In this document: positions 1-64,000 of the stretch, in pieces
How the letters are laid out: each line of letters begins with the position of its first letter
How positions within the stretch are numbered: position 1 is the first letter of the stretch
DNA from: a virus
Taxonomy: Duplodnaviria; Heunggongvirae; Uroviricota; Caudoviricetes
IMG/VR virus record: IMGVR_UViG_3300035034_001740
Location: 12,476 to 76,475 of that record
Direction: 5' to 3' (one strand)
DNA length: 64,000 bases
Made by a program: the position numbers and the translations under genes
Notes under the pieces: generated by a model
What the model was told of the DNA's origin: nothing
What the model saw: the letters and a program-made list of their open reading frames with translations, nothing else
The model's database searches: none

Positions 1-79
1 ACACTTATTATTTAGTCACCGAAGAAGAGATTCTTGGTCGAGTTGTTAAACAATAACATTTACGATACGTAAATTCGAT

Positions 80-122
80 CCTCACTTATGAGTATAAATA
101 TTACATAAGTGAGGATTTTTTT
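80..122 (+). terminator. Rho-independent terminator (11-bp stem cctcacttatg/cataagtgagg, 13-nt loop, T-run)
   Basis: Perfect inverted repeat 80-90/104-114 followed by attttttt. Confidence 0.6.
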
Positions 123-152
123 ATAACCACAAGTCAGCAGTTAAAAAAAGTG

Positions 153-181
153 TTGACATAATACCAATTGTGGGGTAAAAT
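153..181 (+). promoter_or_regulatory. sigma70-like promoter TTGACA-17-TAAAAT
   Basis: TTGACA 153-158, 17-nt spacer, TAAAAT 176-181, 9 nt upstream of the ATG at 190. Confidence 0.55.
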
Positions 182-189
182 GTTATCTT

Positions 190-492
190 ATGTTAGGAAA
201 GTGTCCAATTTGCGGCCGAGAAATGTCGGACGTCAACTCTAATCTTCACCATTTAGTTCCAAAACTGAAGGGTGGAAGACAGGATGATACAGTCCGATTA
301 CATATAATCTGCCATAATAAAATTCATTCCATTTGGTCAGAGAGTGAACTAATGTATCACTTCAATACAATTGATTCCATAATGGCAGATGTTCGTATGA
401 AGAAGTTTTCGAAGTGGGTATCCAAGAAGGAAACTGACTTCAATGATTCTAATAAGATGTCAAACAATCACAGACGGAGACACAGGAAATGA
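190..492 (+). CDS. HNH endonuclease (small)
   Basis: CPICG...LHHLVPKLKGG...ICHNKIH is an HNH motif; stop overlaps the next start (ATGA). Confidence 0.7.
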   Translation: MLGKCPICGREMSDVNSNLHHLVPKLKGGRQDDTVRLHIICHNKIHSIWSESELMYHFNTIDSIMADVRMKKFSKWVSKKETDFNDSNKMSNNHRRRHRK

Positions 493-893
493 CACAATAT
501 CCATATACAACTACAGGTAAAATTCGGTATGGTCGCCACAAAGATGATGGTGGTCATGGCTGGGTTGTGATCGATTGTCCTTCTGATATTGTATACTATT
601 ACAACAAAGTTTGTAACTGGTTGTTATTCAAAGGTAGGAGGATTACAACTCCACTTCACGGAGCACACATTACGGTTGTTGCTGGGAAGTATGCTGACGT
701 AGATAAAGAATTGTGGGGATACAGAGACGGTGAAGAAATTGAGTTTTCTTATGGAACAATCCAGGATAACGGCCAAAACTACTTTTGGTTGCCTGTAAAG
801 TGTGATCAAGCCAGCGAGCTTCGTAACTACTTGGGGTTGACGCCTTTACCGAAGTTCCAATTCCACTTGACAATCGGATATTTAAATGATTGA
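489..893 (+). CDS. 2H phosphoesterase (LigT-like 2'-5' RNA ligase/cyclic phosphodiesterase family)
   Basis: Two H-x-T-x motifs (HGAHITVV and FQFHLTIGY) at the spacing typical of the 2H superfamily. Confidence 0.55.
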   Translation: MTQYPYTTTGKIRYGRHKDDGGHGWVVIDCPSDIVYYYNKVCNWLLFKGRRITTPLHGAHITVVAGKYADVDKELWGYRDGEEIEFSYGTIQDNGQNYFWLPVKCDQASELRNYLGLTPLPKFQFHLTIGYLND

Positions 894-969
894 CATGAGA
901 GGAACCACTGTCTTTGACTACTGAATCTCTCAAATGACGTATATTCATTGTTAAAATAACAGGAACTAC

Positions 970-997
970 TTGACATTTCGGGTAGTTTCTTTATAGT
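970..997 (+). promoter_or_regulatory. sigma70-like promoter TTGACA-16-TATAGT
   Basis: Consensus -35 and a good -10 upstream of the ORF at 1073. Confidence 0.45.
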
Positions 998-1072
998 TAT
1001 AACCGTTGACATCGATAAGATATAGATAAATCGATTGAAACATACAGTTCAATTCAACCTAGATAAAAGATA

Positions 1073-1573
1073 ATGGTTAAGAAAGAAATAGTTGAGGCTA
1101 TAAATAATAGCCCGTATAAGATTTACATGGCAATCACTGGAGGTGGAACAGGTTTCATCGGTGATTTCTTAAAGTTTGGCGGAGGAAGTCAGACAATTTT
1201 GGGATATGAAGTTCCCTATCACGTTGTCGCTTTAGACCAATATATCGGTCAGAAGGTGGACAAATCCTGCAGTGAGGAAGTTGCTAATCAAATGGCAAAC
1301 GTGTCTTTTTTCAAGGCGCTAAGTATTGCTCAAATAGCTAAGCTTCCCATATCTCTGAACAAACTCATTGGGGTTGGTGTAACCGCTAGTCTCACAAGAG
1401 GTGAGAACGAACGAGAGGGTCGTTGGAATGGTGCTTACATTGCTATCAATATTGGCGCTGAAATAACCAACTATACAGTTGAGTTCGCCGACGGTACGCG
1501 AGATGAACAAGAACAGAATCTCATTGATGCAATTCTTGTTAGAGTTAGTGAGGTTATCGAAAATGGTTCTTAA
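1073..1573 (+). CDS. Hypothetical protein, possibly CinA/PncC-like (NMN deamidase fold)
   Basis: ITGGGTGFIGDFL...GGGSQTILGYEVPY loosely resembles the CinA C-terminal motifs; location in the NAD cluster. Confidence 0.3.
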   Translation: MVKKEIVEAINNSPYKIYMAITGGGTGFIGDFLKFGGGSQTILGYEVPYHVVALDQYIGQKVDKSCSEEVANQMANVSFFKALSIAQIAKLPISLNKLIGVGVTASLTRGENEREGRWNGAYIAINIGAEITNYTVEFADGTRDEQEQNLIDAILVRVSEVIENGS

Positions 1574-2102
1574 AACTCACAATATCGACTACGATTTGGA
1601 TTTGAGTAGGGTCTGGCTTTTTCCAGGTAGTTTCAATCCACTTCACTATGGTCACACCGATATTCTTCGTAAGGTTACTATGGAATATGGATATTCTGTA
1701 TTTGAGATTAGTAAGACTAACGTTGATAAACCTACACTTGATGATTCTGAGATTGATCGTCGGTTAGAATTGTTTGGAGAATATCCAGCTATTATCACAG
1801 ATGCTCCTAAGTTTGTTGATAAGGTCAATTACGGAGCCAGAAACTTTGTGATTGGTGCTGATACACTTTTTCGTATCATATGGCGTTTTCCTGTACAAGA
1901 TATCATGGATTTACACGACAATGACGTAAAGTTTGTAGTGTCTCCGAGGAACGACATGATTGAAGATGGTGATATATACCGTTTTACATGTGAACTTCCA
2001 AAACAGTGTAGAATAATGATTGACAAAATGATAGTAGGTGTGTTAGATTATAATAACACCATTAGTAGTACACAATTACGAGAACACAACAATGAAAAAT
2101 AA
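1563..2102 (+). CDS. Nicotinate/nicotinamide mononucleotide adenylyltransferase, NadD-like
   Basis: GSFNPLHYGH (HxGH nucleotidyltransferase motif) and C-terminal ISSTQLR as in NadD; start chosen at the ATG overlapping the upstream stop (the six-frame ORF begins at 1479). Confidence 0.7.
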   Translation: MVLKTHNIDYDLDLSRVWLFPGSFNPLHYGHTDILRKVTMEYGYSVFEISKTNVDKPTLDDSEIDRRLELFGEYPAIITDAPKFVDKVNYGARNFVIGADTLFRIIWRFPVQDIMDLHDNDVKFVVSPRNDMIEDGDIYRFTCELPKQCRIMIDKMIVGVLDYNNTISSTQLREHNNEK

Positions 2103-2979
2103 ACATACAGTTATAATCGGTCGTTTTCAACGGCCAACTATTAATCCCATACTTGATGAATTCATTGAGGATAAACTCACGGAATCTGGCGGAGTTCTAA
2201 TCCTTGTAGGTTTGGCTCATATCAAAGCTACACTCAAGAATCCAATGGATTTTGAGACACGTAAGTTCATGCTTCAAGAAGCTTATCCTGATGCTACTAT
2301 CGGATACATTAAAGATGTCCGTGAGAACGAAGATTGGTCTGCCAACCTCGATGAACAAGTAGATCGGTATGCTAAGAAGAATAAAGTAACAGTTGATGAC
2401 ATTGAAATTTTCGGTGGTAAAGAAACTGTACTGCCACAATACACAGGCGACAATATTATTTACGCTTTGCCGGCTGAAAGTTATGTCAATGAGAACATTA
2501 AAATTGAAGTTCCTTCGTATGCTAAACGGACATTGGAATACCGACTTGCTGTGTGTGGCATTGTCAATGAAAAATACCCAACGGCCTTTTCGACAGTTGA
2601 TGTCGCTGTTTTCAAAGGTGACAAGTTGTTATTGGCACGCAAACCAAATGAGACATTGTTTCGTTTCATTGGTGGGTTCGTTGACCCACGAGAAACTTCA
2701 ACACAAGCTGCTATTCGTGAGGTTATGGAAGAAGCTAATATCGACATTGACAATGTAACATATATTGACGAATTTGTCATTGATGATTGGAGGTACCGTG
2801 CAGAAAGTGATAGTATTAAATCGACTCTGTTTACAGCTGTGTATACAGATGGCAATCCAACTCCACAGGATGATATTGAAGAACTACGGTTATTTGATGT
2901 TGGGAAGATTACGCCTGATATGATAGTTCCTGAACATGTTCCGTTGTTTAACACATTGGTATTTTTAGGAGATATTTAA
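2092..2979 (+). CDS. NadM-like domain + Nudix hydrolase (NatV-like bifunctional protein; N-domain lacks HxGH)
   Basis: N-terminal GRFQ motif of NadM-type NMNATs but RPTINP where PFHxGH would be; C-terminal Nudix box GGFVDPRETSTQAAIREVMEEANI. Confidence 0.7.
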   Translation: MKNKHTVIIGRFQRPTINPILDEFIEDKLTESGGVLILVGLAHIKATLKNPMDFETRKFMLQEAYPDATIGYIKDVRENEDWSANLDEQVDRYAKKNKVTVDDIEIFGGKETVLPQYTGDNIIYALPAESYVNENIKIEVPSYAKRTLEYRLAVCGIVNEKYPTAFSTVDVAVFKGDKLLLARKPNETLFRFIGGFVDPRETSTQAAIREVMEEANIDIDNVTYIDEFVIDDWRYRAESDSIKSTLFTAVYTDGNPTPQDDIEELRLFDVGKITPDMIVPEHVPLFNTLVFLGDI

Positions 2980-2980
2980 T

Positions 2981-3634
2981 ATGAAGACAATAACATTAAT
3001 TAGACACGGACAATCGTTGGGTAATATTAACTCAACGTATTACGTTACAACTCCAGATTGGAAGATTCCTCTATCAGATACAGGAAGAAGTCAAGCCGAA
3101 GACGTTGGGAAGAAATTGGCTATCCATCTTCAATCCACTTCGGCGGCTTTATATTTCTCTCCGATGTATCGTGCTAAGGAAACATTTGAATTGATGAAGT
3201 CGTCAATTATTTCCAACTTGAGTTCGATTCGTGAAGAACCTCTTGTATCTGAACAGTCGTTCGGTATGCCCAATTCATATACTAACGAATTTGGCAATAT
3301 AGAGATGATGGAAGTGAGAGAATCATATGGTTCATTTTATTATTGTCCACCGGATGGTGAAAGTACATTGGATGTATTAATGCGAGGTAAACGATTCTTA
3401 GATGAAATTGAAAAACGTGGACATGACAACACAGTTGTTGTGACACACGGATCATTTATGAAAGTTATTTTAATGGAACTTTTAGGATGGGATGTTGAAT
3501 ATTTTGACCGCGTTAAACGGCCGGATAACTGCCAAATAATTCACCTTCAAGGTGAGTTTCTAGGTAGTTGGCATTGTTCAGAAGAAATGAAATTCAGAAA
3601 ACGTAAAATAAAGGATCACGGAGATTACGCTTAA
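2981..3634 (+). CDS. Histidine phosphatase family protein (phosphoglycerate mutase-like)
   Basis: LIRHGQSLGN (RHG catalytic motif) and a conserved His in VVVTHGSF. Confidence 0.7.
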   Translation: MKTITLIRHGQSLGNINSTYYVTTPDWKIPLSDTGRSQAEDVGKKLAIHLQSTSAALYFSPMYRAKETFELMKSSIISNLSSIREEPLVSEQSFGMPNSYTNEFGNIEMMEVRESYGSFYYCPPDGESTLDVLMRGKRFLDEIEKRGHDNTVVVTHGSFMKVILMELLGWDVEYFDRVKRPDNCQIIHLQGEFLGSWHCSEEMKFRKRKIKDHGDYA

Positions 3635-3638
3635 AATT

Positions 3639-3875
3639 ATGAAAGAAACAATTACAGTTACATATAATCAATCTGATATTCTAAAACTTGTCGAAATTGA
3701 CATGCAAAATCGAGGATATTATGATATCGGTAAGTTGGCCGTTTCCGTGTTTGTTGGGCGGTATCCTGACTCTGGGACTGATAAAATCGATAGCATTTCG
3801 ACAACTGCTTCTAAGGGTGAGCCGACAGTTAAGATGTCGACGGGGAGTGGAACGTCTCCACTCACAGACTATTGA
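3639..3875 (+). CDS. Hypothetical protein
   Basis: ORF in the operon frame; no recognisable motifs. Confidence 0.3.
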   Translation: MKETITVTYNQSDILKLVEIDMQNRGYYDIGKLAVSVFVGRYPDSGTDKIDSISTTASKGEPTVKMSTGSGTSPLTDY

Positions 3876-3989
3876 GAGAGATTCCCGACCGTTCGGAGGT
3901 CATTAAAAAACTTGAAAATACCCTTGACTTTGGGGATAAACCTATCACTATTATAAACATACTCCTGATATAGATAAGGAAAACACAAA

Positions 3990-5444
3990 ATGAATAAAGA
4001 TACACAAACAATAATTAACCCATTCGATATCATCGATGATACCGATTCCTATAAATGTACACACCACATCGGACTCAATAAAGAGGCCGTAACTGATTAC
4101 CTTGAGGCCCGTGTGGGTGCTCAATTTCCCGAAACCGTAGTTTACGGTGTAAGTGAAATGCTTGAGGGACTCGCTAACGTTCGTATCACACAAGATATGA
4201 TTGAAGAAGAGGCGATCCGCTGTAAGTTTCACTTTTTTGGAAATGAGAAGCTTTTTAACCGAGAAATGTGGGAGTATATCGTCAATGAATTTGACGGAAA
4301 ACTACCCGTTCGAATTTCATCGGTCGACGAGGGAACTGTTGTTCCAGTTGACAACGTAATGCTTCAGATTGAGAACCTTGGAGGCAAGTTAACTGCTGCA
4401 CTTCCAGGTCACCTTGAAACTTTCTTCCTACGAGTATGGTATCCAATGACGGTTGCCACAAAGAGTCGCGAGGTTAAGAAGATTCTTAAGAGGTATCTCG
4501 ACCTAACATCTGACGATGCCAGTCTGTTGCCATTCATGCTTCACGACTTCGGTGCTCGTGGCACAACTAACCAACAAGCTGCTGCTACAGGTGGAAGTGC
4601 TCACCTTATCAACTTCCTTGGAACTGACACGAAGGTTGCTATGACACACATCAATCGTTTGTTCGGTGATTCTTACGAAGGTCTTGGTTACAGCATCTTC
4701 GCTACGGAACACAGTCTTATGACAAGTGAGGGTGAAGACGGTGAACTCAAAGTTATCCGCCGATGCATGGAACGTGTTGGTATCGGAATGAAGAGTTTCG
4801 TTGCCGATAGTTACGATTACTACCGTCACGTTGCTCAATATGTTGGTCAAGACTTGAAGGAATTTATTCTTGACCAGTATAAAGAGGCTAAGACGGTCGG
4901 CATTCCTAATAAGTACGTCATTCGTCCTGACAGTTGTACTCCAGAACACCAAACTCCAGAGGAATTGGTTGTATGGACTTACGAACAACTTGAACGTGAC
5001 TATGGTGTTACTGTCAACAGTAAGGGTTATAAGGAATTGCACCCTGCTGTCGGAGTAATCTGGGGTGACGGAATCGACATTGACGGAATCGAAAAGATTC
5101 TTGAGGCGTTGACGAATGCTGGTTACGCTACCACAACTCAAGTCTTCGGAATGGGAGGTGGATTGCTCCAGAAAGTAAATCGTGATACGATGCGGTTCGC
5201 CTTCAAATGTTGTGCTCAAATGGTTGATGGTGTGTGGGGAGACGTTCAAAAGAATCCTCTTGATACTTCTAAGAAGAGTAAGGCTGGACGACAAGCTCTC
5301 ACGAAGGATGACGCCGGAAACTTCATCACAGTTCGTGAAGACGAACTCGGTGATCGTGAAAACTTCTTAAAGGTCCACTTTGAATGTGGTGAGATTCTAA
5401 TCAAGCCAACGTTCGCTCAGATTCGTGAACGTTGTGCTTTATAA
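3990..5444 (+). CDS. nadV: Nicotinamide phosphoribosyltransferase (NAMPT)
   Basis: N-terminal DDTDSYKCTHH resembles the NAMPT DSYK motif; ~480 aa; good SD (aaggaaaac) upstream. Confidence 0.88.
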   Translation: MNKDTQTIINPFDIIDDTDSYKCTHHIGLNKEAVTDYLEARVGAQFPETVVYGVSEMLEGLANVRITQDMIEEEAIRCKFHFFGNEKLFNREMWEYIVNEFDGKLPVRISSVDEGTVVPVDNVMLQIENLGGKLTAALPGHLETFFLRVWYPMTVATKSREVKKILKRYLDLTSDDASLLPFMLHDFGARGTTNQQAAATGGSAHLINFLGTDTKVAMTHINRLFGDSYEGLGYSIFATEHSLMTSEGEDGELKVIRRCMERVGIGMKSFVADSYDYYRHVAQYVGQDLKEFILDQYKEAKTVGIPNKYVIRPDSCTPEHQTPEELVVWTYEQLERDYGVTVNSKGYKELHPAVGVIWGDGIDIDGIEKILEALTNAGYATTTQVFGMGGGLLQKVNRDTMRFAFKCCAQMVDGVWGDVQKNPLDTSKKSKAGRQALTKDDAGNFITVREDELGDRENFLKVHFECGEILIKPTFAQIRERCAL

Positions 5445-6440
5445 CTCATTATAGAACTTCCAGCCGTCGTTTTGATAAGATGTAATGTCTTTCGGAACGA
5501 CGGCTTTTTTACGTCCATCTAACCACATCCATTTTCGACCTTTGTTAGTTTTGCACAACCTCCCACGTTGCCATCCATTGTTTAGAAATTTTGATAGTTC
5601 TGTTGGGGGGATTCGTTTTTCCCGTGTTCCGTTGTGTATTGCTATTTTGGAATTTGATTTATCCTTACGATACATACCAATCACCCACTTATCGTTTAAA
5701 AACGAATTGAGTTCCGACTTTGATACCATTTTATTACTACAATTTTTATTTATCCACACCGTATCCTTAGTTGAACTGGACAGACTACCTAATACCCAAC
5801 CACTCTCTATATACTGAGGAATATCATCAACCCTCACGTTCGTTTCAACCACACCGTTATTTATTCGCTTCATACCTTTCGTCATACTGGAATAAAATTC
5901 CGACGAAATTGAGGTTCCTCGTTCCCACCCTTCGGATATGTATATGTCAAGTTCTTCCGCCGTCACTCTACGGTCTTTCCCGTTCTTGGTAATATATTTT
6001 AACCCGGCAGTTCGTTTCACTGTCATCAAATGTTTTACTTCCCCTGATTGGATACGTGGGTCGTCTTTATCAATCCTAAAACAATCACCATCTTCGCCAA
6101 TAACCATCCGCGTTTGTTTAAGATATTCGGAATACTTCACACGATACAGTTCATACAATCTGCTCTTGGATAAATTTTCACTGCGGCCGTATCCGTTGTC
6201 GTTCATCATATAATTCACGGCGCATAACAAATTCCCCTCAGACGGAAACATCCGAGTTAGTAACACATGGCATATAAAATGTTCTCTTGCTGTGAGTAAT
6301 ACCAAGTTTGATTCTGAGTTGTCACCTCCCAAACACCTCGGTATTATATGATGATTTTCGTAATATTCACCTGTGAGTTTGTTCCGGTTCAATGACTTTG
6401 AATTGTCTATGATATTGTAGTATATTTTTTTATAATTCAT
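5439..6440 (-). CDS. Free-standing HNH homing endonuclease with 5 C-terminal tandem ~25-aa repeats (x-E-L-x-x-[FY]-x-x-x-G-W-x-x-G)
   Basis: ENHHIIPRCLGGDNSESNLVLLTAREHFICH is an HNH_3 motif; repeats end ...EGWERG, ...ESGWVLG, ...DKWVIG, ...NGWQRG, ...DGWKFY; only large minus-strand gene in a plus-strand block, wedged between nadV and prs. Confidence 0.75.
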   Translation of the reverse strand: MNYKKIYYNIIDNSKSLNRNKLTGEYYENHHIIPRCLGGDNSESNLVLLTAREHFICHVLLTRMFPSEGNLLCAVNYMMNDNGYGRSENLSKSRLYELYRVKYSEYLKQTRMVIGEDGDCFRIDKDDPRIQSGEVKHLMTVKRTAGLKYITKNGKDRRVTAEELDIYISEGWERGTSISSEFYSSMTKGMKRINNGVVETNVRVDDIPQYIESGWVLGSLSSSTKDTVWINKNCSNKMVSKSELNSFLNDKWVIGMYRKDKSNSKIAIHNGTREKRIPPTELSKFLNNGWQRGRLCKTNKGRKWMWLDGRKKAVVPKDITSYQNDGWKFYNEL

Positions 6441-6534
6441 TCCATTTAATCCCTAATCCGTTTGCGTTTAAATATAAATAGTAGTATCTGAGTATTTTAA
6501 CTTGATATATTTTGATTTTTTTTTTAAATGACCC

Positions 6535-6562
6535 TTGACATATATAACATAAAGTGTATAGT
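6535..6562 (+). promoter_or_regulatory. sigma70-like promoter TTGACA-16-TATAGT
   Basis: Consensus hexamers; implies the prs start is at 6616 rather than 6565. Confidence 0.5.
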
Positions 6563-6615
6563 CATTGTTATATCAACAAATAAATAAAACGCATAGGATC
6601 ACATTTCTTAAATTT

Positions 6616-7569
6616 ATGTCTGAATCACAACTAAAAATCTTCTCAGGTTCGAGCAATCCGAAACTTGTAAATGAAATTTGTCGTCAACTAAAAATGGATC
6701 AGGGTGACGTATATTTACATTCATTTCCGTCTGGTGAACGGTATTGTCAATACAAAGAAAACATTCGTGGTGCTGACGTTTATATTGTTCAAAGTATGAA
6801 TTCTCCTGTGAATGATAACTTGATGGAGTTGATGGTTATGATTGATGCCGCTCGAAGAGCAAGTGCTTGTCGTATTACTGTCGTCATTCCATATATGGGT
6901 TATATTCGACAAGATCGAAAAACAAAAAGTCGAACACCTATCTCCGGTCGAATGGTTGCTGATATGTTACAAGGTGCTGGGATTGGTCGAGTGATTGGTA
7001 TGGATTTTCACTGCGCTCAGGCTCAGGGATTCTTTAGTATTCCCGTTGACCATTTGTATGCTACTCCTACCATCGTCGATTATGTGAACGGTGATGTTGA
7101 TGTGGTAGTATCTCCTGATGTAGGCGGTGTAAAACGAGCTCACGCTTTTGCTGAGACGTTGGGGTCTGAGTTTGTGTTTGTTGCTAAAAAACGAATCGAC
7201 GACACCACGGTCGAAACGAGTTCTGTGAGTGGTGACGTGGCCGGAAAGAATGTGTTAATCGTAGATGACATGACAGAGAGCGCAGGAACATTAATTTCCG
7301 CCGCCACTGCTTGTGTGTGTGCTGGTGCTTCTAAAGTGAGGTGTGCTATTACACATGGCGTATTTTCTTCAGTTGCTTATCAACGACTTAAAACTCAAGA
7401 CGTGATAGATGAATTTATCTTTACAGATACAACAATCAATGATATCATAACTCAAGACACGTTTCCATTTCTTACACAGTTGAGTGTGGCTCCAACTTTC
7501 GCTCGTGCTATTGAACGAAACCATAACAATGAAAGTATCAGTGAACTTTTTACAATAGAAGGATTTTAA
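6616..7569 (+). CDS. prs: Ribose-phosphate pyrophosphokinase (PRPP synthetase)
   Basis: MSESQLKIFSGSSNPKLVNEI matches the Prs N-terminus; PRPP-binding loop VLIVDDMTESAGTL; ~318 aa. Confidence 0.9.
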   Translation: MSESQLKIFSGSSNPKLVNEICRQLKMDQGDVYLHSFPSGERYCQYKENIRGADVYIVQSMNSPVNDNLMELMVMIDAARRASACRITVVIPYMGYIRQDRKTKSRTPISGRMVADMLQGAGIGRVIGMDFHCAQAQGFFSIPVDHLYATPTIVDYVNGDVDVVVSPDVGGVKRAHAFAETLGSEFVFVAKKRIDDTTVETSSVSGDVAGKNVLIVDDMTESAGTLISAATACVCAGASKVRCAITHGVFSSVAYQRLKTQDVIDEFIFTDTTINDIITQDTFPFLTQLSVAPTFARAIERNHNNESISELFTIEGF

Positions 7570-7572
7570 ATT

Positions 7573-8052
7573 ATGAAAAAACTAACCCAACCCCAACCAG
7601 ATTACAGATTATACATTCTGACTCGCACAGATTTGCCGTCACTTACTCCAGGGAAAGCCGCGGCTCACGTCGGCCACGCTTGTAATGCATTCGTGTATGA
7701 AAATCCCTCTGCTGAAAACCCTTCTGTAATGGAATGGGAGAACCAAAGCCCCCAAGGTTTTGGCACAACTATTACATTGGCTGCGTCGATAGATCAGATA
7801 CAATATATAGGTGAGTCGAAGTATACACCCGGTATTATTTTTGGAATTTCCACTGACCCTACATATCCTTATTATGTAGATAAAGAGATTGTTACGCTAA
7901 TCGATTCAGATGTTCACACTTTACCTCCGGAGGAAACTGATACCGGCGGTTTTGTGTGTTTTCGAAGTGAAATCACTGCTGCTTACTATTTTGGTGACGC
8001 GGAAGATGCACATTTTAGGTCTTTGGTTTCAGACCTCTCACTACTTCCTTAG
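7573..8052 (+). CDS. Peptidyl-tRNA hydrolase, PTH2 family (putative)
   Basis: LTPGKAAAHVGHACNA resembles the PTH2 GK(I/L)AAQCxHA motif; size fits. Confidence 0.45.
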   Translation: MKKLTQPQPDYRLYILTRTDLPSLTPGKAAAHVGHACNAFVYENPSAENPSVMEWENQSPQGFGTTITLAASIDQIQYIGESKYTPGIIFGISTDPTYPYYVDKEIVTLIDSDVHTLPPEETDTGGFVCFRSEITAAYYFGDAEDAHFRSLVSDLSLLP

Positions 8053-8054
8053 AC

Positions 8055-8372
8055 ATGAAAAACAAAGAAATATATGTAAAATGTGATTGTTTTTCTGAAG
8101 TACTCAATGTGGAGTATGACGAAGAAACTAAAACCTTCAGCGTCTGTATTTATACAGACTTTCCAGATAAGCTTACATTTAGAAATAGATGTAGATTCAT
8201 TTGGCGTATTATCAAAACAGGAAAACCATATGGTGACCAGATGATTATACATTATACCAAAGCTGAAGACCTAGCGGATTTCATTAACGAAATCAAAGCA
8301 CAAAGAGAAGCCTACGATGCTGCTGAACTTATTAAATCGAAAACAGATACACAAACGGAGGAACGTTCATAG
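8055..8372 (+). CDS. Hypothetical protein
   Basis: ORF only. Confidence 0.35.
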   Translation: MKNKEIYVKCDCFSEVLNVEYDEETKTFSVCIYTDFPDKLTFRNRCRFIWRIIKTGKPYGDQMIIHYTKAEDLADFINEIKAQREAYDAAELIKSKTDTQTEERS

Positions 8373-8772
8373 CTTTAGCGACCATCAATCTGGCGTTACC
8401 TGCTAATAGAATGTATTCATTTTTGTGTCTTACTACGATAGGTGCTTTCATCTTTTTAACATCGTCTTTGAAACCGTCTTTGATGTTTTTCCAATCCTTT
8501 TCGTAGGTTGGATCTTTCTTTTGGTGTTTCTGAATAGTTTGAACCATATCATAGAAAGACTCAGTTTTTGTGGAATCAGTATTTTTAAGCCGTTCCCATA
8601 CTTTTTGAGGCATCAATCGAAGTTGGCCTGACGGAAACCTATCAACAATGGTTTTCAAAGATAAATCGAACTCTTCGGCCGCAGAGCGTATAGCAGCTTC
8701 CTCATCATTCAACGACGGAATCTCCCATTTATTATCAATTTCCAACAATAACTGTTTTAACGTAATTTCCAC
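8332..8772 (-). CDS. Hypothetical protein (minus strand)
   Basis: 146-aa ORF convergent with the 8055 gene; no motifs. Confidence 0.4.
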   Translation of the reverse strand: MEITLKQLLLEIDNKWEIPSLNDEEAAIRSAAEEFDLSLKTIVDRFPSGQLRLMPQKVWERLKNTDSTKTESFYDMVQTIQKHQKKDPTYEKDWKNIKDGFKDDVKKMKAPIVVRHKNEYILLAGNARLMVAKAMNVPPFVYLFSI

Positions 8773-8839
8773 AACTATAAATACTTAAAACAAATTATTA
8801 TATGTTGACTTTCTTATTTTTTTCATAATTATTGTCCCT

Positions 8840-9877
8840 ATGTCTGAATCAGTAGCAGAAAAAAAGAGAGTGGGTGGGAAACAAAAAAAGATTTCCTATT
8901 CGCAGTTTCAAACCTATTTAAAATGTCCTCAAGCATGGAAATATGGGTATATCGACAATATGAGAACATTCGAACAAAATGTTCATTGTGCTTTTGGAAC
9001 CGCTGTTCATGAAGCTATCCAAACCTTCTTATCAGAGTTATATTACAAAGTTGATGGGTCGGATGCTAACGAAACAAAAGGTAGTCGTGCTGCTGATTCG
9101 GTAGACGTTAAGAAAATTTTCGATGATGTATTTGAGAAGGAACTCAAAAACGAATCGAGACGTTCTTGTAAGGATGAAAAAGGTGATTACATTTTAGATG
9201 ATGGAGGACAGAAGACCTATGAAACTGTGAGTGCACCCGTTGTGATTGAAGATTCTGAGAAAGAGAAATTCAGACAACACGGATATCAAATCTTGGATGC
9301 TGCTACAGGTTTAGATTCGAGACGTAAATATTTCCCACCTAAGAAGTATAAATTGTTTGGTATTGAAACTGTTATTGATATGCCAGTGTTGAACAATCTA
9401 AAATTTGTTGGGTATCTTGACATTGTGTTACAAGATGCTAATACAGGCAAATTCAAAATTATCGATTTGAAAACTTCAACTCGTATGTGGAATACGTATC
9501 AACAGAATGATGTGTTCAAGATTTATCAGTTGCTTTTGTATAAGGCGTTTTTTGCACAACAGTTCGGTGTTCCTCTAACAAAGATTGACGTTGAGTTTAT
9601 TGTGTTGAAAAGAACACTGATGGAGAACGTATCGTTTCCCGAAAGCAGACTCCAACGAATCAATCCACCTGCATCCAAAAACTTTGTTAACGAATCGGTC
9701 GCTGATTTGGTTCGTTTCGTAAAACACGGATTTACAGAAGACGGCGAATACAATTTAGAAGGTGAATTCAAAAAGAATCCACACAAAGGAAAGACACGAT
9801 ATAGTAATTGTAAGTATTGTGAATACTCCGTAAAGAATGACGGCCCATGTGACCGCAAAGAAGGAACATGCAATTAA
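8840..9877 (+). CDS. PD-(D/E)XK nuclease, Cas4/RecB-like, with C-terminal Cys cluster
   Basis: YSQFQTYLKCPQAWKY N-motif, LDIV...IIDLKTS (D...D/ExK) and CKYCEYSVKNDGPCDRKEGTC at the C-terminus. Confidence 0.6.
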   Translation: MSESVAEKKRVGGKQKKISYSQFQTYLKCPQAWKYGYIDNMRTFEQNVHCAFGTAVHEAIQTFLSELYYKVDGSDANETKGSRAADSVDVKKIFDDVFEKELKNESRRSCKDEKGDYILDDGGQKTYETVSAPVVIEDSEKEKFRQHGYQILDAATGLDSRRKYFPPKKYKLFGIETVIDMPVLNNLKFVGYLDIVLQDANTGKFKIIDLKTSTRMWNTYQQNDVFKIYQLLLYKAFFAQQFGVPLTKIDVEFIVLKRTLMENVSFPESRLQRINPPASKNFVNESVADLVRFVKHGFTEDGEYNLEGEFKKNPHKGKTRYSNCKYCEYSVKNDGPCDRKEGTCN

Positions 9878-9905
9878 TTTTTAAACAAAAAAAAGAAAAA
9901 ATAAT

Positions 9906-10298
9906 ATGAGTGAATACACATTAGACACAGAAGAAAAGGAAATTGAACCTATTGACGTTTCTACAACACCAGACTTTTCCGATAAGGAAAAGGAACTGTT
10001 ACAGAAGATTGAAGTTCTAACGAACGAATTGGCAGACGAAGGGGTAACCTGTTTCGTTGCTAGTAAGTTCAAAAGCCAAGAGAATCCGTCAGCTGCCTGG
10101 CATTTTGGTACTGATCCAAATGTTGCTTTGTCAGCATTTGCTAAAGACTATGCTCCGTTGTTTCTACACATCACATCTAAGTTCACAGGAACTAAGATTG
10201 TTGCTAGTAACGTAGATAATGGAAGTACTGTATACGAAGTTGACCCACGAGTTAACCAAGATTCACAGTCGGAAACACAGGCACAACCAGAAGCTTAG
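9906..10298 (+). CDS. Hypothetical acidic protein
   Basis: ORF only. Confidence 0.4.
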   Translation: MSEYTLDTEEKEIEPIDVSTTPDFSDKEKELLQKIEVLTNELADEGVTCFVASKFKSQENPSAAWHFGTDPNVALSAFAKDYAPLFLHITSKFTGTKIVASNVDNGSTVYEVDPRVNQDSQSETQAQPEA

Positions 10299-10331
10299 TA
10301 AATACCACTGTTTCTTTATTATTCGAAAAAA

Positions 10332-10362
10332 CATCCGGAGGGTGTATTAACCCCTCCGGATG
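10332..10362 (+). terminator. Strong stem-loop (11-bp stem catccggaggg/ccctccggatg), possible terminator or RNA element
   Basis: Perfect GC-rich inverted repeat right after the 9906 gene; weak U-tract. Confidence 0.4.
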
Positions 10363-10494
10363 TACCGGAGTTATTATACGAAGAATGTAACTCACTATAC
10401 TCATATGATGAGTGGTCGCTCGTTCGGATTTTGAAACATGAGATTTATGAGAATTGAAATACAATCCTCAACCTCTGTCGAACACTGAAATGTC

Positions 10495-11412
10495 ATGGCT
10501 GATAAAAACAATGATACGAAGTCTGATAAGAAATCTGTAAAAGATATTCAGAGTGAACTATTATATTATGATGATGTAGCATTAATTGCTGATTATTATG
10601 ACGGAGATTCAAGAAGCGAATTGGATACCTCCGTAACCTTTGGTTCTCACACGTTTAAGGTTCCTATCACTCCTGCTAATATGAAATGTAGTATTGATTT
10701 CGACTTAGCGGAACAACTGAGTAACTCTGGATATTTTTATGTACTTCATAGATTTTATGATTACGAAAGTATCAAGAATTGGATTCGGAAGAGCCAAGAT
10801 GGATTGGAAATCATATCGATTTCCTTGGGTGTACAACAGAAAGACTATGACTTCATAGACTGGTTAACGGAAATGGGTTCCCCGTTGGTAGATTATATTA
10901 CAATCGATGTTGCCCACGGTCATAGTAAGCCTGTAAAAGACATATTGAGTCATATCACTACTAAGTTCGGTGACAATGAAATAAAACCTTTTATTATTGC
11001 TGGAAATGTAATGACACGGAAGGCCGTTGAAGACCTAAACGATTGGGGTGCTGATGCTGTTAAGGTTGGTATTGGTCAAGGGAGAGTTTGTTTTCTCGGA
11101 GATACTATGGTAAATACGGTAGACGGTAGTTTGAAAATAAAAGATGTTAGAGTTGGTGACAGGGTAATAACACACACAGGAGATTATAAGGTCGTATTGG
11201 ATACAATAGAAAAGTATTCCAATGATATGATTAGTGTGAACGGAAATGTATGTACAAAGAATCACAAGTTTTATGTGATCTACAAATCCGATATTGACTC
11301 TGTAACTGATGAAAACATTCACGATTTCGCTTTTTGGTTGGAAGCCCATAAGATAACAGATGAGCATCTTTTGATAACAGTAGACCAACACCCACTCCAA
11401 AATACTCCGTGA
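10495..11412 (+). CDS. guaC-like: IMPDH/GMP reductase family protein, N-terminal fragment (N-extein 10495-11088) fused to a split-intein N-half (11089-11409)
   Basis: N-extein has ITPANM, TIDVAHGHS and IIAGNV...GADAVKVGIGQGRV, aligning with GuaC up to the catalytic Cys; then intein block A CFLGDTMVNTVDG and block B CTKNHKF; stop after ~107 intein residues. Confidence 0.8.
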   Translation: MADKNNDTKSDKKSVKDIQSELLYYDDVALIADYYDGDSRSELDTSVTFGSHTFKVPITPANMKCSIDFDLAEQLSNSGYFYVLHRFYDYESIKNWIRKSQDGLEIISISLGVQQKDYDFIDWLTEMGSPLVDYITIDVAHGHSKPVKDILSHITTKFGDNEIKPFIIAGNVMTRKAVEDLNDWGADAVKVGIGQGRVCFLGDTMVNTVDGSLKIKDVRVGDRVITHTGDYKVVLDTIEKYSNDMISVNGNVCTKNHKFYVIYKSDIDSVTDENIHDFAFWLEAHKITDEHLLITVDQHPLQNTP

Positions 11413-11643
11413 TTCTCAGTTATAATCAATATGACTTCGGATTCTGAGGTGAAAGAATTTTATACTGGGAGTGTGATATACGAACAGTAAATTTTAAAGT
11501 ACTAGATGAAATAGAAAATGAAATACAAATTTATAGAACCGGAAATAAGTAAAGTTGAATATGAGTTTGATATTCCTGTATACGATCTAGAGATTGAGAG
11601 TGACCATTCATACTGTGTCGGTGAAAATATCATAGCACATAAC
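11089..11643 (+). mobile_element. Split mini-intein in the IMPDH/GMPR gene (IntN 11089-11412, 105-nt gap, IntC 11518-11643)
   Basis: Blocks A and B in IntN; IntC MKYKFIEPEISKVEYEFDIPVYDLEIESDHSYCVGENIIAHN ends in HN followed by +1 Cys (CSTKLKTG matches the GuaC catalytic loop). Confidence 0.8.
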
Positions 11644-12360
11644 TGCAGCACTAAACTCAAAACAGGTTTCACGTGTCCAATGTTTTCTTGTGTTAAACGG
11701 TGTTCTACTCCGATCCATGACGATTTGGAATCCGTTCGGAGTGAGATTCAGACTACAATCTATAATGAAATTAAGCGTGAGTTACACAATCGCCATCCGT
11801 ATATGCCAGTGCGGATATCGGTTGATACCGTATACTCCACCTTACACTATATTAACAATTTGTTGGTTCCTGTGTCGGGTGAGCCAGACAAAATCGACCC
11901 CGACACCATAAAAACGGCAATACAGGTTGAACTACAACGGAGAGTCGATGAAATTACATCAAATAGAATTCCAATCATCGCTGACGGTGGAATGTCTGAG
12001 AACGGAGACATTGTTAAAGCTATTCGTGCTGGAGCAAGTATGACAATGGCTGGAGGTATGTTTGCTGCTTGTGAAGACTCTCCTGCTGAGAATGTGTATG
12101 AGAGCCGTGAAACTACCGAAGGTGTGGATGTGGATATACCACATAAAATAATTAAAAAAAGGTATTATGGTTCTGCCAGCGAAGAGAATAAGGGGCATAA
12201 GAAAAATGTGGAAGGTTTCTTAACAGAACTCAATTGTAACGGATTTACGTATTTAGAAAAACTCGAAGAAATCCAAGGCGATTTACAAAGCGCTATAAGT
12301 TACGCAGGCGGCTCTGGGTTGGATAATCTCAGAGAAGTTGATTACTATATTCTCCGTTAG
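11518..12360 (+). CDS. guaC-like: Split-intein C-half (42 aa) fused to the IMPDH/GMP reductase C-terminal fragment (C-extein 11644-12360)
   Basis: IntC blocks F and G (VYDLEIESDHSYCVGENIIAHN), then CSTKLKTGF...ADGGMSENGDIVKAIRAGASMTMAGGMFA, aligning with the GuaC C-half. Confidence 0.8.
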   Translation: MKYKFIEPEISKVEYEFDIPVYDLEIESDHSYCVGENIIAHNCSTKLKTGFTCPMFSCVKRCSTPIHDDLESVRSEIQTTIYNEIKRELHNRHPYMPVRISVDTVYSTLHYINNLLVPVSGEPDKIDPDTIKTAIQVELQRRVDEITSNRIPIIADGGMSENGDIVKAIRAGASMTMAGGMFAACEDSPAENVYESRETTEGVDVDIPHKIIKKRYYGSASEENKGHKKNVEGFLTELNCNGFTYLEKLEEIQGDLQSAISYAGGSGLDNLREVDYYILR

Positions 12361-12486
12361 ATTTAACATATAAGTATGGCAGAATATTGTTTTTTTGGAG
12401 TGTAAAAACAAATAAAAAATAAAGGTTGTTTATTGGATATATCCTTCATATATACAATATTTAAACTTACCTTTAATTATAAATTG

Positions 12487-12504
12487 ACACACGGACGTTA
12501 GTGT
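12487..12504 (+). promoter_or_regulatory. ACAC-N8-GTGT palindrome (NrdR-box-like) overlapping a TTGACA -35 element upstream of nrdJ
   Basis: ACACACGGACGTTAGTGT has the ACAC...GTGT ends of the 16-bp NrdR box; TTGACA at 12484-12489. Confidence 0.3.
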
Positions 12505-12541
12505 GTTTTTGTTATCTAACATTAGAAAAAAAAAAGAAATT

Positions 12542-13174
12542 ATGTCAATCAAAGCCTTACAAGAATATACAATTTACGCTAAATACGCAAAATACAACGT
12601 TGAAGAGAAACGAAGAGAAACATGGGATGAACAGATAGACAGAGTGTTCGACATGCATGAACGAAGATTTACAGACGAATTGGAAACGATACCAGAATTT
12701 AGAAAAAATTTTGATTTCGCAAAGCAACAAGTATTAAAACGAAGGGTATTAGGATCACAAAGAGCACTACAGTTTGGTGGTCCGTCAATTGAGAAACACG
12801 AGGCTAAAATGTTTAACTGTATCGTGTCATACTGTGACCGTGAACGTTTTTTCCAAGAGTGTATGTATCTTTTGTTGTGTTTTCACCCAGACACTGAGGT
12901 TAAAGTCCGAGGTGGAGTGAAAAAAATAAGCGAACTTACATGCAATGATGAAATACTAGCACATGTGGAAGATTCGGGTGAGTTTGTATGGGTTAAACCC
13001 AGTAATGTATTCGAAACCCCCTCAAAAGGAAAACGAAAATTAAAGATAACGTTCGAAGACGATACAGAGGTAAAATGTACCGAAGACCATCAGTTTTTTA
13101 CTACGAATCGTGGTTGGGTAGAAGCTAAAGATTTATCAGATGAGGATGATGTAAAGTTTTTTGATAATAAGTAG
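12542..13174 (+). CDS. nrdJ: Class II (B12-dependent) ribonucleotide reductase fragment 1 (extein 12542-12877) + split-intein N-half 1 (12878-13171)
   Basis: YAKYAKY...RRETWDEQIDRVF is NrdJ-like; intein block A CFHPDTEVKVRGG, block B KCTEDHQFFT; start taken at the second Met, downstream of the promoter (the ORF begins at 12503). Confidence 0.8.
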   Translation: MSIKALQEYTIYAKYAKYNVEEKRRETWDEQIDRVFDMHERRFTDELETIPEFRKNFDFAKQQVLKRRVLGSQRALQFGGPSIEKHEAKMFNCIVSYCDRERFFQECMYLLLCFHPDTEVKVRGGVKKISELTCNDEILAHVEDSGEFVWVKPSNVFETPSKGKRKLKITFEDDTEVKCTEDHQFFTTNRGWVEAKDLSDEDDVKFFDNK

Positions 13175-13441
13175 TTGTTTGTCGTCGATGATACATTACA
13201 TCACGTAGACTTTTACATACTTGAAATTGATACTGTTGTAGATTTGACTACTGACACATGAATCCACTAAAATATAATAAGAATGGATATCGACAACGGA
13301 ATTTAAACAATTATTGCAAGAGAAAAAATATTTATGAGAATTAAGAAAAAAGAATATATTGAAGATGACATTAACTACTGGGATATAACAGTACCGGAAC
13401 ATCACAACTTCGTATTGGCTAATGGGGCAGTGGTTCATAAC
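12878..13441 (+). mobile_element. nrdJ split mini-intein 1 (IntN 12878-13174, gap, IntC 13334-13441)
   Basis: IntC MRIKKKEYIEDDINYWDITVPEHHNFVLANGAVVHN (blocks F/G) then +1 Cys of CGCGTGFS (the RNR GGGxGFS motif region). Confidence 0.8.
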
Positions 13442-14494
13442 TGCGGATGTGGAACAGGCTTCTCCGTTCAAAAGTGTCATGTGTCGAAATTGCCTAAGAT
13501 AACACCACGAACAAAAGGAAAAAAGAAATTTGTTATTCCAGATAACATTGAAGGTTGGGCTGATGCTATCGGTTTGGCAATCAACTCATTCTTTGACGGT
13601 TCATCTGTGTTTCCGGAGAGTAATGGGTATGAAATGGAATTTGATTATTCCAAAATACGACTTGAGGGTTCATTAATATCAGGAGGATTTAAAGCGCCTG
13701 GTCCAGAAGGGCTGAAGGCATCTATCTCCAATATTGTTAATCTTATCGAACGTCGATTGAATTCTCCTGATTTTCATACCGACGGATTTGCTGGTCAGTT
13801 GCGGCCTATTGATGCTTATGACGTTGTGATGCACATGTCGGATGCTGTATTGAGTGGTGGGGTTCGTCGTAGTGCTACTATTTGTTTGTTCTCTCCGGAG
13901 GATACTGAGATGTTAAACGCTAAAACAGGCAATTGGCTTGAAACGAATCCTCAACGTGGTCGTTCGAACAACTCTGTGTTATTGATTCGTGACAAAACAA
14001 CCAAAGAAGCCTTTGAGAAAGTCATGGAGTCTGTCAAAGAATTTGGTGAGCCAGGTTTCGTATGGGCAGAAGACGAAGGTATCCTATATAACCCTTGTTT
14101 AGTGGGTGACACATTGGTAGAGACGGATTGTGGATTAGTCTCAATTCGTGAAATCGTAGAAGACCCATCCAAGTATAAGGTGTTATCATATAACGATTCC
14201 GGTGACTTGGTGTATGAGACTGTAAAGGCCGGCGTTAAAACCCGTGAAAATGCTAACGTTATTAAACTGGAGTTTGATGATGACACTGTGTTAGAATTGA
14301 CATCTGACCACCGAGTGTATACTAACAATCGAGGGTATGTGAATGCCTCTAATTTGACCACTGATGATGAGGTTGTTTCCGTTGATTTTGATAGTGAGTC
14401 GTATTCATCGACGGTTGAGGTAACTGAAGAAGTGTATGTCGATCAATCTAAATGGACTACTCGGGTAATTGAAAATATGAAACCGAGCTGTTAG
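13334..14494 (+). CDS. nrdJ: Intein-1 C-half + NrdJ fragment 2 (extein 13442-14095) + split-intein N-half 2 (14096-14491)
   Basis: IntC blocks F/G; the extein ends ...EDEGILYNP; IntN2 block A CLVGDTLVETDCG, block B LTSDHRVYT. Confidence 0.85.
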   Translation: MRIKKKEYIEDDINYWDITVPEHHNFVLANGAVVHNCGCGTGFSVQKCHVSKLPKITPRTKGKKKFVIPDNIEGWADAIGLAINSFFDGSSVFPESNGYEMEFDYSKIRLEGSLISGGFKAPGPEGLKASISNIVNLIERRLNSPDFHTDGFAGQLRPIDAYDVVMHMSDAVLSGGVRRSATICLFSPEDTEMLNAKTGNWLETNPQRGRSNNSVLLIRDKTTKEAFEKVMESVKEFGEPGFVWAEDEGILYNPCLVGDTLVETDCGLVSIREIVEDPSKYKVLSYNDSGDLVYETVKAGVKTRENANVIKLEFDDDTVLELTSDHRVYTNNRGYVNASNLTTDDEVVSVDFDSESYSSTVEVTEEVYVDQSKWTTRVIENMKPSC

Positions 14495-14701
14495 AAACTG
14501 AATATGGTCTGAGTGCTGTGATTGTGGATGACATCACAACTTATTGTGGGGCCAACTATGAAAACGAACTTAAAAAAAATGGAAATTAATAAAAAAATTA
14601 AAAAAATAAAACGAATCTCAATTATATCAAATCAAGATGTATACGATATAACGGTAAACAATACCCATAACTTTTTTGCCAATGGGACTTTAGTTCATAA
14701 C
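14096..14701 (+). mobile_element. nrdJ split mini-intein 2 (IntN 14096-14494, gap, IntC ending 14701); inserted at the NPC(V)E radical-Cys motif
   Basis: IntC ...ISIISNQDVYDITVNNTHNFFANGTLVHN then +1 Cys; the spliced product reads ILYNP-CVEIGF, i.e. the N-P-C-x-E thiyl-radical motif. Confidence 0.8.
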
Positions 14702-15490
14702 TGTGTTGAGATTGGATTTTATCCGTCATTGGATATTAACATGTTATCCGATGCGAAGTTGGCTAAGTTCAAACAGAGCCCGGAATACAAAGACGGAAAG
14801 AATTTGTATAACGGTTGGCAAGCATGTAATCTCTGTGAGATAAACATGAAGAAGGTTAAAACTGCTGAAGACTTTAGACAAGTATGTCGTGCTGGTGCTT
14901 TCATAGGAACGCTTCAAGCTGATTATACTAAATTCAAATATTTAGGATTAACCTCCCAGTATCTTGTCGAACAAGAAGCGTTGATTGGTGTATCAATGAC
15001 AGGTATGATGGATTCTCCTGAAATTGCATTTGATCCAAAGGTTCAACGTGACGGAGCAAAACAGGTTCTTGATATGAATGCTATTACAGCAAAACATATT
15101 GGAATCAACGTTGCCGCTCGTGGAACCTGTGTAAAGCCGGCGGGGTGCCTTGATACAAATCAAGAAATTAAAACGGTTGATGGTAATAAAACTATATTAT
15201 CCATTTTCGAAGACCAAGGGTTTACATTGAAAGAGCTACAGTCCATGGATGGTGAGTGGCTCGACTTAAAAAGTCCCGTTCAGATTTACAATGAGAATAA
15301 TGAATTAGAAAATATATCTAAATTATATGTCAATGGCAACATAGAGGTATATGAGATTCCTATGGAAGATGGCAGTGTAATCAAATGCACACCATGGCAC
15401 AAATTTAAATTGGTGAATGGCGATTGGAAGCGTGCTGATGAACTAGATGAAGGTGACGATATTTTAAATTTTGATATTGTGGGGAACTGA
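14558..15490 (+). CDS. nrdJ: Intein-2 C-half + NrdJ fragment 3 (extein 14702-15145) + split-intein N-half 3 (15146-15487)
   Basis: Extein contains ACNLCEI and ends ...ARGTCVKPAG; IntN3 block A CLDTNQEIKTVDG, block B KCTPWHKF; start ambiguous among 14522, 14558 and 14579 (the 14579 Met gives a 40-aa IntC). Confidence 0.8.
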   Translation: MKTNLKKMEINKKIKKIKRISIISNQDVYDITVNNTHNFFANGTLVHNCVEIGFYPSLDINMLSDAKLAKFKQSPEYKDGKNLYNGWQACNLCEINMKKVKTAEDFRQVCRAGAFIGTLQADYTKFKYLGLTSQYLVEQEALIGVSMTGMMDSPEIAFDPKVQRDGAKQVLDMNAITAKHIGINVAARGTCVKPAGCLDTNQEIKTVDGNKTILSIFEDQGFTLKELQSMDGEWLDLKSPVQIYNENNELENISKLYVNGNIEVYEIPMEDGSVIKCTPWHKFKLVNGDWKRADELDEGDDILNFDIVGN

Positions 15491-15643
15491 TATAAAAGAA
15501 ACAGTATTTAGAAAATTATTAGAAGGAAAAATATGAAAGTAATAAAAACACCAAAAAAATCTGATGGGAAGGTTTTAACTTTAGATTTAGAAACAGAAAA
15601 CACACATACATATCAGCTAGCCAATGGGTGTGTAAGTCATAAT
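15146..15643 (+). mobile_element. nrdJ split mini-intein 3 (IntN 15146-15490, 42-nt gap, IntC 15533-15643); +1 residue Thr
   Basis: IntC MKVIKTPKKSDGKVLTLDLETENTHTYQLANGCVSHN; the spliced product reads VKPAG-TTSCVLGSSSGIHP, matching the RNR PTG(T/S)IS...SSGIEP motif. Confidence 0.75.
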
Positions 15644-16630
15644 ACAACTTCATGTGTATTGGGTTCTTCAAGTGGAATACACCCTCATCACGCCCGTAGA
15701 TACATGAGAAGAGTTCAAGCCAACAAGTTGGAATTTCCTGTTCAAGAGTTTATGAGACAGAATCCTTCGGCGGTAGCTGAATCTGTATGGAGCACAAATG
15801 GAACTGATATGGTTATCTCTTTCTTGTGTGAGGTTCCTGTTGGTTCTGTTATCAAAAATCAACTTGGGGCGATTGACTTGTTGGACAAGGTAAAGTTAAC
15901 TCAACAAAATTGGGTAGAGGCTGGAACACGTATTGAGAAATGTACAAAGTCTTACACAAGACACAATGTATCAAATACTATCACAGTTCAATTAGATGAA
16001 TGGGATGATTTAACAGATTATATTTACAAGAACCGTAAGTGGTTCGCTGGTATTTCATTGTTGCCTGCTAGTGGTGATAAAGACTATCCACAGGCTCCAT
16101 TTACAACTGTGTTTACACCGTCTGAAATTGTTAAAGAGTATGGCGACGCTTCTGCTTTCGCTAGTGGTTTGATTGTCGCTGGCCTTCTTGCTTTCGATGA
16201 TAACCTTTGGAAAGCGTGTGATACTGTTTTGGGTATTGGCGAAGATATTGCTGATAATCTTGATGTTCCTGCATATCCAGTCCGTCCTGTTAAAAATGGT
16301 TATACACCATCACAATACAATAAGAAGTTGATAAAATTCTCACAGCAGTTAGAACAGTATCATAAAGATCAAGATACTTACGATACATGGTTCGATAAAA
16401 AGGATTGGATACGAAGAGCTGTTCAGTTCGCCGAAAGATATTTTAATGGTGATTTCAAAAGAATGACATATTGTTTGAAAGATGTTAACAACTGGAAAAC
16501 TTGGTGTGACCTTAAACGAGAATATACAGAAATCGATTGGTCAACTGTTCTCGAAGAGTCTGAATTCTATCAGAATGTAGATGAAACTGCGGGCGCGGCC
16601 TGTAGTGGTGGAAAATGTGATATTTTTTGA
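15533..16630 (+). CDS. nrdJ: Intein-3 C-half + NrdJ fragment 4 (extein 15644-16630, C-terminal ~329 aa)
   Basis: IntC blocks F/G, then TTSCVLGSSSGIHPHH...; good SD (aaggaaaaat) before the ATG. Confidence 0.85.
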   Translation: MKVIKTPKKSDGKVLTLDLETENTHTYQLANGCVSHNTTSCVLGSSSGIHPHHARRYMRRVQANKLEFPVQEFMRQNPSAVAESVWSTNGTDMVISFLCEVPVGSVIKNQLGAIDLLDKVKLTQQNWVEAGTRIEKCTKSYTRHNVSNTITVQLDEWDDLTDYIYKNRKWFAGISLLPASGDKDYPQAPFTTVFTPSEIVKEYGDASAFASGLIVAGLLAFDDNLWKACDTVLGIGEDIADNLDVPAYPVRPVKNGYTPSQYNKKLIKFSQQLEQYHKDQDTYDTWFDKKDWIRRAVQFAERYFNGDFKRMTYCLKDVNNWKTWCDLKREYTEIDWSTVLEESEFYQNVDETAGAACSGGKCDIF

Positions 16631-16648
16631 TAAGTTGAACTATATAAA

Positions 16649-17197
16649 ATGAAATATAAGAACATGGCAACTGGCCGAGGCGACAGTGGATATACAGATA
16701 TGTCTATGGGTGGACGTATGGCTAAAGACGACCCCCGATGTGAAGCTGTAGGTAGACTTGATTCGTTTCATGCTTCTCTTGGAATGTCACATCATTTTTT
16801 ATCATCCTCCGATAAGGTTGATATCAAAAAAATTCAACATACGTTGTTTAAGTTGATGGGCGAAATTCCATGTGCCGAAGATAACAAAGTTAAGTATTTT
16901 GATAAATATGGAGGCGTAACTCAAAATGATGTTGACACGTTGGAAGAATACCGATTGAATATTGCAATGGAGTTGGATAAAAAGTATGGTGGTCAGTCAG
17001 ACTGGACATTATATGGTGAAGATGGTTTTAACTCATCTATATTAACTAAAGCATCTACAGATTTAAGAGCTGCTGAGAGAAGTATAGTTGAGTTAAGGAA
17101 CCTTGGATATGTTATTCGTGACGAAATCTTAGCGTTTATAAATCGTTTAGACAAAACGTTGTATGCTCTATCAAAGAAATACAAAGAAGAATCTTAA
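16649..17197 (+). CDS. ATP:cob(I)alamin adenosyltransferase, PduO/MMAB type
   Basis: ATGRGDSGYTDMSMGGRMAKDDPRCEAVGRLD matches the PduO N-terminal TKTGDKGxT...G.R motif; directly downstream of the B12-dependent RNR. Confidence 0.75.
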   Translation: MKYKNMATGRGDSGYTDMSMGGRMAKDDPRCEAVGRLDSFHASLGMSHHFLSSSDKVDIKKIQHTLFKLMGEIPCAEDNKVKYFDKYGGVTQNDVDTLEEYRLNIAMELDKKYGGQSDWTLYGEDGFNSSILTKASTDLRAAERSIVELRNLGYVIRDEILAFINRLDKTLYALSKKYKEES

Positions 17198-17213
17198 AAA
17201 AAGTTGTTATAAT

Positions 17214-17242
17214 TTGACAATAGGAGTCGTCGAATGTATAAA
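17214..17242 (+). promoter_or_regulatory. sigma70-like promoter TTGACA-17-TATAAA
   Basis: Upstream of prkA; followed by SD aaggaaag. Confidence 0.5.
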
Positions 17243-17280
17243 ATAGGTAATGAAAATCAAAACTCAAGGAAAGAAATAAT

Positions 17281-19200
17281 ATGTCGATTATAAAATCAAT
17301 TGTAGAACAATATAAACAATCTAAAGATGAAGAGTATTCATTGGAAGATTACATTGAATTGTGTAAGACGAATAAGTTAGCTTATGCTTCACCCGCTGAG
17401 AGAGTTTTAGACGCTATAGGTGATCCTGAACTTATCGATACTCAGAAAGACCCAACGATGGGAAGAATCTTTCAGAATAGAACAATTAAGGTATATCCAG
17501 CGTTCAAAGATTTTTATGGGCTCGAAGAGGTCATTGAACAAATCGTTGGTTATTTTACTCACGCTGCTCAAGGGTTGGAAGAAAAGAAACAAGTGTTTTA
17601 TCTTCTTGGACCTGTCGGTGGTGGTAAATCGTCTTTGGCTGAACGGATCAAGGAATTGGTTGAGGTTCACCCAATTTACGTTCTAAAGGCTGGTGATACA
17701 ATTTCTCCTGTTTTCGAATCTCCGCTTTCTTTGTTCAATGAGTCTCACTCTGAGGAACTTGGGATTCCAAAGAATCGACTAAAGACAATTCTTTCGCCTT
17801 GGGCAATCAAACGTCTTGACGAATATGGTGGAGACATTTCAAAGTTTTCCGTTGTTCGTATGATGCCTTCTAAACTTCGTCAACGTGGTGTTGTTAAGAC
17901 GGAACCAGGCGATGATAACAACCAAGATATCAGTTCGTTGGTTGGTAAGGTTGACCTTCGTAAGTTGGATGAACTTAGTCAAAATGATCCAGATGCTTAC
18001 TCATTCAGTGGTGCTCTTTGTCGTGGTAATCAAGGTGTTATGGAGTTCGTGGAAATGTTCAAGGCTCCAATCAAAACTCTTCACCCATTGTTGACTGCTA
18101 CACAAGAAGGTAACTATGTTGGTTCGGAAGAAATTGGACCTATTCCTTTCGACGGTGTTGTTATGGCTCACTCCAATGAATCTGAATGGAAGACTTTTAG
18201 AAACAACAAGAATAATGAGGCGTTCTTAGACCGTATCTATCTTGTAAAGGTTCCATACTCTGTTCGTTACGACGAAGAGAAGAAGATTTATGAGAAGTTG
18301 CTTAGAGAATCTAATCTCTTCGACGCTCCTTGTGCTCCAAAGACACTTGAGATTCTATCCAAGTTCTCTGTATTAACACGATTGGTTGAACATGAGAATT
18401 CAGACTTGTTTACCAAGTTACGAATCTATAATGGCGAAAACTTAAAAGATGTTAAGCCAGACGCTAAGTCGGTTCAAGAGTATAAAGACTATGCTGGTCT
18501 TGATGAAGGCATGAGTGGGTTCTCCACACGAGCAGCTTTCAAAGTATTATCAAAGACATTCAATCATGATGCTAACGAGATTGCTGCTGACCCAATTCAC
18601 CTGATGTATGTGTTGGAAGAGGCTGTTAAGAAAGAACAGTATGGTTCTGAGAAAGAAGATGAATATATCAACCTTATTAAGAACACTTTGACTTCTAAGT
18701 ATGCTGAGGAAATCGGCAAGGAAATTCAAAAGGCTTACCTTGAATCATATAGTGATTACGGACAGAACATCTTTGAACGGTATGTTAACTACGCTGACCA
18801 CTGGGTTCAAGATCAGGAATACAAAGACCACGATACAGGTCAACTCATTTCCAAACACGCTCTTGAAGCTGAGCTTGAGAAGTTGGAGAAGCCTGCTGGA
18901 ATCGGCAACGTTCAAGACTTCCGACATGAGATTGTAAACTTTGTTCTTCGATCTAAGTCAAAGAATGGTGGTAAGTTCCCACGTTGGGATTCATTCCAAA
19001 AGATGAAGGATGTAATCGAACACAAGATGTTCGCTTCAACAGAAGAACTGCTTCCTGTTATCTCATTCGACTCTAAGAAGTCTTCCAAGGATACAAAGAA
19101 ACACAATGACTTCGTATCACGTATGGAGAAGAACGGTTACACTCTACGTCAAATCAAGAGAGTCGTTGACTTCTACATGAGATACTCAAAGAGTAACTAA
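17281..19200 (+). CDS. prkA: PrkA family serine protein kinase (AAA+ ATPase domain)
   Basis: Walker A LLGPVGGGKSSLAERIKEL; ~640 aa; overall PrkA/YeaG architecture. Confidence 0.88.
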   Translation: MSIIKSIVEQYKQSKDEEYSLEDYIELCKTNKLAYASPAERVLDAIGDPELIDTQKDPTMGRIFQNRTIKVYPAFKDFYGLEEVIEQIVGYFTHAAQGLEEKKQVFYLLGPVGGGKSSLAERIKELVEVHPIYVLKAGDTISPVFESPLSLFNESHSEELGIPKNRLKTILSPWAIKRLDEYGGDISKFSVVRMMPSKLRQRGVVKTEPGDDNNQDISSLVGKVDLRKLDELSQNDPDAYSFSGALCRGNQGVMEFVEMFKAPIKTLHPLLTATQEGNYVGSEEIGPIPFDGVVMAHSNESEWKTFRNNKNNEAFLDRIYLVKVPYSVRYDEEKKIYEKLLRESNLFDAPCAPKTLEILSKFSVLTRLVEHENSDLFTKLRIYNGENLKDVKPDAKSVQEYKDYAGLDEGMSGFSTRAAFKVLSKTFNHDANEIAADPIHLMYVLEEAVKKEQYGSEKEDEYINLIKNTLTSKYAEEIGKEIQKAYLESYSDYGQNIFERYVNYADHWVQDQEYKDHDTGQLISKHALEAELEKLEKPAGIGNVQDFRHEIVNFVLRSKSKNGGKFPRWDSFQKMKDVIEHKMFASTEELLPVISFDSKKSSKDTKKHNDFVSRMEKNGYTLRQIKRVVDFYMRYSKSN

Positions 19201-19209
19201 TTCAATCAT

Positions 19210-19238
19210 CCCCACAAGAGAACCTTGTGGGGGTTTTT
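19210..19238 (+). terminator. Rho-independent terminator (ccccacaag/cttgtgggg stem, then TTTTT)
   Basis: 9-bp perfect stem right after the prkA stop. Confidence 0.6.
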
Positions 19239-19251
19239 ACTAAATTAATTT

Positions 19252-19449
19252 ATGCCAAGACAAGAAAATAAAAAGCAGTTGGTGGTGAAGATGGAACGTG
19301 AACCTGTTAACGGTGAAATATTTGATGTTCTGAAAATCGATGGTCAAGAGATTGTCGCATTTCATGTAACGAATATTGATAGGTTAGGATTGGAACACAA
19401 TAATAAAACTATGGCGGATGCTGTAGTAGACTACCTCACAAAGAAATAA
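19252..19449 (+). CDS. Hypothetical protein
   Basis: 65-aa ORF between prkA and yeaH. Confidence 0.35.
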   Translation: MPRQENKKQLVVKMEREPVNGEIFDVLKIDGQEIVAFHVTNIDRLGLEHNNKTMADAVVDYLTKK

Positions 19450-19451
19450 TT

Positions 19452-20735
19452 ATGGCTCGTATTATAGACAGACGTAAAAATTTGAAAGGGAAATCGACAA
19501 GTAATAGACAACGTTTTATTAAGCGTGCTAAAGAAGCTATTCGCGAATCCCTCAAAGATAAGATTAGAGGTCGTAAGGTAACTGACACGTCAACGGGTGA
19601 AAACGTTATAATCCCAAAAGAAGGTATCAAAGAACCTACGTTTGGTCACGACTGGGAAACTGGTAAGAAGAATGATGTTCGTCCAGGAAACAAGACGTAT
19701 AAAAAAGGTGATACAATTCGTAGGCCTCCAGAAAACGCCGGTGGTGGTGGAAAACAAGGTTCTAATGGTGATGAAATTTCTGAGGATGAATTTGAGTTTG
19801 CTTTAAGTAAAGAAGAATTTTATGACTTGTTCTTTGAAGATTTGGAACTTCCAAATTTACAAGATAAGGAAATGAAGGAAATAAAAAACTTCAAGAGTGT
19901 CAGAGAAGGCTTCCGTAAAGATGGAAGTATATCAAACCTCGACAAGTTGCAGTCTTATAAGAATTCGTTGGGTAGACGAATTGCTCTTAAACGACCCTCA
20001 AAGAAAGTTCTTGATAAGTTGGAAGTTGATCTGATCGAAGCTGAGGATGAAGAAGATATCAAGACACTCGAAGAGAAAATCATGAAGATGAAAAAGAAGT
20101 TCCGTCAGGTTCCTTTCTTTGATGAAGTTGACATGAGATTCCGTAACTACAATCTCAAACCACAACCTAATGACAAGGCTGTTATGTTTTGTGTAATGGA
20201 TGTGTCTGCTTCGATGGGTGAACACGAAAAGGGTTTGTCAAAACGATTCTTCATGTTACTTTATATGTTCCTTGAACGTAAGTATGAACATACTGATATC
20301 ATATTCATTAGACACCACACAGCGGCGTCTGAGTGTGATGAAGAGACATTTTTCCATTCAAAGGAAACAGGTGGAACGGTTGTTAGTTCAGCGTTTAAGT
20401 TATTGAAAGAAATTCAACGTGAAAGATACCCTACGAATGAATGGAATATCTACATCGCTCAATGTTCTGATGGTGATAACTTCGGAGACGATACCGCTGA
20501 GGTTATTAACATTCTTCAAAACGATTTGCTTCCGATTACACAATACATGGCATACATTCAAACAGAATATCATAGATCGAGGTATTCGGATATGTATTTC
20601 AATTCTGATTATGGGTTGTGGTGCCATTATGATGTGTTACGAGATACCGCTAGTAACTTCGATATGAAACAGGTGAATCAATCTCCTGATATATGGAAGG
20701 TGTTCATTGAACTATTCAAGAAACAAGATAGATAA
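19452..20735 (+). CDS. yeaH: YeaH/YhbH family protein (DUF444/UPF0229, vWA-like)
   Basis: N-terminus MARIIDRRKNLKGKSTSNRQRFIKRAKEAIRE matches the YeaH/YhbH signature; 427 aa. Confidence 0.85.
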   Translation: MARIIDRRKNLKGKSTSNRQRFIKRAKEAIRESLKDKIRGRKVTDTSTGENVIIPKEGIKEPTFGHDWETGKKNDVRPGNKTYKKGDTIRRPPENAGGGGKQGSNGDEISEDEFEFALSKEEFYDLFFEDLELPNLQDKEMKEIKNFKSVREGFRKDGSISNLDKLQSYKNSLGRRIALKRPSKKVLDKLEVDLIEAEDEEDIKTLEEKIMKMKKKFRQVPFFDEVDMRFRNYNLKPQPNDKAVMFCVMDVSASMGEHEKGLSKRFFMLLYMFLERKYEHTDIIFIRHHTAASECDEETFFHSKETGGTVVSSAFKLLKEIQRERYPTNEWNIYIAQCSDGDNFGDDTAEVINILQNDLLPITQYMAYIQTEYHRSRYSDMYFNSDYGLWCHYDVLRDTASNFDMKQVNQSPDIWKVFIELFKKQDR

Positions 20736-20740
20736 AAGTT

Positions 20741-22321
20741 ATGCCAAGAAAGTCAAAGTTGTTATATAATAGTGCCGAATGGGATTTTGACGCGATTCGT
20801 AGAGTATACGATGAATGTGACAAAATCGCTAAAGAGGAACTAAAGTTAGATATATACGAAAATCAGATTGAAATGATTTCATCTGAACAGATGCTTGATG
20901 CTTATACATCGGTGGGAATGCCTATCATGTATAATCATTGGAGCTTCGGAAAACATTTCGTCCAAGAGTCTACAAAATATAAGAGAGGTCAAATGGGATT
21001 GGCATACGAAATCGTCATTAACTCAGACCCTTGTATTTCGTATCTCATGGAAGAGAACACCATGACCATGCAGACATTGGTTATTGCTCACGCTGCTTTC
21101 GGTCATAACTATTTCTTCAAGAACAATTATCTGTTTAAAGAATGGACTGATGCTAGTGGCATCATACCGTATCTTTCATTCGCTAAACGTTACATCTCTG
21201 AGTGTGAAGAGAAGTATGGTGAACGTGAAGTTGAACTAATTCTCAACAGTTGTCATGCGTTGAAGAACCATGGCGTCAACAAATACAAAAGGCCGCCTCA
21301 GCTTTCAGTGGGCGAAGAGAAGTTACAACAACAAGAACGTCAAGACTTTTTGGATTCTTCTGTAAATCACTTGTGGAGAAGTTTCGACTCTACAACAAGA
21401 GACGGAGTGAACCCTAATACTTTTCCTGAGAAAGAGGAAGAGAACATTTTGTACTTCATGGAGAAGCATGCACCTAACCTTGAACCTTGGCAACGAGAAA
21501 TCATTCGTATCGTTCGTAAGGTAGCTCAATACTTTTATCCCCAACCTCAAACAAAGACCATGAATGAAGGGTGTGCTACATACGTTCACTACTACATCAT
21601 GAATCGTTTGTATGATAAGGGTAAAATCTCAGACGGTAACATGAAAGAGTTCTTAATCTCACACACCAATGTTGTTCATCAACCTGATTATGATGATGTA
21701 GTTATCTATAAAGACGAAAACGGCGAAGAGAAGTCATACAGTCGTTACAATGGTATTAATCCATATGCGTTAGGATTTGATATGTTGAGAGACATGGAAC
21801 GTATGTGTAAGAATCCAACGGAGGAAGATAAATACTATATGCCTGAGGTCGCTGGTACTGATTGGTTGGAAACGTTTCATTATTCGATGCAGAACTTTCG
21901 TGACGAAAGTTTCATCAGACAATACCTTAGTCCTACTATGGTTAGAAAGTGGAAGATGTTTGTTATGAATGATGACGCTGATGAAAGTTTATATAAGATA
22001 TCTGCTATCCAAGATCAAACAGGGTTCAACAATGTTAGGAACGCATTAGCAGAACAACACATGATAACTAATTACTATCCTGAGATTAAGATTACTAATG
22101 TCGATATTAAAGGTGATAGGTCAATGTTATTGACTCACCAATCACATGACGGTGTCGAAATCGGTAAAGACGATATAGAAGACATGATGAAACACTTGTA
22201 TCGTCTATGGGGTTATAACATTAAGATTGAAAGTTATAACTCAGAAGACGGAAGTATTATCGAAGAGTTTGAAACTGACTTTTCGGATGTGGAAGAAGAG
22301 GATGATGAATTTCCGTTTTAA
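20741..22321 (+). CDS. spoVR: SpoVR family protein
   Basis: ENQIEMISSEQMLDAYTSVGMPIMYNHWSFGKHF matches the conserved SpoVR N-domain; acidic C-terminal tail. Confidence 0.85.
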   Translation: MPRKSKLLYNSAEWDFDAIRRVYDECDKIAKEELKLDIYENQIEMISSEQMLDAYTSVGMPIMYNHWSFGKHFVQESTKYKRGQMGLAYEIVINSDPCISYLMEENTMTMQTLVIAHAAFGHNYFFKNNYLFKEWTDASGIIPYLSFAKRYISECEEKYGEREVELILNSCHALKNHGVNKYKRPPQLSVGEEKLQQQERQDFLDSSVNHLWRSFDSTTRDGVNPNTFPEKEEENILYFMEKHAPNLEPWQREIIRIVRKVAQYFYPQPQTKTMNEGCATYVHYYIMNRLYDKGKISDGNMKEFLISHTNVVHQPDYDDVVIYKDENGEEKSYSRYNGINPYALGFDMLRDMERMCKNPTEEDKYYMPEVAGTDWLETFHYSMQNFRDESFIRQYLSPTMVRKWKMFVMNDDADESLYKISAIQDQTGFNNVRNALAEQHMITNYYPEIKITNVDIKGDRSMLLTHQSHDGVEIGKDDIEDMMKHLYRLWGYNIKIESYNSEDGSIIEEFETDFSDVEEEDDEFPF

Positions 22322-22348
22322 TTAAAATAAAACAAAATTATTTAAAAT

Positions 22349-22383
22349 AAGACCCATCGATGAAATATTCGTTGGGTCTTTTC
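22349..22383 (+). terminator. Rho-independent terminator (aagaccca/tgggtctt stem + TTTT)
   Basis: Inverted repeat with a 16-nt loop after spoVR. Confidence 0.5.
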
Positions 22384-22423
22384 ATATATATGTATATATG
22401 AAAGTAAAGCACACACAACATAA
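22384..22423 (+). repeat. AT-alternating leader element ATATATATGTATATATG-AAAGTAAAGCACACACAACATAA (copy 1 of 2; see 45094)
   Basis: ~40-nt near-identical copy at 45094-45133; contains the start codon and first 8 codons of an MK[IV]KHT(R/Q)H gene. Confidence 0.6.
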
Positions 22424-23021
22424 ATCCATTCGGTCGCCTATAAAGGTGGGCCGATCTTGTTTTGACATTGGCGAACTACCATTTCCACAAATTTCGGACT
22501 TGAGACCATATCAACTCAAAATTTTTGATATGCTGTGTAGAGGTAAAACTTTGCATGTGACAAAATCTCGTCAAATTGGAATGACCACTGTAGCAGTTAT
22601 ATATGCCGGTTTAAAAATACAACAAGAAGGCGTTCGTCCAAACATTCTTGCAATGGATTCTAAGATGGAAAAACATATTGAACACATGATTACTGACCGT
22701 GTGGGCAATGAATCATGGAAATATATGCCAGTCGGTTGGTCTATGTTAGATGAAAGTGAATGGATACATGAACTTAAATTTAGAGGTGTGGATATAAAAG
22801 ACCAAGTGTTCTCATACTCATCTGTTCACTATGGAGGAGTATGTGACTTTCTGACAAGTAGATTTGTAAACGACCCTACATCAGAGTATAGATTGATAAC
22901 ATACAAAGATGCGTTTCCTGGAACTACTGATGAAGAGATTGACCAGTTGAAGTTGTATATGGGAAGTGTCGGATTTAATAAGGATATGATGTGTAAATTA
23001 CACCATGAGGAAAAGATTTAA
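22398..23021 (+). CDS. Hypothetical protein, MK[IV]KHTRHN-leader family member (MKVKHTQHK...)
   Basis: Starts with the conserved leader peptide; contains a P-loop-like SRQIGMTT. Confidence 0.5.
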   Translation: MKVKHTQHKSIRSPIKVGRSCFDIGELPFPQISDLRPYQLKIFDMLCRGKTLHVTKSRQIGMTTVAVIYAGLKIQQEGVRPNILAMDSKMEKHIEHMITDRVGNESWKYMPVGWSMLDESEWIHELKFRGVDIKDQVFSYSSVHYGGVCDFLTSRFVNDPTSEYRLITYKDAFPGTTDEEIDQLKLYMGSVGFNKDMMCKLHHEEKI

Positions 23022-23214
23022 AGGCGATTTAAAACTAACATCGGTCAACGTATTTGAAGATCGGTATAGAAAATTCAAAGAAGTAAATTTGGGTAGTAGT
23101 ATGACACTGCAAAAGTTGGTGAATCGTTCTTTAGCTCTATATCTAAAAGATGATGAGTATAGAATATTACTCGATGAAATGTTAGATTTACAAGATAGTG
23201 GAAGTTCGTTCTAA
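23005..23214 (+). CDS. Hypothetical protein
   Basis: ORF only. Confidence 0.35.
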   Translation: MRKRFKGDLKLTSVNVFEDRYRKFKEVNLGSSMTLQKLVNRSLALYLKDDEYRILLDEMLDLQDSGSSF

Positions 23215-23258
23215 TGAAAGTTAAACATACAAGACATTACAAAGGTGTAAATCTGTAG
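23214..23258 (+). pseudogene. Truncated MKVKHTRH-leader ORF (14 codons: MKVKHTRHYKGVNL*)
   Basis: Same leader codons as the other family members but stops after 14 aa; likely a remnant. Confidence 0.35.
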
Positions 23259-23276
23259 TAAAAGATAAGGAAGAGA

Positions 23277-24776
23277 TTGATGAAAAATAAAAAAAAGAGA
23301 ATACTTTTGTTAAGCGATGATATTAGGATGCACAGTGGCATTTCTACGATGTCAAGGGAACTGGTTTTGGGTTGTGTACACAAATATGATTTTGTACAGG
23401 TGGCGGCTGCTCAAAAGCATCCTGAAGAGGGGAAGGTTTTTGATATGAGTGATGCTGTTAACAAAGAAAAAAATATTACAGACTCATATGTTAAGTTATA
23501 TCCAACGAGCGGATACGGAAATCCGGACCTTATTCGCCGTTTGATTAAAGAGGAAGAGATTGATGTTATACTTCACTTTACTGACCCAAGATTCTGGACG
23601 TGGTTATATAATATTGAAAGAGAAATACGCCAACAGATTCCAATTACGTATTTAAACATCTGGGATAATATTCCCGCTCCAATGTGGAACCGACCATTTT
23701 ATATGAGTTGTGATGCTTTGTTTTCAATCTCTAAACAAACTTACAATATCAATAAGATTGTATTGGGTGAAGATTGTTGGGTTAGTTCAAAAGACGTAAA
23801 ATCCAAAGACGACTTGAAAGGGAAATCTTTACTTCATTATGTCCCACACGGAATCAATGAAGATGTATTTAAACCGTTAGATAAAAACGATTCTAAACTG
23901 TTGGATTTTAAAAAGAAGATTTTTGGCAATAAAGAGTATGAGTATGTTTTATTTTATAACAATCGGAATATTGGAAGAAAGCGTGTATCGGATATAATAC
24001 TAGCATACAGAAGTTTTTGTGATTCATTACCTAAGAAAGAATCTGATAAGTGTTGTTTGTTGTTACATACCGCTAAAGTTGACCCAAGTGGAACAGACCT
24101 TCCAGCGGTGATTGAAGCTTTGTGTCCAGACTATAACATAGTATTCAGTACTAACAAGTTGGCGCCATTTGAAATGAACATGTTATACAATATTTCAGAT
24201 GTTGTTGTTAACAACGCTAGTAATGAAGGGTTTGGTTTAAGTCATGCTGAAGGTTTGATGGCTGGACGAGTTTTAATTAACAATGTCACCGGTGGATTGC
24301 AAGACGGAGCTAATTTCATGGATGATGATGGCAACGCTGTTGAGTTTACAGACGAATGGGGCAGTAATCACGATGGTCGATATAAGAAGTGTGGTAAGTG
24401 GGTAAAACCTGTCTTTCCAGCTGCTAGGCAGATTCATGGTTCTCCTGCTACTCCATATCTATTTGATGATCACACCAGATGGGAAGATTTCGCTGAGGCT
24501 ATTATGTATTGGTATCTGAAGGGGCCTGAAGAAAGAACTGAATGTGGTCAAGCTGGTCGTGAGTTCGCTATGGGTGACGGTGGATTGAATTCTAAGAATA
24601 TGAGCAAACAGTTAATTCTTGGTATGGAAACAACACTTAATAACTGGACTCCAAGATCAAAATTTAGTATTCACACAGACGATGAATACCACGGACACAC
24701 ATACGAAAATGGATGTGGAGTTATAATTCCGCCGGTCAACATCGAAAAAATCAAGGAGGAAATATCAAATGAGTAA
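23277..24776 (+). CDS. Glycosyltransferase, family 1 (GT-B)
   Basis: C-terminal NNASNEGFGLSHAEGLMAGRVLI matches the GT1 E-x-FG...E-A-x-A-x-G-x-PVI motif. Confidence 0.6.
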   Translation: MMKNKKKRILLLSDDIRMHSGISTMSRELVLGCVHKYDFVQVAAAQKHPEEGKVFDMSDAVNKEKNITDSYVKLYPTSGYGNPDLIRRLIKEEEIDVILHFTDPRFWTWLYNIEREIRQQIPITYLNIWDNIPAPMWNRPFYMSCDALFSISKQTYNINKIVLGEDCWVSSKDVKSKDDLKGKSLLHYVPHGINEDVFKPLDKNDSKLLDFKKKIFGNKEYEYVLFYNNRNIGRKRVSDIILAYRSFCDSLPKKESDKCCLLLHTAKVDPSGTDLPAVIEALCPDYNIVFSTNKLAPFEMNMLYNISDVVVNNASNEGFGLSHAEGLMAGRVLINNVTGGLQDGANFMDDDGNAVEFTDEWGSNHDGRYKKCGKWVKPVFPAARQIHGSPATPYLFDDHTRWEDFAEAIMYWYLKGPEERTECGQAGREFAMGDGGLNSKNMSKQLILGMETTLNNWTPRSKFSIHTDDEYHGHTYENGCGVIIPPVNIEKIKEEISNE

Positions 24777-24993
24777 TTTTTACTTCAGACTATCAACCAT
24801 GTTTTACAGTATTGGAAAATACTTTGAACTCAAATCGTTCAAATCTGCCGTTTCAGACAGAGTTATGATTGACTTTCAAAAGAGGGTAAATTATAAAACA
24901 TCACATCCGATTGATGTGAATGATATTCGTGAAGCCATTGATAATGGTGATGACATATGTTTAAAGTTCGGCACTTATAAAAAGAAAAAATGA
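24769..24993 (+). CDS. Hypothetical protein
   Basis: ORF only. Confidence 0.3.
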   Translation: MSNFYFRLSTMFYSIGKYFELKSFKSAVSDRVMIDFQKRVNYKTSHPIDVNDIREAIDNGDDICLKFGTYKKKK

Positions 24994-25523
24994 AAACTAG
25001 AAACATATCAGACACGGAATATCAAATGCATAAATTGAGATTAGATTATGTAAATACAATATCAAAGTTTACTGCTATATCAGTTTCAGAAGCATTTAGA
25101 ATGGCAGACTTAATGATAACTCCAATCGAAGTTACAACAGATGAGAATCAAAACTCTCCGGCGGCCAACCCTAAAGGTGAAGACACTCCAGAGGAATCGG
25201 AATATCCTATAGCAAGTCCAATTCGTATTGGGAATCAACCTACTACCTCACCGACACAAAAGGTGACGCCTCAGTTTGAAGACATGGTTGACCCCAAAAT
25301 AAAGTCAACCGTTCCAGACAAAAAAGAGTTGCAGGTTAGTGAGGAACTTTATGATTCTCGTACTGCTGGGGGAACAATCCCTATGAGGTATGAAGACAGA
25401 GTTAAGTATGCTGAGGGTCATTCGTCACAACCTCAAAAAGAATCTATTGAACGGGCCGACGGAAATAAAGTTGATGGTCGAGGATTTGGAGAAAGCGGTG
25501 GAGATTACCCCCCATTACGATAA
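24990..25523 (+). CDS. Hypothetical Pro/Thr/Glu-rich protein
   Basis: Low-complexity central region. Confidence 0.4.
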   Translation: MKTRNISDTEYQMHKLRLDYVNTISKFTAISVSEAFRMADLMITPIEVTTDENQNSPAANPKGEDTPEESEYPIASPIRIGNQPTTSPTQKVTPQFEDMVDPKIKSTVPDKKELQVSEELYDSRTAGGTIPMRYEDRVKYAEGHSSQPQKESIERADGNKVDGRGFGESGGDYPPLR

Positions 25524-25539
25524 TTTTTAAGAATACAAT

Positions 25540-26838
25540 ATGAAAAATAATATAAATAAACCTATATGTGTATTACAGGCTCCTGTTTTTTCACGTTCTG
25601 GCTACGGCGATCATTCAAGAGACATACTAAGATCGTTATACAATAGAGATGAATATGATATAAAGGTCGTTGCTACGACTTGGGGAAGTTGTCCCAACAC
25701 GGAGTTACAAGATGATTCTGAGTTTGCAAAGTTCGTTCGAAACTCCATCCTTAAAGGCCCGTTACAAAAGAAGCCTGAGATTCATATTCAGATAAGCATT
25801 CCAAACGAATTCACTCCACAAGGAAAATACAACATCGGGATTACAGCCGGTATTGAAACGACTTTGTGTCGTGCTGAATGGATTGAGGGTGTGAATAAAA
25901 TGGATTTGATCATCGTGCCTTCACAACACGCTAAGACGGTCTTCGAAAACTCAAAGTTCAAAAAGAAATTGGATGACGGTCAAGATGTTCCTGTTAAGTT
26001 AGAGAAACCAATTGAGGTATTGTTTGAGGGAAGCGATTTAGAAGTGTTCGGTCGTGGGAAGCCGAAACACCCATCAGTTGATGAACAGTTGAAAGCTGTC
26101 AAAGAAGATTTCTGTTTTCTATTTGTCGGTCATTGGCTGCAAGGTGACATCGGTGCTGATCGTAAGGATATTGGGATGTTAGTTAAAACGTTCCTTCAAG
26201 TATTTAAAGGTAAGAAGGAGGCTCCTGCTCTAGTTTTAAAAACTAGTGGTGCTGGTTTCTCTGTTGTTGATCAAATGGAATGTCTTCGTAAGATTAAGAT
26301 GATTCGTGAGAGTGTGGGTGGTGACGATCTACCAAACGTATATCTGTTACACGGGGAACTTACAATGCATGAACTCAACTATCTATACAACCATACCAAA
26401 GTAAAGGCTCACGTATCATTTACTCACGGTGAAGGATATGGAAGACCGTTGCAAGAAGCGTCATTGAGTGGGAAACCAGTTATCGCTAGTGGGTGGAGTG
26501 GTCATGTTGATTTCTTGAACAAGGATTATGCCGAACTCCTAACCGGCGAACTCGTAAAGATTCCAGATTCGGCTGCCAATGAATGGATAATCAAAGAAAG
26601 TAAATGGTTTGCCGTAAATTATTCTATCGCGGCCCAACGACTTGAAGATGTGTTTAAGAATTATAAGAAGTATGAGACTAAAGGCCAGAAACTTGCCCGA
26701 GAGAATGAAAAGAAGTTTTCATTAACAAAGATGTATGAAAACTTCGATAAGATACTTGACAACAATCTCCCCAAGTTTACTATTACGGCAGACATTCAAC
26801 TTCCAAAACTTAATTTGCCTAAGTTGAAAAAGAAATAA
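25540..26838 (+). CDS. Glycosyltransferase, family 1 (GT-B)
   Basis: HGEGYGRPLQEASLSGKPVIASGWSGH matches the GT1 C-terminal motif. Confidence 0.6.
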   Translation: MKNNINKPICVLQAPVFSRSGYGDHSRDILRSLYNRDEYDIKVVATTWGSCPNTELQDDSEFAKFVRNSILKGPLQKKPEIHIQISIPNEFTPQGKYNIGITAGIETTLCRAEWIEGVNKMDLIIVPSQHAKTVFENSKFKKKLDDGQDVPVKLEKPIEVLFEGSDLEVFGRGKPKHPSVDEQLKAVKEDFCFLFVGHWLQGDIGADRKDIGMLVKTFLQVFKGKKEAPALVLKTSGAGFSVVDQMECLRKIKMIRESVGGDDLPNVYLLHGELTMHELNYLYNHTKVKAHVSFTHGEGYGRPLQEASLSGKPVIASGWSGHVDFLNKDYAELLTGELVKIPDSAANEWIIKESKWFAVNYSIAAQRLEDVFKNYKKYETKGQKLARENEKKFSLTKMYENFDKILDNNLPKFTITADIQLPKLNLPKLKKK

Positions 26839-26894
26839 AATGAAACCAACAAACAACACTTTCGAATTCAAACTGTTAAAGAAAGAATTGACCC

Positions 26895-27692
26895 ATGAAA
26901 ATATCATTTTTAGTTACAGTTCATAACGAAACTACTGAGTTACAAACTTTGTTGAGCCAGTTGAATAGTTATTTGGATTCTACTGGACATAAAGATGAAG
27001 TTGTAATTCTAGACGATTACTCAACAAACAAAGATACAATCGATTTGATTGATACGTATTCCTCCATTGATAATTTTACAGTAGTTAAACATAAGCTCGA
27101 TGTTAAAGGTGAAGGATTCGGTGGTCACAAACAGTTTGGCAACGAACAGTGTAGTGGAGATTATATTTTCCAAGTTGATGCAGACGAATACTTTTCTGAC
27201 GCCCTACTTTACAACCTGAAAGAGTTGTTGATCGGAAACCCAACTGTGGATTTGTTCTTAATTCCAAGAGTCAACATCATAAGAGAACTGAATGTTTGGA
27301 ACTATGCCAAGTATGGATGGCAGATTTCAAAACTTGATGAATTTGAAGAACAAAAGGTGTTCGATGATCAATCATCAGAGTATCAATTTATAAAGAACTT
27401 CAATTTCGTAAGTAACGAAAAGAGAATAAGTGAAACTCAGATCGATGTTACATATAAACTTCCTATTATAAATTGGGGGTCCGGAGATTACCAATATAGA
27501 TTATACAGAAACTCAAAAGGTATAACATGGGATCGTCCGTTACATGAGTTGATAATTGGTGCTGATGTACAAACGTATCTGCCTAAAGAAGTTGAATGGT
27601 CACTCATACATGACAAGACGATGAGACGTCAAACTCAACAGAACACCTTTTACATGACGGAATTCAGCCAGGAGATGAATACAAGAAACTAA
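26895..27692 (+). CDS. Glycosyltransferase, family 2 (GT-A)
   Basis: MKISFLVTVHNE...VVILDDYSTN...QVDADEY (DxD). Confidence 0.6.
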   Translation: MKISFLVTVHNETTELQTLLSQLNSYLDSTGHKDEVVILDDYSTNKDTIDLIDTYSSIDNFTVVKHKLDVKGEGFGGHKQFGNEQCSGDYIFQVDADEYFSDALLYNLKELLIGNPTVDLFLIPRVNIIRELNVWNYAKYGWQISKLDEFEEQKVFDDQSSEYQFIKNFNFVSNEKRISETQIDVTYKLPIINWGSGDYQYRLYRNSKGITWDRPLHELIIGADVQTYLPKEVEWSLIHDKTMRRQTQQNTFYMTEFSQEMNTRN

Positions 27693-27696
27693 GATT

Positions 27697-28236
27697 ATGA
27701 ATACAATACTTGAACATTACGAATTAAAATGCAACACACGATCCGACATAAACGAACATCTACCTACGTTGTTTAGATATTCAAGTGAGTGTGATCATAT
27801 CACTGAAATGGGAGTTAGGGAAGTTGTTTCGACGTGGGCATTTCTGAATGCCAAACCCAGAAAAATGGTTAGTTATGATCTGTATACGAGTACACATATA
27901 AACGAACCCTTGAGACTCGCTAAAGAGAGTGGGATTGATTTTTCCTTCGTCGAAGCAAATGTATTGGAAGTCGATATCGAAAAAACTGATCTATTGTTTA
28001 TTGATACCGCTCACCAATATGAACAATTAAAGAATGAACTTTCGAAACATTCTGGCAAGGTTAAGAAATATATCATTCTACACGACACCACGTTATTCGC
28101 TCACACAGATGAGTCGACAGGTAATGTGGGTGGATTGGTTAAGGCCCTCGATGAATTTTTAGAAGAGAACTCTAATTGGCAACGGAAAGAAGTGTTTACA
28201 AATAACAATGGATTAACCGTACTCGAACGGGTTTAA
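27697..28236 (+). CDS. Class I SAM-dependent methyltransferase (TylF/CmcI-like, putative)
   Basis: ITEMGVREVVSTWAF...LLFIDTAHQYE...ILHDT resembles macrocin-O-MTase-like folds. Confidence 0.4.
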   Translation: MNTILEHYELKCNTRSDINEHLPTLFRYSSECDHITEMGVREVVSTWAFLNAKPRKMVSYDLYTSTHINEPLRLAKESGIDFSFVEANVLEVDIEKTDLLFIDTAHQYEQLKNELSKHSGKVKKYIILHDTTLFAHTDESTGNVGGLVKALDEFLEENSNWQRKEVFTNNNGLTVLERV

Positions 28237-28281
28237 TATAAATAATACTTAATTACAATATGGTCAATCAGTATATACAAC

Positions 28282-28893
28282 ATGCATTTTAACAGATTAC
28301 AACATCATTTCGATACTGGTGAAATGACCCCAACTTACGTTCTGGATATAGGAGCTAATAAAGGGGAATGGACACGTCAAGCATCACATATATGGAAATC
28401 TGCTAATTTCTATATGATTGAGGCATGTGAAGTTCACTCTAATCATTTAAAGGTCGTTGGATTTCCATACGATATACGAATCTTATCAGATTCATGTAAA
28501 TCCGTTGAGTTCTATACAAATAAGACTGACTTAGCATCAACAGGAAACTCACTCTACCGTGAAGACACCCATTACTTCTCAGACGATAACATATTGATAG
28601 AGACTAAAGAAGCTCGTTCGTTGGATTCGTTGAACTTGGGAAGGTTTGACATGATCAAATTGGATACACAAGGGTCTGAGATTGATATACTAAAAGGGTC
28701 ATCTGAAACCTTACTGGGTGTCAAACATATATTAATGGAAGTTTCCCTTACACAATATAATATTGGTTCTCCCAGGTTTTATGATGTGATTGAGTTTATA
28801 AATTCAATCGGATTCGAAGTTTTAGATATAATTGATAACCATTACTTAAACAATGAGCTCATTCAGGTGGATGTCTTATTTAAACGAAAATGA
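28282..28893 (+). CDS. FkbM family methyltransferase
   Basis: VLDIGANKGEWT is the FkbM signature. Confidence 0.6.
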   Translation: MHFNRLQHHFDTGEMTPTYVLDIGANKGEWTRQASHIWKSANFYMIEACEVHSNHLKVVGFPYDIRILSDSCKSVEFYTNKTDLASTGNSLYREDTHYFSDDNILIETKEARSLDSLNLGRFDMIKLDTQGSEIDILKGSSETLLGVKHILMEVSLTQYNIGSPRFYDVIEFINSIGFEVLDIIDNHYLNNELIQVDVLFKRK

Positions 28894-29621
28894 AAGTTTA
28901 TTACAGAATATCCGATTCGGGTTACAACAAAGTAAAGCCTGATTACATTTCCAATGAAAATTGTTATAATAACTTCATTAATAATTTCAAACACCCTAAC
29001 GAAGTCATATTGATAGCTGATAATGTCTCAGATGTTACGTGGTCATGGTGTCAGAATATGAGAGATCGTGATGGTCTACTTGAGATACATCGAACTAACG
29101 GTGGTTCATCTGGAAAAGGTTTCAATATATGTTATGATATGGCAATTCAACATGATGACGATGAGATAATATTCTTCGTGGAGAATGATTATATATTTGT
29201 CGATGGGATTTACGATTTTATGTTGGAAGCGTTTTACTTCGGTATTGAATATTTGACTCCGTATTTACATCCGGATAAGTTCATACCAGCTTCGCAGGGT
29301 GGGAATGTATTGGTAGACGATGACGGTGGTCAAGTTACGAAGGTGTTTAATACAGGCAGTCGATTCTGGATGTTAACTGATTCAACCACAATGACATTTG
29401 CTTCTACTGTTGGGGTGTTAAAACAAGACATGGATATAATAAAAGCATTCACATCAGAGCCATATCCAAACGATTGTAAGATGTTCCATTCTCTACGGGA
29501 TAAAGGACGTTCATTAGCACAACCCATTCCCACATTAGCCACTCACGGTGAGACGTCATGGATGGCATCTACAATTGGATTACATACAAACAATTGGGAG
29601 GATATTATTTATGGAAAATAA
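28890..29621 (+). CDS. Hypothetical protein, possible GT-A fold glycosyltransferase
   Basis: ILIADNVSD...HDDDEIIFFVENDY is a DxD-like arrangement. Confidence 0.35.
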   Translation: MKVYYRISDSGYNKVKPDYISNENCYNNFINNFKHPNEVILIADNVSDVTWSWCQNMRDRDGLLEIHRTNGGSSGKGFNICYDMAIQHDDDEIIFFVENDYIFVDGIYDFMLEAFYFGIEYLTPYLHPDKFIPASQGGNVLVDDDGGQVTKVFNTGSRFWMLTDSTTMTFASTVGVLKQDMDIIKAFTSEPYPNDCKMFHSLRDKGRSLAQPIPTLATHGETSWMASTIGLHTNNWEDIIYGK

Positions 29622-29862
29622 AGATTTAATTATAGGCGCAGTCGGTGATTATACGTTTGACCACACGGATAATTGTCCTTCACAGGATGACCCTCGTTAC
29701 CATGACTTTATCGAAGGCAGGAAGTTCTTTTATAATGAAGCTTATAATCAACGTCACGTTGGATACTCCAATCTTGCATATGATCACTCAACGTTTGATA
29801 TGGATGGCATCGCTAATGGCATTTGGATAAAGTCATCTAACTATAAACTTATTAATATATAA
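29611..29862 (+). CDS. Hypothetical protein
   Basis: Start chosen at the ATG overlapping the upstream stop (MENKDLIIGAVGDY...). Confidence 0.35.
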   Translation: MENKDLIIGAVGDYTFDHTDNCPSQDDPRYHDFIEGRKFFYNEAYNQRHVGYSNLAYDHSTFDMDGIANGIWIKSSNYKLINI

Positions 29863-29876
29863 CAACATATTATAAA

Positions 29877-29904
29877 TTGACATGTGTATCTCATATATCA
29901 TAAT
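29877..29904 (+). promoter_or_regulatory. sigma70-like promoter TTGACA-16-CATAAT
   Basis: ATAAATTGACA extended -35, upstream of the GT2 gene at 29913. Confidence 0.45.
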
Positions 29905-29912
29905 ATACTAAA

Positions 29913-30722
29913 ATGATTTCAGTAATTATACCAACTTATAAGAATCCAGAATATCTGGACATTTGTTTATCTTCATGTATCTCAGGTTCTAAGTTAGATA
30001 CCACTAGAATTATTGTTGTGGTTGACGGTTACATAGAACTATCTCAGAAGATATTGGATACGTATAATGAATCTATTTCGGTGTTAGACTTGGATGTCAA
30101 TCGTGGGATGGATGCTGCTATTAATTTAGGAGTTTGGAATTGTGATTCTGATAAGGTCTTCGTAGTGAACGATGATCAAATCTTTGCTGATGGGTGGGAT
30201 ATTGAACTAGATGCGTTAGACGTCGATTCCACGGTGTATACTATAGAACAGATAGAACGCAACGCTGGTATATTTAATTTTCACGTTGCTAACTTCGGAG
30301 ATACTGTTGATACATTTGACATGGAGAAATTCAATGAGTATGTAAATACTCACTCATCGAATAAACAAACTGACTCTGCCAGAATTTTCCCTTTTCTACT
30401 GAGTAAAAGGTGGTTCATGACTGTGGGCGGTTTTGAAAATTACAATTCTCCGTTTTGGACTGATGTCGATTTCTTTTTAAAGTTAGAACTAGCGGGTCTC
30501 ACATTCAAACGAATATACCACACAATGTTATTTCATTGGGGATCAACCGCTACAAAAAACCGCAAAGATTCTGAGTCGGTAGGTTTCCAAGATGGAGAAA
30601 GTCGGGCTGCTGAACAATTTTTTTATAAATGGGGGTATTTGCCACAGATAGGTGGCCAAAATACAGTTAATACGAAATATCCGACGCATAACAAGACTAT
30701 CAAAGGGATCGTATATGAGTAA
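29913..30722 (+). CDS. Glycosyltransferase, family 2
   Basis: MISVIIPTYKNPEYLDICL is the classic GT2 N-terminus; DxD in VVNDDQIF. Confidence 0.7.
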   Translation: MISVIIPTYKNPEYLDICLSSCISGSKLDTTRIIVVVDGYIELSQKILDTYNESISVLDLDVNRGMDAAINLGVWNCDSDKVFVVNDDQIFADGWDIELDALDVDSTVYTIEQIERNAGIFNFHVANFGDTVDTFDMEKFNEYVNTHSSNKQTDSARIFPFLLSKRWFMTVGGFENYNSPFWTDVDFFLKLELAGLTFKRIYHTMLFHWGSTATKNRKDSESVGFQDGESRAAEQFFYKWGYLPQIGGQNTVNTKYPTHNKTIKGIVYE

Positions 30723-31764
30723 ACACACATTTTTAATAACAGGAGTTGCTGGATTGATCGGATCGAATATGGCACACTGGTTAATAACCCATACAGATAG
30801 TAATGTCGTTGGTATTGATGATTTGTCAGGGGGAGCTGTTTCAAATTTGCCTGATGAGTCAGATAGATTTAAGTTTTATCAAGGCGATGCCGCGTCTGAT
30901 ATATTGAATCATATATTTGAGACTCACAAACCAACTCATGTATATCATTTTTCGTGTTGGGCGGCTGAAGGAGCCAGTCCATTTTTCAGAAAGCATAGTT
31001 TCTATACTAATAACATGGTGTCTGCTAATGTAGTTAATAACTGTATAAATCACGATGTCACCCGATTGTTGTTTACAAGTACAATGGCGGTATATGGCTA
31101 TGGGGATAACAACCCACCGTTCAGTGAAGAATTGATACCTGCCCCGATTGATACGTATGGTATTGGTAAATATGCAGTTGAGATGGATATACGGGTAGCT
31201 GGGATTCAACATGGGTTGGATTGGTGTATAATTCGTCCTCATAATGTATATGGGAAATTTCAACAGTATAATGACAAGTTTAGAAATGTGTTGGGGATTT
31301 GGATGTTCCAATACCTAAGAGGTTTGCCGCTAACTATATTTGGGGATGGTGAACAAAAACGGTCATTCTCATACATTGATGACACCCTTCACTGTTTTTA
31401 TAACGCGATGATGTTTTCTGAGTGTTCGTGTGAAGTTATCAATTTAGGTGGTATTCATGAATATTCTATAAATGACGCGTTAAGTGTTGTATTAGAGGTT
31501 TTTGAGGCTGATGGCAATCCATTTGGGTTTCCTCAAGTAGTACACTGTGAGTCTCGACACGAAGTGAAGGATGCTTATCCTACATATCAAAAGAGCGTCG
31601 ATATGTTGAAGTTTAACCATGTTACTGATTTAAGAAGTGGCATACAACATATGTGGAATTGGGTTAAGGATGATTACACCGCCCATAATAGATGTCAACT
31701 TGAGTTGGGTGAATTTGAAGTGTCTAAAGGGGTATACGAACAGTGGAAAGTCGATAAAAAATGA
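30716..31764 (+). CDS. NAD-dependent epimerase/dehydratase (extended SDR)
   Basis: FLITGVAGLIGSNMAHWL is a GxxGxxG Rossmann motif; YGIGKYAVE is the YxxxK catalytic motif. Confidence 0.8.
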
Positions 31765-32045
31765 AAGTTAAACACAACCGACACAACGACCGCGGTTCGA
31801 AAACGATTGTAAATAATAATCGGATTACTAAACAAGTTATGACACCATGTTATGATAACAAATTTGTATCTGAGGATTATATTGAAGAAGTTTCTAAGGC
31901 CAAAAGAGATAATTGTAATCATAACGAATGTGATCATTCTATAGGTTATTGTGTCGATGGGGATTTTTGGGGATTTAAAGATTCTGAATGGGAGTCGGTT
32001 ACATTTTGTATTAACGGCGAAGCCACAACCATTCCTTTATCATGA
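31761..32045 (+). CDS. Hypothetical Cys/His-rich protein, MK[IV]KHTRHN-leader family (MKVKHNRHN...)
   Basis: Conserved leader; ATGA overlap with the upstream stop. Confidence 0.5.
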   Translation: MKVKHNRHNDRGSKTIVNNNRITKQVMTPCYDNKFVSEDYIEEVSKAKRDNCNHNECDHSIGYCVDGDFWGFKDSEWESVTFCINGEATTIPLS

Positions 32046-32656
32046 AATTCTTTACAGCAGATACACACTTCGGCGACGAACGGTTATTTCTATTTCCAAG
32101 AGATTACAAGAACGCTGATTTAATGGAAGCGGATTTGATTCGTAATTGGAACAAGGTCATCACCAATGAAGATGAGGTTTATCATTTGGGAGACTTCTTA
32201 GTTGATGAATCTAAGTTTGACTTGGTTAGTCAGTTAAACGGTGTAAAACATTTGATTGTGGGGAATTATGATGAACCATACGACACACAAAGATTTCTTG
32301 ATGCTGGCTTCGCCAGTGTTTCGACCTCTTTGATTATGGATATCGGTGAACTACGTGTTAATCTGGTTCACTACCCAACGAAGGGAGTTGTCAATCGATT
32401 TAACATTGTTGGTCATGTTCATGGAGCATGGAGAGTTCAAAAGAACATGTTGAATGTGGGTGTTGACGCCTGGAACTATCGTCCAGTAACGGAGAAGGAA
32501 GTTTTGTTTATGTATAACGCTATTGAGAACTTCTATGATGATGATATTTGGGCGTATAAACACCGTTCTAATATGGAACATAAACACAGAGGAAAAGCAG
32601 GCGGCGCTGCTAAAGGGAGTTTAAAAGAAGGTTCATTAAGGAGTTTAATAAAATGA
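32042..32656 (+). CDS. Calcineurin-like metallophosphoesterase
   Basis: FTADTHFG (DxH), VYHLGDF (GD), VGNYDEP (GNHD-like), GHVHG. Confidence 0.6.
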   Translation: MKFFTADTHFGDERLFLFPRDYKNADLMEADLIRNWNKVITNEDEVYHLGDFLVDESKFDLVSQLNGVKHLIVGNYDEPYDTQRFLDAGFASVSTSLIMDIGELRVNLVHYPTKGVVNRFNIVGHVHGAWRVQKNMLNVGVDAWNYRPVTEKEVLFMYNAIENFYDDDIWAYKHRSNMEHKHRGKAGGAAKGSLKEGSLRSLIK

Positions 32657-33156
32657 AAGTAATATACACAACACAGAAAATTGAAGAAAACCAAAACTCT
32701 ATCTTTTTGGCTGGCCCAAGCCCTAGATCAGATGACGTTCAATCATGGAGGCCAGAGGCTATTCAACTTCTTGCTGATAAGGGTTTTGACGGTGTAGTTT
32801 ACAATTCAGAACACGTCGATGGTCAAGAGGGATTTAATAAATCTGAATATCCACCTGATTGGGAATGGCATGCTATCAATCAGTCTGGCGTATTGGCGTT
32901 TTGGGTTCCTAGAGACATGGAAACTATGCCAGCATTAACAACCAATGTTGAGTTTGGATATTGGATGAAGGGACATCCGTTCTTATTGTATGGTAGACCC
33001 GATGGTGCTCCTAAGAACAGATACCTTGATTGGTTATTGAAAAAGGAACGACCATCAGCACCAATATATAAAAATCTAAATGACTTAATGGAATCCTCAA
33101 CAGGACTTCTCAATCTATTAAAAGAACTATATGAAGATAAAAAAATTGTTAGATAA
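32653..33156 (+). CDS. Nucleoside 2-deoxyribosyltransferase-like protein (putative)
   Basis: IFLAGPSPR... and TTNVEFGYWMKGHP resemble the NDT/DNPH1 motifs. Confidence 0.4.
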   Translation: MKVIYTTQKIEENQNSIFLAGPSPRSDDVQSWRPEAIQLLADKGFDGVVYNSEHVDGQEGFNKSEYPPDWEWHAINQSGVLAFWVPRDMETMPALTTNVEFGYWMKGHPFLLYGRPDGAPKNRYLDWLLKKERPSAPIYKNLNDLMESSTGLLNLLKELYEDKKIVR

Positions 33157-33544
33157 CGCAAGATTGCCTGAGAAGGCAACCACATATGCAGCTGGTTACG
33201 ACCTATTTTCCACTGAGGATTATATATTAGAACCCAAACAAAGACATTTGTTTAAAACTGGTATTGCTATGGAGATTCCAGAAGGAGTCTACGGTAGAAT
33301 CGCACCACGTAGTGGATTTGCTTATAAAAATGGGATCGATGTTCTTGCTGGAGTGATTGATGCCGATTATCGTAATGATGTTGGTGTTATATTATATAAC
33401 ACTGGCGATGAACCGTTTGAAGTGAAAGAGGGGATGGCGATTGCTCAAATTGTATTTGAACAACACCAGAACTTTCCGTTTGTTGAGGTAGATGTTCTTA
33501 GTGATATTGATCGAGGCGGCGGTTTCGGGTCGACAGACAAATAA
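33131..33544 (+). CDS. dut: dUTP diphosphatase (dUTPase)
   Basis: AGYDL, RIAPRSG, GVIDADYRN, and C-terminal RGGGFGSTD are all five dUTPase motifs. Confidence 0.9.
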   Translation: MKIKKLLDNARLPEKATTYAAGYDLFSTEDYILEPKQRHLFKTGIAMEIPEGVYGRIAPRSGFAYKNGIDVLAGVIDADYRNDVGVILYNTGDEPFEVKEGMAIAQIVFEQHQNFPFVEVDVLSDIDRGGGFGSTDK

Positions 33545-33590
33545 CTACACGATACTATCGTGTTTTTGAGGTTGGTGTATATTTATATCC

Positions 33591-34877
33591 ATGAATCTCT
33601 TTAAAAATATAGCGAAGGAACTTCTTATGGAAAGAGAAGGGACGTTTGAGAAATGTTCAACTCAAGCTAATCTTCGGGAAGGTAAGAACGCTATTCTCAA
33701 ACTGGCAAATCTCGTGTCTGATGACCATCTACATGAGTATGGCCGTGAGAACGACCCCCATGTGACTGTATTGTATGGTATAACCCCATCCTTGTCAGCT
33801 AAGAGGGGTGTTGAAGAGGCTATCCGCAAATCAGGTATCAATGAAATAAGAGGTTGTATAGGCGAATGTTCATTATTCGAACTAGAGGATTTTGATGTAG
33901 TTAAATTCGAAGTTATATCTGAGAATTTGCACCAGTTACACGATGCTATCTGTGAAGACGTTCCCTATACGACAGACTACCCAGACTATAACCCACACAT
34001 TACAGTAGCATACGTAAAACCAGGATTGGGCCAACAGTATGTTAATAGGATAGGTAATAAGTTAGAGGGCGTCCCTTTGAGACTTGATACTATTCAATTC
34101 AGTGATGTTGACGGAACACAGACTCCAATTAAGTTGGGATATCCGGACAATGAAGACGCACAACATCCTGACACAGGTGGAATGAATGAAGACCTTGGTG
34201 TCGGCGGCGGCTTTATGAGCGGCGGTAATCAAGGTATGGGTTACATGGGTGGCCATCAGGGGGTATTTAACTCACCTGAAGTCGGAGCAAGTTCTAACAA
34301 ATATAGATCATACAGCAGAAATAGTATGTCGGGGGCTAACACTGTGGTTTCTAGTGGTTACTACGATACTGTATTTGATCAAGATGTTGAGAAAATCATG
34401 AGTATCTTGCACGATTTAGGGATTAAAACTGCTGGAATGCCTGTCAACCGTGACGAAAAAGATTTTAGTGTTCAAGGATTTGACAGTCAACATTCCGGTT
34501 TTAGAATCCCCAATGATGTCAACGTAAAGTCTTCAGATGATGTTATGAATGATACTTCTGGAATCAACCTATCCAGAAAGACCGTAATGAAACACTTGAA
34601 ACTTGAGTTCGGTGATGAACTTCCAGATTTAATAAAACAAAACCAAGACAAAATCAACTTTGATGAAATTATGCTTGGACTGAAAGAAGTAATGAGGGAT
34701 ATGAAATATCCAGACAAGGATTTCGCTTTTATGAAAGTTCTTAAACAACTTATACGAGAACCAAACTATTATACAGGTCTCGGTAAGTATGACATTGGTG
34801 AGTCGTATGAACGAAGCATCTATGGAACAAAATTTAAACCAAATGAAATCTCAAATATATTAGAAGGATTAAAATGA
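33591..34877 (+). CDS. Hypothetical protein with N-terminal 2H phosphoesterase domain
   Basis: DPHVTVLYGIT and NPHITVAYVKPG are the two HxTx motifs; Gly-rich linker; C-domain unknown. Confidence 0.5.
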   Translation: MNLFKNIAKELLMEREGTFEKCSTQANLREGKNAILKLANLVSDDHLHEYGRENDPHVTVLYGITPSLSAKRGVEEAIRKSGINEIRGCIGECSLFELEDFDVVKFEVISENLHQLHDAICEDVPYTTDYPDYNPHITVAYVKPGLGQQYVNRIGNKLEGVPLRLDTIQFSDVDGTQTPIKLGYPDNEDAQHPDTGGMNEDLGVGGGFMSGGNQGMGYMGGHQGVFNSPEVGASSNKYRSYSRNSMSGANTVVSSGYYDTVFDQDVEKIMSILHDLGIKTAGMPVNRDEKDFSVQGFDSQHSGFRIPNDVNVKSSDDVMNDTSGINLSRKTVMKHLKLEFGDELPDLIKQNQDKINFDEIMLGLKEVMRDMKYPDKDFAFMKVLKQLIREPNYYTGLGKYDIGESYERSIYGTKFKPNEISNILEGLK

Positions 34878-35140
34878 AACCAGACTGTAAAATAAATATG
34901 AAAGCACTAACAGGCATCGTTGATGGTATGTTAGCTGAAAAGAATCAAATGGGTCGCAAGGTCTTTGAAGATATGACCGAAGGCGACTGGAGTGGTGAAC
35001 GTAACAGTTCCGTTGATAACGTTGGTGAATATATGCAGATGTATAAGAAATTTGAAAAACGAGCACAAGAGATGGGGAATATGAATGTTAGTCATATGGC
35101 CGGCGCAAAAACTTTTGCTGAATGGTTAGATTCACACTAA
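34874..35140 (+). CDS. Hypothetical protein
   Basis: ORF only. Confidence 0.4.
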   Translation: MKPDCKINMKALTGIVDGMLAEKNQMGRKVFEDMTEGDWSGERNSSVDNVGEYMQMYKKFEKRAQEMGNMNVSHMAGAKTFAEWLDSH

Positions 35141-35183
35141 ACAATTCTGGAAAATCACAACTGTGAGATGTTAGAATGACATA

Positions 35184-35453
35184 ATGGTAAAAGATCATCA
35201 TAAAGAATACCACTTGGAAGACCTTAATGAAGGTAATACAAGAATGGTAGACTCGAATGTAAATCCTAACAAGGATGATTACGACGATGATTTCGAGCAT
35301 GGGATTGACGATAAACTCCAAGCCGGAACTAGACGTTGGACTTTAGATACTTATAAAGGAAGGAACGGCGATCACAAAACGCCAAAGCTTCCTAATTCTA
35401 TCAAGGAATTGAAACAGATGATCAAAGAAGAAATTCGTAATTTTTTACTATAA
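35184..35453 (+). CDS. Hypothetical protein
   Basis: ORF only. Confidence 0.35.
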   Translation: MVKDHHKEYHLEDLNEGNTRMVDSNVNPNKDDYDDDFEHGIDDKLQAGTRRWTLDTYKGRNGDHKTPKLPNSIKELKQMIKEEIRNFLL

Positions 35454-35467
35454 AAACAAGGAACTCC

Positions 35468-36208
35468 ATGAAGGTATATATATTATTACTATTAACACTG
35501 ATATTTTCAGTGAGCTGTTCGTCTATGTCAGTCAACCGTCAAGCGGGTGGTATGCTTGACATACAAGGACGGTTAGGTAAAGCGGGTGTACAACAACCTG
35601 AAAACGCAAGAGACTCCGCTACCTTAACTTATAATGAAGATGGCGTTAAGATTCCGATGGGTGATGGTGACGAACTTGAGGTAATAGTTGATAAGGGCGT
35701 TTTGGGTGGGGTTAGAAAAACAATTATGTATAAACCAAAAAACAAGTCTAACGTTGAGGTATCTAACATAACAGCTGATGGCACAACCGGAACAAGTCAC
35801 AAGGATATGGTGGGTCAGTTAAAAGTATTTATGAAAAGCGCTAAGATAATCCTTTGGGTTGGTATAGGGTTTCTTGTTTCCGGCGGCGTATTCGCTGGTT
35901 TCTTGAGAGATACACGGACAGGGATGATCTTAGGTGGTATCGGTGCTTTGATGCTTATAGGATTTGCTGTGTTGCCACAAATTTACGCTAACTATCTGTT
36001 GGTGTTAGGAATTCTCTCTATTGTTATTCCTGTGATGTGGTATCTGAATATGAGAAGAAATGAGAGACTATTGAAAGCATCCGTTGAGACACATGAAGAG
36101 TTGAAGATTAAAGACCCTGAGAAGGCTAAGGAACAATCCAATGAGTTCAAGCAGAAGATAGACCCAAAGGACTTAGATCACGTTAAAAAATTAAAGAACG
36201 TCAACTAA
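35468..36208 (+). CDS. Membrane protein (signal peptide + 3 predicted TM helices)
   Basis: N-terminal hydrophobic stretch VYILLLLTLIFSVSC; later TM-like stretches. Confidence 0.5.
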   Translation: MKVYILLLLTLIFSVSCSSMSVNRQAGGMLDIQGRLGKAGVQQPENARDSATLTYNEDGVKIPMGDGDELEVIVDKGVLGGVRKTIMYKPKNKSNVEVSNITADGTTGTSHKDMVGQLKVFMKSAKIILWVGIGFLVSGGVFAGFLRDTRTGMILGGIGALMLIGFAVLPQIYANYLLVLGILSIVIPVMWYLNMRRNERLLKASVETHEELKIKDPEKAKEQSNEFKQKIDPKDLDHVKKLKNVN

Positions 36209-36216
36209 ATGGAGAA

Positions 36217-36549
36217 ATGTCGGCTAGTGATTCAATGAAGATGAGGTTGCAACTCAGAAAGGAACTCAACCGTGATTTACTAAACACACGTTGGGGACAA
36301 GTTAAACGACAACGTGAAGAGGAACGCGAACGGGTTGGAAAAGAAATTCAAAACAGCGCCATAACAATCGATGATATTTTACCTCCATCTCCGAATGAAA
36401 CTGTAACTATTACGAGATATGGTGACGACGGTCTCGGTAGTAGGACTGAAGAGGAAGTTCCTCTTATCAAACTGTATAACAACTTAAAAAAACAATTCGA
36501 AATCACTCATCAAAATGAAAGACTACATAGATTTTCAAGTCCACGATAA
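36217..36549 (+). CDS. Hypothetical protein
   Basis: ORF only. Confidence 0.4.
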   Translation: MSASDSMKMRLQLRKELNRDLLNTRWGQVKRQREEERERVGKEIQNSAITIDDILPPSPNETVTITRYGDDGLGSRTEEEVPLIKLYNNLKKQFEITHQNERLHRFSSPR

Positions 36550-37234
36550 ACTGAATCCTAAACTATGGGATAATGAAACTCTTAAATCAGATGTTCGAAG
36601 GAAGTTGATAAAGATTGCTAATGCGTTCCACAAGTTTCTTAATGTAAAGGCAAAGCTTCGTGATGTTATCATGACAGGAAGTTCAAGCAATTATAATTAC
36701 AGTTCTAAATTCTCAGACATTGACCTTCACTTGTTATATGACTTTGATGATGTTTTATCTGAGGAAGAGGAAGAACCCATTGAGACGGAAGCTGATTTGG
36801 TCAAGGAGTATATGATGGCTAAAAAAACCATTTGGAACGACAAATTTGATATCACCATAAATGGCGTTGAAGTGGAGTTATATTCACAAGATATTGATGA
36901 ACCTCACGAAGCTAACGGTCAGTTCTCCATTGTTAAAAATAATTGGGTTAAAAAGCCAGAGAAGATTGATGTTGAGTTGGATGAAAAAGCGGCTGAAAGT
37001 AAAGCTAAAGAATTAATGGATTTAATCGACCATACCCTTAAAGGCGACCCAAGTGACTCAACCATTCAGAAACTCAAGGATAAGATAAAGAGATTACGCC
37101 AAATCGGTCTTGACAAGGAAGATGGAGAGTATTCGGTAGAGAATCTCGCGTTTAAGGTTTTACGCCGAAGTGGATACATAGAAAAACTGTGGGATTCGGA
37201 GGTTGAATCACAACAAAAAGACTTTTCTTTATAA
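36515..37234 (+). CDS. Hypothetical protein, possible Pol-beta-type nucleotidyltransferase fold
   Basis: TGSSSNYNYSSKFSDIDLHL fits the GS...D-x-D motif. Confidence 0.35.
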   Translation: MKDYIDFQVHDKLNPKLWDNETLKSDVRRKLIKIANAFHKFLNVKAKLRDVIMTGSSSNYNYSSKFSDIDLHLLYDFDDVLSEEEEEPIETEADLVKEYMMAKKTIWNDKFDITINGVEVELYSQDIDEPHEANGQFSIVKNNWVKKPEKIDVELDEKAAESKAKELMDLIDHTLKGDPSDSTIQKLKDKIKRLRQIGLDKEDGEYSVENLAFKVLRRSGYIEKLWDSEVESQQKDFSL

Positions 37235-37266
37235 AAAGTTATTTTAAGTTGACAATTGGGATTTGA

Positions 37267-37286
37267 TAGTCTATCTATATAGACTA
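37267..37286 (+). promoter_or_regulatory. 20-bp palindrome TAGTCTATCTATATAGACTA overlapping the start codon of the 37286 gene
   Basis: Perfect 8-bp arms; 10 nt downstream of TTGACA at 37249. Confidence 0.35.
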
Positions 37287-37495
37287 TGAGTAAATTCTTT
37301 AAAAAGTTATTTGATATGTCAACCGTTGATTGGATTGTGAACAAGAATCGTAAACCGACTGAGAACACTAAATATCTCAGTGTTGTACATGGAGGAATTG
37401 AATACAGATTCACACAACACCAAGTTAAGGATGCTAGAGAACGTGCGTTGAAGCAACCAGAAGATAACTTCGACGTTGCTGAACACATCACTTGA
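37286..37495 (+). CDS. Hypothetical protein
   Basis: ORF only. Confidence 0.4.
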   Translation: MSKFFKKLFDMSTVDWIVNKNRKPTENTKYLSVVHGGIEYRFTQHQVKDARERALKQPEDNFDVAEHIT

Positions 37496-37935
37496 TGCAA
37501 ACGGAGTTCTCTACAGTCTATTCCGCCGTTATTATAACGAGGGGTGAATATGCTTATATAAGGAAGGGTGACAAATTTCATTTCCTTGAGGGTGTTAAAG
37601 TAGGCGATAATCCAGGTTCATCGCCTAGAAATGATATCACCTCTGTTCTGTATGACATGATTGGGATAACATTTACGGTTGATTGGCTTAGATACATAGG
37701 GGCGACAATTCACACAAATGAATATTGTCCATGTGAGTATTGTGAACTTGATGAAAATTTTATAGTGTTACACTACTGGCTCGACTTCGGTAATTTGCCA
37801 GATATGAATTTAGAAAACTTGGGGTTGACTAAATTCTTGTTGTCTGATATGGTTGAGAACAAACATGGAAACATACTCAACGCAGATTCTTTAGCTGCTA
37901 AAAGAGTGTTAGACATTAGAAACCAACCGATGTAA
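37492..37935 (+). CDS. Hypothetical protein
   Basis: ORF only. Confidence 0.4.
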   Translation: MMQTEFSTVYSAVIITRGEYAYIRKGDKFHFLEGVKVGDNPGSSPRNDITSVLYDMIGITFTVDWLRYIGATIHTNEYCPCEYCELDENFIVLHYWLDFGNLPDMNLENLGLTKFLLSDMVENKHGNILNADSLAAKRVLDIRNQPM

Positions 37936-37940
37936 ATTTT

Positions 37941-38675
37941 ATGAAAACTATACAGGACTATTTAAAAGAACAAGACGCAGTATCGTTGATACAAAAGACA
38001 GTTGACGAACATGCTGCTCGATGTTGGGTATCTCTAAACGAACAACAGATCAAGGATTTGATTGAAGCGTATACATCTGTATATCAGACATTAATTAGTT
38101 TCGGTGAATGGACATGGTTTCGTTCTACATATGAAGTATCAGCATACGTAAATCCTCCACTTTCGTTTGGAGATACAGATAATGAACCAGTTCTTGAAAT
38201 CTCATTGTTGAATAAGAACTATGACGAGCCGCCAGCAGGATTAAAGTGGTGGGGCGGAGATCCTGAGATTAAGGATGATGCTCCAGAAGGCCATTACAAC
38301 GTGAATTACAGTGACCATAACAAGTATTACTCAGTCGACGGTATGCCTTGGAGAGTAACAGTGAATTTAGAACTTGATATAGATGATACCGCATTAGATT
38401 ATTCCATAGAGGATATTTTGGTTGAGTATATGTATAGTGTCACCTTCAACGGCTTCCGAGAAAAAAGTTATTTGGGTATGAAAAAAGACCTACAGGAACG
38501 GATGGAAGAAACGGATTACGTTTCATACGAAGACGCGATGAAAGAAATAAATGATTACTCAGAAAATAGAGACGTAACCGATCCGAAGAACGCAAAGGAA
38601 TCCAAAGTTCTATTTACAAAAGAGGCTGTCGAAGATTTGAAAAGAATGGTTGACAAGCCGTTTGAGTCTGACTAA
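37941..38675 (+). CDS. Hypothetical protein
   Basis: ORF only. Confidence 0.45.
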   Translation: MKTIQDYLKEQDAVSLIQKTVDEHAARCWVSLNEQQIKDLIEAYTSVYQTLISFGEWTWFRSTYEVSAYVNPPLSFGDTDNEPVLEISLLNKNYDEPPAGLKWWGGDPEIKDDAPEGHYNVNYSDHNKYYSVDGMPWRVTVNLELDIDDTALDYSIEDILVEYMYSVTFNGFREKSYLGMKKDLQERMEETDYVSYEDAMKEINDYSENRDVTDPKNAKESKVLFTKEAVEDLKRMVDKPFESD

Positions 38676-38685
38676 TATCAAATTC

Positions 38686-39618
38686 ATGAAATTAGGATTA
38701 ACATGCATCTCTGAGATTCTAAGAGATACTGACAAAACGTTTACGTATCGTACAATGACGCGTAAACAATTTCTCAAGTTGGGTCGTAAAGACGGTTTAA
38801 AACAGTTGTCAGAACGTATATTGCATAATGTTCGATTTGCTTCAAAAGTTGTAAACCACTGTCACGATATTGGCGCTGTTCATTATCGTATACCGAGCAT
38901 GTTTCCCTTAATGACTGATACAGTATCCGATATTCTCTGGTCGGACTTACCTGATATAGATGACATTTATATTGCAATACGTGAGATTGGTGAGACTGCA
39001 CGTAGGTGTAACATTCGTATAGGTTCACATCCAGATCAGTTTGTGATTTTATCGTCTCCGAGAGATGAGGTTCGCCTGAAATCTATTATAGATTTAAAAA
39101 TGACCGGTTGGTTTTTTGACACCATGAATCTACCACGAAATCATGAGGCTCCTATTAATATTCATACGTCATGTTCTATTAAAGATGGTTCGTCGTTAGA
39201 ACAAATTGGTGATAGAATTTATGAATCGATGATGGCAGCTAGTGATTCTGTGTATACTCGATTGACGTTGGAAAACGAAGACAAGTCCAGCTTTAATTGT
39301 GAAACCTTGTTTCGACTCCATGAGTATATCAAAACATGCCATGGGCTATCGATTCCTTTAGTGTTCGACAACTTGCACCATCAGTGTAATCCGTCATCGA
39401 CAGGTGATGCAAAGTTTTGGTTAGGTAGATTCAAATCCACTTGGCCAGACGGAATTACGCCTGTCATGCATTGGTCTGAGGGTGGAGCTAACGGTAAGGT
39501 TCGTGCTCACGTTGATTATATCACAGAGGCGGTAGGCAAACCATTCGATTGTTCTGTTATTTGGGAACTTGAAGTCAAAGCAAAAGATAAAGCTATTTTA
39601 AAATTATTAAACGGGTAA
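38686..39618 (+). CDS. UV damage endonuclease UvdE-like (putative)
   Basis: MKLGLTCISEIL resembles the UvdE M-x-LGY-x-x-IS start; IRIGSHPDQF resembles the TIM-barrel sugar-phosphate isomerase/endonuclease fold. Confidence 0.4.
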   Translation: MKLGLTCISEILRDTDKTFTYRTMTRKQFLKLGRKDGLKQLSERILHNVRFASKVVNHCHDIGAVHYRIPSMFPLMTDTVSDILWSDLPDIDDIYIAIREIGETARRCNIRIGSHPDQFVILSSPRDEVRLKSIIDLKMTGWFFDTMNLPRNHEAPINIHTSCSIKDGSSLEQIGDRIYESMMAASDSVYTRLTLENEDKSSFNCETLFRLHEYIKTCHGLSIPLVFDNLHHQCNPSSTGDAKFWLGRFKSTWPDGITPVMHWSEGGANGKVRAHVDYITEAVGKPFDCSVIWELEVKAKDKAILKLLNG

Positions 39619-39625
39619 AAAATTT

Positions 39626-40141
39626 ATGAATAAACCAACTTGGGATGTGTATTATTTAACGCAGTGCTTTTTAGTAGCACAACGAAGTTTAGACCCTAAC
39701 ACTAAATGTGGAGCTGTCGTTGTAAGCGCGGACAACCGAGTGTTAAGCCAAGGTTATAATTCACCGCTTCGAAATTCTATTGACGAAGAGATTCCGTTGA
39801 CACGGCCTGAAAAGTATTGTCACATGATTCATTCGGAAGAGAATGCTATATTGGCATACAACGGTTCATATCAAGATATCAAGGGGGCTACAATTTATAT
39901 CACAGGTTCTCCATGTCACAAGTGTTTACGGATGATTATTCAAAAGGGAATCACTGAGATTGTATATCCAAAATTCCCAGTTGCTAAGTGTCAAGACAAC
40001 GCCGATTTGGAAGCTGCTGCTTTAATGTTGAAGCATCATCCAGAGGTAACTGTTACAGAAATAGACTGTTTGGATAAGATTTTCAGACTGATTGACCAGA
40101 CTAAATTTTACATTGACTCCAAACTGAAAGCTGATGAGTGA
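39626..40141 (+). CDS. dCMP deaminase
   Basis: HSEENAI and GSPCHKCLRMIIQKGI match the CDA zinc motifs (H-x-E ... PCxxC). Confidence 0.8.
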   Translation: MNKPTWDVYYLTQCFLVAQRSLDPNTKCGAVVVSADNRVLSQGYNSPLRNSIDEEIPLTRPEKYCHMIHSEENAILAYNGSYQDIKGATIYITGSPCHKCLRMIIQKGITEIVYPKFPVAKCQDNADLEAAALMLKHHPEVTVTEIDCLDKIFRLIDQTKFYIDSKLKADE

Positions 40142-40448
40142 TATTCCGATAGTAGTAAATGTATACAAGGACGAATATGACGTTTACATTGGGCGTGATT
40201 CGAAATTTGGGGATACTAAATGGGGAAATCCATACTCAAATCCGTTCATGCGTTTAGACATGAAACTTCATATGTATGAAGACTATATTAGAAAAAGTCC
40301 CGATTTATGGAATGATCTTGACAGTTTAGTGGGCAAGCGTATAGGATGTCATTGTAAATCCAGAATATGTCACGGTGACATTTTAAAAAAACTGGTAATC
40401 GAAAAACTAAAATTAAAGGAAGAAGATATATGGCAAAAGTGGATTTAG
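40134..40448 (+). CDS. Hypothetical protein (DUF4326-like, Cys/His-rich)
   Basis: GDTKWGNPY...CHCKSRICHGDIL. Confidence 0.35.
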   Translation: MSDIPIVVNVYKDEYDVYIGRDSKFGDTKWGNPYSNPFMRLDMKLHMYEDYIRKSPDLWNDLDSLVGKRIGCHCKSRICHGDILKKLVIEKLKLKEEDIWQKWI

Positions 40449-40867
40449 ATAGTGTAGAACATAACATGTCTCAAGCAGGCATTGGACAAAATGAGATTGA
40501 TCGAGTACTTGGTCAACTCAAACAAGAACTTGAGGATGCGGCGGCTTTAAGAGCGGCCCAACCCAAAGTTGAAAAACATAAGTATATTATCGCTAACACA
40601 GATGTTCCCGCTGGAACTCCAGTAAGTGAATATCCTATGGTGGTTGTTGAGGCTGAGGATTCAGTTCAACCTACATCGTTGGTCGATGGAATCAAAAACG
40701 CAATCGCTACGGCGAATCTTGACTGTAAGAAGTTGGTTAAGACTCCTGTAACATCAGTCTTTGATGGAATTGAACGAGTTCCTGCTAAATATTTTAAGGC
40801 TCATCAAATTAAAACCGTCGCTAAGTTTGTGACACAGGTGGTTGAAACTGATAACAAGTTGACCTAA
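40430..40867 (+). CDS. Hypothetical protein
   Basis: ORF only. Confidence 0.4.
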   Translation: MAKVDLDSVEHNMSQAGIGQNEIDRVLGQLKQELEDAAALRAAQPKVEKHKYIIANTDVPAGTPVSEYPMVVVEAEDSVQPTSLVDGIKNAIATANLDCKKLVKTPVTSVFDGIERVPAKYFKAHQIKTVAKFVTQVVETDNKLT

Positions 40868-40891
40868 GTGTGATTAGTCGTTACAGAGTCT

Positions 40892-41485
40892 ATGAAGGTT
40901 AGAGACGCTGTTGTAAGACGATCTATACACAGAGAACGTAATATGACAACATTCAATCAGATTGATCGGGGATACCCTTCAAAGATTAACAAAGAGAAGG
41001 AAGCTGAAGTTAATGATAAGTTTCGGAAGAACTCTCCGTGTATCAATAAATGTAGACTAGAAAACTACCGATGCAGCGCTTGTGGCCGTTCCCTAAAACA
41101 AATAGGGAATTGGCTATATTATACAAAATACGAACGAGAACGGATAATTAAGAAATTAAATATGACAGATCAGAAATTGAAAATTACAGGCAAGAACTTC
41201 GATTTGACGGAAGCTATTAAGGCTAACGTGAATGAGAAGATGACGAAGGTGTTTGAACACGACCATACTTCTAAAGTGAGTGTAGTTTTGGAAGAACAGA
41301 CTTCACACAATCCTCCGGAGTTTAGAGCTGCTGGTAATATAACAATTCACGACAAAACATATCACGTTGAGTCAACGACTGAGGATATGTACAAGTCGAT
41401 TAATGAACTTTCAAAGTTGATGCTCAGAGACATTCGGAGAGAACACTGTAAGTTTGAAGCGGGTCGGGTAAAAGATGAACAATAA
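40892..41485 (+). CDS. Ribosome hibernation promoting factor (HPF/RaiA)-like domain protein; N-terminal Zn-ribbon extension or alternative start at 41162
   Basis: C-terminal ~100 aa (KLKITGKNFDLTEAIKANVNEKMTKVFEH...HVESTTEDMYKSINELSKLMLRDIRREH) aligns along its length with E. coli HPF; N-part has CINKC...CSACG. Confidence 0.55.
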   Translation: MKVRDAVVRRSIHRERNMTTFNQIDRGYPSKINKEKEAEVNDKFRKNSPCINKCRLENYRCSACGRSLKQIGNWLYYTKYERERIIKKLNMTDQKLKITGKNFDLTEAIKANVNEKMTKVFEHDHTSKVSVVLEEQTSHNPPEFRAAGNITIHDKTYHVESTTEDMYKSINELSKLMLRDIRREHCKFEAGRVKDEQ

Positions 41486-41502
41486 CACGAAAATTAAAAA
41501 CT

Positions 41503-41904
41503 ATGAGTGAGAAAAAATATATATTCGTAATTGATACCGACTCATATGCAGGTAATTTTGAAAGAGAAATGACCGCATATGTTATAGGTGAAGTTGGCGA
41601 ATGTGGAGTTGGTGAGAAATACGCTTCTGCGTTTGACGAAGAAGTACACCCCGTCGATTTGGAAGATATTTCGGAATATAGAATTGACGATAGAGGTTTT
41701 CGCCGACCTACTTCAAAATATCTGAGTGCTGATGGAAATTATAACTCGGTTGCTATCTTCTTAAATGGTATGTTGGATGATGAAACGATTGATTATATGA
41801 AACTCCGTGCTCGGAAATACCTCAACATCAGAGGACATGATATAAAAATCACAGGGTTCCGAATGATCACAGAAGTTTTAACTACAGAAGGGAAATCTAT
41901 ATAA
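41503..41904 (+). CDS. Hypothetical protein
   Basis: ORF only. Confidence 0.4.
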   Translation: MSEKKYIFVIDTDSYAGNFEREMTAYVIGEVGECGVGEKYASAFDEEVHPVDLEDISEYRIDDRGFRRPTSKYLSADGNYNSVAIFLNGMLDDETIDYMKLRARKYLNIRGHDIKITGFRMITEVLTTEGKSI

Positions 41905-41907
41905 ACT

Positions 41908-42816
41908 GTGAATACATTGGATACAAAATATTTAAACCTTTGTAAGACGATTCTTGCTGAGGGAGTTAGAAAACCTAACAGAACAGGAACCGATACAATT
42001 GCTACGTCAGGTCTTAGTATCCGACATGACATGTCAGACGGATTTCCTCTGATCACAACAAAGAAGATGGCATACAAAACATGCCGTGTTGAATTAGAGG
42101 GTTTCATTGGTGGTCAAACGTCAAAGAAATGGTATCAAGATAGAGGTTGTAAGATTTGGAATGAGTGGTGCAACCCTCGGAAAGTTCCATACGGCACAGA
42201 CGACGAAACTCATGCTAGAATGGCAGCTGAAGATGATTTGGGTGAGATATACGGAGCACAGTGGCGCAACTTCCACGATCCGTCTCTAACGGAGAGAAGT
42301 GCCACAGGAATCAATGATGGCGTGGCCACATATTTTAACGGTGGCAGAGTCGATCAATTAGAGAACATTGTTCGTACATTGAAAACTAATCCGAGCGACC
42401 GTCGGATGATTTGTTCAGCTTGGAATCCACTTGCATTAGATCGTATGGCTTTACCTCCATGTCACTTTGCATGGCAAGTTGTTGTGGTGGGTGATCGGCT
42501 GGATTTGATTTGGACTCAACGATCTTGCGACTTTCCGATTGGCGCACCTTTTAATATAGTGAGTTACGCTACGTTACTCCATCTTCTTGCTAAAGAATCG
42601 GGATATAAAGAAGGTATTCTAACAGGAAACTTCGGAGATATTCACATTTATGAAAATTGTGTAGATGCTATCAAAGAACAACTCACGCGTGAGCCGTATG
42701 ATCTGCCCACGATTGAAACGGAAAATTTCACATCAATTTTTGATTGGAAAGCCGAAGACACAAAGTTAATTGGGTATAAATCCCATCCAGCTATCAAGAT
42801 GGATGTCTCCGTTTAA
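41908..42816 (+). CDS. thyA: Thymidylate synthase (ThyA), GTG start
   Basis: RTGTDTIATSGLSIRHDM...GFPLITTKK and ALPPCH active-site Cys motif. Confidence 0.9.
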   Translation: MNTLDTKYLNLCKTILAEGVRKPNRTGTDTIATSGLSIRHDMSDGFPLITTKKMAYKTCRVELEGFIGGQTSKKWYQDRGCKIWNEWCNPRKVPYGTDDETHARMAAEDDLGEIYGAQWRNFHDPSLTERSATGINDGVATYFNGGRVDQLENIVRTLKTNPSDRRMICSAWNPLALDRMALPPCHFAWQVVVVGDRLDLIWTQRSCDFPIGAPFNIVSYATLLHLLAKESGYKEGILTGNFGDIHIYENCVDAIKEQLTREPYDLPTIETENFTSIFDWKAEDTKLIGYKSHPAIKMDVSV

Positions 42817-42916
42817 ACTAACAGGTAACTATCAAATTCAGGGTTCTTTGACAACACTATGAACCACAACATGTTACAGATAAATCGATGTCGTAACTAT
42901 TTTTGAGAATATGGAG

Positions 42917-42945
42917 TTGACATATAGGGTTTGATACTATTAAAT
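42917..42945 (+). promoter_or_regulatory. sigma70-like promoter TTGACA-17-TTAAAT
   Basis: The ATG at 42952 lies 6 nt after the -10, so the transcript may be leaderless. Confidence 0.4.
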
Positions 42946-42951
42946 TATCTG

Positions 42952-43692
42952 ATGAGAGAAAAATTCAATAACATTTATATAGTGGGTGACTTGCATGGCG
43001 ATTTCCATGCGATTGATATTCTGTGTCGAAAAATGCCTGATAATTCTCTGATCATCCAAGTTGGTGATTGGGGTGTTGGTTTTGGAACACGAGGTATGAG
43101 AACCATGCTGCTTGGAATAATCCAAGAGGAATTAGAGAAGAAGAACAGCGAAATTTGGGCAATCAGAGGAAACCACGATGACCCTGCATACTTCCCTAGC
43201 TCAGATGGGAATATTCATCTAATTGGAGATTATACATACCAAACAATTAACGGAATGAAATTTCTGTTTGTTGGTGGTGCTACATCGATTGACAGGAATA
43301 TGCGTAGGGAAGGTCGTGATTGGTGGTCAGATGAAATTGTAAAATACGATACAGACAAGTGTAAAGAAGAGTGTGATGTTTTGATTGTTCACACAGCTGC
43401 TAAGTCGTGGTATCCTCACGATACACCTGAAAGTTTGAAGAAGGTCATTACATATTATGTTCCTGACATTGGTATTGAACGTGAAATTATGTATTCTGAT
43501 TTGTGTGTAGAACGTCAAAAGATTGAAAAAATCTTCACCAAGACAAAACCAAAGTTCGCCTTTTACGGACACTTCCATGATTCAAACAAAGAGGTAATTG
43601 GAGACTGTGTTACTAAGTTGCTTCATATCAATGAGTATGTTGAGTTTGGCGGTATGATGACATACACACATGACTTAACAGATAATTCTTAG
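42952..43692 (+). CDS. Calcineurin-like metallophosphoesterase (Ser/Thr phosphatase-like)
   Basis: IYIVGDLHGD and RGNHDDP. Confidence 0.65.
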   Translation: MREKFNNIYIVGDLHGDFHAIDILCRKMPDNSLIIQVGDWGVGFGTRGMRTMLLGIIQEELEKKNSEIWAIRGNHDDPAYFPSSDGNIHLIGDYTYQTINGMKFLFVGGATSIDRNMRREGRDWWSDEIVKYDTDKCKEECDVLIVHTAAKSWYPHDTPESLKKVITYYVPDIGIEREIMYSDLCVERQKIEKIFTKTKPKFAFYGHFHDSNKEVIGDCVTKLLHINEYVEFGGMMTYTHDLTDNS

Positions 43693-43708
43693 AATAACTT
43701 ATTATAAA

Positions 43709-43737
43709 TTGACTTGGCGGTTTTTATCGTCATTATA
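43709..43737 (+). promoter_or_regulatory. sigma70-like promoter TTGACT-17-ATTATA
   Basis: TATAAATTGACT extended -35. Confidence 0.4.
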
Positions 43738-43743
43738 TAAAAC

Positions 43744-44184
43744 ATGAAACTACATAAAGCATTAAAAGTAAAGAACCGTATGGTTGGTGAGGTTAATCGT
43801 CTCAAAGGATTAATTCAACGTGACAACTCAAGTTTAGAAGAGAAGTTTGATGAGGGGGCGATTCAAGCTAACTTTGTGGAATTCAATAACATTATGGAAG
43901 ACTTGATTAAGTTGAAGGCTCAGATACAAATAGCTACAGCTCCGATATCGGATAAGTTGATTCGCATGGCTGAACTTAAAGGTCTGCTCGGTTGGTATTC
44001 CGTATTGACTGTAAAGGAAGGAACCATTGAGGTAGATAACTATCGGACTGAAAAGACCAAAACTGAAAAATGGTCGTGTTTCTTAACTCAAACAATAATT
44101 GATGATACATTGGCGAACATTCAACGAGAGATTGAGAGTCTTCAAGACGAAGTTGACGAATACAATGCTTCTACAGATATTTGA
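43744..44184 (+). CDS. Hypothetical coiled-coil protein
   Basis: ORF only. Confidence 0.4.
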   Translation: MKLHKALKVKNRMVGEVNRLKGLIQRDNSSLEEKFDEGAIQANFVEFNNIMEDLIKLKAQIQIATAPISDKLIRMAELKGLLGWYSVLTVKEGTIEVDNYRTEKTKTEKWSCFLTQTIIDDTLANIQREIESLQDEVDEYNASTDI

Positions 44185-44405
44185 TGTGTAATGTGTCGGA
44201 GGCCGTTGGGATATGTCATTACGGCGAGTAATCGCTAACGCATACATCTACAGATATTGATAATGCCAATACAAAACTTAAAGATTATAATGGTAAAAAT
44301 TCAAACTGTAACATGTAACTCTCAACACTTAGATCGACTTATTCGAGCGGCTTCCTTCACATTGCCATCATATTTTAATGATAGACAGAAATTACTGTAG
44401 ACGAA

Positions 44406-45056
44406 ATGAACATGTCAGAATGTAACATAGACCTACAAGAAAAGAATCAATCATATCCAAGAACATGTGATCGATGTGGTTTTGGTCCATGTATGAAACA
44501 CAATGTTTCAAGACGGATTTTAAATGGTACTCGTGGCTTATACATTGGTGCTATGGAAAAGAATCGTGAAGGTGGATTTAAAAGTCGAACACATGTTGTA
44601 GAGGCTTTGATGTCCATCGGGGTTACTGTATGGAATCATTATAATAACCCAATACGATCCGACAGTGATGAAGGAGATGCTGAAATGTTTGAGAGATTCG
44701 AACAGTGGAGGGAGGAAGAAAATTATGAAGCCATCCATGAGTGTGGAAAACCGATTCGTAATAAAGATTTAGCACTAATCGACAAATGTGATTTTGTTAT
44801 CTGTGAGTTGGATATGGAGAAGTTGAGTTGCGGAACTTGGGAGGAACTGTTTCTTGCCAACCGCCACAAGAAGCCAGTATTTGTATTCTGTAAACAGGGT
44901 AAGAAGGCTATTCCTTTATGGATGTGGTGGACTCTACCTATCAATTACTTTTATAATAACTTGGAAGAGGTTATCGACACTCTAAAAAAGATTGATACAG
45001 GCGATATCGTGATAGACAATGACCGTTGGAAGTTATTACGTCCAGAATTTCGTTAA
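44406..45056 (+). CDS. Hypothetical protein, nucleoside 2-deoxyribosyltransferase-like C-terminal motif
   Basis: CDFVICELDMEKLSCGTWEELFLANRHKKPVFVF resembles the NDT D-x-GT-x-x-E-x-G...KPV motif. Confidence 0.35.
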   Translation: MNMSECNIDLQEKNQSYPRTCDRCGFGPCMKHNVSRRILNGTRGLYIGAMEKNREGGFKSRTHVVEALMSIGVTVWNHYNNPIRSDSDEGDAEMFERFEQWREEENYEAIHECGKPIRNKDLALIDKCDFVICELDMEKLSCGTWEELFLANRHKKPVFVFCKQGKKAIPLWMWWTLPINYFYNNLEEVIDTLKKIDTGDIVIDNDRWKLLRPEFR

Positions 45057-45093
45057 AATAAACATTTTCCATATCGTTTTCGTATGGTAGTTG

Positions 45094-45133
45094 ATATATA
45101 TGTATATATGAAAATTAAACACACACGACATAA
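45094..45133 (+). repeat. AT-alternating leader element (copy 2 of 2) ATATATATGTATATATG-AAAATTAAACACACACGACATAA
   Basis: 36/40 identical to 22384-22423. Confidence 0.6.
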
Positions 45134-45512
45134 CGATGAGACGGATAATGGATTTGACTTCAGCAGATATCCGTCTCTCCGACACTACTCCTGTCACGCC
45201 AGATGTCGAGAGAATTTTTATGATGTAGACTTTATCTCCGTACCGATTACCTACACGGAGGGGGGTATCTGGACGAAATTCATGTCTGAGAACAAAGACA
45301 AACCCTCTGGCGATGATTGTATAGGTTCAACTTTACAGAATCCTTATTTTGAGATACTAAGAAGCAACTGTGCAGTCAATTTATCAGACACTAACGGAAA
45401 TCGCATTATATCATTCGATGTTGAATCTAAGAAGGTTCTAAGAGACGACGAAGATATCACAATGGATGATGCTTCTATTGGTCGTGCTGTAAGAGAATTC
45501 CTTTTCAATTAA
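45108..45512 (+). CDS. Hypothetical protein, MKIKHTRHN-leader family
   Basis: Start placed at the conserved leader Met inside the repeated element (the ORF extends to 45084). Confidence 0.5.
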   Translation: MKIKHTRHNDETDNGFDFSRYPSLRHYSCHARCRENFYDVDFISVPITYTEGGIWTKFMSENKDKPSGDDCIGSTLQNPYFEILRSNCAVNLSDTNGNRIISFDVESKKVLRDDEDITMDDASIGRAVREFLFN

Positions 45513-45531
45513 ATTCAAAGCAAATAAAAAT

Positions 45532-45846
45532 ATGTATTACGTAATAGACACAACACGAAAAAACAATGATGGTCAAAGCCTCGCAGCATCATACAACACA
45601 GTTGAAGAAGTAGTAGCGCACTTAGAAGTAATGTGCCCGCGACTAACTAACAAAACAAGATCACAACTCATGAGTGATGCTGCTGATTTAGGATTCGGAG
45701 ACGATGACATCTATGGCAAAAATTTCACAAACATGATGATTGAACAAAATGTTAACATTGGGGTTATCAGACAAGATGGACAGCCTATCAGATGTGACAT
45801 TCACAACGACGATCAGTTCAGTAATAAGACAGAATACGGACATTAA
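45532..45846 (+). CDS. Hypothetical protein
   Basis: ORF only. Confidence 0.4.
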   Translation: MYYVIDTTRKNNDGQSLAASYNTVEEVVAHLEVMCPRLTNKTRSQLMSDAADLGFGDDDIYGKNFTNMMIEQNVNIGVIRQDGQPIRCDIHNDDQFSNKTEYGH

Positions 45847-47471
45847 TGTCGATAGAGAATATCAAGTTTACACGGCCGGAAACTGTTCATTCTCCAAGAG
45901 GTAAGAAGTATGTTCGTCATTGGGTGTTACCTAACGATGAAGTAGTTGTAAAGGGATTTTGGAAGTTCTGGAAAGCCAACAAGCAGAAGATGATTCTGCG
46001 TGGTTTTTCAATGTCCAAGGATAAGTCAACAGGCAAATGGAGGTTGGTAGAAACCAAAGAACGAATAGATGATTTCGCTGACTATAAAAAGAAGCCTGAG
46101 ATTGTCATGGAATGTTCTTGGGAACCCAAGCCACTTGATAATCCAGAAGGGCTTAGAGAATGGCAAGTTCCTGCCGCTGCTAAATTGGCCGATTGTATAA
46201 GACAAATTGGTTCAGCTATAGATGGTTCCGATACAGGTTCAGGTAAGACATATACTGCTATCGGTGCTGCTCGTGAGTTGGGTATGAAGGTGGCTGTCGT
46301 TTGTCCAAAGGCTGTTATAGAATCGTGGAAACGTGTTATCAAAGATCACTTCAAACTTGATTTGGTCTTTGTATTGAACTATGAGGCGTTGAAAGGCGGC
46401 AAGTATACAGATTACATAGAGTTAAAGCGTTTAGAGAATTCAATGATGACAACATATCATTGGAATTTGCCAAAAGATACGTTAATAATATTCGATGAAA
46501 GTCACAGACTTAAAGGTAAAGACACAAAGAATGCTCAGATGGCTATAGCAGCTAAACGACAGTCTTACAAAGTATTGTGTTGTTCAGCAACAAATGCTAT
46601 CGACCCATTGGAATTGAATGCTGTTGGATATATTTTGGGACTTCATAAATGTGGAATGGACTTCTATCAGTTCGCTAAGGATTACGGTTGTAAGAAGGGT
46701 ATTGGTGGGTTACATTTTCCAGGTGACAATTATAGTTTAAAGAAACTACACAAAGACATTTTCATTGAACGTGGGGTTCGATTAAAGAAGGATGAAATTC
46801 CTGGATTTCCTGATAGTGATATCATAGTTGACCCTTATACTATTGAGGATGACGATGCTGAGGAAATTAATCGTATCTATTCTGAGATGGAGAATGAGCT
46901 TAAAAACCTTGAGATACAGTCAGGCCCAAAGACTGCTGTTGAAATGACCATCAGACTTCGTGCTCGACAAAAGATTGAGTTGCTGAAAGTTCCGTTGATT
47001 GTTGAAATGACAGAAGACTTGATAGCCGATGGGCAGTCTGTTGTTATTATGACAAACTTCTCAGATACTATTAGAGCATTATCCAAGAAGCTGAAAACAA
47101 ACTGTATTGTTTGGGGTGAGAACAAAGGTGATGAAAGACAGAAGAACATTGACGATTTCCAATCTGACGAAGAACGGATTTTGATATTGAATATTGCCGC
47201 TGGCGGTGTTGGTGTTTCGTTACATGATTTGCATGGCAATCATCCAAGAACAGCTTTGATATCACCTAATGATAGTGCTCCTTTAATGAGACAGGCGTTT
47301 GGCCGTGTTCATAGAGACGGCGCTAAAACAAAGAGTCAACAAAGAGTCTTGTTTATTGCCAATACGGTTGAGGAACAAGTATGTAATAACGTTAAAGTTA
47401 AGTTGACGAGTTTAGATAGAATTAATGATGGAGATTTAAATCCTAAGTATGAAGGGATGTTACGAGAATGA
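45846..47471 (+). CDS. SF2 helicase, SNF2/DEAD-like
   Basis: Motif I SDTGSGKTYTA, motif II IIFDESHRLKG, C-terminal helicase domain LNIAAGGVGVSLHD...QAFGRVHRDG (motif VI). Confidence 0.7.
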   Translation: MSIENIKFTRPETVHSPRGKKYVRHWVLPNDEVVVKGFWKFWKANKQKMILRGFSMSKDKSTGKWRLVETKERIDDFADYKKKPEIVMECSWEPKPLDNPEGLREWQVPAAAKLADCIRQIGSAIDGSDTGSGKTYTAIGAARELGMKVAVVCPKAVIESWKRVIKDHFKLDLVFVLNYEALKGGKYTDYIELKRLENSMMTTYHWNLPKDTLIIFDESHRLKGKDTKNAQMAIAAKRQSYKVLCCSATNAIDPLELNAVGYILGLHKCGMDFYQFAKDYGCKKGIGGLHFPGDNYSLKKLHKDIFIERGVRLKKDEIPGFPDSDIIVDPYTIEDDDAEEINRIYSEMENELKNLEIQSGPKTAVEMTIRLRARQKIELLKVPLIVEMTEDLIADGQSVVIMTNFSDTIRALSKKLKTNCIVWGENKGDERQKNIDDFQSDEERILILNIAAGGVGVSLHDLHGNHPRTALISPNDSAPLMRQAFGRVHRDGAKTKSQQRVLFIANTVEEQVCNNVKVKLTSLDRINDGDLNPKYEGMLRE

Positions 47472-47701
47472 AGATTAAACACATCCGACACAATACAAAA
47501 GATACTCTTAACTTTCCGTTTAGACTATATTGGGAAGAATATTCAATGAATGGAGGTGTTATAAAGAAGAACACTTTAATAGATGATGTAATACAACTAG
47601 CACATTACATAGTGTTACTTGGGACGACTCCTGAATTTAAGGGCCTTATAACTCCTGAAGAAGACATAAAAAAATTATTCGATGGAAATCAAAAAACATG
47701 A
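47468..47701 (+). CDS. Hypothetical protein, MKIKHIRHN-leader family
   Basis: Conserved leader; ATGA overlap with the helicase stop. Confidence 0.45.
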   Translation: MKIKHIRHNTKDTLNFPFRLYWEEYSMNGGVIKKNTLIDDVIQLAHYIVLLGTTPEFKGLITPEEDIKKLFDGNQKT

Positions 47702-48327
47702 GTCACGATAGAAGAGGTAAAGGAACACGACCTATATTAGAGTCGGAGATACGAGCTGCACAATCTATAGCTAATAGTGCTATGGATGCTGCCAAGAAGC
47801 TCGGGGTTCATTATAGCACATACAAACGGTGGGCTAAGAAGTATGGTGTCCATGATTTCTTCAATCAAGAAGGGAAAGGCAGACCAAAGAAACACAAAAA
47901 TCCATCTAAAGGCAAATACCCATTAAATGATATATTGGATGGGAAACATCCAGACCACCCGACGCATCTATTTAAGAAGAAGCTTATACAATCGGAAATT
48001 AAAAAAAATGAATGTGAAATATGCGGTTTCAAAGACATAAGAGAAGATGGACAAGCTCCTATTCTGATAAAGTATATGGATGGCAACCCAAGAAACAAAT
48101 CTTTGGAGAATGTTCAGTTCGTATGTTACAATCATGCTTTCATCCACGGAATTGAAAAGTCAATCCGCCATGATAGATTCGCCAAGTTTGAAGAGCCAGG
48201 AAAGCTACAAAATACAGTTGAAAAGATTGCTGAACGTGAGGGTAAAGTCGCCGGCGTTCCTATGAATATCAATACAGATGAATTGACTGAGGATGAAATT
48301 AATAGTTTATTAAATACCGATGAATGA
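47698..48327 (+). CDS. HNH endonuclease with N-terminal HTH-like region
   Basis: ECEICGF...MDGNPRNKSLENVQFVCYNHAFIHG is an HNH motif. Confidence 0.55.
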   Translation: MSHDRRGKGTRPILESEIRAAQSIANSAMDAAKKLGVHYSTYKRWAKKYGVHDFFNQEGKGRPKKHKNPSKGKYPLNDILDGKHPDHPTHLFKKKLIQSEIKKNECEICGFKDIREDGQAPILIKYMDGNPRNKSLENVQFVCYNHAFIHGIEKSIRHDRFAKFEEPGKLQNTVEKIAEREGKVAGVPMNINTDELTEDEINSLLNTDE

Positions 48328-48571
48328 CATATCAACAGAAGAAAAAATTGAATTGTTGGAAAACTGGAAACAAACTTTGTTCCTAGACATTGAACAATTT
48401 ACAGAAGAAGTTAATAAACAACTTGATAAGAAGAATAGGTCTATTGCCGCTTTCAATGTTCGTTTAAAGAACATGACTGAGGCTATATCAAAATCACAAT
48501 CCAGAGTTGATAAAACACGGATTCAAATTGCTGAAGTCGAAAGGGAAATTGGTAAGGCCAAACAAGAATAA
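48320..48571 (+). CDS. Hypothetical coiled-coil protein
   Basis: ORF only. Confidence 0.4.
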   Translation: MNDISTEEKIELLENWKQTLFLDIEQFTEEVNKQLDKKNRSIAAFNVRLKNMTEAISKSQSRVDKTRIQIAEVEREIGKAKQE

Positions 48572-48687
48572 TTTAAAATAAATTCTTATAACTTGATTTT
48601 GTGGCGATAATTACATAGTTATAGTTGACTGAAATCTCATGTAGGTGAGCCAGTCGTATTATTAACAATAAAAACGAGGAAAACAAA

Positions 48688-49515
48688 ATGGCTGATAAAT
48701 ATAGCATATCTGCCCGTGTATTGGTAAACGGGAAAAAGGTGCGTGAATACGCACATGACGATAAACTGTTCATCGAAAGTAAGGATGGAACAGAGTTCGA
48801 AATCGACGTAAAGAATCACAATAGCAACAGAGTGATGGTAATCGTTTCGGTGGATGGAATTGACGTAATCAATGGTAAACCGGCAACGAACGATTCGTCT
48901 GGATATATCATCGGTGGCAATGACGCAATTCGTATCAAAGGTTTCCGTAAGGATACCGAAACTGTTGGCTCCTTTAAGTTCACATCGAATAAGAATTCGT
49001 ATGCTAACGGAAAAGGTGATGGTGGCAATGAAGGTATCATTTCAGTTCGATTCTTTGAAGAGAAACGAATTGCACGAGAACCGATGTGGAGAAACCATGA
49101 CAGTTATATGTCACATCAACCGAATCTGGCTGATATTCCTAATACTAACAACAAACGTATCTTGTTTGGAAACTCTTCGGATACGCTTGGCCTTAGTCAA
49201 GTTCGTGGTTTGATGAATACTGTAGTTCCAACTAACAACGTTGACAATTCATGTTGTACAGAATCAAGTAAATATTACTCGGTTGAAAACAAAGAAGCTA
49301 GTTTCGATATGGGAACTACTTGGGGATCGAAGAAGAGAGATTCTGCTGTTGAGATCGACTTTGAAAAGGGAAATCTATTCTCAGAGATAAACTTGTATTA
49401 CGCTTCCCGTCAAGGGTTGATTAACATGGGTGTTCCATTGACTAAAGAGACTTATATCTCTTTGCCAAAGGGCTTCAAAGATTTCGCAACACCACCAGCA
49501 GGATGGGAAGGGTAA
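48688..49515 (+). CDS. Hypothetical protein
   Basis: Good SD gaggaaaac; no motifs. Confidence 0.45.
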   Translation: MADKYSISARVLVNGKKVREYAHDDKLFIESKDGTEFEIDVKNHNSNRVMVIVSVDGIDVINGKPATNDSSGYIIGGNDAIRIKGFRKDTETVGSFKFTSNKNSYANGKGDGGNEGIISVRFFEEKRIAREPMWRNHDSYMSHQPNLADIPNTNNKRILFGNSSDTLGLSQVRGLMNTVVPTNNVDNSCCTESSKYYSVENKEASFDMGTTWGSKKRDSAVEIDFEKGNLFSEINLYYASRQGLINMGVPLTKETYISLPKGFKDFATPPAGWEG

Positions 49516-50177
49516 TTACTATGGGTAAGAAAACTAACTCAAAGAAAGCAATTGTGAATCTGTTTATTTTAGATTCGTCGGCATCGATGTCTTCTATCAA
49601 GAAACAAATCATTGACGGTTTCAACGAACAACTCGATACAATTATCAGGATGTCCAAAGATTCTAACATCAAATCATTCGCTGGATTAACGTTTTTCAGT
49701 AGTGATGTTGACGTTAGGTTTTCGGCTGACGATGTTGATAAGTTGTATAAGTTGGATGATAACAATTATATTCCATCGAGTTGTACATCGATGTATGATG
49801 GTATTGGAAAATCTGTTAAAGCACTTGACGCGAAGTTAGGTGGTTATATGGAAGCTTGTAATGTCGTTGTTACTATCCTAACAGATGGACAAGAAAATTC
49901 ATCCCGTGAATATTGTGGTTCTCAAATTTCTGATATGATTGAAGAGTATCGTGAGAATCTCGGGTGGACCTTCAACTTCATTGGTGCTAATATTGATGTG
50001 GAGAGTCTTGCTAACACACTAAACATTAGCAGAGGAAACACATTGAGTTTCACTTCTGACTCTGAGGGTACCAGAAAGATGATGGATTCATACTCAAGAT
50101 CGGTGGTTGGTTATTATGCCTCCGCCGCTAAAGGTGACGATGTTTCTGATACAAAGTGTTTTATGTCAAATAGTTAA
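49503..50177 (+). CDS. von Willebrand factor type A (vWA) domain protein
   Basis: LFILDSSASMSS is the MIDAS D-x-S-x-S motif; ILTDGQEN. Confidence 0.6.
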   Translation: MGRVITMGKKTNSKKAIVNLFILDSSASMSSIKKQIIDGFNEQLDTIIRMSKDSNIKSFAGLTFFSSDVDVRFSADDVDKLYKLDDNNYIPSSCTSMYDGIGKSVKALDAKLGGYMEACNVVVTILTDGQENSSREYCGSQISDMIEEYRENLGWTFNFIGANIDVESLANTLNISRGNTLSFTSDSEGTRKMMDSYSRSVVGYYASAAKGDDVSDTKCFMSNS

Positions 50178-50189
50178 GGAATTTCAAAC

Positions 50190-50218
50190 GGGAGTTGTTA
50201 ATTCAGCTCCCTTTTTTC
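50190..50218 (+). terminator. Rho-independent terminator (gggag/ctccc stem + TTTTTT)
   Basis: Followed immediately by TTGACT. Confidence 0.55.
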
Positions 50219-50518
50219 TTGACTTCTTCTAAACCCATGTCATATTTGGGATATATGGGACAGGAAAGTATAAACGACAAAACGATTTCGGTTCTGGCTC
50301 GATACAATATTGTGGGAACTTGAAAGATGATATGAAAAAGGAAATAAGTCAATTTGAACGTCAACTGTTTGAAGACCTTATCCAAGGTAACTATACAGGT
50401 ATACTTAACAATTGTGGCCTTCCTCAACTGGGCAAGGCTATTGAGAGACATACGAGTATTGCGCTTGCTTCCAACACTCCATTGATTCATTGTACCTTAA
50501 TTGTAAAAGGGATTTTAT

Positions 50519-51142
50519 ATGACGACGACCAAACCGAAACTAACGAAGTGTAAATATATTGACAACCTCTTTGAGAGAGGTATGGATAAAAGTGAGGTGT
50601 TGGAGGTAATCAATAAAGACTATCCTAACGCCAATAACTCTGGTACTATCGCAGCTCGTTACTCAATCTTCAACAAAGAGAATCCAGATCATTTGGTTAA
50701 GATGACGATGGAGGATGCTAAGAAGGATTTGTTGAAACGGTCCAAAAAAAACCCTTCCATAGACACAGACTATATCATGTTGACTGCTGAACAGACTCAT
50801 GAAGTTGGCGGTGGTTTTCCTAAACCTGACTTTGTATCATGTCCCGACAACGACGATGATGAAATTGTTATTGAACAATACTTTTTCGTTGGCGACCCAA
50901 AGACATACAAAAAGTTTCCAGGTAAAAGAGAACTTGAGAAACGACAGAAAGCTCACATAAAGACATGGGACAAAAAGAAGGCTGACGATAAGAAGGCTGA
51001 AGAAAAACGAAAAGAAGCTCGGCGTGTGGTGAGAGAAAAAAAGAAGTCTGCTAAAAAACAAACAACTAAGAGAGTGGCTAAGAAAGAAACAGCTAAACGA
51101 AAGACAACGAAATCAAAGGCTGTCGATAAATTTTTTGAATGA
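50519..51142 (+). CDS. Hypothetical protein with Lys-rich histone H1-like C-terminal tail
   Basis: C-terminus KKADDKKAEEKRKEARRVVREKKKSAKKQTTKRVAKKETAKRKTTKSK. Confidence 0.45.
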   Translation: MTTTKPKLTKCKYIDNLFERGMDKSEVLEVINKDYPNANNSGTIAARYSIFNKENPDHLVKMTMEDAKKDLLKRSKKNPSIDTDYIMLTAEQTHEVGGGFPKPDFVSCPDNDDDEIVIEQYFFVGDPKTYKKFPGKRELEKRQKAHIKTWDKKKADDKKAEEKRKEARRVVREKKKSAKKQTTKRVAKKETAKRKTTKSKAVDKFFE

Positions 51143-51153
51143 ATATATGACAC

Positions 51154-51822
51154 TTGACGACTATCATGATTAATTACAACTTAAAATTTAAATGGAAGGA
51201 TGGCAAACATCATTTCATTAGCGATTTACACTATCGTCACGACCGAAATTTTATTTGGGGCGATCCCAAAAGAGGGTATAGTAACGTGACAGAGATGAAC
51301 AAAGATATCATCTATCAATGGAATTCTCAGGTAGGTCATGAAGATACCGTTTGGCACCTTGGAGATACAATCTTCGGTGACACTGATGCTTCTGAACTGT
51401 TGAAACTATATGAACGATTGAACTTCAAGACTTTATATTGTATCTTCGGAAACCATACCTCAGGTGAGAGAACCTTGTTCAAAGCTATGATGGATGAAAT
51501 GGGTATGGAAGGAAAAGAAGTATATCCATCAGAATTGAAAATCAACTCTGAGAAGAAGGTTGTCTTTTTAGGTTACTATGCTGAGATTGAGATTGACGGT
51601 CAACAGATTGTGCTCAGTCACTATCCTCATACAAGCTGGAGAAGCCAATCGAAGGGTGCTTGGAACATACATGGCCATACCCATTGTAATCTAAAGGAAA
51701 CCGATATGAAACGGATTGATATTGGATGGGATTACAAAAACCGTCCACTGTCATTCAAAGAACTAATTCCAATCATGGCAAAAAAGAAGCGAATGACCGG
51801 AGGCGATTATCGCGGAAAATAA
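51154..51822 (+). CDS. Calcineurin-like metallophosphoesterase (paralog of 32042)
   Basis: ISDLHYRHD, VWHLGDTIFGD, FGNHTSGE, HGHTH. Confidence 0.6.
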   Translation: MTTIMINYNLKFKWKDGKHHFISDLHYRHDRNFIWGDPKRGYSNVTEMNKDIIYQWNSQVGHEDTVWHLGDTIFGDTDASELLKLYERLNFKTLYCIFGNHTSGERTLFKAMMDEMGMEGKEVYPSELKINSEKKVVFLGYYAEIEIDGQQIVLSHYPHTSWRSQSKGAWNIHGHTHCNLKETDMKRIDIGWDYKNRPLSFKELIPIMAKKKRMTGGDYRGK

Positions 51823-51824
51823 AT

Positions 51825-52130
51825 ATGAAAAACAAACATCGAACAGGAAGCGAAGAATGGTATTCATCACTTAAAAAAGGTGACGTGTTATACGAAAGTT
51901 CATGCGGCCAAACAATTGAAGTTAAGTTGTTGGAAGATGCTAAGAAGACATTTGACGACGACGGGAGTTGGAGAGTGGAATTTATAGCTGAGTGTGGAAA
52001 TGGTGAAATCGACTATCTGATTTCTCAAATCGGGTTGAATTATGGTGGTGGTAGATTGAGTGAAATGCCTGAATATCTTGGACCGATTCTACGACTTGAT
52101 GGAACTACAGACCTAAATAAGATTTTTTAA
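51825..52130 (+). CDS. Hypothetical protein
   Basis: Start chosen after the upstream stop (MKNKHRTGSEEW...). Confidence 0.4.
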   Translation: MKNKHRTGSEEWYSSLKKGDVLYESSCGQTIEVKLLEDAKKTFDDDGSWRVEFIAECGNGEIDYLISQIGLNYGGGRLSEMPEYLGPILRLDGTTDLNKIF

Positions 52131-52136
52131 AAAGTC

Positions 52137-52165
52137 TTGACTTTTTAGGTCGTTAATTCATAATG
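52137..52165 (+). promoter_or_regulatory. sigma70-like promoter TTGACT-17-ATAATG
   Basis: The -10 overlaps the ATG at 52163. Confidence 0.4.
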
Positions 52166-52387
52166 AAGACTATGAATGATCCAAAAATGTTTGAAGCCAC
52201 CTTTAACATGACTTGGTATTTAGGATACCGAACGACAACGGTTCGTTATTGGCCTGTCTATGGGTCGATGCAAATCAAGATTGGGGACGCTAAGAATTTT
52301 CGTTGGGCAAATCAATATGATCGAGAAAACGTATTGAAAGCTCCTAACTTTCAAAAACTTTACACTGAGTATAAGAACACTGAATGA
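52163..52387 (+). CDS. Hypothetical protein
   Basis: ORF only. Confidence 0.35.
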   Translation: MKTMNDPKMFEATFNMTWYLGYRTTTVRYWPVYGSMQIKIGDAKNFRWANQYDRENVLKAPNFQKLYTEYKNTE

Positions 52388-52809
52388 ACATATTTAATAT
52401 AGAACGAGCGTTCCGATGGAAAAGGGAACGTGGTTGGGATACTTTGTATTGGTTAATCGATGTCCACGATACTATTCTGGATGGAAAATACACGAATGAC
52501 CAGGACTTGGCATCTACGGATGAAGCTATTGAAGTTTTACAGTGGATTACAAACCGAACCGATCAAAAAATCATTATCTGGACTTCGTCTTATGCTGAAC
52601 ATTTTAGTAGGCTCAAAGATTATTACGAATCCAACTTTGGTATCACCTTAGACTATCACAATTGCAATCCTGAGTGTGGAAATACTAAGTATGCGGATTT
52701 CACTACTAAGCCGTATTTTAACATACTGTTAGATGATAAATGTGGATTCGTTTCTGATACCGATTGGACATTGGTTAAACAAGAACTAATACGAATAGGA
52801 GAATGGTAA
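52384..52809 (+). CDS. Hypothetical protein
   Basis: ORF only. Confidence 0.4.
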   Translation: MNIFNIERAFRWKRERGWDTLYWLIDVHDTILDGKYTNDQDLASTDEAIEVLQWITNRTDQKIIIWTSSYAEHFSRLKDYYESNFGITLDYHNCNPECGNTKYADFTTKPYFNILLDDKCGFVSDTDWTLVKQELIRIGEW

Positions 52810-52854
52810 AAGAGATTCTTGACGCATAATAAACTAATCTTATTATAAGGACAT

Positions 52855-53115
52855 ATGAAATTTAAAACGAAACAAACTAAAATTGAAGAACTTGAACTTG
52901 ACGTATCTGTGGCTCAGGTCGCTGACTTGATGGAACGTGTTATCAGAGAAGAGAATGATATTCCAACGGGTGCTTATATTGTTTCGGGGGATTTGATTCG
53001 TGATGTAGAACAACATACTACACACGATTGGACTGAAACTGTCTTTGTTCGGAAATCGACTTCGGCTGATGAACAGGCATTTGATTTAATAACAAGAATA
53101 CAAAAATACAAATAG
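52855..53115 (+). CDS. Hypothetical protein
   Basis: ORF only. Confidence 0.35.
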   Translation: MKFKTKQTKIEELELDVSVAQVADLMERVIREENDIPTGAYIVSGDLIRDVEQHTTHDWTETVFVRKSTSADEQAFDLITRIQKYK

Positions 53116-53127
53116 AAAATAAACGAT

Positions 53128-53301
53128 ATGTTAGGATTATGGACAATTTTAGGGTTTGTGCTTATTAGCACATTTCCAAAACCAGAGACAAAGAAACAGG
53201 CGGTTTGGCAACTGTTCTTAGGCGGACCTCTCTGCTGGATAGTTTTTCCGTTAGTGGCAGTATGCCGAAAATATATTCCAAGACCAGACGAATTACCTTA
53301 A
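53128..53301 (+). CDS. Small hydrophobic protein (57 aa; below the ORF-track cutoff)
   Basis: MLGLWTILGFVLISTF...LFLGGPLCWIVFPLVAV has two TM-like segments and fills an otherwise empty gap. Confidence 0.3.
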   Translation: MLGLWTILGFVLISTFPKPETKKQAVWQLFLGGPLCWIVFPLVAVCRKYIPRPDELP

Positions 53302-53310
53302 ATTATAAAC

Positions 53311-54180
53311 ATGGATATTAAAGATACAGTTAAATGGTTCATTGAGGACGTTCAAAATGATGATAGCACCAAAGACCTTATTCAGGCAGCTCGTGACCTT
53401 GGTTTTGAAGTCAAGGAAGCTGACCTTACAAATCCGTTCGATACATATCTGAATTATTTTCCAGAGGATTCATGTGTTGTAACTGAGACTTCAATTCAGT
53501 CTGCTGAACAGATTATGAAGCAATGTCCAAATTGGATTCCTTCGGTGTGGGATAATGTAGAACAGTTCGCTTGTAAGTATTACTATCAGTTTTTCGGGGA
53601 CTATCTGTTCAACGATAAGTATGTGATGCTTCCGCTTGGAGAAGTTACAAGACGTTTGGATGATCTTTACGATTGGTTGGGTAAACACGACACAATTTTC
53701 ATTCGACCATCATCTGGCCGTAAGACTTTCACGGGTCAATTGTTTGATCGCAAATATTTTCATAAAGATTTCAACGCTGTGATTTCTTATGGCGGAAATG
53801 ATACTGATTTGGTTGTAGTTTCAACTCCAAAGATTATTCTCGGTGAATACCGATACATCATTGGTGACAGAAAGGTTATCGCCTCAAGTCAATATTCTTG
53901 GGATGATAAGCCCAATAAGAAAGAGGCTCCAAAACATTTGAATGGTTTTGTTGATATGGTATTAGCTGACACAACTGATTTTAATCCTTGTCCTGTATGG
54001 GTTCTTGACGTATGTCTGGACGCCGATTTGAAACCTCATGTGCTTGAAGTAGGTTCGTTCAGTTGTTCGGGATTATACGCATGTGACAAGAAATCTATTG
54101 TAGAAAAGACTTCGGAGATTGCTTTTCGAGAATACAAAGAATTATCTCCAAAATTTCATATAAATAGAAACGGAAACTAA
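53311..54180 (+). CDS. Hypothetical protein, possible ATP-grasp-like fold
   Basis: YRYIIGDRKVIAS...VWVLDVCLDADLKPHVLEVGSFSCSG, weak. Confidence 0.35.
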   Translation: MDIKDTVKWFIEDVQNDDSTKDLIQAARDLGFEVKEADLTNPFDTYLNYFPEDSCVVTETSIQSAEQIMKQCPNWIPSVWDNVEQFACKYYYQFFGDYLFNDKYVMLPLGEVTRRLDDLYDWLGKHDTIFIRPSSGRKTFTGQLFDRKYFHKDFNAVISYGGNDTDLVVVSTPKIILGEYRYIIGDRKVIASSQYSWDDKPNKKEAPKHLNGFVDMVLADTTDFNPCPVWVLDVCLDADLKPHVLEVGSFSCSGLYACDKKSIVEKTSEIAFREYKELSPKFHINRNGN

Positions 54181-54232
54181 AATGGCAAAAAAATACGACC
54201 AAATTAAAAATTTGGAAGACGTGTCGTGAAGT

Positions 54233-54463
54233 TTGAAACTAAGGATCAGTAATATGGAGAATGATAAAAAATTAAGATGGATTTATGAAAGGGTTTTGTC
54301 TATCACACAACCAATAGACAAAGCAGTTCACATTATTATAATAAACGATGAAGGTGTTGAGGTAAGTTACACATTCGATGAAGACGAAAACTTAGAAAAA
54401 TCAAATTTCGAAATATTTAAAGATGCTATCGAAGAATTGATGGACAAATATCCACTTATATAA
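54233..54463 (+). CDS. Hypothetical protein
   Basis: ORF only. Confidence 0.35.
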   Translation: MKLRISNMENDKKLRWIYERVLSITQPIDKAVHIIIINDEGVEVSYTFDEDENLEKSNFEIFKDAIEELMDKYPLI

Positions 54464-54469
54464 AACATT

Positions 54470-54967
54470 ATGATATCAGAAAGAACAGTAGACATTTTCG
54501 AACAAGATGATTTGGATATCATCTTCCACCAAGCTAATTGTATGTGTACTATGGGAAGTGGTATCGCTAAAATAATCCGTGAACGATTCCCAGAAGCGTA
54601 TGAAGCCGATTGTAAAACCGTTAAGGGTGACTTGTCGAAGTTGGGTAGTTACTCAGTGGGACATATATGTCGTGGCGGAATGAATATGGTTATTATCAAC
54701 TTATACGGACAAGGAAATTTTACGAATCGCAAGATAGGAAAACGTGATACGAGTTATGACGCTTTGTATGACGCGATGAAACTTGCTTTGACTAATCTGG
54801 TAAAAGAGATGCCGGATGAGTTGAAAGACAAACGATATAAAATCGGAATCCCACACGGTATGGGTTGTGCACTCGGAGGCGGATCATGGATTGTGGTTCG
54901 TGCTATGGTTGAAGACATATTTTCCGACTGTGAATTTGATGTTGTAATTTGTAAACTACCACAGTAA
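54470..54967 (+). CDS. Macro domain protein (ADP-ribose binding/processing)
   Basis: IIFHQANCMCTMGSGIAKII resembles the Macro vNAAN...GGGV motif; the GIPHGMGCALGGGSW Gly-rich loop. Confidence 0.5.
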   Translation: MISERTVDIFEQDDLDIIFHQANCMCTMGSGIAKIIRERFPEAYEADCKTVKGDLSKLGSYSVGHICRGGMNMVIINLYGQGNFTNRKIGKRDTSYDALYDAMKLALTNLVKEMPDELKDKRYKIGIPHGMGCALGGGSWIVVRAMVEDIFSDCEFDVVICKLPQ

Positions 54968-54968
54968 C

Positions 54969-55223
54969 ATGATTGGTGATCCAGTAGACAACACTACAAA
55001 ACCGTCCGGCTCATTGACGTGGATAGGTAGCGCGTGGATGGGCACCCACCGCGTGATGTTTTATAATGACACTCCCACGGGTTACTACGTGACCCACTCA
55101 GCGCTATCACCAGCCCACATGGTAAGCGCTTTTACAAAAAGCGGTGAATGCCTAGCACATGGCAACAAACCCGAAGATATCGAGCATTGGTGTGAGGAAC
55201 ATTTCTTACACGGAAATCGATGA
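54969..55223 (+). CDS. Hypothetical protein (locally GC-rich ORF)
   Basis: ORF with ~50% GC against a ~38% background. Confidence 0.3.
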   Translation: MIGDPVDNTTKPSGSLTWIGSAWMGTHRVMFYNDTPTGYYVTHSALSPAHMVSAFTKSGECLAHGNKPEDIEHWCEEHFLHGNR

Positions 55224-55347
55224 GTAAGGAGGAACGGCTGAATTGTGACAACTGACTTCGGTTGTGGGACAACTCATTCCGAACGCTTTTAAATTGTTTA
55301 GATATCATCAAACATGATGTTTCTTTTCCGTCTATATACTTATAGTC

Positions 55348-55794
55348 ATGGAAAATAAAGATAATTTGCCTGAGGTCAAACATTTGCTTCAGAAACATTC
55401 CGTTTTAGCATCATTCAACATAAGCAAGTCTATAACCCAGAAGGATATAGATTCGGTGTATGATAAATTGAAGGTCAATCCCAAGAACGACCAGATGAAA
55501 GATGTTGCTAGACGAATGGTTGAGTCTATGAAGGCTCTTGATTATTGTGAATCCAAAAACATACCAGGAATAATCACTTATGAGAATACCCTCAAACAAG
55601 GTGTTAAGGGGATAGACAAAAAGAAGATGGCAGAACTCTTAGGAATTGCTAACATCTTCACACAGACCTTATTACAAGAAGGCCTCACTCCACACGAGAG
55701 TGCTTATACACTTGGTATAATAATACGCAACTTGAACTTGAACGACCCTAACTTATTTAGGGGTTTTGATACGGGCGAAGGTTCTTCTTTTTAG
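55348..55794 (+). CDS. Hypothetical protein
   Basis: ORF only. Confidence 0.4.
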   Translation: MENKDNLPEVKHLLQKHSVLASFNISKSITQKDIDSVYDKLKVNPKNDQMKDVARRMVESMKALDYCESKNIPGIITYENTLKQGVKGIDKKKMAELLGIANIFTQTLLQEGLTPHESAYTLGIIIRNLNLNDPNLFRGFDTGEGSSF

Positions 55795-55990
55795 AGTTTT
55801 CTTCTTTTACATCGTATGATTTGATTCTGTAACTCATACCTTCAGTTGAGTTCACTTCCTCCGTAATTCCAATAGCTTCTTGTTTTGCTTCGTAGAAGTT
55901 TGGCCGGCTGATTACATATTTTGTTGTTGTACTGTCGTCATTTTGAAAGGTAATGACATACCTATTCAGTTTCTTATTTTCGTCATTCAT
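55757..55990 (-). CDS. Hypothetical protein (minus strand)
   Basis: Part of a 3-gene minus-strand cassette. Confidence 0.4.
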   Translation of the reverse strand: MNDENKKLNRYVITFQNDDSTTTKYVISRPNFYEAKQEAIGITEEVNSTEGMSYRIKSYDVKEENSKKKNLRPYQNP

Positions 55991-56486
55991 GTTTTGTTAT
56001 TATCTCTTGGATACTTGGATCAAATAAATTGTAAATTGGTATTTTATAATGCTTAGCTATTCGTAGAGCTTGGCCTGTTCCTCCAGAGGATTTGCCATCA
56101 GGTGTATAACACACCACAAAGTCGCTGGGTGTTTTTAAATCCCAACCTAAGACTTGACATACATTCCGTGTATGCATCGATCTGGCACCACGGCTCAAAG
56201 TCTTCCACTTTTTATGAAATTGTTCAGCAATCGCTTCAGTTTCTTTTTTTGAAGGGTGGTTGGTGATAATCAATTCACTAGAGTTATTTTCAAATTCTTT
56301 CCAAGGTAGAAAGATTTCCTTCTTTCCATTTGCATCGACGCAACCCAATTCAAAGACCATATCTGCTCCTTCGGCTCCACCACTTCTTAGAGTGTAACCT
56401 TTCTCAGCGAAACGTTTACCGACGACATACATCAAAAGAAGTATATCGTCTGGAGTTTCTCTACTGCCGATACCAGCATAAATCAT
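55983..56486 (-). CDS. DprA/Smf-like Rossmann-fold (SLOG) protein
   Basis: YAGIGSRETP and LRSGGAEGADM resemble the DprA GSR...SGGAxGxD motifs. Confidence 0.45.
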   Translation of the reverse strand: MIYAGIGSRETPDDILLLMYVVGKRFAEKGYTLRSGGAEGADMVFELGCVDANGKKEIFLPWKEFENNSSELIITNHPSKKETEAIAEQFHKKWKTLSRGARSMHTRNVCQVLGWDLKTPSDFVVCYTPDGKSSGGTGQALRIAKHYKIPIYNLFDPSIQEIITKHE

Positions 56487-56496
56487 AGATTATTCG

Positions 56497-56676
56497 TTAT
56501 TCGTTTTCTGAACCCGCGTCTAAGATAGGCGGAAACAACAAAGTAATTTTAGGATCATCAGTAACTCCTATATAACGATCTTCTACGACGTCAATATGTT
56601 TAACTCCCACACTTATATATGGCTGGAAGTGCTCGATGAACAGTTGGTTGATGATTTGAATGTCTCGTTCCTTCAT
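56497..56676 (-). CDS. Small hypothetical protein (59 aa, minus strand)
   Basis: MKERDIQIINQLFIEHF...; 10 nt upstream of the DprA-like gene on the same strand. Confidence 0.3.
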   Translation of the reverse strand: MKERDIQIINQLFIEHFQPYISVGVKHIDVVEDRYIGVTDDPKITLLFPPILDAGSENE

Positions 56677-56746
56677 ACAGCTTGTATAGTAAACTATAAA
56701 TTCTCTAAAGTCAAGTGTTTTTTGTGTTATATCAATATATATTAGT

Positions 56747-57190
56747 GTGAAGTCTTATTCCGGCACGAAAATACGTGAAATAATTCGTAGTGAATTAAAA
56801 AATGTCAATTTGCAAATACCTGATATGACATATGCTATGGTAAAGCCAGATTGGTTGGTGAATACTATGTATCCTAATATGTTTAGACGTTGGTTGCGTG
56901 AGAACGGGTTGGAGTTGTGGTTATCCTATTGGGACTGTGACAATTTTTCCATTCTGTTTTTCATTTTTGTTCAAATATGTAACGCAAAAACAATGAGCGC
57001 TCGACTTGATGGTGACACGGTCCAAGGTACTGCTGTAGGAATAATGTTTTTCGACCAGACAGATGTAGGTGGCCACGCTATCAATTTTATCGTTACCAAA
57101 AATGGTTTGTTGTTCTTCGAACCCCAGAATGGAAAGATTATATCATTAACTCAAAAAGAAAAGGATTCGTCATGGTTCGCTCTTTGTTAA
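56747..57190 (+). CDS. Hypothetical protein (GTG start uncertain)
   Basis: ORF only. Confidence 0.3.
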   Translation: MKSYSGTKIREIIRSELKNVNLQIPDMTYAMVKPDWLVNTMYPNMFRRWLRENGLELWLSYWDCDNFSILFFIFVQICNAKTMSARLDGDTVQGTAVGIMFFDQTDVGGHAINFIVTKNGLLFFEPQNGKIISLTQKEKDSSWFALC

Positions 57191-57313
57191 TAATATCCAT
57201 GTTACTGTTGGGTTCTTGTGCCACAACAAACGAACCAAACGATGACGATGACGATTTAGGCATCGAATTGGTAATGCCCGACCTAACAGAAGTTCAACCG
57301 GAAATTATAGAAT

Positions 57314-57652
57314 ATGAATAGAGTTCATTTTAGAAGCAAAAAGTTTACAGCATTTGTTGTAGCAGTTATATTAACAACCGTGTTTACCATCGCTGGTTTA
57401 GTAACGATAGCAATAATACCGTCTGCTGCTGCTTCGATAGTAAATTTGATTACTGTATCATTAGCGACAATGAACGGTGCTGTCAGCATGTATACCATCG
57501 GTCAGAGTGTTGTTGATTACAGAATCCAAGCCAACCACAATACCAGTGTATCAGATGTGAATAGTAGTTCTAAGGAACATAAGATAGAAGAATACAAAAA
57601 ATACAATCTTCAATTCGAAGGTGATACCAACCCAGAGAACCCTTTTGAATAA
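57314..57652 (+). CDS. Hypothetical membrane protein
   Basis: Two hydrophobic helices. Confidence 0.4.
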   Translation: MNRVHFRSKKFTAFVVAVILTTVFTIAGLVTIAIIPSAAASIVNLITVSLATMNGAVSMYTIGQSVVDYRIQANHNTSVSDVNSSSKEHKIEEYKKYNLQFEGDTNPENPFE

Positions 57653-57653
57653 C

Positions 57654-57944
57654 TCAATCTCCCTCAAAGTCTTCTATAACAACCTCATTCAAGACGTTCT
57701 TTTTAAGAATCCGTTCGACTGTTCTTATAGACTTCTCATCCAGTTTAGTTTTTGGGTGTTTTAAAAGCGCCTTTAGACATCCTGTAATAAACTTATCCTT
57801 CACGAACTTCAGACGTTCCGGAGTTATTGGATTCGTTATAGAAACTCTGTTGAATTTAACTTCACTAAACATTGCACATAAAAAAGCAATCTCCGGCCTT
57901 GATAGATTATAATACCCTCTCATAATATTTATATATTGACACAT
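57654..57944 (-). CDS. Hypothetical protein (minus strand)
   Basis: ORF only. Confidence 0.4.
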   Translation of the reverse strand: MCQYINIMRGYYNLSRPEIAFLCAMFSEVKFNRVSITNPITPERLKFVKDKFITGCLKALLKHPKTKLDEKSIRTVERILKKNVLNEVVIEDFEGD

Positions 57945-57978
57945 ACTTATAATCAGTCAAACTATAAATAATAAGAAT

Positions 57979-58323
57979 ATGAAAATAAAACATTTAAAGA
58001 AACCAACGAAACAAGAACTTATCAACGATCTTAATTTTCTATGTGGTCACAAGTTGTCTCTGGACTATAACTTTGAAGTGCTCGACAAAGTTGTTGAGAC
58101 TTCCGGAAGTCCTATGTTTGAGGCAGTCTACATGTCATTTGATTTTGCGTGTGACATGTTATCTAAGAGACATGATATTTCACCCGATGACGTGGGTTGG
58201 TTCGTTTATGATAATGAAATGGGAGAGGCTAGCTTAGAGTGTGCGGTTGTGATTGATGGGGTAACTAAGTTCAAGGAAATTAAAACCGTGGAGGATTTCG
58301 TAGACACTATACGAACAACTTAA
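57979..58323 (+). CDS. Hypothetical protein (MKIKHLKK..., divergent leader-family member)
   Basis: ORF only. Confidence 0.4.
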   Translation: MKIKHLKKPTKQELINDLNFLCGHKLSLDYNFEVLDKVVETSGSPMFEAVYMSFDFACDMLSKRHDISPDDVGWFVYDNEMGEASLECAVVIDGVTKFKEIKTVEDFVDTIRTT

Positions 58324-58324
58324 T

Positions 58325-58552
58325 GTGAAAATATCGATATCAACAAATCTGGCGTTGTTCCTTACGGGACTTACATTTGTAATACTTAAACTGTGTTCGG
58401 TTATAACGTGGCCGTGGGCTGTCGTTCTAATTCCTTGGTATCCGATGATGGTTGGTCTTGCTGTTACAGTCGCAATGTCTATGGTTGTTTTAACGGCACT
58501 ATTGTGGGTTTTTATGATAGCAGTAATTCAAATGATGGTAGACGAACTTTAA
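58325..58552 (+). CDS. Small membrane protein (GTG start)
   Basis: Hydrophobic throughout. Confidence 0.35.
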   Translation: MKISISTNLALFLTGLTFVILKLCSVITWPWAVVLIPWYPMMVGLAVTVAMSMVVLTALLWVFMIAVIQMMVDEL

Positions 58553-58897
58553 ATGAAGAACTTTAAGGAAAGTGTTGACGATAGAATCCAAGATATAATG
58601 GATACTTTTGATTTTGATAGAGTTCATAAGGTTATGCATGACACGAATTGGATGTGGTCAGGGAGAGGAATTCCAACTGTAACAGGTCTAAGACAGACTG
58701 CTGAAAAGTTGTTAAATGATGTGGTTAATAGTCGGTCAAGATATATTTCCACAGGAGGTTTGACTGTAACGTTGTATAGAACTGACACATGGTTTGATTT
58801 AAACTTAAGTTTTGTTGTCACCGACTGTAGTGTTGATGGGATATTCTATACAGATGATACGTCTACCCATAAGAAACACAAAATTAAAATGTCATGA
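58553..58897 (+). CDS. Hypothetical protein
   Basis: ORF only. Confidence 0.4.
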   Translation: MKNFKESVDDRIQDIMDTFDFDRVHKVMHDTNWMWSGRGIPTVTGLRQTAEKLLNDVVNSRSRYISTGGLTVTLYRTDTWFDLNLSFVVTDCSVDGIFYTDDTSTHKKHKIKMS

Positions 58898-59178
58898 GGA
58901 TTAAACATACTCGTCACAATGTTCCATCGATACACGATGATATAGAAAGAATCGTTGAAGATGTGTTAAAAAAATACATATTCCAACTCGTAGATGATTT
59001 TCTTTTATGGTCAATAGAAACTAACATAAGAGATGACATTCATGATGAACTTGAAGAATGTACTATCAATTCGATTATTACAACTTATGGGTCAAGTGGA
59101 TTTTATGTAACTTTGGATTATCTGATAGAAGGAGACCCTGATATCCATTACTTTAAAACTCTAATTCCGGCGAGTTAA
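58894..59178 (+). CDS. Hypothetical protein, MRIKHTRHN-leader family
   Basis: Conserved leader; ATGA overlap. Confidence 0.45.
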   Translation: MRIKHTRHNVPSIHDDIERIVEDVLKKYIFQLVDDFLLWSIETNIRDDIHDELEECTINSIITTYGSSGFYVTLDYLIEGDPDIHYFKTLIPAS

Positions 59179-59187
59179 AAAAAAGTG

Positions 59188-59216
59188 TTGACATCGTGTG
59201 GGTATGTCTGTTATAT
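59188..59216 (+). promoter_or_regulatory. sigma70-like promoter TTGACA-17-TTATAT
   Basis: Followed by SD aagga and the ATG at 59224. Confidence 0.45.
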
Positions 59217-59223
59217 TAAGGAC

Positions 59224-59835
59224 ATGATAATTAACTCCGACTTCAAAGATTACTACGACTTTGTGGCACATCAGTATCGTGACCCAAAGACTGTATTCGA
59301 ACGTGATCATATTGAATGGGGACGTAGAAACGATGGTACTCCAGGCGAACTACATAAAGTAAGTAGAGAACTTTCTTTTGGAATTAGCTGTGGTATTGGA
59401 AGAGTTAATGCAGAGAGTGTTGATGCTCTTATCATTGGTGGTAAGGTATATCAATACCATCATAAAGTTGACTCAAACTTCATAGGAGAAACAGTACATT
59501 CATACCGTGAGCCACCAATATCAGACGTTAGAAAAATCCGTCCGTTTGGGGTACGAGACTTTCGTGAATACAAGTGGGGTGAACATGTCGCAAAGTTTAA
59601 TGATCTTTGTGTCAAGTATGGACCTATCATTTGGTTTCACGACCGTGGAATTGATATCAATCCATGTTTTCGGTATCAGACTAATATTATGAAAATCCTT
59701 GACCCTTACACAATGGTTCAAGATATCATGGCATGTATCGGTAGTGTGGAACCACACATACCTGAAATGAACGATATAACAAAAATAGAAGCTGCTGGTT
59801 TCGATAAAAAGAAATCATTTAGACACAGAAAATGA
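59224..59835 (+). CDS. Hypothetical protein
   Basis: Start moved downstream of the promoter (the ORF extends to 59185). Confidence 0.45.
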   Translation: MIINSDFKDYYDFVAHQYRDPKTVFERDHIEWGRRNDGTPGELHKVSRELSFGISCGIGRVNAESVDALIIGGKVYQYHHKVDSNFIGETVHSYREPPISDVRKIRPFGVRDFREYKWGEHVAKFNDLCVKYGPIIWFHDRGIDINPCFRYQTNIMKILDPYTMVQDIMACIGSVEPHIPEMNDITKIEAAGFDKKKSFRHRK

Positions 59836-60146
59836 AAACAGATACACAATTACGATTAGAACATGACAATCAGAGGATGCGAGAGTTTATTCAAGAACTC
59901 AGCCGACTGACTCATTTTTCCCACAAAGACGAATGTAGAGAATTTCTTGTGGAAGTTGATTCGCCTTCGGTATTGAAAGACTTGAAAACTCTGGACGAAC
60001 TACAGCGGAAATTGGATTCCAAGTATGAGGATTCTATCACGGCTGTATTGAATTACGTTTACAATAACTGTGAACCAGATGAATACAATAAGGTCCATGA
60101 AACCTTGTTTAAATTTAAATCTCAAATAATGAATAACAATGAATAA
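59832..60146 (+). CDS. Hypothetical protein
   Basis: ORF only. Confidence 0.4.
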   Translation: MKTDTQLRLEHDNQRMREFIQELSRLTHFSHKDECREFLVEVDSPSVLKDLKTLDELQRKLDSKYEDSITAVLNYVYNNCEPDEYNKVHETLFKFKSQIMNNNE

Positions 60147-60213
60147 CGATTACAACATAAAAAGATTGGAAGCGTTACTACGTGCTATGGAAAAGGAGAA
60201 CTTAGAAAGTTAA

Positions 60214-60576
60214 TTGACGATGAGTGAAATGGAATATCATAAAGGACAGTTAGTTACTGTCGATTTAAAAGGGAAAACTATTGAAGAGTTTTTTGAACAA
60301 CTGTGTTTTGACGCGAATTACGTATCTCTGAAAAAGGAATGTTGTTATGACTACGATTCGTTTGAAGAACTGTATTGTGAAGAGATTGGTCGTTATTATG
60401 AATATGTAGAACACAATGGCGTTTTTTACAAAGCCGATGATACAGATTTGGATGACGGTGGTTTCATAGAATCAACTTTGGAGAACGACGATTCGATTAC
60501 ATACTTTGTTGGTTTTTATAATGGAGGAGCAGGCCTTGGTGAAGTTTTGAAAGACGCCATTGACAACGCCAAATAG
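60214..60576 (+). CDS. Hypothetical acidic protein
   Basis: ORF only. Confidence 0.4.
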   Translation: MTMSEMEYHKGQLVTVDLKGKTIEEFFEQLCFDANYVSLKKECCYDYDSFEELYCEEIGRYYEYVEHNGVFYKADDTDLDDGGFIESTLENDDSITYFVGFYNGGAGLGEVLKDAIDNAK

Positions 60577-60621
60577 TTATGAATTTCGTTGGCCGTATGA
60601 TATGAAGACTCCAATCTATAA

Positions 60622-60813
60622 ATGACGATTAAATATAAGAAACGTTTAAAATGTGAATGGTGTGATAATCACAACGGTGTATTGAGATATCGACAGAACA
60701 CGAACTATTCCGACGAAGAGTTGAATTGGAAATCATTATGTCAGAATTGCAAAGATGAAAACGATTGTTGGTGGGAAATAATGTGGAAAGAGTTAGAAAA
60801 TAACTTATTTTAA
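60622..60813 (+). CDS. Small zinc-ribbon protein
   Basis: CEWC...CQNC. Confidence 0.35.
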   Translation: MTIKYKKRLKCEWCDNHNGVLRYRQNTNYSDEELNWKSLCQNCKDENDCWWEIMWKELENNLF

Positions 60814-60851
60814 ATTGACATTTGAGTCTATATCGTATCTGATTGAATCAT

Positions 60852-61307
60852 ATGAAAGCAATAGCAGCAATGTCAGAAAACCGAGTGATCGGTAACAATA
60901 GTGGAATACCTTGGCATATTCCAGCGGACTTTAAATGGTTCAAAGAATGTACTTTGGATTCGACCTTAATCATGGGTAGAAAAACGGTGGAGTCTTTGCC
61001 TGGGAAGCTGCCACGAAGAACCATAATCAAATTGTCGGGGAACAAATCGGTTGATGCTATAATGGATGATATTAAATTGATTGAGAACAGTCAGGATGTT
61101 ACAAACCAGAGGGATGTATGGTTGTGTGGCGGTGCTCAGATATATAAACTTCTTTTACCATATTGTACTGACTTGTATCTAACGCGAGTGCACAGAGAGT
61201 GTGAAGGCGATACATTCTTTCCCGATTTTGAAGATTTGTTTGGCAGAAAAGGCATCTTCGTCGAGACGGATGAATTTACAATCGAACACTGGGAAAGGGT
61301 TTTATAA
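60852..61307 (+). CDS. folA: Dihydrofolate reductase
   Basis: MKAIAAMSENRVIGNNSGIPWHIPADFKWFKECT is the canonical DHFR N-terminus; the ATG is 9 nt inside the TTG-initiated ORF. Confidence 0.85.
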   Translation: MKAIAAMSENRVIGNNSGIPWHIPADFKWFKECTLDSTLIMGRKTVESLPGKLPRRTIIKLSGNKSVDAIMDDIKLIENSQDVTNQRDVWLCGGAQIYKLLLPYCTDLYLTRVHRECEGDTFFPDFEDLFGRKGIFVETDEFTIEHWERVL

Positions 61308-61510
61308 TGAATCGAATATACAAATATGAAGGGCTCAGGCTATCCACAGGAGTTTGTATAATTGTTCGCGCGAAGAACGAATCTGATGCTATAGAAATTG
61401 TCAGATCGGAGTTAGAGTTGACTGAGCTTACTGACAATAGAGACATATCAGTAGATGAGATTAAAGTTAAAGGGAACGGAGTTTTGTATTCCAACACCGG
61501 AGATTGTTAA
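61307..61510 (+). CDS. Hypothetical protein
   Basis: ORF only. Confidence 0.35.
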   Translation: MNRIYKYEGLRLSTGVCIIVRAKNESDAIEIVRSELELTELTDNRDISVDEIKVKGNGVLYSNTGDC

Positions 61511-61688
61511 TGTGGAATATACAGTAGAGTTACAAACTATACGTGAAGAATGTGAAAAACATGGCATTGTGTGGGACGCTGGGAATCTGACAGAATGTTT
61601 GGTGATGATTACTTTGGTTGGAAACACGGCGGCGACGGAGACAATGGAGAAAGTTTAATGTTTTCTTTAATCGTCCTGCTGGAACTTA

Positions 61689-62081
61689 ATGATACACGAT
61701 TTAAAAACAAAAAATAATATGAAACAAAAAAACGAACAAGAAGAATATTACAAATTCCCAGACGATTGCAGAGACGTTCCGATTCCAACGGAACCTATCG
61801 ATGTTATGAAGGGAACTGTGTTTGAGTCACCGACAATCGAAGAACCTTGTTGTTCAGATGCGTGTGGTTGTAAAACTGAGATTTCGAATCTACAAGCTTT
61901 GAAGATGATTTTAAGTTACATGTTTATACGAGAGGAAGTTATTGAACCTATAAAACATAAAGTGGGTGACTCTGAAGCAAGGGAATTCTCTACTAACTGT
62001 AGACGGAGAAAGTTGTTCAAATGGCAGAAATTGCCTGAAGGATACGAAAGATTAGACTCATACACAATAAATCCACATTAA
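61689..62081 (+). CDS. Hypothetical protein
   Basis: ORF only. Confidence 0.35.
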   Translation: MIHDLKTKNNMKQKNEQEEYYKFPDDCRDVPIPTEPIDVMKGTVFESPTIEEPCCSDACGCKTEISNLQALKMILSYMFIREEVIEPIKHKVGDSEAREFSTNCRRRKLFKWQKLPEGYERLDSYTINPH

Positions 62082-62083
62082 TC

Positions 62084-62551
62084 ATGAATAAAACACAAGA
62101 ACTTAATTGTAGGAACGAGACTCACAAGCACGTACGTCAAGTTCAAATGAACTTAAACTTATTCGTCCACGAACTCATCGAACGTGGTCAGCGACATGAT
62201 GATAGTAAATTTGAAGAACCTGAACTTTCGATATTCGCAGTGAATACGGAACTGCTTGGTAAGACTACATATGGAAGTGTTGAGTATGAGAATTTGTTGG
62301 AAAAAGTCAAAGTGGCTACAACACACCACTATGACAGCAACCGACATCATACGGAACACTGGGAAAACGGCGTTAATGATATGTCTCTAGTCGATCTGAT
62401 TGAAATGATTTGTGATTGGAAAGCTGCTACTCAACGACACAAAGACGGTGATATCAGAAAAAGTCTTGAAATCAACGCTGAAAAGTATAAGTTTTCGCCT
62501 CAGTTGAAACAAATATTTGCAAACACGATCAATGACCACTTAGACGAATAA
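62084..62551 (+). CDS. Hypothetical protein, possible HD-domain phosphohydrolase
   Basis: H-x-H ... RHDDSK resembles the HD motif. Confidence 0.35.
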   Translation: MNKTQELNCRNETHKHVRQVQMNLNLFVHELIERGQRHDDSKFEEPELSIFAVNTELLGKTTYGSVEYENLLEKVKVATTHHYDSNRHHTEHWENGVNDMSLVDLIEMICDWKAATQRHKDGDIRKSLEINAEKYKFSPQLKQIFANTINDHLDE

Positions 62552-62712
62552 AACTCTAAATAAGGATTGACTTTTAGAAAACCTATAACATAATAACGAC
62601 ATGAAAATCAAAATATTTGTAACTGTGATACTTCTCGCGTTACTGTTCACAGCCTGGCAGGCAACTCCGGCTACTTCGACAGTAGTTCAAAATAAAGCAG
62701 CTGTCGCTCAAG

Positions 62713-63369
62713 TTGAGAATAGTGATAGTTGCTGCTGTTTCTGCTGAATCACAAGATAGTATTGGATTCAAGCTCGGTGTTAATATTACAGGTATGGTTG
62801 AAGAACCTAATACGGCGACATTCCTATACTACTATCCAACAAAGAGTTTGGCGTCTATCATCGATTCAAATATTCGTGGTGACATTCAATCTATGTTGTC
62901 AGAAGAGTTTGGTGGACGCGAATTGGAAAAATGTAAACAAGAAAAGAATCAAATCTTTGATTCGGTTCGGATACAGATCACAGAAAAGTATAAGAGATTT
63001 GACATCACAATTACATCATTTGGTTTGTCAGAAGGTCTAACCTATGAAGACCGTGAAATTCAACAAGCGATTAACGATGCTTACATCGCTGAAATGAAGA
63101 TTCAACAGGCTGAACAAGATAAGATTGCTCAACTCCAAGAGAATGAACGTCTATTGAGTATTGCTCGAAACGAACGTGAGAGAGCAGAGGAATTCGCTCA
63201 GGCCGCTGAAGCTCGTTCAAAACAAGTTGATGTTGAAATCAAACGGATGCAGGCTGAAGCTATCTTGAACTTCTCTAAGTCGTGGAATGGTGAAGTTCCA
63301 AACTTCCTGACAGTTGGTGGCAATGGGAATTCAGGAACACCGTTTCTATTCAATCTTGACACTAAGTAG
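62713..63369 (+). CDS. SPFH/band-7-like protein (putative; start uncertain)
   Basis: C-terminal coiled coil AQAAEARSKQVDVEIKRMQAEAILNF typical of SPFH proteins; see the frameshift note in findings. Confidence 0.35.
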   Translation: MRIVIVAAVSAESQDSIGFKLGVNITGMVEEPNTATFLYYYPTKSLASIIDSNIRGDIQSMLSEEFGGRELEKCKQEKNQIFDSVRIQITEKYKRFDITITSFGLSEGLTYEDREIQQAINDAYIAEMKIQQAEQDKIAQLQENERLLSIARNERERAEEFAQAAEARSKQVDVEIKRMQAEAILNFSKSWNGEVPNFLTVGGNGNSGTPFLFNLDTK

Positions 63370-63394
63370 TCGGTCAATAGTTTAAAATAACACA

Positions 63395-63423
63395 AGGGGG
63401 GTTAGAAATGACTCCCTTTTTTG
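63395..63423 (+). terminator. Rho-independent terminator (gggggg/ctccc stem with a G-U wobble + TTTTTT)
   Basis: After the 62713 gene; immediately followed by TTGACA. Confidence 0.45.
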
Positions 63424-63452
63424 TTGACAAGATTGAATCCCGATAGTAAATT
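63424..63452 (+). promoter_or_regulatory. sigma70-like promoter TTGACA-17-TAAATT
   Basis: 6 nt upstream of the ATG at 63459. Confidence 0.4.
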
Positions 63453-63458
63453 ATAAGA

Positions 63459-63761
63459 ATGAAAGAACTTCAGATAGTAATACAGGGAACCACAGGGGCC
63501 GGTAAATCATCCCTAGCATATCTTATCCAAAAGACATTGGGAGATAATAACATAACCTCAACTATTGTTGAGACTCCAGACGACGGAGATTCAAAGGCGG
63601 TTGCTGATTCGTATATCCAAAGAGTTAAATCGTTAAACGGAATTAACGTGTTAATTCAAACTCAACAAATAACACGTATGACAGATAAAGAAACAATAGA
63701 TGCCACAACTGAACAAGTTAGACATATGGCGTCGGGGGATATGCGTGACTATAGAAGGTAG
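63459..63761 (+). CDS. Small P-loop NTPase/kinase-like protein
   Basis: Walker A GTTGAGKSS near the N-terminus. Confidence 0.45.
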   Translation: MKELQIVIQGTTGAGKSSLAYLIQKTLGDNNITSTIVETPDDGDSKAVADSYIQRVKSLNGINVLIQTQQITRMTDKETIDATTEQVRHMASGDMRDYRR

Positions 63762-64000
63762 ACAAATGATGATACCATCAAATACGTTTGAATGGGAACA
63801 TGACTCACGAGGAAAAGATGTATCCGATACGGAAACGAAGTTTAAACCAAACCCTTCAAATTAGGCTACACAGCCTACGAATGGTTATTCAGGCAACTGA
63901 CCTGTAGCCAAATAAGTTTTGTAACTTGATTCAGCATACAAAAGAGCTTGGTCAACATTGGCCCCAATTGTTGTTGCTAATGTGAAGAATGGAATTAACG

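What the first reader, a model, noticed from the sequence alone, without database searches (positions are those of the whole stretch)
1073..7569. NAD+ reconstitution module: NadV + NadD-like NMNAT + NadM-Nudix + Prs (+ histidine phosphatase, CinA-like)
**What the sequence shows.** Six adjacent genes:
- a possible CinA/PncC-like protein;
- a NadD-like adenylyltransferase (GSFNPLHYGH...ISSTQLR);
- a NadM-like+Nudix protein;
- a histidine phosphatase (RHG);
- NAMPT/NadV;
- PRPP synthetase.
The block is interrupted only by a minus-strand HNH endonuclease.

**Established knowledge.** A NadV+NMNAT (NatV) pathway was first seen in vibriophage KVP40. Such phage NAD+ reconstitution pathways have recently been shown to counter NAD+-depleting defences (TIR/Thoeris, DSR, SEFIR).

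**Inference.** Supplying Prs (PRPP is the NadV co-substrate) plus ADP-ribose-processing enzymes elsewhere in the window suggests an expanded, self-sufficient anti-defence module. The Nudix domain and the Macro protein at 54470 process ADP-ribose; two 2H phosphoesterases are candidates if they act on cyclic ADP-ribose-phosphate products.
Basis: partly seen in the sequence, partly recalled or inferred. Interest (0 to 1): 0.65.

Follow-up and report, generated by a model that had tools for sequence, protein, structure and literature searches.

The report
Phage NAD+ rebuilding cluster, unusual parts
A large uncultivated phage carries a gene cluster for rebuilding NAD+ from nicotinamide (the known NARP2 type), but its usual final enzyme has lost its active-site motifs and seems to be replaced by a two-gene version of an uncharacterised enzyme family, and the cluster also makes its own sugar-phosphate precursor.

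Summary

- **Pathway type.** NadV is a true nicotinamide phosphoribosyltransferase (Nampt) and Prs is a canonical class I PRPP synthetase. They are not the look-alike NARP1 pair Namat and Adps. The cluster is therefore NARP2-type: Nam + PRPP gives NMN, then NAD+.
- **Degenerate NadM domain.** The NadM-Nudix protein has lost both nucleotidyltransferase signature motifs (HxGH and SxTxxR). It probably acts only as a Nudix hydrolase.
- **Likely replacement adenylyltransferase.** The 'CinA-like' and 'NadD-like' genes are the two halves of one protein family that is normally a single ~370-aa fusion. The search found about 1,000 cluster representatives at E ≤ 1e-10. The CinA-like half has no match in 50,697 deposited phage records. 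In 22 of 43 uncultivated viral loci the fused gene lies within 8 kb of NadV. The CinA-fold half lacks the catalytic lysine of NMN deamidases.
- **Accessories.** A genuine Prs, a histidine phosphatase, a 2H phosphoesterase and a distant Macro gene fit recycling of ADP-ribose into PRPP. The Macro protein is 41% identical to one beside the NARP1 genes of phage JG004.

The anti-defence role and the recycling loop are inferred, not shown. My verdict is a new variant of a known kind, of moderate interest.

The parts
489..893 (+). 2H-SAK phosphoesterase. It is a conserved upstream neighbour of the NAD genes; any role in opening ADP-ribose or ribose cyclic phosphates is inferred only.
   Evidence: Pfam PF22547 scores 30.5 bits against a cutoff of 27. 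PHROG 12204, E = 6e-20. It occupies the same position at 62-86% identity in L003, L004 and L014/15, and a 30% homologue is in L018.
970..997 (+). Sigma-70-like promoter match (TTGACA-16-TATAGT) in the 180-nt gap before ORF3. Similar 11/12 matches lie at 153-181, 3697-3725 and 6535-6562.
   Evidence: These are consensus matches only. All four 11/12 matches lie just upstream of gene blocks.
1073..1573 (+). ORF3: a stand-alone CinA/PncC-fold protein. It corresponds to the N-terminal half of a family that is usually fused to an NMNAT domain. The catalytic Lys of NMN deamidase is absent.
   Evidence: AF2 pLDDT 97. The Foldseek top 21 PDB hits are all CinA/PncC. About four-fifths of the best 150 hits of the family search are 320-430-aa fusions. 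hhalign to E. coli PncC is.
1563..2102 (+). ORF4: NadD/NMNAT-type adenylyltransferase, corresponding to the C-terminal half of the same family. It is the probable NMN adenylyltransferase of the pathway. It overlaps the ORF3 stop by 11 nt.
   Evidence: PF01467, E = 1.1e-8. FPGSFNPxHxGH and ISSTxxR are conserved family-wide. The family profile hits S. aureus NadD 2h29 at 5.7e-9 and human NMNAT1.
2092..2979 (+). ORF5: NatV-like protein with a degenerate NadM-like N-domain and an intact Nudix box. It is a probable ADP-ribose (or related dinucleotide) pyrophosphatase.
   Evidence: Nudix, E = 1.6e-15. In alignment A4, GRFQRPTINPIL replaces GRFQPFHKGH and VN-ENIKIE replaces NATxxR. The same losses occur in L003, L004, L013 and L014.
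2981..3634 (+). Histidine phosphatase (branch 1) with RHG and a second catalytic His (THG). Its substrate is unknown; a phosphorylated ADP-ribose or ribose derivative is proposed.
   Evidence: PF00300, E = 3.5e-27. PHROG 12933. Homologues lie next to the fused NMNAT and NadV in L018 and L027 and after ORF5 in L004.
3639..3875 (+). Small ORF, a doubtful gene.
   Evidence: No family hits. It is frameshifted by a 1-nt indel at 3826 in the 99.9%-identical contig L001. It contains a promoter-like match at 3697-3725.
3990..5444 (+). NadV: nicotinamide phosphoribosyltransferase of the Nampt type, not Namat.
   Evidence: NF006629 scores 443 against 405. Scores are 298 bits to Xanthomonas Nampt 7yqo and 286 to human NAMPT, against 155 to SpβL1 Namat 9W5X.
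5439..6440 (-). Free-standing HNH homing endonuclease inserted between NadV and Prs. It is not part of the pathway.
   Evidence: PHROG 655, E = 2.8e-40. It is absent from the syntenic NadV-Prs interval of L014/15.
6616..7569 (+). Prs: canonical class I ribose-phosphate pyrophosphokinase (PRPP synthetase), not Adps.
   Evidence: NF002320 scores 360 against 297 over profile positions 3-315 of 316. E. coli, B. subtilis and human Prs score E = 1e-73 to 1e-69, aligned to the C-terminus. Only 26% identity and 63 bits to JG004 Adps.
7573..8052 (+). PTH2-like ORF, a conserved downstream neighbour. Membership in the module is uncertain.
   Evidence: PF01981, E = 4e-5. It follows NadV or Prs in L013 and L014/15 and is nearby in L036.
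54470..54967 (+). Macro-domain protein 47 kb from the cluster. It is a candidate ADP-ribose-1''-phosphate phosphatase (Adpp-like).
   Evidence: It is 41% identical (E = 1e-22) to the JG004 'phosphatase' two genes from Adps-Namat. Homologues at 34-36% identity lie beside the fused NMNAT and NadV in L018, L038 and L043. The Pfam Macro hit is below its cutoff.

Best explanation
This is an extended NARP2-type NAD+ reconstitution cluster of a large, probably jumbo, uncultivated phage.

**Core pathway.** The enzyme families are shown by sequence; the chemistry is inferred from them.
- NadV condenses nicotinamide with PRPP to give NMN.
- ORF4, a NadD/NMNAT-type adenylyltransferase, probably acts together with the CinA-fold protein ORF3, to which it is fused in most relatives. 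It adenylylates NMN to NAD+.
- The ancestral NMNAT domain of the NatV-like protein ORF5 has lost both ATP-site motifs. ORF5 now supplies mainly its Nudix hydrolase.

**Accessory loop (inferred).**
- Nudix splits ADP-ribose, the product of NADase defences, into AMP and ribose-5-phosphate.
- The phage's own canonical Prs turns ribose-5-phosphate into PRPP for NadV. The pathway then does not drain host PRPP.
- The histidine phosphatase, the 2H phosphoesterase and the distant Macro protein would convert phosphorylated or cyclic ADP-ribose derivatives, such as ADPR-1''-phosphate made by RES-type defences, into usable ADP-ribose or ribose-5-phosphate.

**ORF3.** It keeps residues that align with the phosphate-binding residues of NMN deamidases but lacks their catalytic lysine. 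It more likely binds or hands over NMN than deamidates it.
For: **Nampt, not Namat.**
- The curated Nampt model is passed.
- Scores to solved Nampts are about twice those to SpβL1 Namat.
- The selectivity-clamp helix reads GGGLLQKVNRD, as in human GGGLLQKLTRD. JG004 Namat reads GSYTYQCYTRD (motif defined in PMC12774641).

**Prs, not Adps.**
- Curated Prs models are passed, with full C-terminal coverage.
- Adps proteins consistently lack the C-terminal α11-α12 module (PMC13586617).
- The window Prs has 63 bits to JG004 Adps against 249 bits to E. coli Prs.

**ORF5 motif loss.** It is conserved in five related sequences. Tunturi_5, huge-phage and canonical NadM-Nudix proteins keep both motifs.

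**ORF3 and ORF4 as a split fusion.** The split is conserved in L003, L004 and L005.

**Link of the family to NadV.**
- NadV lies within 8 kb in 22 of 43 IMG/VR loci, or 20 of about 39 non-redundant loci.
- These loci often carry a stand-alone Nudix, as in the Nudix-NadV-fusion operon of L061.
- Loci with the fused gene carry no intact NadM domain.

**Prs beside NadV** also occurs in L014/15.

**Gene organisation and literature.**
- The genes overlap or are tightly spaced, which fits co-expression.
- NARP2 is reported to counter Thoeris and DSR2 and to be costly in PRPP.
Against: - No activity has been measured for any of these proteins.
- ORF4 scores far below the curated NadD cutoffs, and on its own it hits PPAT structures about as well as NadD. 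Its substrate is inferred mainly from the family profile and from gene neighbourhood.
- The Nudix domain belongs to a divergent branch that lacks the FDxPxRSxRGR stretch of characterised NadM-Nudix ADP-ribose pyrophosphatases. It also resembles NAD+ diphosphatases. It could degrade NAD(H) rather than ADP-ribose.
- The histidine phosphatase has only generic similarities: CobC, PhoE, TIGAR.
- Prs could serve general nucleotide synthesis, because the phage also encodes RNR, thymidylate synthase and dCMP deaminase.
- The fused family also occurs in Methanosarcina chromosomes without NadV nearby.
- The ORF3-PncC residue mapping rests on a weak profile alignment. E = 0.029, and the register around the nucleophile is ambiguous.
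Confidence: 0.7

Rival explanations
1. The cluster is ordinary metabolic augmentation, not counter-defence. Prs would serve nucleotide synthesis in general.
For: - The window is rich in nucleotide-metabolism genes: RNR pieces, thymidylate synthase, dCMP deaminase, nucleoside deoxyribosyltransferase.
- NARP2 makes excess NAD+ even without a defence system.
- Near-consensus sigma-70-type promoter matches fit expression by the host RNA polymerase.
Against: - KVP40 NadV + NatV abolish Thoeris and DSR2 defence.
- The neighbours here are ADP-ribose-type processing enzymes (Nudix, 2H, Macro homologues in related loci, histidine phosphatase), not nucleotide-synthesis genes.
- The two readings do not exclude each other.
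Confidence: 0.2
2. The NadV-like and Prs-like pair is NARP1. Prs would be an Adps that makes ADPR-PP, and NadV would be a Namat that joins it to nicotinamide. The window would then hold both NARP1 and NARP2 parts.
For: - Adps and Namat are routinely annotated as Prs and NAMPT.
- The two genes are neighbours.
- The Prs-like protein matches PHROG 619, 'ribose-phosphate pyrophosphokinase', at E = 1.4e-45.
Against: - Both genes pass the curated cutoffs for the canonical enzymes.
- The clamp-helix motif is Nampt-type.
- The C-terminal module missing from Adps is present.
- Similarity to JG004 Adps and Namat is low: 26% and 27-34% in partial alignments.
- The authors found no phage with both pathways.
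Confidence: 0.03
3. ORF3 and ORF4 form a deamidating route. ORF3 is an active PncC that turns NMN into NaMN. ORF4 is a NadD that makes NaAD. Host NadE finishes NAD+.
For: - ORF3 has the CinA/PncC fold.
- The ORF4 family profile is closest to bacterial NadD.
- JGI annotates some fused members as 'NaMN adenylyltransferase / NMN deamidase PncC'.
- Residues aligning with the phosphate-binding Ser, Tyr and Arg of PncC are conserved.
Against: - The catalytic Lys (Tyr + 5) is Leu here and Phe in the family consensus. This lies in the best-aligned stretch. K63A abolishes activity in AtCinA.
- The nucleophile Ser aligns to Ala or Thr, depending on the register.
- There is no PF02464 hit.
- Inactive CinA paralogues are known.
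- A detour through NaAD would make a counter-defence pathway depend on host NadE and glutamine.
Confidence: 0.1
4. ORF5 is still the working NMNAT despite its altered motifs. ORF3 and ORF4 would adenylylate or bind something else, for example a phosphopantetheine- or ADP-ribose-related compound.
For: - The N-domain of ORF5 is conserved about as well as its Nudix domain across the clade (42-44% against 41-57%), so it is under selection.
- ORF4 alone hits PPAT structures weakly.
Against: - Both HIGH-superfamily signature motifs are gone in all five clade members.
- In most loci with the fused gene next to NadV, no NadM-like domain exists at all, only a stand-alone Nudix. The fused protein is then the only NMNAT candidate there.
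Confidence: 0.07

Closest known systems
NARP2 (Nampt + bifunctional Nmnat/Nudix; Vibrio phage KVP40 NadV/NatV; Osterman et al. 2024 preprint 10.1101/2024.02.11.579819)
   Same: It has a Nampt-type NadV, an NMNAT in the same cluster, a Nudix domain homologous to NatV, and no Adps or Namat. It would make NAD+ from nicotinamide, PRPP and ATP.
   Different: - The NatV-like protein has lost the HxGH and SxTxxR motifs.
- The NMNAT is a different, NadD/eukaryote-like enzyme paired with a CinA-fold protein.
- A canonical Prs, a histidine phosphatase and a 2H phosphoesterase are added.
NARP1 and NARP1-AP (Adps + Namat, with or without the Macro phosphatase Adpp; preprint 10.64898/2026.01.28.702374)
   Same: - The logic is the same: a core pathway is extended with enzymes that convert defence-made ADP-ribose derivatives into usable substrates.
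- The window's Macro protein is 41% identical to the macro 'phosphatase' two genes from the JG004 Adps-Namat pair.
   Different: - The Prs and NadV here are the canonical enzymes, not Adps and Namat.
- The Macro gene is 47 kb from the cluster.
- ADP-ribose would be recycled through ribose-5-phosphate and PRPP, not through ADPR-PP.
PncC/CinA NMN deamidases (E. coli PncC, A. tumefaciens CinA 2A9S, T. thermophilus CinA)
   Same: The fold is the same (TM about 0.7). Residues aligning with the Ser, Tyr and Arg that bind the NMN phosphate are conserved.
   Different: - The catalytic Lys is missing and the nucleophile Ser is not conserved.
- Identity is 12-18% and there is no Pfam CinA match.
- In most relatives the domain is fused to an NMNAT domain, an architecture absent from the NMN deamidase papers I read.
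NadD / eukaryotic NMNAT adenylyltransferases (S. aureus NadD 2H29, human NMNAT1)
   Same: It has the GSFNPxHxGH and ISSTxxR motifs. The family profile aligns over the full length to NadD.
   Different: It scores far below the curated NadD cutoffs. It is partnered with a CinA-fold domain. Its preference for NMN or NaMN is unknown.
NadM-Nudix bifunctional enzymes (Francisella 2QJT, Synechocystis 2QJO)
   Same: ORF5 has the same two-domain layout and a Nudix box ending EEANI.
   Different: The NMNAT motifs are lost, and the Nudix domain lacks the FDxPxRSxRGR stretch.

Membership tests
NARP2 | The NAMPT-family enzyme belongs to the Nampt (PRPP-using) type rather than the Namat type. | tested here: met
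   NF006629 scores 443 against a cutoff of 405. Scores are 298 and 286 bits to solved Nampts against 155 to SpβL1 Namat. The clamp helix GGGLLQKVNRD lacks the Namat aromatic residues.
NARP2 | An NMN adenylyltransferase is encoded by the same phage, classically the NadM-Nudix protein NatV. | tested here: inconclusive
   The NadM-like domain has lost HxGH and SxTxxR. A different, motif-intact NMNAT-type protein (ORF4) is adjacent. Its activity has not been measured.
NARP2 | It restores NAD+ and overcomes NAD+-depleting defence systems. | not testable with these tools
   This needs infection assays and NAD+ measurements.
NARP1 | An Adps is present: a PRPS-like enzyme that lacks the C-terminal α11-α12 module and has a remodelled PP loop. 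| tested here: not met
   The window Prs covers positions 3-315 of 316 of the Prs model and residues 3-313 of E. coli Prs. The feature is described in PMC13586617. Identity to JG004 Adps is 26%.
NARP1 | A Namat is present with the selectivity-clamp helix motif GSXΦXΦXΦTRD, aromatic at positions 3 and 7. | tested here: not met
   The window has GGGLLQKVNRD, with G at position 3 and K at position 7. The motif comes from PMC12774641.
NadM-Nudix (NatV) bifunctional NMNAT | The HIGH-superfamily motifs (H/T)xGH and SxTxxR are in the N-domain. | tested here: not met
   GRFQRPTINPIL and VN-ENIKIE occupy those positions. The same holds in L003, L004, L013 and L014. Tunturi_5, huge-phage and canonical members keep both motifs.
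NadM-Nudix (NatV) bifunctional NMNAT | A Nudix box GX5EX7REUXEEXGU is in the C-domain. | tested here: met
   The box reads GFVDPRETSTQAAIREVMEEANI, with the last G replaced by N as in Francisella NadM. PF00293, E = 1.6e-15.
PncC/CinA NMN deamidase | CinA-domain fold. | tested here: met
   The Foldseek top 21 PDB hits are all CinA/PncC, with probability 1.0 and TM 0.63-0.73. The model has pLDDT 97.
PncC/CinA NMN deamidase | Ser/Lys catalytic dyad (AtCinA S31 and K63). | tested here: not met
   The Lys position (Tyr + 5) is Leu54, and Phe in the family consensus. The Ser aligns to Ala20 or Thr22, depending on the register. The residues come from PMC5384747. The alignment statistics are weak.
Class I ribose-phosphate pyrophosphokinase (Prs) | It passes the curated family models and has the full N-terminal, PRTase and C-terminal regions. 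| tested here: met
   NF002320 scores 360 against 297. TIGR01251 scores 344 against 113. Pribosyltran_N, Pribosyltran and Pribosyl_synth are all present.
Histidine phosphatase superfamily, branch 1 | An RHG motif and a second catalytic His. | tested here: met
   The sequence has LIRHGQS at residues 6-12 and VVVTHGSF near residue 165. PF00300, E = 3.5e-27.
Adpp (NARP1-associated Macro ADPR-1''-P phosphatase) | A Macro-domain protein associated with the NAD+ reconstitution operon and active on ADPR-1''-P. | tested here: inconclusive
   It is 41% identical to the JG004 macro 'phosphatase' lying two genes from Adps-Namat. Homologues are adjacent to NadV and the fused NMNAT in L018, L038 and L043. 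In this window the gene is 47 kb away. Activity has not been tested.

The most novel reading that the evidence does not exclude
The CinA-fold + NadD-like protein, fused in most relatives and split here, is an unrecognised class of phage NMN adenylyltransferase.

- It defines a second, widespread form of NARP2 in uncultivated large phages, where it replaces NadM-type NatV.
- Its CinA-fold half would be a non-deamidating module that captures or hands over NMN.
- In this phage it sits in a closed salvage loop (2H, Macro or histidine phosphatase, then Nudix, then Prs, then NadV, then NMNAT). The loop rebuilds NAD+ from nicotinamide and from ADP-ribose or its phosphorylated derivatives without drawing on host PRPP.
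- The CinA-like half has no match in the 50,697 deposited phage records searched here. Published NARP2 surveys used similar sets of deposited genomes, so they would undercount the pathway.
Probability: 0.4. Interest if true: 0.7.

Novelty: new variant of a known kind. Interest (0 to 1): 0.55.

Why it matters
NAD+ depletion is one of the commonest bacterial anti-phage strategies. Phage NAD+ reconstitution pathways (NARP1, NARP2, NARP3) are being catalogued and considered for engineering therapeutic phages.

This locus suggests three additions:
1. NARP2 exists in a form whose last enzyme is a family not mentioned in any of the phage NAD+ papers I read. Homology searches with NatV would miss it.
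2. Phages can offset the PRPP cost of NARP2 by carrying their own Prs. A Nudix step could feed Prs from ADP-ribose.
3. A bifunctional enzyme's domain can decay after a non-orthologous replacement arrives, and related loci show the stages of that process.

The fused family also occurs in Methanosarcina and has no assigned function, so a biochemical assignment would reach beyond phages.

Tried and rejected
- **DNA similarity.** A near-identity search of the cluster against 50,697 phage records found nothing.
- **Protein searches against deposited phage records.** tblastn of ORF3 found nothing. ORF4 gave one weak hit in huge phage LR756511, which turned out to be an NMNAT domain alone with no NadV nearby.
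- **Word-indexed protein search.** It found only five ORF3 relatives. The exhaustive profile search was needed to find the family.
- **Cellular genomes.** I saw cellular distribution only through named hits in Methanosarcina.
- **AFDB fold search.** It was unavailable.
- **Sequence profile against PDB.** It detected the NadD-like half but not the CinA half, so the fold search was essential.
- **Rfam scan of 1-9000.** No riboswitch or other RNA family was found; the one match, STnc150 at E = 0.31, is chance level.
- **KVP40 biochemistry paper (PMC5388814).** It is not held, so NatV Nudix activity is cited from memory and second-hand.
- **NARP1 reading.** I considered and rejected it; see the rival explanations.
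- **SNP comparison with the 99.9%-identical contig L001.** Ten differing positions were too few to say anything about selection.

Full report
**Observation.** All the reported genes are present at window 1073-7569, on the + strand and tightly packed. The cluster runs in this order:
- ORF3, 1073-1573;
- ORF4, 1563-2102, overlapping the ORF3 stop by 11 nt;
- ORF5, 2092-2979, overlapping ORF4 by 11 nt;
- a histidine phosphatase, 2981-3634;
- a doubtful small ORF, 3639-3875;
- NadV, 3990-5444;
- an HNH homing endonuclease on the minus strand, 5439-6440;
- Prs, 6616-7569.

Pfam, PHROG and NCBIfam confirm CTP_transf_like, Nudix, His_Phos_1, NAMPT_N + NAPRTase, the three Prs domains and HNH. ORF3 has no family hit at all. 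An independent ENA contig (L001) is 99.9% identical over 9.6 kb and its gene calls are the same for every gene except the small ORF. The cluster has no near-identical DNA in 50,697 phage records.

The rest of the window points to a large phage related to the 'huge phages' and to Ralstonia jumbo phage RsoM2USA. It holds PrkA-DUF444-SpoVR, broken RNR genes with intein-like and HNH-like pieces, thymidylate synthase, dCMP deaminase and glycosyltransferases.

**NARP1 or NARP2?** A 'NadV' next to a 'Prs' is how the NARP1 enzymes Namat and Adps are usually annotated. The authors of NARP1 and NARP2 found no phage carrying both pathways. I therefore tested the pair.

NadV behaves as Nampt:
- It passes the curated Nampt model, 443 bits against a cutoff of 405.
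- It scores 298 bits to Xanthomonas Nampt and 286 to human NAMPT. It scores only 155 to SpβL1 Namat, whose entries 9W5X and 9W5W were identified from the paper's data statement.
[quoted passage not shown] The window has GGGLLQKVNRD, almost the human GGGLLQKLTRD. The Namat of Pseudomonas phage JG004 has GSYTYQCYTRD plus a long insert.

Prs behaves as a canonical PRPP synthetase:
- It passes two curated models. It aligns end to end with E. coli, B. subtilis and human enzymes at E = 1e-73 to 1e-69.
- It retains the C-terminal region. Loss of that region is described as the evolutionary signature of Adps.
- It is only 26% identical (63 bits) to JG004 Adps.

The pair is therefore Nampt + Prs, and the pathway is NARP2-type.

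**The NatV-like protein is degenerate.** I aligned ORF5 with canonical NadM-Nudix proteins (Francisella 2QJT and three phage proteins) and with its closest phage relatives (Tunturi_5 and two huge phages).
- The HIGH motif is FHKGH, or LHEGH in the close relatives. In ORF5 it reads PTINPIL.
- The second motif is NATxxR or SGTxxR. In ORF5 it reads N-ENIKIE.
- The same losses occur in the four other members of the window's clade: L003, L004, L013 and L014.
- The Nudix box is intact.
- The N-domain is still conserved at 42-44% identity against 41-57% for the Nudix domain. It has been kept for something other than adenylyl transfer.

**ORF3 and ORF4 are two halves of one family.** An exhaustive profile search with ORF3 relatives found 2,100 cluster representatives at E ≤ 1e-3 and 1,063 at E ≤ 1e-10. 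About four-fifths of the best 150 are 320-430 aa long. These longer proteins carry the ORF3-like domain at the N-terminus and a CTP_transf_like domain at the C-terminus.
- The family profile aligns over the full length to S. aureus NadD (5.7e-9) and to human NMNAT1.
- FPGSFNPxHxGH, GxDT and ISSTxxR are conserved from the window protein to the Methanosarcina homologues.
- The split into two genes is shared by the close relatives L003, L004 and L005. L013-L015 have the fusion in the same synteny.

The ORF3 model is very confident (pLDDT 97). NMN deamidases, however, use a Ser/Lys dyad, and S31A and K63A abolish activity in the Agrobacterium enzyme.
- In the best-aligned stretch, VPY....F..F.G against VTYSNEAKAQMIG, the lysine position is Leu54 here and Phe in the family consensus.
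- The serine aligns to Ala20 or Thr22, depending on the register.
- Residues aligning with the phosphate-binding Ser, Tyr and Arg are conserved.
- The alignment statistics are weak (E = 0.029), so this mapping is provisional.

**Genomic association.**
- The fused gene occurs in 43 IMG/VR loci.
- NadV lies within 8 kb in 22 of them, or 20 of about 39 non-redundant loci.
- About 13 loci have a stand-alone Nudix. One example is the Nudix-NadV-fusion operon on a 172-kb contig (L061/L016).
- A NadM-like domain accompanies the family only in the window's own clade, and there it is motif-less.
- L014/15 reproduce the window's order: HNH, 2H-SAK, fusion, ORF5, NadV, Prs, PTH2-like ORF. They lack the histidine phosphatase and the inserted HNH.
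- Histidine phosphatase homologues lie beside the fusion and NadV in L018 and L027. Macro homologues do so in L018, L038 and L043.
- The CinA-like half has no match in deposited phage genomes, and the NadD-like half has a single weak, unfused one. The two broad surveys of phage NAD+ genes I read list only NadV, NadM and NadR.
- Some JGI entries name fused members 'NaMN adenylyltransferase / NMN deamidase PncC'. NCBI calls the Methanosarcina copies hypothetical. Those copies are not next to NadV.

**Accessories.**
- A genuine Prs is rare in phage records. There are 164 matching records and 26 with near-full coverage. Most of the 30 best-listed matches are short, unannotated contigs.
- NARP2 is reported to be costly because it consumes PRPP. 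A Prs beside NadV addresses that cost directly.
- From my own knowledge of characterised NadM-Nudix enzymes, the Nudix domain cleaves ADP-ribose to AMP and ribose-5-phosphate. If it does so here, Prs closes a loop from ADP-ribose to PRPP. This is inference, because the Nudix branch here is divergent.
- The Macro protein at 54470-54967 is 41% identical to the JG004 'phosphatase' that lies two genes from Adps-Namat. That position meets the published criterion for NARP1-associated Macro proteins. [quoted passage not shown]
- The histidine phosphatase has intact catalytic motifs but only generic relatives. Its substrate is open.
- Four near-consensus sigma-70-like matches lie just upstream of gene blocks, at 153, 970, 3697 and 6535. 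No riboswitch was found.

**Conclusion.** It needs three corrections.
1. The pathway is NARP2-type, with canonical Nampt and Prs.
2. The NadM domain is probably dead.
3. The 'CinA-like' and 'NadD-like' genes together form the likely NMNAT. They are a split member of a large, uncharacterised, mostly viral family linked to NadV.

The anti-defence role and the ADP-ribose to PRPP loop are inferred. I rate this a new variant of a known kind.

Noticed in passing
window 17281-22321 (+): A PrkA/YeaG - DUF444/YeaH - SpoVR triad sits in a phage. All three have very strong Pfam hits. PrkA is 55-61% identical to genes of the 630-640 kb huge phages LR745206, LR756504 and LR756502 and of Ralstonia jumbo phage RsoM2USA.
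   Followed up: partly
window 12503-17197 (+): An RNR-like gene is broken into three ORFs (13334-14494, 14522-15490, 15533-16630) with helicase- or HNH-like pieces. An intein-like ORF precedes it (12503-13174). A cobalamin adenosyltransferase follows it (16649-17197), which hints at a B12-dependent RNR with mobile insertions.
   Followed up: no
window 10495-12360 (+): Two adjacent ORFs match the two halves of PHROG 9582 'dehydrogenase'. This looks like another split gene.
   Followed up: no
window 33591-34877 (+): A 428-aa protein has an N-terminal 2H phosphoesterase domain that also matches the anti-CBASS Acb1 family (E = 2.9e-7). It is a possible degrader of cyclic-nucleotide signals.
   Followed up: no
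window 7573-8052 (+); L013 12518-13066; L014 13538-14044; L036 4400-4828: A 159-aa ORF with a weak PTH2 (peptidyl-tRNA hydrolase 2) match is conserved immediately after NadV or Prs in related loci. It may belong to the module.
   Followed up: partly
window 3639-3875 (+): A small ORF lies between the histidine phosphatase and NadV. It is frameshifted by a 1-nt indel at 3826 in the 99.9%-identical contig L001 and contains a TTGACA-17-TATGAT match. It is probably a promoter region rather than a gene.
   Followed up: partly
L059 8001-9236 (Methanosarcina, GCA_013329655.1): The fused CinA-fold/NMNAT family is chromosomal in several Methanosarcina species. In this contig it lies a few kb from GmrSD and type I restriction genes, with no NadV nearby. 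Its cellular role is unknown.
   Followed up: partly
window 40892-41485 (+): A DUF1289 domain is fused to a ribosome hibernation factor (S30AE) domain. It is a possible translation-control gene.
   Followed up: no
window 53311-54180 (+): An R2K-clade ATP-grasp protein lies just upstream of the Macro gene.
   Followed up: no
L057 460-3980 (Pseudomonas phage JG004): The gene order is Adps - (small ORF on the opposite strand) - Namat - small ORF - Macro 'phosphatase'. This looks like a NARP1-with-phosphatase arrangement in a well-known Pakpunavirus.
   Followed up: partly

Follow-up and report, generated by a model that had tools for sequence, protein, structure and literature searches.

A GMP reductase-like phage gene in two adjacent cistrons, divided by an IMPDH-1-type split intein directly before the catalytic-loop cysteine

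How is a GMP reductase-like enzyme to be obtained from two adjacent reading frames that part immediately before its catalytic cysteine? The question is raised by a locus in the 64,000-nucleotide stretch of viral DNA analysed here (the window), all features of which are given on the plus strand. The first reading frame, ORF1 (10495-11412, 305 aa, stop codon 11410-11412), comprises an N-extein (10495-11088) of GMP-reductase-like residues 1-198, whose C-terminal end reads ...GADAVKVGIGQGRV, i.e. GIGQGRV, and an N-terminal intein half (IntN, 11089-11409, 107 aa), which opens with CFLGDTMVNTVDG, has its Cys1 codon at 11089-11091 and carries the block B motif CTKNHKF with Thr56 and His59. After an intercistronic spacer of exactly 105 nt (11413-11517), ORF2 (11518-12360, 280 aa, stop codon 12358-12360) begins with the C-terminal intein half (IntC, 11518-11643, 42 aa, MKYKF...ENIIAHN), which ends in ...VYDLEIESDHSYCVGENIIAHN with the terminal His41-Asn42, and continues as the C-extein (11644-12357, 238 aa), which opens with CSTKLKTGF and in which the +1 Cys codon (11644-11646) encodes the catalytic-loop cysteine. 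In-silico splicing yields a 436-aa protein with the junction GIGQGRV/CSTKLKTGF. This arrangement of ORFs, exteins and intein halves had been described in the original prediction, every element of which was recovered exact to the base, including the length of the gap, in which no plus-strand ORF of at least 30 aa was found.

The host enzyme was identified by profile, sequence and structure comparison. Homology of both exteins to GuaC, as claimed at the outset, was borne out by the NCBIfam GMP reductase model PRK05458, which matched the N part over model positions 4-177 (E 9e-55) and the C part over positions 201-317 (E 3e-33), and the Pfam IMPDH model PF00478, named earlier as a check, likewise matched both halves (E 2.5e-24 and 1.9e-16), with the N-extein corresponding to positions 3-181. 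The joined protein scored 315 bits on GMP reductase (PRK05458) versus 121 bits on IMP dehydrogenase (TIGR01302); although it stays under the curated GMP reductase cut-offs (315.3 vs 344 bits for NF003966, 285.2 vs 465.65 bits for TIGR01306), the GMP reductase models are still by far its best families. Its best sequence match in the PDB was GuaC of B. anthracis (E 5.6e-70), where the N-extein aligns to residues 14-194 of 1ypf and the joined loop GIGQGRVCSTK to GIGPGKVCITK. The loop pattern G-I-G-x-G-x-x-C-[ST]-T becomes complete only when the two exteins are joined in silico. Cys199 of the joined protein is the catalytic-loop cysteine and is invariant in an alignment of 16 homologues, with the intein lying directly before it, in agreement with the earlier assignment of the +1 Cys as the catalytic residue; in this enzyme family the cysteine is expected to form a covalent thioimidate.

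An AlphaFold model of the joined protein had a mean pLDDT of 82 and the TIM-barrel fold of GuaC, with GuaC 2a1y as its best Foldseek match (target TM-score 0.92); no CBS domain was found by Pfam. Within the C-extein, outside the intein, lies a lineage-specific insertion of ~85 aa (11710-11964, joined-protein residues ~221-305) that adjoins the catalytic loop and has no counterpart in 1ypf, where query residues 210-306 face chain residues 194-211. AlphaFold predicted helices at 226-248 and 284-304 with a low-confidence linker, and variable forms of the insertion occur in intein-free relatives (P0002, P0004-P0007). Among GenBank phages no close relative was found, and only distant GMP reductases were recovered (Bacillus phage G, Xanthomonas jumbo phages and others).

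The interrupting element was compared with known inteins, using the IMPDH-1 sequence given in the supplement of Pinto et al. 2020 (PMC7090010). IntN and IntC together aligned end to end with the IMPDH-1 split intein by BLASTP (41% identity, E 2e-32), from residue 1 to the terminal His-Asn and with IntC aligned from its first Met, so that the comparison with published IMPDH split inteins proposed earlier returned a clear homologue. The residues of a class-1 intein are all present (Cys1, Thr56/His59, His-Asn and the +1 Cys), and IntN keeps all of the family-invariant C1, F2, G13, H29, T56, H59, Y62, V63 and W83, with Cys1, T56 and H59 invariant in an alignment of 22 members of the intein family (A2). 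The NCBIfam model intein_Cterm (TIGR01443) matched ORF2 residues 20-43 with 19.8 bits (cut-off 15.6), and Pfam Hint-type matches start at ORF1 residue 198, Hint_2 reaching 28.2 bits, just below its cut-off of 28.4. For the joined intein, AlphaFold run on the single sequence reached a pLDDT of only 28, and a HINT fold is therefore predicted solely from homology to IMPDH-1; in a PDB sequence search the intein gave weak matches only, to a bacterial intein-like domain (E 7.5e-4), to gp41-1 (E 0.08) and, over 34 residues, to the DnaE intein chain 7qil (E 0.33). These data support the description of the element as a class-1 split intein in a gene of the GMP reductase/IMPDH family, located just before the catalytic-loop cysteine.

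The IMPDH-1 split intein was described in 2009 from 'fractured genes' of the GOS metagenome (Dassa et al., PMC2677866) and trans-splices in vivo and in vitro (PMC11168065). The two inteins share the host family (the TIM barrel of IMPDH and GMP reductase), the catalytic loop, Cys1 and the terminal His-Asn, and an origin in phage-like environmental DNA in which NrdJ split inteins are also present. They are split at the same position, IntN ending in HLLITVD here and HLLIELE in IMPDH-1, and IntC beginning with MKYKF and MKFKL, respectively. They differ in that the insertion lies two residues further downstream here (GRV/CST versus GGG/SIC in IMPDH-1), and consequently the +1 nucleophile is the catalytic cysteine itself and not the serine two residues earlier; moreover, the halves are separated here by a ~150-nt relic only, in place of a free-standing endonuclease gene. 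Judged by sequence, the guaC split intein is thus not a new kind of element but a relative of IMPDH-1 at another site, with its endonuclease lost.

The family to which it belongs is very common in viral metagenomes. A phmmer search of metagenomic protein clusters with IntN gave 690 matches at E<=1e-3 and 234 at E<=1e-10; a word-index search with the joined intein had returned no match, whereas this exhaustive search did find the family. Among the best 150 cluster representatives, 85 have the intein at the IMPDH-1 site and ~49 (about one third) at the GRV/CST site, and ~90% are split. An IMG/VR scan with ORF1 as single query gave no relative, and an alignment-based scan gave 72 loci, in which the +1 residue is Cys at the GRV/CST site (5/5) and Ser at the IMPDH-1 site (52 of 53). 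The N-exteins of the relatives end in the same GIGxG loop, and in a neighbour-joining tree of IntN sequences the GRV/CST-site inteins form a largely separate branch. A scan of cellular genomes gave only three matches, all in metagenome-assembled genomes. A full-text literature search found no intein of an IMPDH or GMP reductase at the GRV/CST site, an absence that does not prove such inteins unpublished. Uninterrupted genes are also on record: L089, with the same gene order and ~71% nucleotide identity, has an uninterrupted guaC reading GIGPGSVCSTRLKTGF, and its nucleotide similarity to the window ends at 11081; the uninterrupted P0003 reads GIGQGRVCSTKLKTGF, with the same junction as the protein spliced in silico.

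The relatives were also used to interpret the DNA between the two halves. The closest of them still keep an endonuclease gene between IntN and IntC; in the nearest three (L004, L077 and L079) this is a NUMOD3 endonuclease gene of 317-321 aa, and the intact endonucleases of the relatives match NUMOD3 and, weakly, Vsr and REase_MTES_1575. The IntC sequences of these three begin with MKYKFVKPEIQ, MKYKLTIPVV and MKYRLLKPEI, respectively, and in L077 and L079 the endonuclease gene overlaps the start of IntC by 32 nt.

The 105-nt gap is not featureless but holds the remnant of a lost Vsr-like/NUMOD3 homing endonuclease gene, which occupies ~150 nt (11397-11549) in the third plus frame and overlaps the end of ORF1 as well as the start of ORF2, the overlap with IntC being 35 nt. 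Its first segment (11397-11444) reads PKYSVILSYNQYDFGF and is followed by an in-frame TGA (11445-11447); the second (11448-11549) reads GERILYWECDIRTVNFKVLDEIENEIQIYRTGNK. When the endonucleases of the relatives were compared with the whole window by tblastn, the best endonuclease-domain matches fell on the relic (E 7e-7 for L079, 2e-6 for L077 and 5e-5 for L004), and residues 218-312 of L080, an endonuclease-IntC fusion, mapped onto 11397-11540. In pairwise alignments, the relic matched the same L080 residues with a single 47-residue gap (E 1.7e-14) and residues 221-250 of L004 (E 3e-8), and when all 3944 six-frame fragments of the window were searched by HMM, the two from the relic came out on ranks 1 and 2. 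NUMOD3 repeats and the nuclease core (LEVQGDYWH...) are missing from the relic, which, compared with L080 and L079, is short of ~220 residues at the N-terminal end and of 47 in the core. The last 4-5 codons of IntN come from the same endonuclease-relic DNA, read in another frame, and IntN carries an extra tail of ~8 aa as product of the deletion. A 19-codon mini-ORF at 11431-11490 (MTSDSEVKEFYTGSVIYEQ), considered as a GIY-YIG remnant, was dropped, the significant homology being in another frame and to the Vsr-like/NUMOD3 type.

No promoter-like or terminator-like site was found in the spacer by consensus scan, and a regulatory hairpin of the kind reported for fractured genes was sought there, with the RNA fold being similar to that of shuffled sequences (z -0.36). 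For ORF2, neither a clear ribosome-binding site nor a promoter was found. The 3' end of the endonuclease ORF is kept in 10 of 13 short-gap relatives, and this recurrent pattern of a 5' deletion with the IntC-side 3' end retained suggests a constraint on the decay of such loci. A probable reason for the retention of the relic's 3' end is that the region from which translation of the second cistron starts lies within it.

We therefore read the locus, with a probability of roughly 0.85, as a GuaC type 2-like phage gene in two adjacent cistrons, split by an intein of the IMPDH-1 family, with the history and mechanism proposed below. The ancestor would have been a fractured gene with a free-standing Vsr-like/NUMOD3 endonuclease gene between IntN and IntC. 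Two deletions would then have removed ~220 N-terminal codons and 47 core codons, a nonsense codon would have arisen in the remainder, and a ~150-nt relic would have been left whose 3' end overlaps the start of IntC. The locus is a clean case of the last documented step in the fractured-gene model, the loss of the homing endonuclease gene from a split-intein locus, for which alignable coding remnants, and not mere absence, provide the support.

Such a loss could also mark the beginning of a general decay, in which intein or enzyme would have become non-functional after the endonuclease and the two ORFs would be turning into pseudogenes. The deletions and the stop codon in the endonuclease gene, the altered C-terminal tail of IntN and the sub-cut-off scores of the joined protein would fit this; both ORFs, by contrast, are intact (305 and 280 codons), the catalytic intein residues are all kept, several metagenome assemblies made independently contain identical sequence, and all 66 invariant columns of an alignment of 16 GMP reductase homologues are kept, though by construction, this protein being the first row of that alignment (A1). 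Damage confined to the dispensable endonuclease, with the intein spared, is the pattern expected of a host gene under selection. We consider decay improbable.

For the split-intein gene as we read it, the course of splicing can be proposed from the anatomy of the locus and from the homologous IMPDH-1 intein. The polypeptides GuaC(1-198)-IntN (107 aa) and IntC (42 aa)-GuaC(199-436) would be made, and IntN and IntC would associate into one HINT domain. Cys1 would form a thioester at Val198, which would be attacked by the +1 Cys, the enzyme's own catalytic cysteine; cyclisation of the terminal Asn of IntC would release the intein, and an S-to-N shift would complete a 436-aa enzyme with the native loop GIGQGRV-CSTKLKTGF. 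In the unspliced state, the TIM barrel would be interrupted in its active-site loop and the catalytic cysteine bonded to the intein, so activity should depend on splicing. A requirement of trans-splicing for activity is thus a reasonable inference; that this pair splices and that its product acts as a GMP reductase, we infer. For annotation, ORF1 and ORF2 should stand as one GMP-reductase-like gene product.

The halves might instead be held together without any splicing, the intein parts serving as dimerisation modules only and the enzyme being assembled non-covalently through binding of IntN to IntC. A precedent for assembly of this kind is a fragmented ribonucleotide reductase, described in PMC3045599 as held together through interaction domains of mobile-element origin. 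Here, however, conservation extends to all residues for the splicing chemistry (Cys1, TxxH, His-Asn and +1 Cys), the catalytic loop is itself the place of the break and the catalytic cysteine would remain on the intein, and the homologue IMPDH-1 does splice, all of which makes this explanation very unlikely.

The link between N-extein and intein is hardly an assembly artefact, with the window a chimera of two strains joined near 11077: the independent assemblies do all end at 11074-11093 and complete ORF1 is in no public assembly on record, but a contig from another assembly (L001) extends 15 nt into the N-extein and encodes G-Q-G-R-V-C-F-L-G-D in frame across the junction, the contigs that abut there do not differ from the window in sequence, ~49 unrelated clusters share the GIGxGxx/CF architecture, and a chance join would not restore the exact conserved loop. 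Repeats were looked for at the two assembly break points, near 9632 and 11077, and none were found, and a search for an alternative haplotype behind the breaks gave only homologues of the upstream ORF from other samples.

With its endonuclease lost, the split intein can no longer home. It is conceivable, if doubtful, that it has been kept as a post-translational switch and is not a mere parasite; during infection, the activities of GMP reductase and ribonucleotide reductase could then be placed under common control by splicing, possibly by way of a reversible disulfide between Cys1 and Cys+1 or of the relative timing with which the halves are expressed. A more modest reading takes the inteins of the GRV/CST site as an undescribed sister lineage, with Cys at +1, of the very fast IMPDH-1 intein. 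One intein family occupies two insertion points in this loop, separated by 6 nt, and at each the nucleophile is the residue that the point offers, Ser or the catalytic Cys. IMPDH-1, a fast and orthogonal split intein in wide use, leaves a Ser at the junction; a natural Cys+1 relative, which shares its window with three further and presumably orthogonal pairs, is a candidate for use in protein engineering. The current understanding of intein function is left unchanged by the locus.

Other known systems resemble it in part. The split DnaE inteins of cyanobacteria (Ssp, Npu) have a +1 Cys and are not known to have an associated endonuclease. They are, like the guaC intein, naturally split and of class 1, but are found in a cellular host and in another host protein, with their halves apart; these previously known split-intein genes have their gene halves at separate loci (PMC2677866). 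The gp41-7 locus, step III of the model of Dassa et al. (2009), likewise has adjacent halves, each with its intein part, and has lost the free-standing endonuclease gene. It differs in host gene and intein, and in that only a retained upstream hairpin was reported there (PMC2677866), whereas alignable endonuclease coding remnants and no significant hairpin are found here. The NrdA integration point, N-terminal to the thiyl-radical cysteine of class I/II ribonucleotide reductases, is the commonest site of contiguous inteins in these enzymes (PMC2677866). As in guaC, such inteins lie directly before a catalytic cysteine that doubles as the +1 splicing nucleophile; host enzyme and chemistry are different (thiyl radical versus the thioimidate expected here), and the inteins are unrelated in sequence.

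Ribonucleotide reductase is also the second split-intein host of the window, in which nrdJ is spread over four ORFs with intein motifs at the ends of each. The guaC intein had been predicted to be a fourth split intein, distinct in sequence from the three of nrdJ, and this holds: the best similarity of its IntN and IntC to the nrdJ inteins is 23% identity over 92 aa (E 5e-4), which reflects generic intein blocks only. Four intact split inteins lie within 6 kb, in two enzymes of nucleotide metabolism, those of guaC and nrdJ having no kinship in sequence. The second nrdJ intein is also located directly before a catalytic cysteine (LYNP/C...HN/CVEIGF), so that in at least two of the four split inteins the +1 nucleophile is the enzyme's own catalytic cysteine.

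The split guaC gene lies entirely on the + strand. ORF1 (10495-11412; 305 aa) consists of a 198-residue extein ending in ...GADAVKVGIGQGRV, which continues directly in frame into a 107-residue IntN (CFLGDTMVNTVDG...CTKNHKF...) and then a stop codon. After a spacer of exactly 105 nt (11413-11517), ORF2 (11518-12360; 280 aa) opens with a 42-residue IntC ending in ...VYDLEIESDHSYCVGENIIAHN, followed by CSTKLKTGF.... This reproduces at every position the layout of the original prediction, with its two ORFs, 105-nt gap and 42-aa IntC preceding CSTKLKTGF. In the HMM searches that had been proposed as a check, PF00478 (IMPDH/GMPR; Pfam) matched both ORF1 and ORF2, Hint-type models (Pfam) started at residue 198 of ORF1, and residues 20-43 of ORF2 scored above the cut-off of an intein C-terminal model (NCBIfam). 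Homology of both exteins to GuaC/IMPDH was borne out with GMP reductase PRK05458 (NCBIfam), positions 4-177 of which are covered by ORF1 (E 9e-55) and positions 201-317 by ORF2 (E 3e-33). The initial observation and its structural interpretation are correct.

Splicing in silico yielded a joined protein of 436 aa, which scored 315 bits with GMP reductase PRK05458 vs 121 bits with IMP dehydrogenase, and in which no CBS domain was found with Pfam. The closest PDB sequence is Bacillus anthracis GuaC (E 5.6e-70). An AlphaFold model, computed from an alignment with GMP-reductase homologues, has a mean pLDDT of 82 and GuaC 2a1y as its top fold match (target TM-score 0.92). The junction reads GIGQGRV/CSTKLKTGF, a string found identically in the uninterrupted metagenomic protein P0003, and its cysteine is invariant in 16/16 aligned homologues, as expected from the claim that the +1 Cys is the cysteine of the catalytic loop. 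Directly after the catalytic-loop helix, an insertion of ~85 aa (window 11710-11964, joined-protein residues ~221-305) is predicted to form two helices and a disordered linker; it is absent from solved GuaC structures, and variable versions occur in the intein-free homologues P0002 and P0004-P0007. Because of this insertion, and because 315 bits is below the curated NCBIfam cut-off for GMP reductase (344 bits), we refer to the protein as GMP-reductase-like and not as a proven GuaC. We infer with good reason that it has GMP reductase activity and that this activity depends on splicing.

The IMPDH-1 split intein stems from the 'fractured genes' of the GOS metagenome (Dassa et al. 2009, PMC2677866), with its sequence and native junction GGG/SIC given in the supplement of Pinto et al. 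2020 (PMC7090010); its trans activity has been demonstrated in vivo and in vitro, as has its orthogonality to NrdJ-1, gp41-1 and gp41-8 (PMC11168065). The suggested comparison with published IMPDH split inteins identified the window intein as a homologue of IMPDH-1, with IntN and IntC aligned from Cys1 to the terminal His-Asn at 41% identity (E 2e-32). The split position is shared (...HLLITVD / MKYKF in the window, ...HLLIELE / MKFKL in IMPDH-1), whereas the insertion point is displaced by two codons, so that the +1 nucleophile is the catalytic Cys in place of the Ser of IMPDH-1. All class-1 splicing residues are present (Cys1, Thr56-x-x-His59, IntC His41-Asn42 and the +1 Cys), and the products of ORF1 and ORF2 can, on firm grounds, be expected to splice in trans. 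The element is a non-allelic sister of IMPDH-1, in a family known since 2009, and not a new kind of intein. As had been proposed, it is distinct from the three split inteins in nrdJ, to which its identity does not exceed 23% (over 92 aa) and is confined to generic intein blocks; judged from sequence, similarity this low would fit a set of four orthogonal pairs in the same genome. The second nrdJ split intein (14400-14710, at the end of the second and start of the third nrdJ ORF; LYNP/C...HN/CVEIGF) sits immediately N-terminal to the thiyl-radical Cys; for NrdJ-1 the junction published is NPC/SEI. This is a shift of the same kind as in guaC, by which the catalytic Cys becomes the +1 nucleophile.

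A phmmer search with the IntN alone against 1.84 billion cluster representatives gave 690 matches at E<=1e-3, 234 of them at E<=1e-10. Sites and splits were counted for the best 150 of the 690. About 90% of these stop within a few residues of the IntN and are therefore split; 13 run well past it, of which 12 are hosted by GMPR-like proteins at one or other main site and one by an unrelated protein of 1435 aa. The IMPDH-1 point (after G-I-G-x-G) accounts for 85 of the best 150 and the window's point (after G-I-G-x-G-x-x) for ~49, with a few at minor points of the same host (GIG/C, CTTRxxxG/C and PQLSAIIE/C, the last in P0171, P0231 and P0246). Among 72 viral loci from an alignment-based scan of IMG/VR, the C-extein at the IMPDH-1 point begins S-x-C-[ST]-T in 52/53 (+1 Ser, catalytic Cys at +3), and at the window's point with the catalytic Cys itself in 5/5. 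One locus combines the IMPDH-1 point with a +1 Cys, and further points in the same host protein were seen in L006, L008 and L012 (CTTRxKTG/C...HN/CGYPQLS) and in L010 (GTG/C...HN/CGC). A neighbour-joining tree built from IntN sequences keeps the two sites largely apart (nearest neighbour at the same site for 42/50 and 79/85) and places the window IntN among members of its own site. Ten members of that site were looked up and all are unannotated metagenomic ORFs; 185,579 species-representative genomes contained three matches, every one in a metagenome-assembled genome, and a full-text literature search found no paper describing the GRV/CST insertion point. The intein part of ORF1 (residues ~146-296) also has weak matches in the ~350-kb E. 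coli jumbo phages A4, TH47, JNE01 and UE-S1 (H17, H22, H24, H25), within genes that carry a DNA cytosine methyltransferase annotation and probably hold unrelated inteins.

The related contig L089 carries the same gene order (130-aa ORF homologue, guaC, nrdJ) at ~71% nucleotide identity. Its guaC is uninterrupted (P0002, 434 aa, 58% identity to the joined protein) and reads GIGPGSVCSTRLKTGF; the gene of the window's lineage has thus acquired the intein by insertion. Nucleotide similarity ends at 11081, 7 bases 5' of the intein, whose precise excision would yield the orthologous sequence. The nrdJ of L089 likewise lacks the window's first nrdJ intein (YLLLCGCGTGFS).

Independent assemblies with window-identical sequence have contigs abutting at the same two places, 9631-9642 and 11074-11093 (L001, L002, L076/L081, L082, L083, L084-L086). 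Left-flank contigs end at ~9631, an isolated 1.44-kb contig spans ~9633-11077, and the contigs of the right flank begin at 11074 or 11093. The intein Cys1 lies 11-15 nt from this right-hand break, with the 1.44-kb block ending upstream of that residue. Contig L001 reads GQGRV/CFLGD and so confirms the extein-intein junction independently. No repeats were found at the break points. The breaks are most simply read as a population polymorphism with its boundary at the intein insertion point, and they suggest that the 1.44-kb block is polymorphic or recombinant and bounded by the intein. The assemblies searched contained neither an alternative haplotype nor a complete ORF1.

In most relatives a gap of 800-1150 nt separates the half-genes and contains an ORF of 260-370 aa with NUMOD3 repeats and weak Vsr / REase_MTES_1575 matches (Pfam). 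These ORFs belong to the 'Vsr-like' endonuclease family described for IMPDH-1 and IMPDH-2 by Dassa et al. (PMC2677866). The window's closest relatives, L004, L077 and L079, have an intact gene (317-321 aa), which in L077 and L079 runs 32 nt into the start of IntC. The window locus, unlike the published IMPDH-1 prototype, keeps only a wreck. When the relatives' endonucleases were searched against the whole 64-kb window with tblastn, the best endonuclease-domain matches fell in the 105-nt spacer (E 7e-7 for L079, 2e-6 for L077, 5e-5 for L004), and residues 218-312 of an endonuclease-IntC fusion in L080 mapped onto 11397-11540. The third + frame of the spacer reads PKYSVILSYNQYDFGF, stop, GERILYWECDIRTVNFKVLDEIENEIQIYRTGNK, stop, matching PKYSTILGYNQYDFGFKNERIL and YIWEDDINNNNFEILEKIKNEIQIYRT of L080, where 47 residues lie between them (pairwise E 1.7e-14), and residues 221-250 of L004 (E 3e-8). 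When a six-frame translation of the window (3944 fragments) was scored with an endonuclease HMM, the two relic fragments took ranks 1 and 2.

Missing from the relic are the first ~220 codons (zinc-finger and NUMOD3 region) and 47 nuclease-core codons (LEVQGDYWH...), and a TGA lies within what is left. At the 3' end, the relic shares 35 nt with the start of IntC, an overlap likewise present in intact loci; at the 5' end, it extends back into ORF1, where the last IntN residues (...QNTP) and the stop codon appear to be endonuclease DNA read in another frame. A 3' part of the endonuclease ORF is retained in 10/13 short-gap IMG/VR loci (L019, L020, L021, L036, L040, L051, L058, L066, L070, L073), as its 3'-terminal 25-100 codons adjoining IntC; the 35 residues left in L019 match the C-terminal end of the intact endonuclease of its relative L018 at 100% identity. 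Decay looks directional, with the 5' part deleted and the 3' end kept, probably because the IntC cistron has its translation start region there. The window relic matches step III of the model of Dassa et al., endonuclease loss from a split-intein locus, for which their example is gp41-7. In the close relative L080 (1402-2868) a single 488-aa ORF combines, fused in frame, the NUMOD3 endonuclease, IntC and the C-extein, reminiscent of the path by which an endonuclease-containing intein would be regained under the fractured-gene model.

The window has a G+C content of 38% and no tRNA genes. Around guaC lies a phage-type module of nucleotide and cofactor genes, all on one strand, comprising a cytidylyltransferase-Nudix protein, a histidine phosphatase, a nicotinamide phosphoribosyltransferase, a PRPP synthetase, a PD-(D/E)XK exonuclease, the guaC halves and nrdJ in four pieces. 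Judging by its family, a phage GMP reductase would allow guanine nucleotides to be converted to IMP. A perfect 12-nt inverted repeat of terminator-like form (10331-10363) lies between the 130-aa ORF and guaC. In this phage-like genome, three consecutive genes (17281-22321), labelled by Pfam as coding for a PrkA-like AAA kinase, a DUF444 protein and a SpoVR-like protein, come right after nrdJ and a gene of the Cob_adeno_trans family (cob(I)alamin adenosyltransferases). In the poly-A run 5' of the nrdJ start (~12526-12536), the window and contig L001 disagree by a single base.

Follow-up and report, generated by a model that had tools for sequence, protein, structure and literature searches.

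The four-part nrdJ gene and its predicted product

In the window (the whole 64,000-nt stretch of viral DNA that was analysed), four plus-strand ORFs (12503/12542-13174, 13334-14494, 14522/14558/14579-15490 and 15533-16630) are separated by gaps of 159 nt, of 27, 63 or 84 nt according to which start codon is used, and of 42 nt. From 12542 to 16630 they encode four colinear parts of a class II, RTPR-like ribonucleotide reductase (NrdJ) with three different split mini-inteins, which bears out the first-pass annotation, all of whose quoted motifs are present in the translations. The locus comprises:

12542..12877, plus strand: extein 1, spliced residues 1-112, ending ...ECMYLLL; colinear with residues 1-112 of the homologue P0001
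12878..13171, plus strand: IntN1, 98 aa; Cys1 in CFHPDTEV, block B CTEDH(QF); TAG stop at 13172-13174
13175..13333, plus strand: gap 1, 159 nt; four in-frame stops, the ORF1 terminator included
13334..13441, plus strand: IntC1, 36 aa, MRIKKK...HHNFVLANGAVVHN; +1 Cys113
13442..14095, plus strand: extein 2, spliced residues 113-330, CGCGTGFSV...GILYNP
14096..14491, plus strand: IntN2, 132 aa; Cys1 in CLVGDTLV, block B TSDH(RVYT); TAG stop next
14476..14577, plus strand: scar of a free-standing endonuclease gene at site 2, its last 33 or so codons, in another frame (YETELLETEYGLSAVIVDDITTYCGANYENELKK)
14579..14701, plus strand: IntC2, 41 aa from ATG 14579 (48 aa from ATG 14558), ending ...THNFFANGTLVHN
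14702..15145, plus strand: extein 3, spliced residues 331-478, CVEIGF...NLCEI...CVKPAG
15146..15487, plus strand: IntN3, 114 aa; Cys1 in CLDTNQEI, block B CTPWH(KF); TGA stop next
15491..15532, plus strand: gap 3, 42 nt; second in-frame stop TAG; AAGGA 6 nt 5' of ATG 15533
15533..15643, plus strand: IntC3, 37 aa, MKVIKTPKK...THTYQLANGCVSHN; +1 Thr479
15644..16630, plus strand: extein 4 and stop, spliced residues 479-806, TTSCVLGSSSGIHP...ACSGGKCDIF
16649..17197, plus strand: PduO-type ATP:cob(I)alamin adenosyltransferase gene (Pfam PF01923, E 1.9e-24, over cut-off), directly downstream of nrdJ

At every junction the IntN half runs into a stop codon and the IntC half begins at an ATG, as annotated. 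The annotated span from 12503 stands as regards the ORFs but not the first start codon: because homologues of ORF1 start with MSIKAL, and because a poly-A tract with an A9/A10 length polymorphism (12524-12533) lies between the two candidates, nrdJ almost certainly starts at ATG 12542 rather than at GTG 12503. By comparison with relatives that start with MEATARK, MENFTRK or METRTK, and with NrdJ-1 (MEAKTY), ATG 14579 (MEINKK) is the most likely start of IntC2. Shine-Dalgarno-like sequences are weak 5' of ORFs 1-3, and an AAGGA is found at ORF4 only.

Concatenated in silico, the exteins give 806 aa, where a spliced product of about 800 aa had been predicted. As anticipated for a full-length NrdJ, the concatenate aligns end to end with P0001, an uninterrupted protein of 806 aa, colinear over all three junctions and with 73% identity; it also aligns with thousands of other proteins at 55-64% identity. 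The contig of P0001 is syntenic (IMPDH, nrdJ, adenosyltransferase, PrkA, DUF444 and SpoVR, in that order). Among 43 homologues the NPCxE motif, Cys93 (MFNC, in extein 1), Cys372, the C-terminal Cys798 and Cys803 of extein 4, and the +1 residues Cys113 and Cys331 are invariant. Extein 2 matches residues 218-381 of PDB 1L1L, which is also the top fold match (E 1.3e-22, TM 0.66) of an AF2 model of the spliced protein (pLDDT 87, pTM 0.87). Pfam Ribonuc_red_lgC passes its cut-off, across junction 3, only once the exteins are spliced in silico. The match to TIGR02505 RTPR (E 6.6e-48) scores 163 bits, far under the equivalog cut-off of 340 bits, and the enzyme is therefore a divergent relative of characterised RTPR. 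Class II ribonucleotide reductases use adenosylcobalamin as cofactor, on which the four-piece NrdJ presumably depends as well; the adjacent adenosyltransferase, which has the same position in syntenic L003, would provide it.

Three split inteins

All three inteins are HINT-fold domains with a full catalytic set (Cys1, TxxH, His-Asn and a +1 Cys, Cys and Thr, respectively), and these residues are invariant in family alignments across 40-70% identity. The comparison with intein HMMs that had been suggested yields matches to Pfam Intein_splicing in ORF1 (E 5e-7; also Hint), ORF2 (E 2e-11) and ORF3 (E 2.8e-18).

The fused halves of intein 1 match the solved inteins NrdJ-1, DnaX and gp41-1 at about 1e-6. 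The 1265 homologues of IntN1 include proteins that join extein 1 to IntN1, in about 10 representative clusters; C1 and TxxH are invariant in their alignment, as is the +1 Cys113 at the IntC1 junction (HHNFVLANGAVVHN/C) in its family. Homologues of the middle piece IntC1-extein 2-IntN2 form five clusters (P0272, P0273, P0259, P0309 and P0331).

Intein 2, whose fused halves match the NrdJ-1 intein (PDB 8UBS) at E 6e-20, is inserted in the invariant NPCxE motif, directly ahead of its Cys, in agreement with the annotation. Its +1 nucleophile at the junction THNFFANGTLVHN/C is thus Cys331 of that motif, the presumed thiyl-radical Cys, and C1, TxDH and HN/C are invariant in the family alignment. IntN2 ends in a tail of about 35 aa, beginning near 14390 (EVTEEVYVDQSKWTTRVIE...), which is conserved at the peptide level. 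Relative to L013, pN and pS are 0.21 and 0.81 for IntN2 and 0.13 and 0.67 for IntC2; the exteins have a pN of 0.13-0.23, on par with both halves, with synonymous sites being saturated (pS 0.67-0.88).

In intein 3 the motifs CLDTNQEIKTVDG, CTPWHKF and THTYQLANGCVSHN/T were all found in the translations; the fused halves match the Npu DnaE intein (E 3.5e-10), and the break coincides with the natural split point of Npu. Homologues of IntC3 (L004, L006, L008, L010 and P0020) have SHN followed by T or S. Thr, the +1 nucleophile of intein 3, is less common in this role.

The mutual identity of the three inteins is 25-33% for IntN and at most 48% for IntC, and all three pairs may well trans-splice and be mutually orthogonal. 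IntC1 and IntC2 are, however, identical at 16 of 33 residues, and charge polarity does not differ among the three pairs, so that some cross-pairing is possible. The homologous NrdJ-1 and IMPDH-1 split inteins show mutual orthogonality and splicing within seconds (PMC7090010; PMC11923092).

Gaps, endonuclease scars and distribution

The gaps contain four, three and two in-frame stops of mixed types. Long ORFs in the window are ended by TAA (n=38), TGA (n=12) and TAG (n=7), and the genetic code is standard. Two further public assemblies carry identical stops and differ from the window solely in poly-A length; the breaks therefore hold against the suspicion of assembly errors, which had been named as a possible objection.

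At about 13207-13281, gap 1 contains decayed sequence from the 3' part of a free-standing, Vsr-like homing endonuclease gene; this remnant matches the endonuclease gene of L094 at the DNA level (71% over 77 nt, E 1.2e-5) and in translation (FYILEIDTVVDLTTDT and a stop, against FYLPESNTIIEVYGDYW in L094). A sigma-70-like site lies at 13251-13278 (11/12 consensus match); neither RNA structure nor an Rfam match was found in this gap. The scar at site 2 covers gap 2 (14495-14578) and is recovered by tblastn against the whole window with E 3e-5 (L004), 7e-5 to 1e-4 (L006) and 1e-4 (L013). These close relatives have an intact free-standing Vsr-like endonuclease gene between the intein halves, and the window has 120 nt in place of 772 nt in L013. 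A search of gap 3 detected no endonuclease remnant. The remnants in gaps 1 and 2, together with the intact genes in relatives, identify the locus as a fractured gene of the type described by Dassa et al. that has lost its endonucleases. The annotation was thus right that no intact endonuclease ORF separates the halves, but this is a derived state, with scars in two gaps.

The triple fracture is also less singular than had been supposed, since double and triple fractures of nrdJ recur in metagenomes: homologues of the doubly flanked middle piece IntC2-extein 3-IntN3 form at least 16 clusters, and L008 and L010 are other triple loci. Among 50,697 deposited phage genomes no doubly or triply fractured nrdJ was found, nor did we find a published description of one, or, in the literature, of a three-fold break with all nuclease genes lost. 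Broken genes of this kind are already known, and the triple break without nuclease genes is a variant. The gene upstream of nrdJ is of IMPDH type and is split by a fourth split intein, which we take to be IMPDH-1-like. The proposed link to the fractured NrdJ and IMPDH genes of Dassa et al. 2009 is thereby upheld, intein 2 being a homologue of NrdJ-1.

Interpretation and comparison with known systems

As each break is flanked by split-intein halves, the enzyme is probably stitched together from four proteins, and the four ORFs very probably constitute a functional fractured nrdJ of a large uncultured phage. Each ORF would be translated separately, and complementary IntN and IntC halves, with acidic tails and basic heads, respectively, would meet and form a HINT domain capable of class-1 protein trans-splicing: N-S acyl shift at Cys1, trans-thioesterification or esterification to the +1 Cys, Cys or Thr, and Asn cyclisation. 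The four ligated exteins would make up an 806-aa monomeric, adenosylcobalamin-dependent RTPR-like reductase. Because the inteins lie inside invariant motifs (LLL^CGxGxGFS, NP^CxE and KPAG^TTSC), the fragments and the unspliced complex are expected to be inactive. Historically, mini-inteins may have invaded three nrdJ sites, being split, either from the outset or afterwards, by free-standing Vsr-like homing endonuclease genes, which would later have decayed or been deleted (step III of the model of Dassa et al. 2009), leaving the split inteins fixed under purifying selection.

Alternatively, the inteins might have broken down with their endonucleases, leaving inactive ORFs in a phage that uses the reductase of its host or another one. 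The gap DNA is visibly decayed, with stops in the endonuclease remnants, ribosome-binding sites are weak, and some split phage reductase genes have been read as degenerating by Dwivedi et al. (PMC3653736). The window is moreover part of a genome only, and a second, intact reductase beyond its 64 kb, if present, would lessen the need for a four-piece NrdJ. Nevertheless, 806 extein and 458-465 intein codons are free of stops and frameshifts, catalytic residues are intact in the enzyme and in six intein halves, pN is far below pS in exteins and intein halves alike, each IntC ORF keeps its ATG where relatives have theirs, and the split architecture persists across lineages of only 40-60% identity, all of which makes a decaying pseudogene unlikely.

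The intein halves could also serve as dimerisation modules that are never excised, comparable to intein-less split phage genes such as Aeh1 nrdA, which, as cited in PMC2677866 and PMC3653736, was split by a homing endonuclease and yields an active enzyme from both parts. Such non-covalent assembly has a still slimmer chance, given that Cys1, TxxH, HN and the +1 Cys/Thr would not remain invariant were excision needless, that invariant motifs would retain three HINT domains of 134-173 aa (one directly before the NPCxE Cys), which hardly fit the compact RTPR fold, and that the homologue NrdJ-1 splices efficiently. Least probable are breaks that are unreal in the protein, with contiguous inteins restored by correction of sequencing or assembly errors, stop recoding, read-through or gap introns: the four ORFs do share one reading frame (chance ~1/27) and the relatives P0256 and P0020 have contiguous mini-intein forms of inteins 1 and 3, respectively, but the nine in-frame gap stops are of all three kinds, each of which ends long ORFs in the window, three assemblies carry the same sequence, no Rfam intron or stable RNA structure was found in the gaps, and relatives have ORFs in differing frames with whole endonuclease genes between them.

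The fractured nrdJ has a close counterpart in NrdJ-1/NrdJ-2 (Dassa et al. 2009, PMC2677866; PDB 8UBS), likewise from a phage-like class II reductase whose thiyl-radical loop is interrupted by a split intein. The NrdJ-1 locus, like L013, L004 and L006, keeps a free-standing Vsr-like endonuclease between the halves, whereas here about 100 nt of this gene persist as a scar. NrdJ-1 is inserted at NPC^S with an obligate +1 Ser; intein 2 lies one residue upstream (NP^C), its +1 residue being the NPCxE Cys itself, and differs further in the conserved extra tail of IntN2 (about 35 aa) and in being accompanied by two additional split inteins in nrdJ. Adjacent split-intein halves without an endonuclease gene occur at the gp41-7 locus, read as secondary endonuclease loss (step III; Dassa et al. 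2009, PMC2677866). There, however, a helicase gene is broken once, while nrdJ is broken three times, with sequence remnants attesting to the loss at two of three sites; an upstream hairpin was not detected at the nrdJ locus. Npu and Ssp DnaE are naturally split class-1 inteins with the canonical split at the endonuclease-insertion loop, where intein 3 also breaks, but their halves lie at distant loci with one split per gene, in another host protein and at another insertion site. Pinto et al. 2020 (PMC7090010) used mutually orthogonal split inteins, NrdJ-1 and IMPDH-1 among them, to join several fragments in a set order; theirs is a designed system, assayed in vitro or in E. coli, in contrast to a natural operon whose orthogonality we infer.

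The ribonucleotide reductase gene of Trichodesmium erythraeum is credited with four inteins (Liu et al. 2003, in the form cited in PMC2874743). Like nrdJ here, it is a single ribonucleotide reductase gene that harbours several inteins at non-allelic sites. The Trichodesmium inteins are reportedly contiguous (cis-splicing) and reside in a bacterial chromosome alongside group II introns, whereas here all three inteins are split and four polypeptides have to come together.

The fractured nrdJ gene and its product

Four consecutive reading frames on one strand, delimited from the ORF list and the raw junction sequence, carry the pieces of a single conserved DNA-metabolism enzyme, a class II ribonucleotide reductase (RNR, gene nrdJ), which is broken by split inteins. 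Cuts at Cys1 and after the terminal His-Asn give the lengths listed here for the exteins and for the N- and C-terminal intein halves (IntN and IntC).

Reading frames of the nrdJ locus and its immediate neighbours
10495-12360 (+), IMPDH/GMP-reductase-type gene directly 5' of nrdJ; its fourth split intein comprises IntN 11089-11409 (+), a gap of 105 nt and IntC 11518-11643 (+)
12503/12542-13174 (+), nrdJ ORF1: extein 1 (112 aa) and IntN1 (98 aa)
13334-14494 (+), nrdJ ORF2: IntC1 (36 aa), extein 2 (218 aa) and IntN2 (132 aa)
14522/14558/14579-15490 (+), nrdJ ORF3: IntC2 (41-48 aa), extein 3 (148 aa) and IntN3 (114 aa)
15533-16630 (+), nrdJ ORF4: IntC3 (37 aa) and extein 4 (328 aa)
16649-17197 (+), PduO-type cobalamin adenosyltransferase (E 1.9e-24), directly 3' of nrdJ

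Each IntN is terminated by a stop codon and each IntC is opened by an ATG; the ORFs are spaced by 159, 27-84 and 42 nt, and ribosome-binding sites are weak upstream of ORFs 1-3. All motifs quoted by the first-pass annotation are present in the junction sequence, and its reading of the locus as four nrdJ ORFs fractured by three split mini-inteins was essentially right. The four ORFs (12542, 13334, 14558/14579, 15533) share one frame, the gaps being multiples of three, which by chance is expected in about 1/27 of cases. We treat this common frame, which is absent in relatives, as a coincidence; the idea that contiguous inteins were broken by point nonsense mutations, to which it might lead, is not relied on because site 2 lost its endonuclease gene by deletion and because the halves of the relatives lie in different frames.

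The exact ORF2 protein is also encoded on contigs of two public assemblies, ENA ERZ27315374 and Logan SRR5216652, whose DNA agrees fully with the window across 6.2-13.4 kb, apart from one A run and two distant mismatches. This run (12524-12533, just 5' of the nrdJ start) has ten A in the window and nine in both other assemblies, is the sole difference among the three within about 6 kb, and falls between the candidate starts GTG 12503 and ATG 12542. Because of this position, and because homologues begin with MSIKAL, the start of nrdJ is placed at 12542.

Spliced in silico, the exteins yield a protein of 806 aa that retrieves more than 8000 relatives, the best of which (P0001) is uninterrupted, likewise 806 aa long, and 73% identical at 100% coverage. 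There are no indels at LLL^CGCG, NP^CVEI and PAG^TTSC, where P0001 reads LLLCGCGTGFS, NPCVEIGF and KPAGTTSCVLG, and removal of each of the three intein pairs restores a colinear host protein. The contig of P0001, L003, is syntenic with the window (IMPDH, nrdJ, adenosyltransferase, PrkA, DUF444, SpoVR), with both IMPDH and nrdJ unbroken, and is an allele in which the sites of the window's four split inteins are all empty.

The model TIGR02505 (RTPR, the monomeric class II RNR) matches the spliced protein with E 6.6e-48 and 163 bits, short of its trusted cut-off of 340 bits, and NrdJ represents a divergent phage clade and no RTPR equivalog. PF02867 (Ribonuc_red_lgC) obtains a score of 26.0 (cut-off 23.9) in a match that spans junction 3, and no lone ORF reaches this threshold. 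The structure of L. leichmannii RTPR (1L1L) is found by phmmer at E 6.6e-15, and a confident AlphaFold2 model of the spliced protein (pLDDT 87, pTM 0.87) retrieves 1L1L_A first in Foldseek (E 1.3e-22, TM 0.66, 749 columns), ahead of T. maritima NrdJ as the runner-up and of class I enzymes; the predicted model has the ten-stranded RNR barrel fold nearest to that of L. leichmannii RTPR. The active-site set, assigned by motif, is complete: the NPCxE thiyl Cys, the redox Cys pair and the C-terminal Cys pair. Residues N329, P330, C331, E333, C93, C372, C798 and C803 are invariant in 43 intein-free homologues, as are, in the same alignment, the +1 residues Cys113 and Cys331. We take Cys331 to be the thiyl-radical Cys, by motif and from established knowledge of RNRs; RTPR C408, C119/C419 and C731/C736 are presumably the counterparts of the catalytic Cys residues of NrdJ, a correspondence made by motif without residue-level superposition. 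We conclude that the predicted spliced product belongs to the class II RNRs, as a divergent RTPR-like member. The PduO-type adenosyltransferase gene, directly downstream of nrdJ in the window as well as in L003, suggests that this enzyme depends on adenosylcobalamin.

The IMPDH-type gene is fractured without an endonuclease gene by a split intein that we take to be IMPDH-1-like. Spliced in silico it reads VGIGQGRV^CSTKLKTGF, runs colinear with its intact counterpart in L003 (404 aa), and has as its +1 Cys the catalytic Cys of the IMPDH/GMP-reductase family. On the other side of the locus, genes for a PrkA-type AAA protein kinase, a DUF444 protein and SpoVR (17281-22321, +) follow the adenosyltransferase gene, also in L003. 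This trio is familiar from bacterial stress and sporulation operons and is, to our knowledge, unusual for a phage.

Three split inteins and their predicted trans-splicing

The intein splicing domain PF14890 is found in ORFs 1-3 at E 5e-7, 2e-11 and 3e-18; the score of ORF1, 30 bits, lies below the cut-off of 35.8 bits, yet phmmer finds 1265 homologues. Homology to HINT domains covers blocks A and B of the N-half and F and G of the C-half in all three pairs, and every pair possesses the class-1 residues, namely Cys or Ser at position 1, TxxH in block B, a C-terminal His-Asn, and Cys, Ser or Thr at +1.

Catalytic residues of the three inteins and best PDB matches of their fused halves
Intein 1: C1, TEDH, HN^C; NrdJ-1, DnaX and gp41-1 (E ~1e-6)
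Intein 2: C1, TSDH, HN^C; NrdJ-1 (8UBS; E 6e-20)
Intein 3: C1, TPWH, HN^T; Npu DnaE (E 3.5e-10)

These catalytic positions are invariant in the family alignments of all intein halves. The two halves of each pair lie in separate ORFs, broken at the endonuclease-insertion loop, and in intein 3 the break is exactly the natural split point of Npu DnaE. No inteins beyond the four were found in the 64-kb window, and these four share only 25-33% identity among their IntN and at most 48% among their IntC halves; from this sequence divergence alone we infer that the pairs may be mutually orthogonal. The IntN tails are acidic (net -7, -15 and -14) and the IntC heads basic, a polarity likewise reported for IMPDH-1 and for NrdJ-1, the split intein of a fractured class II RNR gene (Dassa et al. 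2009, PMC2677866). [quoted passage not shown]

Synonymous sites are saturated, so that dN/dS proper is unusable, and pN and pS are given instead. Between the window and L003 or L013, the closest relative with IntN2 (71% identity, site 1 empty), pS is 0.67-0.88 and pN 0.13-0.23; the constraint on IntN2 (pN 0.21) and IntC2 (pN 0.13) equals that on the exteins. Low pN, invariant catalytic residues, charge polarity and the behaviour of NrdJ-1 and IMPDH-1 together make active trans-splicing of all three split inteins the best explanation of the locus, and a very probable one. Set beside the same pN values, the reading of the broken locus as a pseudogene is very unlikely, and a non-covalent complementation of the NrdJ fragments, with splicing residues that are invariant, is less likely still. 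Artefact or recoding as the origin of the breaks can practically be dismissed, as the stops are identical in three assemblies and all three stop codons terminate ORFs elsewhere in the window.

The three gaps contain four, three and two stops in the nrdJ frame (TAG, TGA and TAA), and TAA, TGA and TAG end 38, 12 and 7 of the long ORFs of the window. Read-through or recoding across the gaps is ruled out by these nine stops of three kinds, all of which are used as terminators. Introns are likewise ruled out: an Rfam search at E up to 1 is empty in the gaps, its only result being a sub-threshold sRNA match outside the nrdJ locus. No stable RNA fold was detected in any gap (z-scores -0.8 to +0.2), and with it no regulatory RNA hairpin or late-promoter motif 5' of an endonuclease or IntC, as described for Dassa-type loci. 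Internal promoters and terminators are not enriched, with 18 promoter-like sites observed against 26.7 expected. The region's best match, a sigma-70-like site in gap 1 (13251-13278; CTGACA, 16 nt, TATAAT; 11/12), lies inside an endonuclease scar, 56 nt 5' of the IntC1 start, and may at best be a hint of a promoter.

Endonuclease loss and shifted insertion sites

None of the 159-, 84- and 42-nt gaps contains an endonuclease ORF between the intein halves, only remnants, and the free-standing homing endonuclease gene (GIY-YIG or Vsr-like) of Dassa-type loci is missing at this place in the window. Intact endonuclease genes are present there in L004, L006, L008, L010-L013 and L094; their products are PD-(D/E)xK/Vsr-like or NUMOD3-bearing, the types also found by Dassa et al. 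(2009, PMC2677866). In L013 a gene of 248 aa separates the halves of intein 2, and the gap 2 region measures 772 nt there vs 120 nt in the window, where 14476-14577 encodes, in another frame, the last ~33 residues of an L013-type endonuclease (E 3e-5 to 1e-4 against three endonuclease homologues, the whole window being searched). Gap 1 matches the 3' part of the gene for the 435-aa Vsr-like endonuclease of L094 (71% DNA identity over 77 nt, E 1.2e-5), with the translation FYILEIDTVVDLTTDT followed by a stop vs FYLPESNTIIEVYGDYW in the endonuclease, TGG having become TGA. No remnant was detectable in gap 3, which at 42 nt is too short to tell. Because gaps 1 and 2 hold endonuclease scars, the window can be read as step III (endonuclease loss) of the model of Dassa et al., reached at least twice within a single gene.

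Elsewhere in the window, 5439-6440 is among the very few minus-strand ORFs and lies in a patch of higher GC and neutral skew (4001-6000), flanked by NAMPT and PRPP-synthetase genes. It has weak HNH endonuclease matches and NUMOD3-like similarity to the L011 endonuclease, and probably encodes a free-standing homing endonuclease.

Intein 2 is a homologue of NrdJ-1 and no allele of it, because it is inserted at NP^C, before a +1 Cys, vs NPC^S with Ser at +1. NrdJ-1 is inserted one residue past the thiyl Cys (PMC2677866) and requires Ser at +1, whereas intein 2 precedes the NPCxE Cys, which itself serves as the +1 nucleophile. The NP^C position is occupied in the window, L004 and L010, and an NPC^C position in the homologues P0041, P0085, P0309 and P0331. 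Intein 1 (LLL^CGxG) belongs to a family with about ten clusters, at 50% identity, of proteins composed of extein 1 and IntN1, and five clusters of IntC1-extein 2-IntN2 proteins; site 1 holds a contiguous mini-intein in P0256, and some members are inserted two residues further on, at LLLxG^(C/T)GxG. Intein 3 (KPAG^TTS) is contiguous in P0020, split with an endonuclease gene in L004 and without one in L008 and L010, and has a variant two residues downstream (KPSGxA^S). Homologous inteins are thus found shifted by one or two residues among lineages (12878, 14096 and 15146 in the window, compared with L010, L012, L008, P0256 and P0309), the +1 residue varying among Cys, Ser and Thr.

The contiguous inteins of P0020 and P0256 have a Met exactly at the IntC start of the split versions (…YWRYS-MRVIRTP…, …THLS-MKLKSIKK…), which hints at either re-fusion after endonuclease loss or a tiny step between the contiguous and the split state. 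In the triple-fractured nrdJ of L008 (3452-5225) the first site, GGIRR^SA(C/T)I, lies within extein 2, and a contiguous intein occupies the same position in P0322. If MYN^C (P0037, P0101) and WQF^C (P0066) are counted as well, intein insertions in this RNR family fall into at least six regions.

IntN2 ends in an additional tail of ~35 aa (14396-14491; motif EVTE..Y.DQSKW..R.IE) that NrdJ-1 and remoter relatives lack. This tail is conserved at the peptide level (pN 0.14-0.31 vs pS 0.45-0.80 among the window, L013, L004 and L006) and has outlasted the endonuclease gene. Instead of being just a leftover of selfish elements, the three-fold split might be retained for some benefit to the phage, a reading that we consider unlikely. 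On the one hand, it could act as a post-translational gate of dNTP synthesis: sites 1 and 2 would splice through invariant Cys nucleophiles, of which the one at site 2 is the presumed thiyl-radical Cys, so that assembly would depend on redox state and on an equimolar supply of four polypeptides. Alternatively, occupied and scarred sites could provide immunity, being uncuttable by the homing endonucleases of co-infecting relatives. If either were true, the conservation of the IntN2 tail after endonuclease loss would be part of this function.

Distribution and comparison with known fractured genes

The middle piece IntC2-extein 3-IntN3 occurs in at least 16 further clusters at 90% identity, which are 38-58% identical to that of the window. 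None of 50,697 deposited phage genomes contains it at 80% coverage or more, and none has DNA similar to the window. Among 80 sampled IMG/VR loci about 11 are fractured, two of them doubly and none triply.

Related loci with more than one break in nrdJ
L004-L007: two breaks and two endonuclease genes
L008: three breaks, the first of them at another site, GGIRR^S
L010: three breaks, each coinciding with one of the three sites of the window or no more than two residues away from it; ORFs intervene at sites 1 and 2
L011, L012: sites 1 and 2 split

In L006 (8022-8500) and the corresponding part of L007, only 13 extein residues follow IntC3 (…SASGIH, then a stop), and the extein restarts at PHHARRY after ~300 nt that hold a 58-aa ORF; this extra break has neither an intein signature nor an Rfam intron match.

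The inteins of the nrdJ locus are found among relatives in all states, from the empty site through the contiguous mini-intein to split forms with and without endonuclease. In an essential phage gene, fracturing by split inteins is evidently repeatable at least three times per protein, with the gene still under purifying selection. The locus represents a natural, co-evolved trio of split inteins, or a quartet if the IMPDH-type gene is included, which would have to work next to one another in a single cytoplasm. Among them are a relative of the ultra-fast NrdJ-1 with Cys at +1 and members of two uncharacterised families, whose junctions have Cys and Thr at +1; the inteins of the window are direct candidates for the orthogonal ligation of multiple fragments.

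Full-text searches of a literature in which few subscription journals are represented revealed no gene described as naturally split three times. The RNR inteins of Trichodesmium are contiguous. Several inteins are known from one RNR gene of this genus (PMC2874743). Single-split fractured genes are known as well, and one of them, gp41-7, has no endonuclease (Dassa et al. 2009, PMC2677866); the window locus is an endonuclease-less variant of this kind. The fractured nrdJ overturns nothing known and belongs with the fractured genes of Dassa et al., among which it stands out for the three non-allelic split inteins of its single protein, for the loss of all endonuclease genes with scars left behind, for a shifted NrdJ-1-like intein that has the catalytic Cys as its nucleophile, and for two uncharacterised split-intein families.
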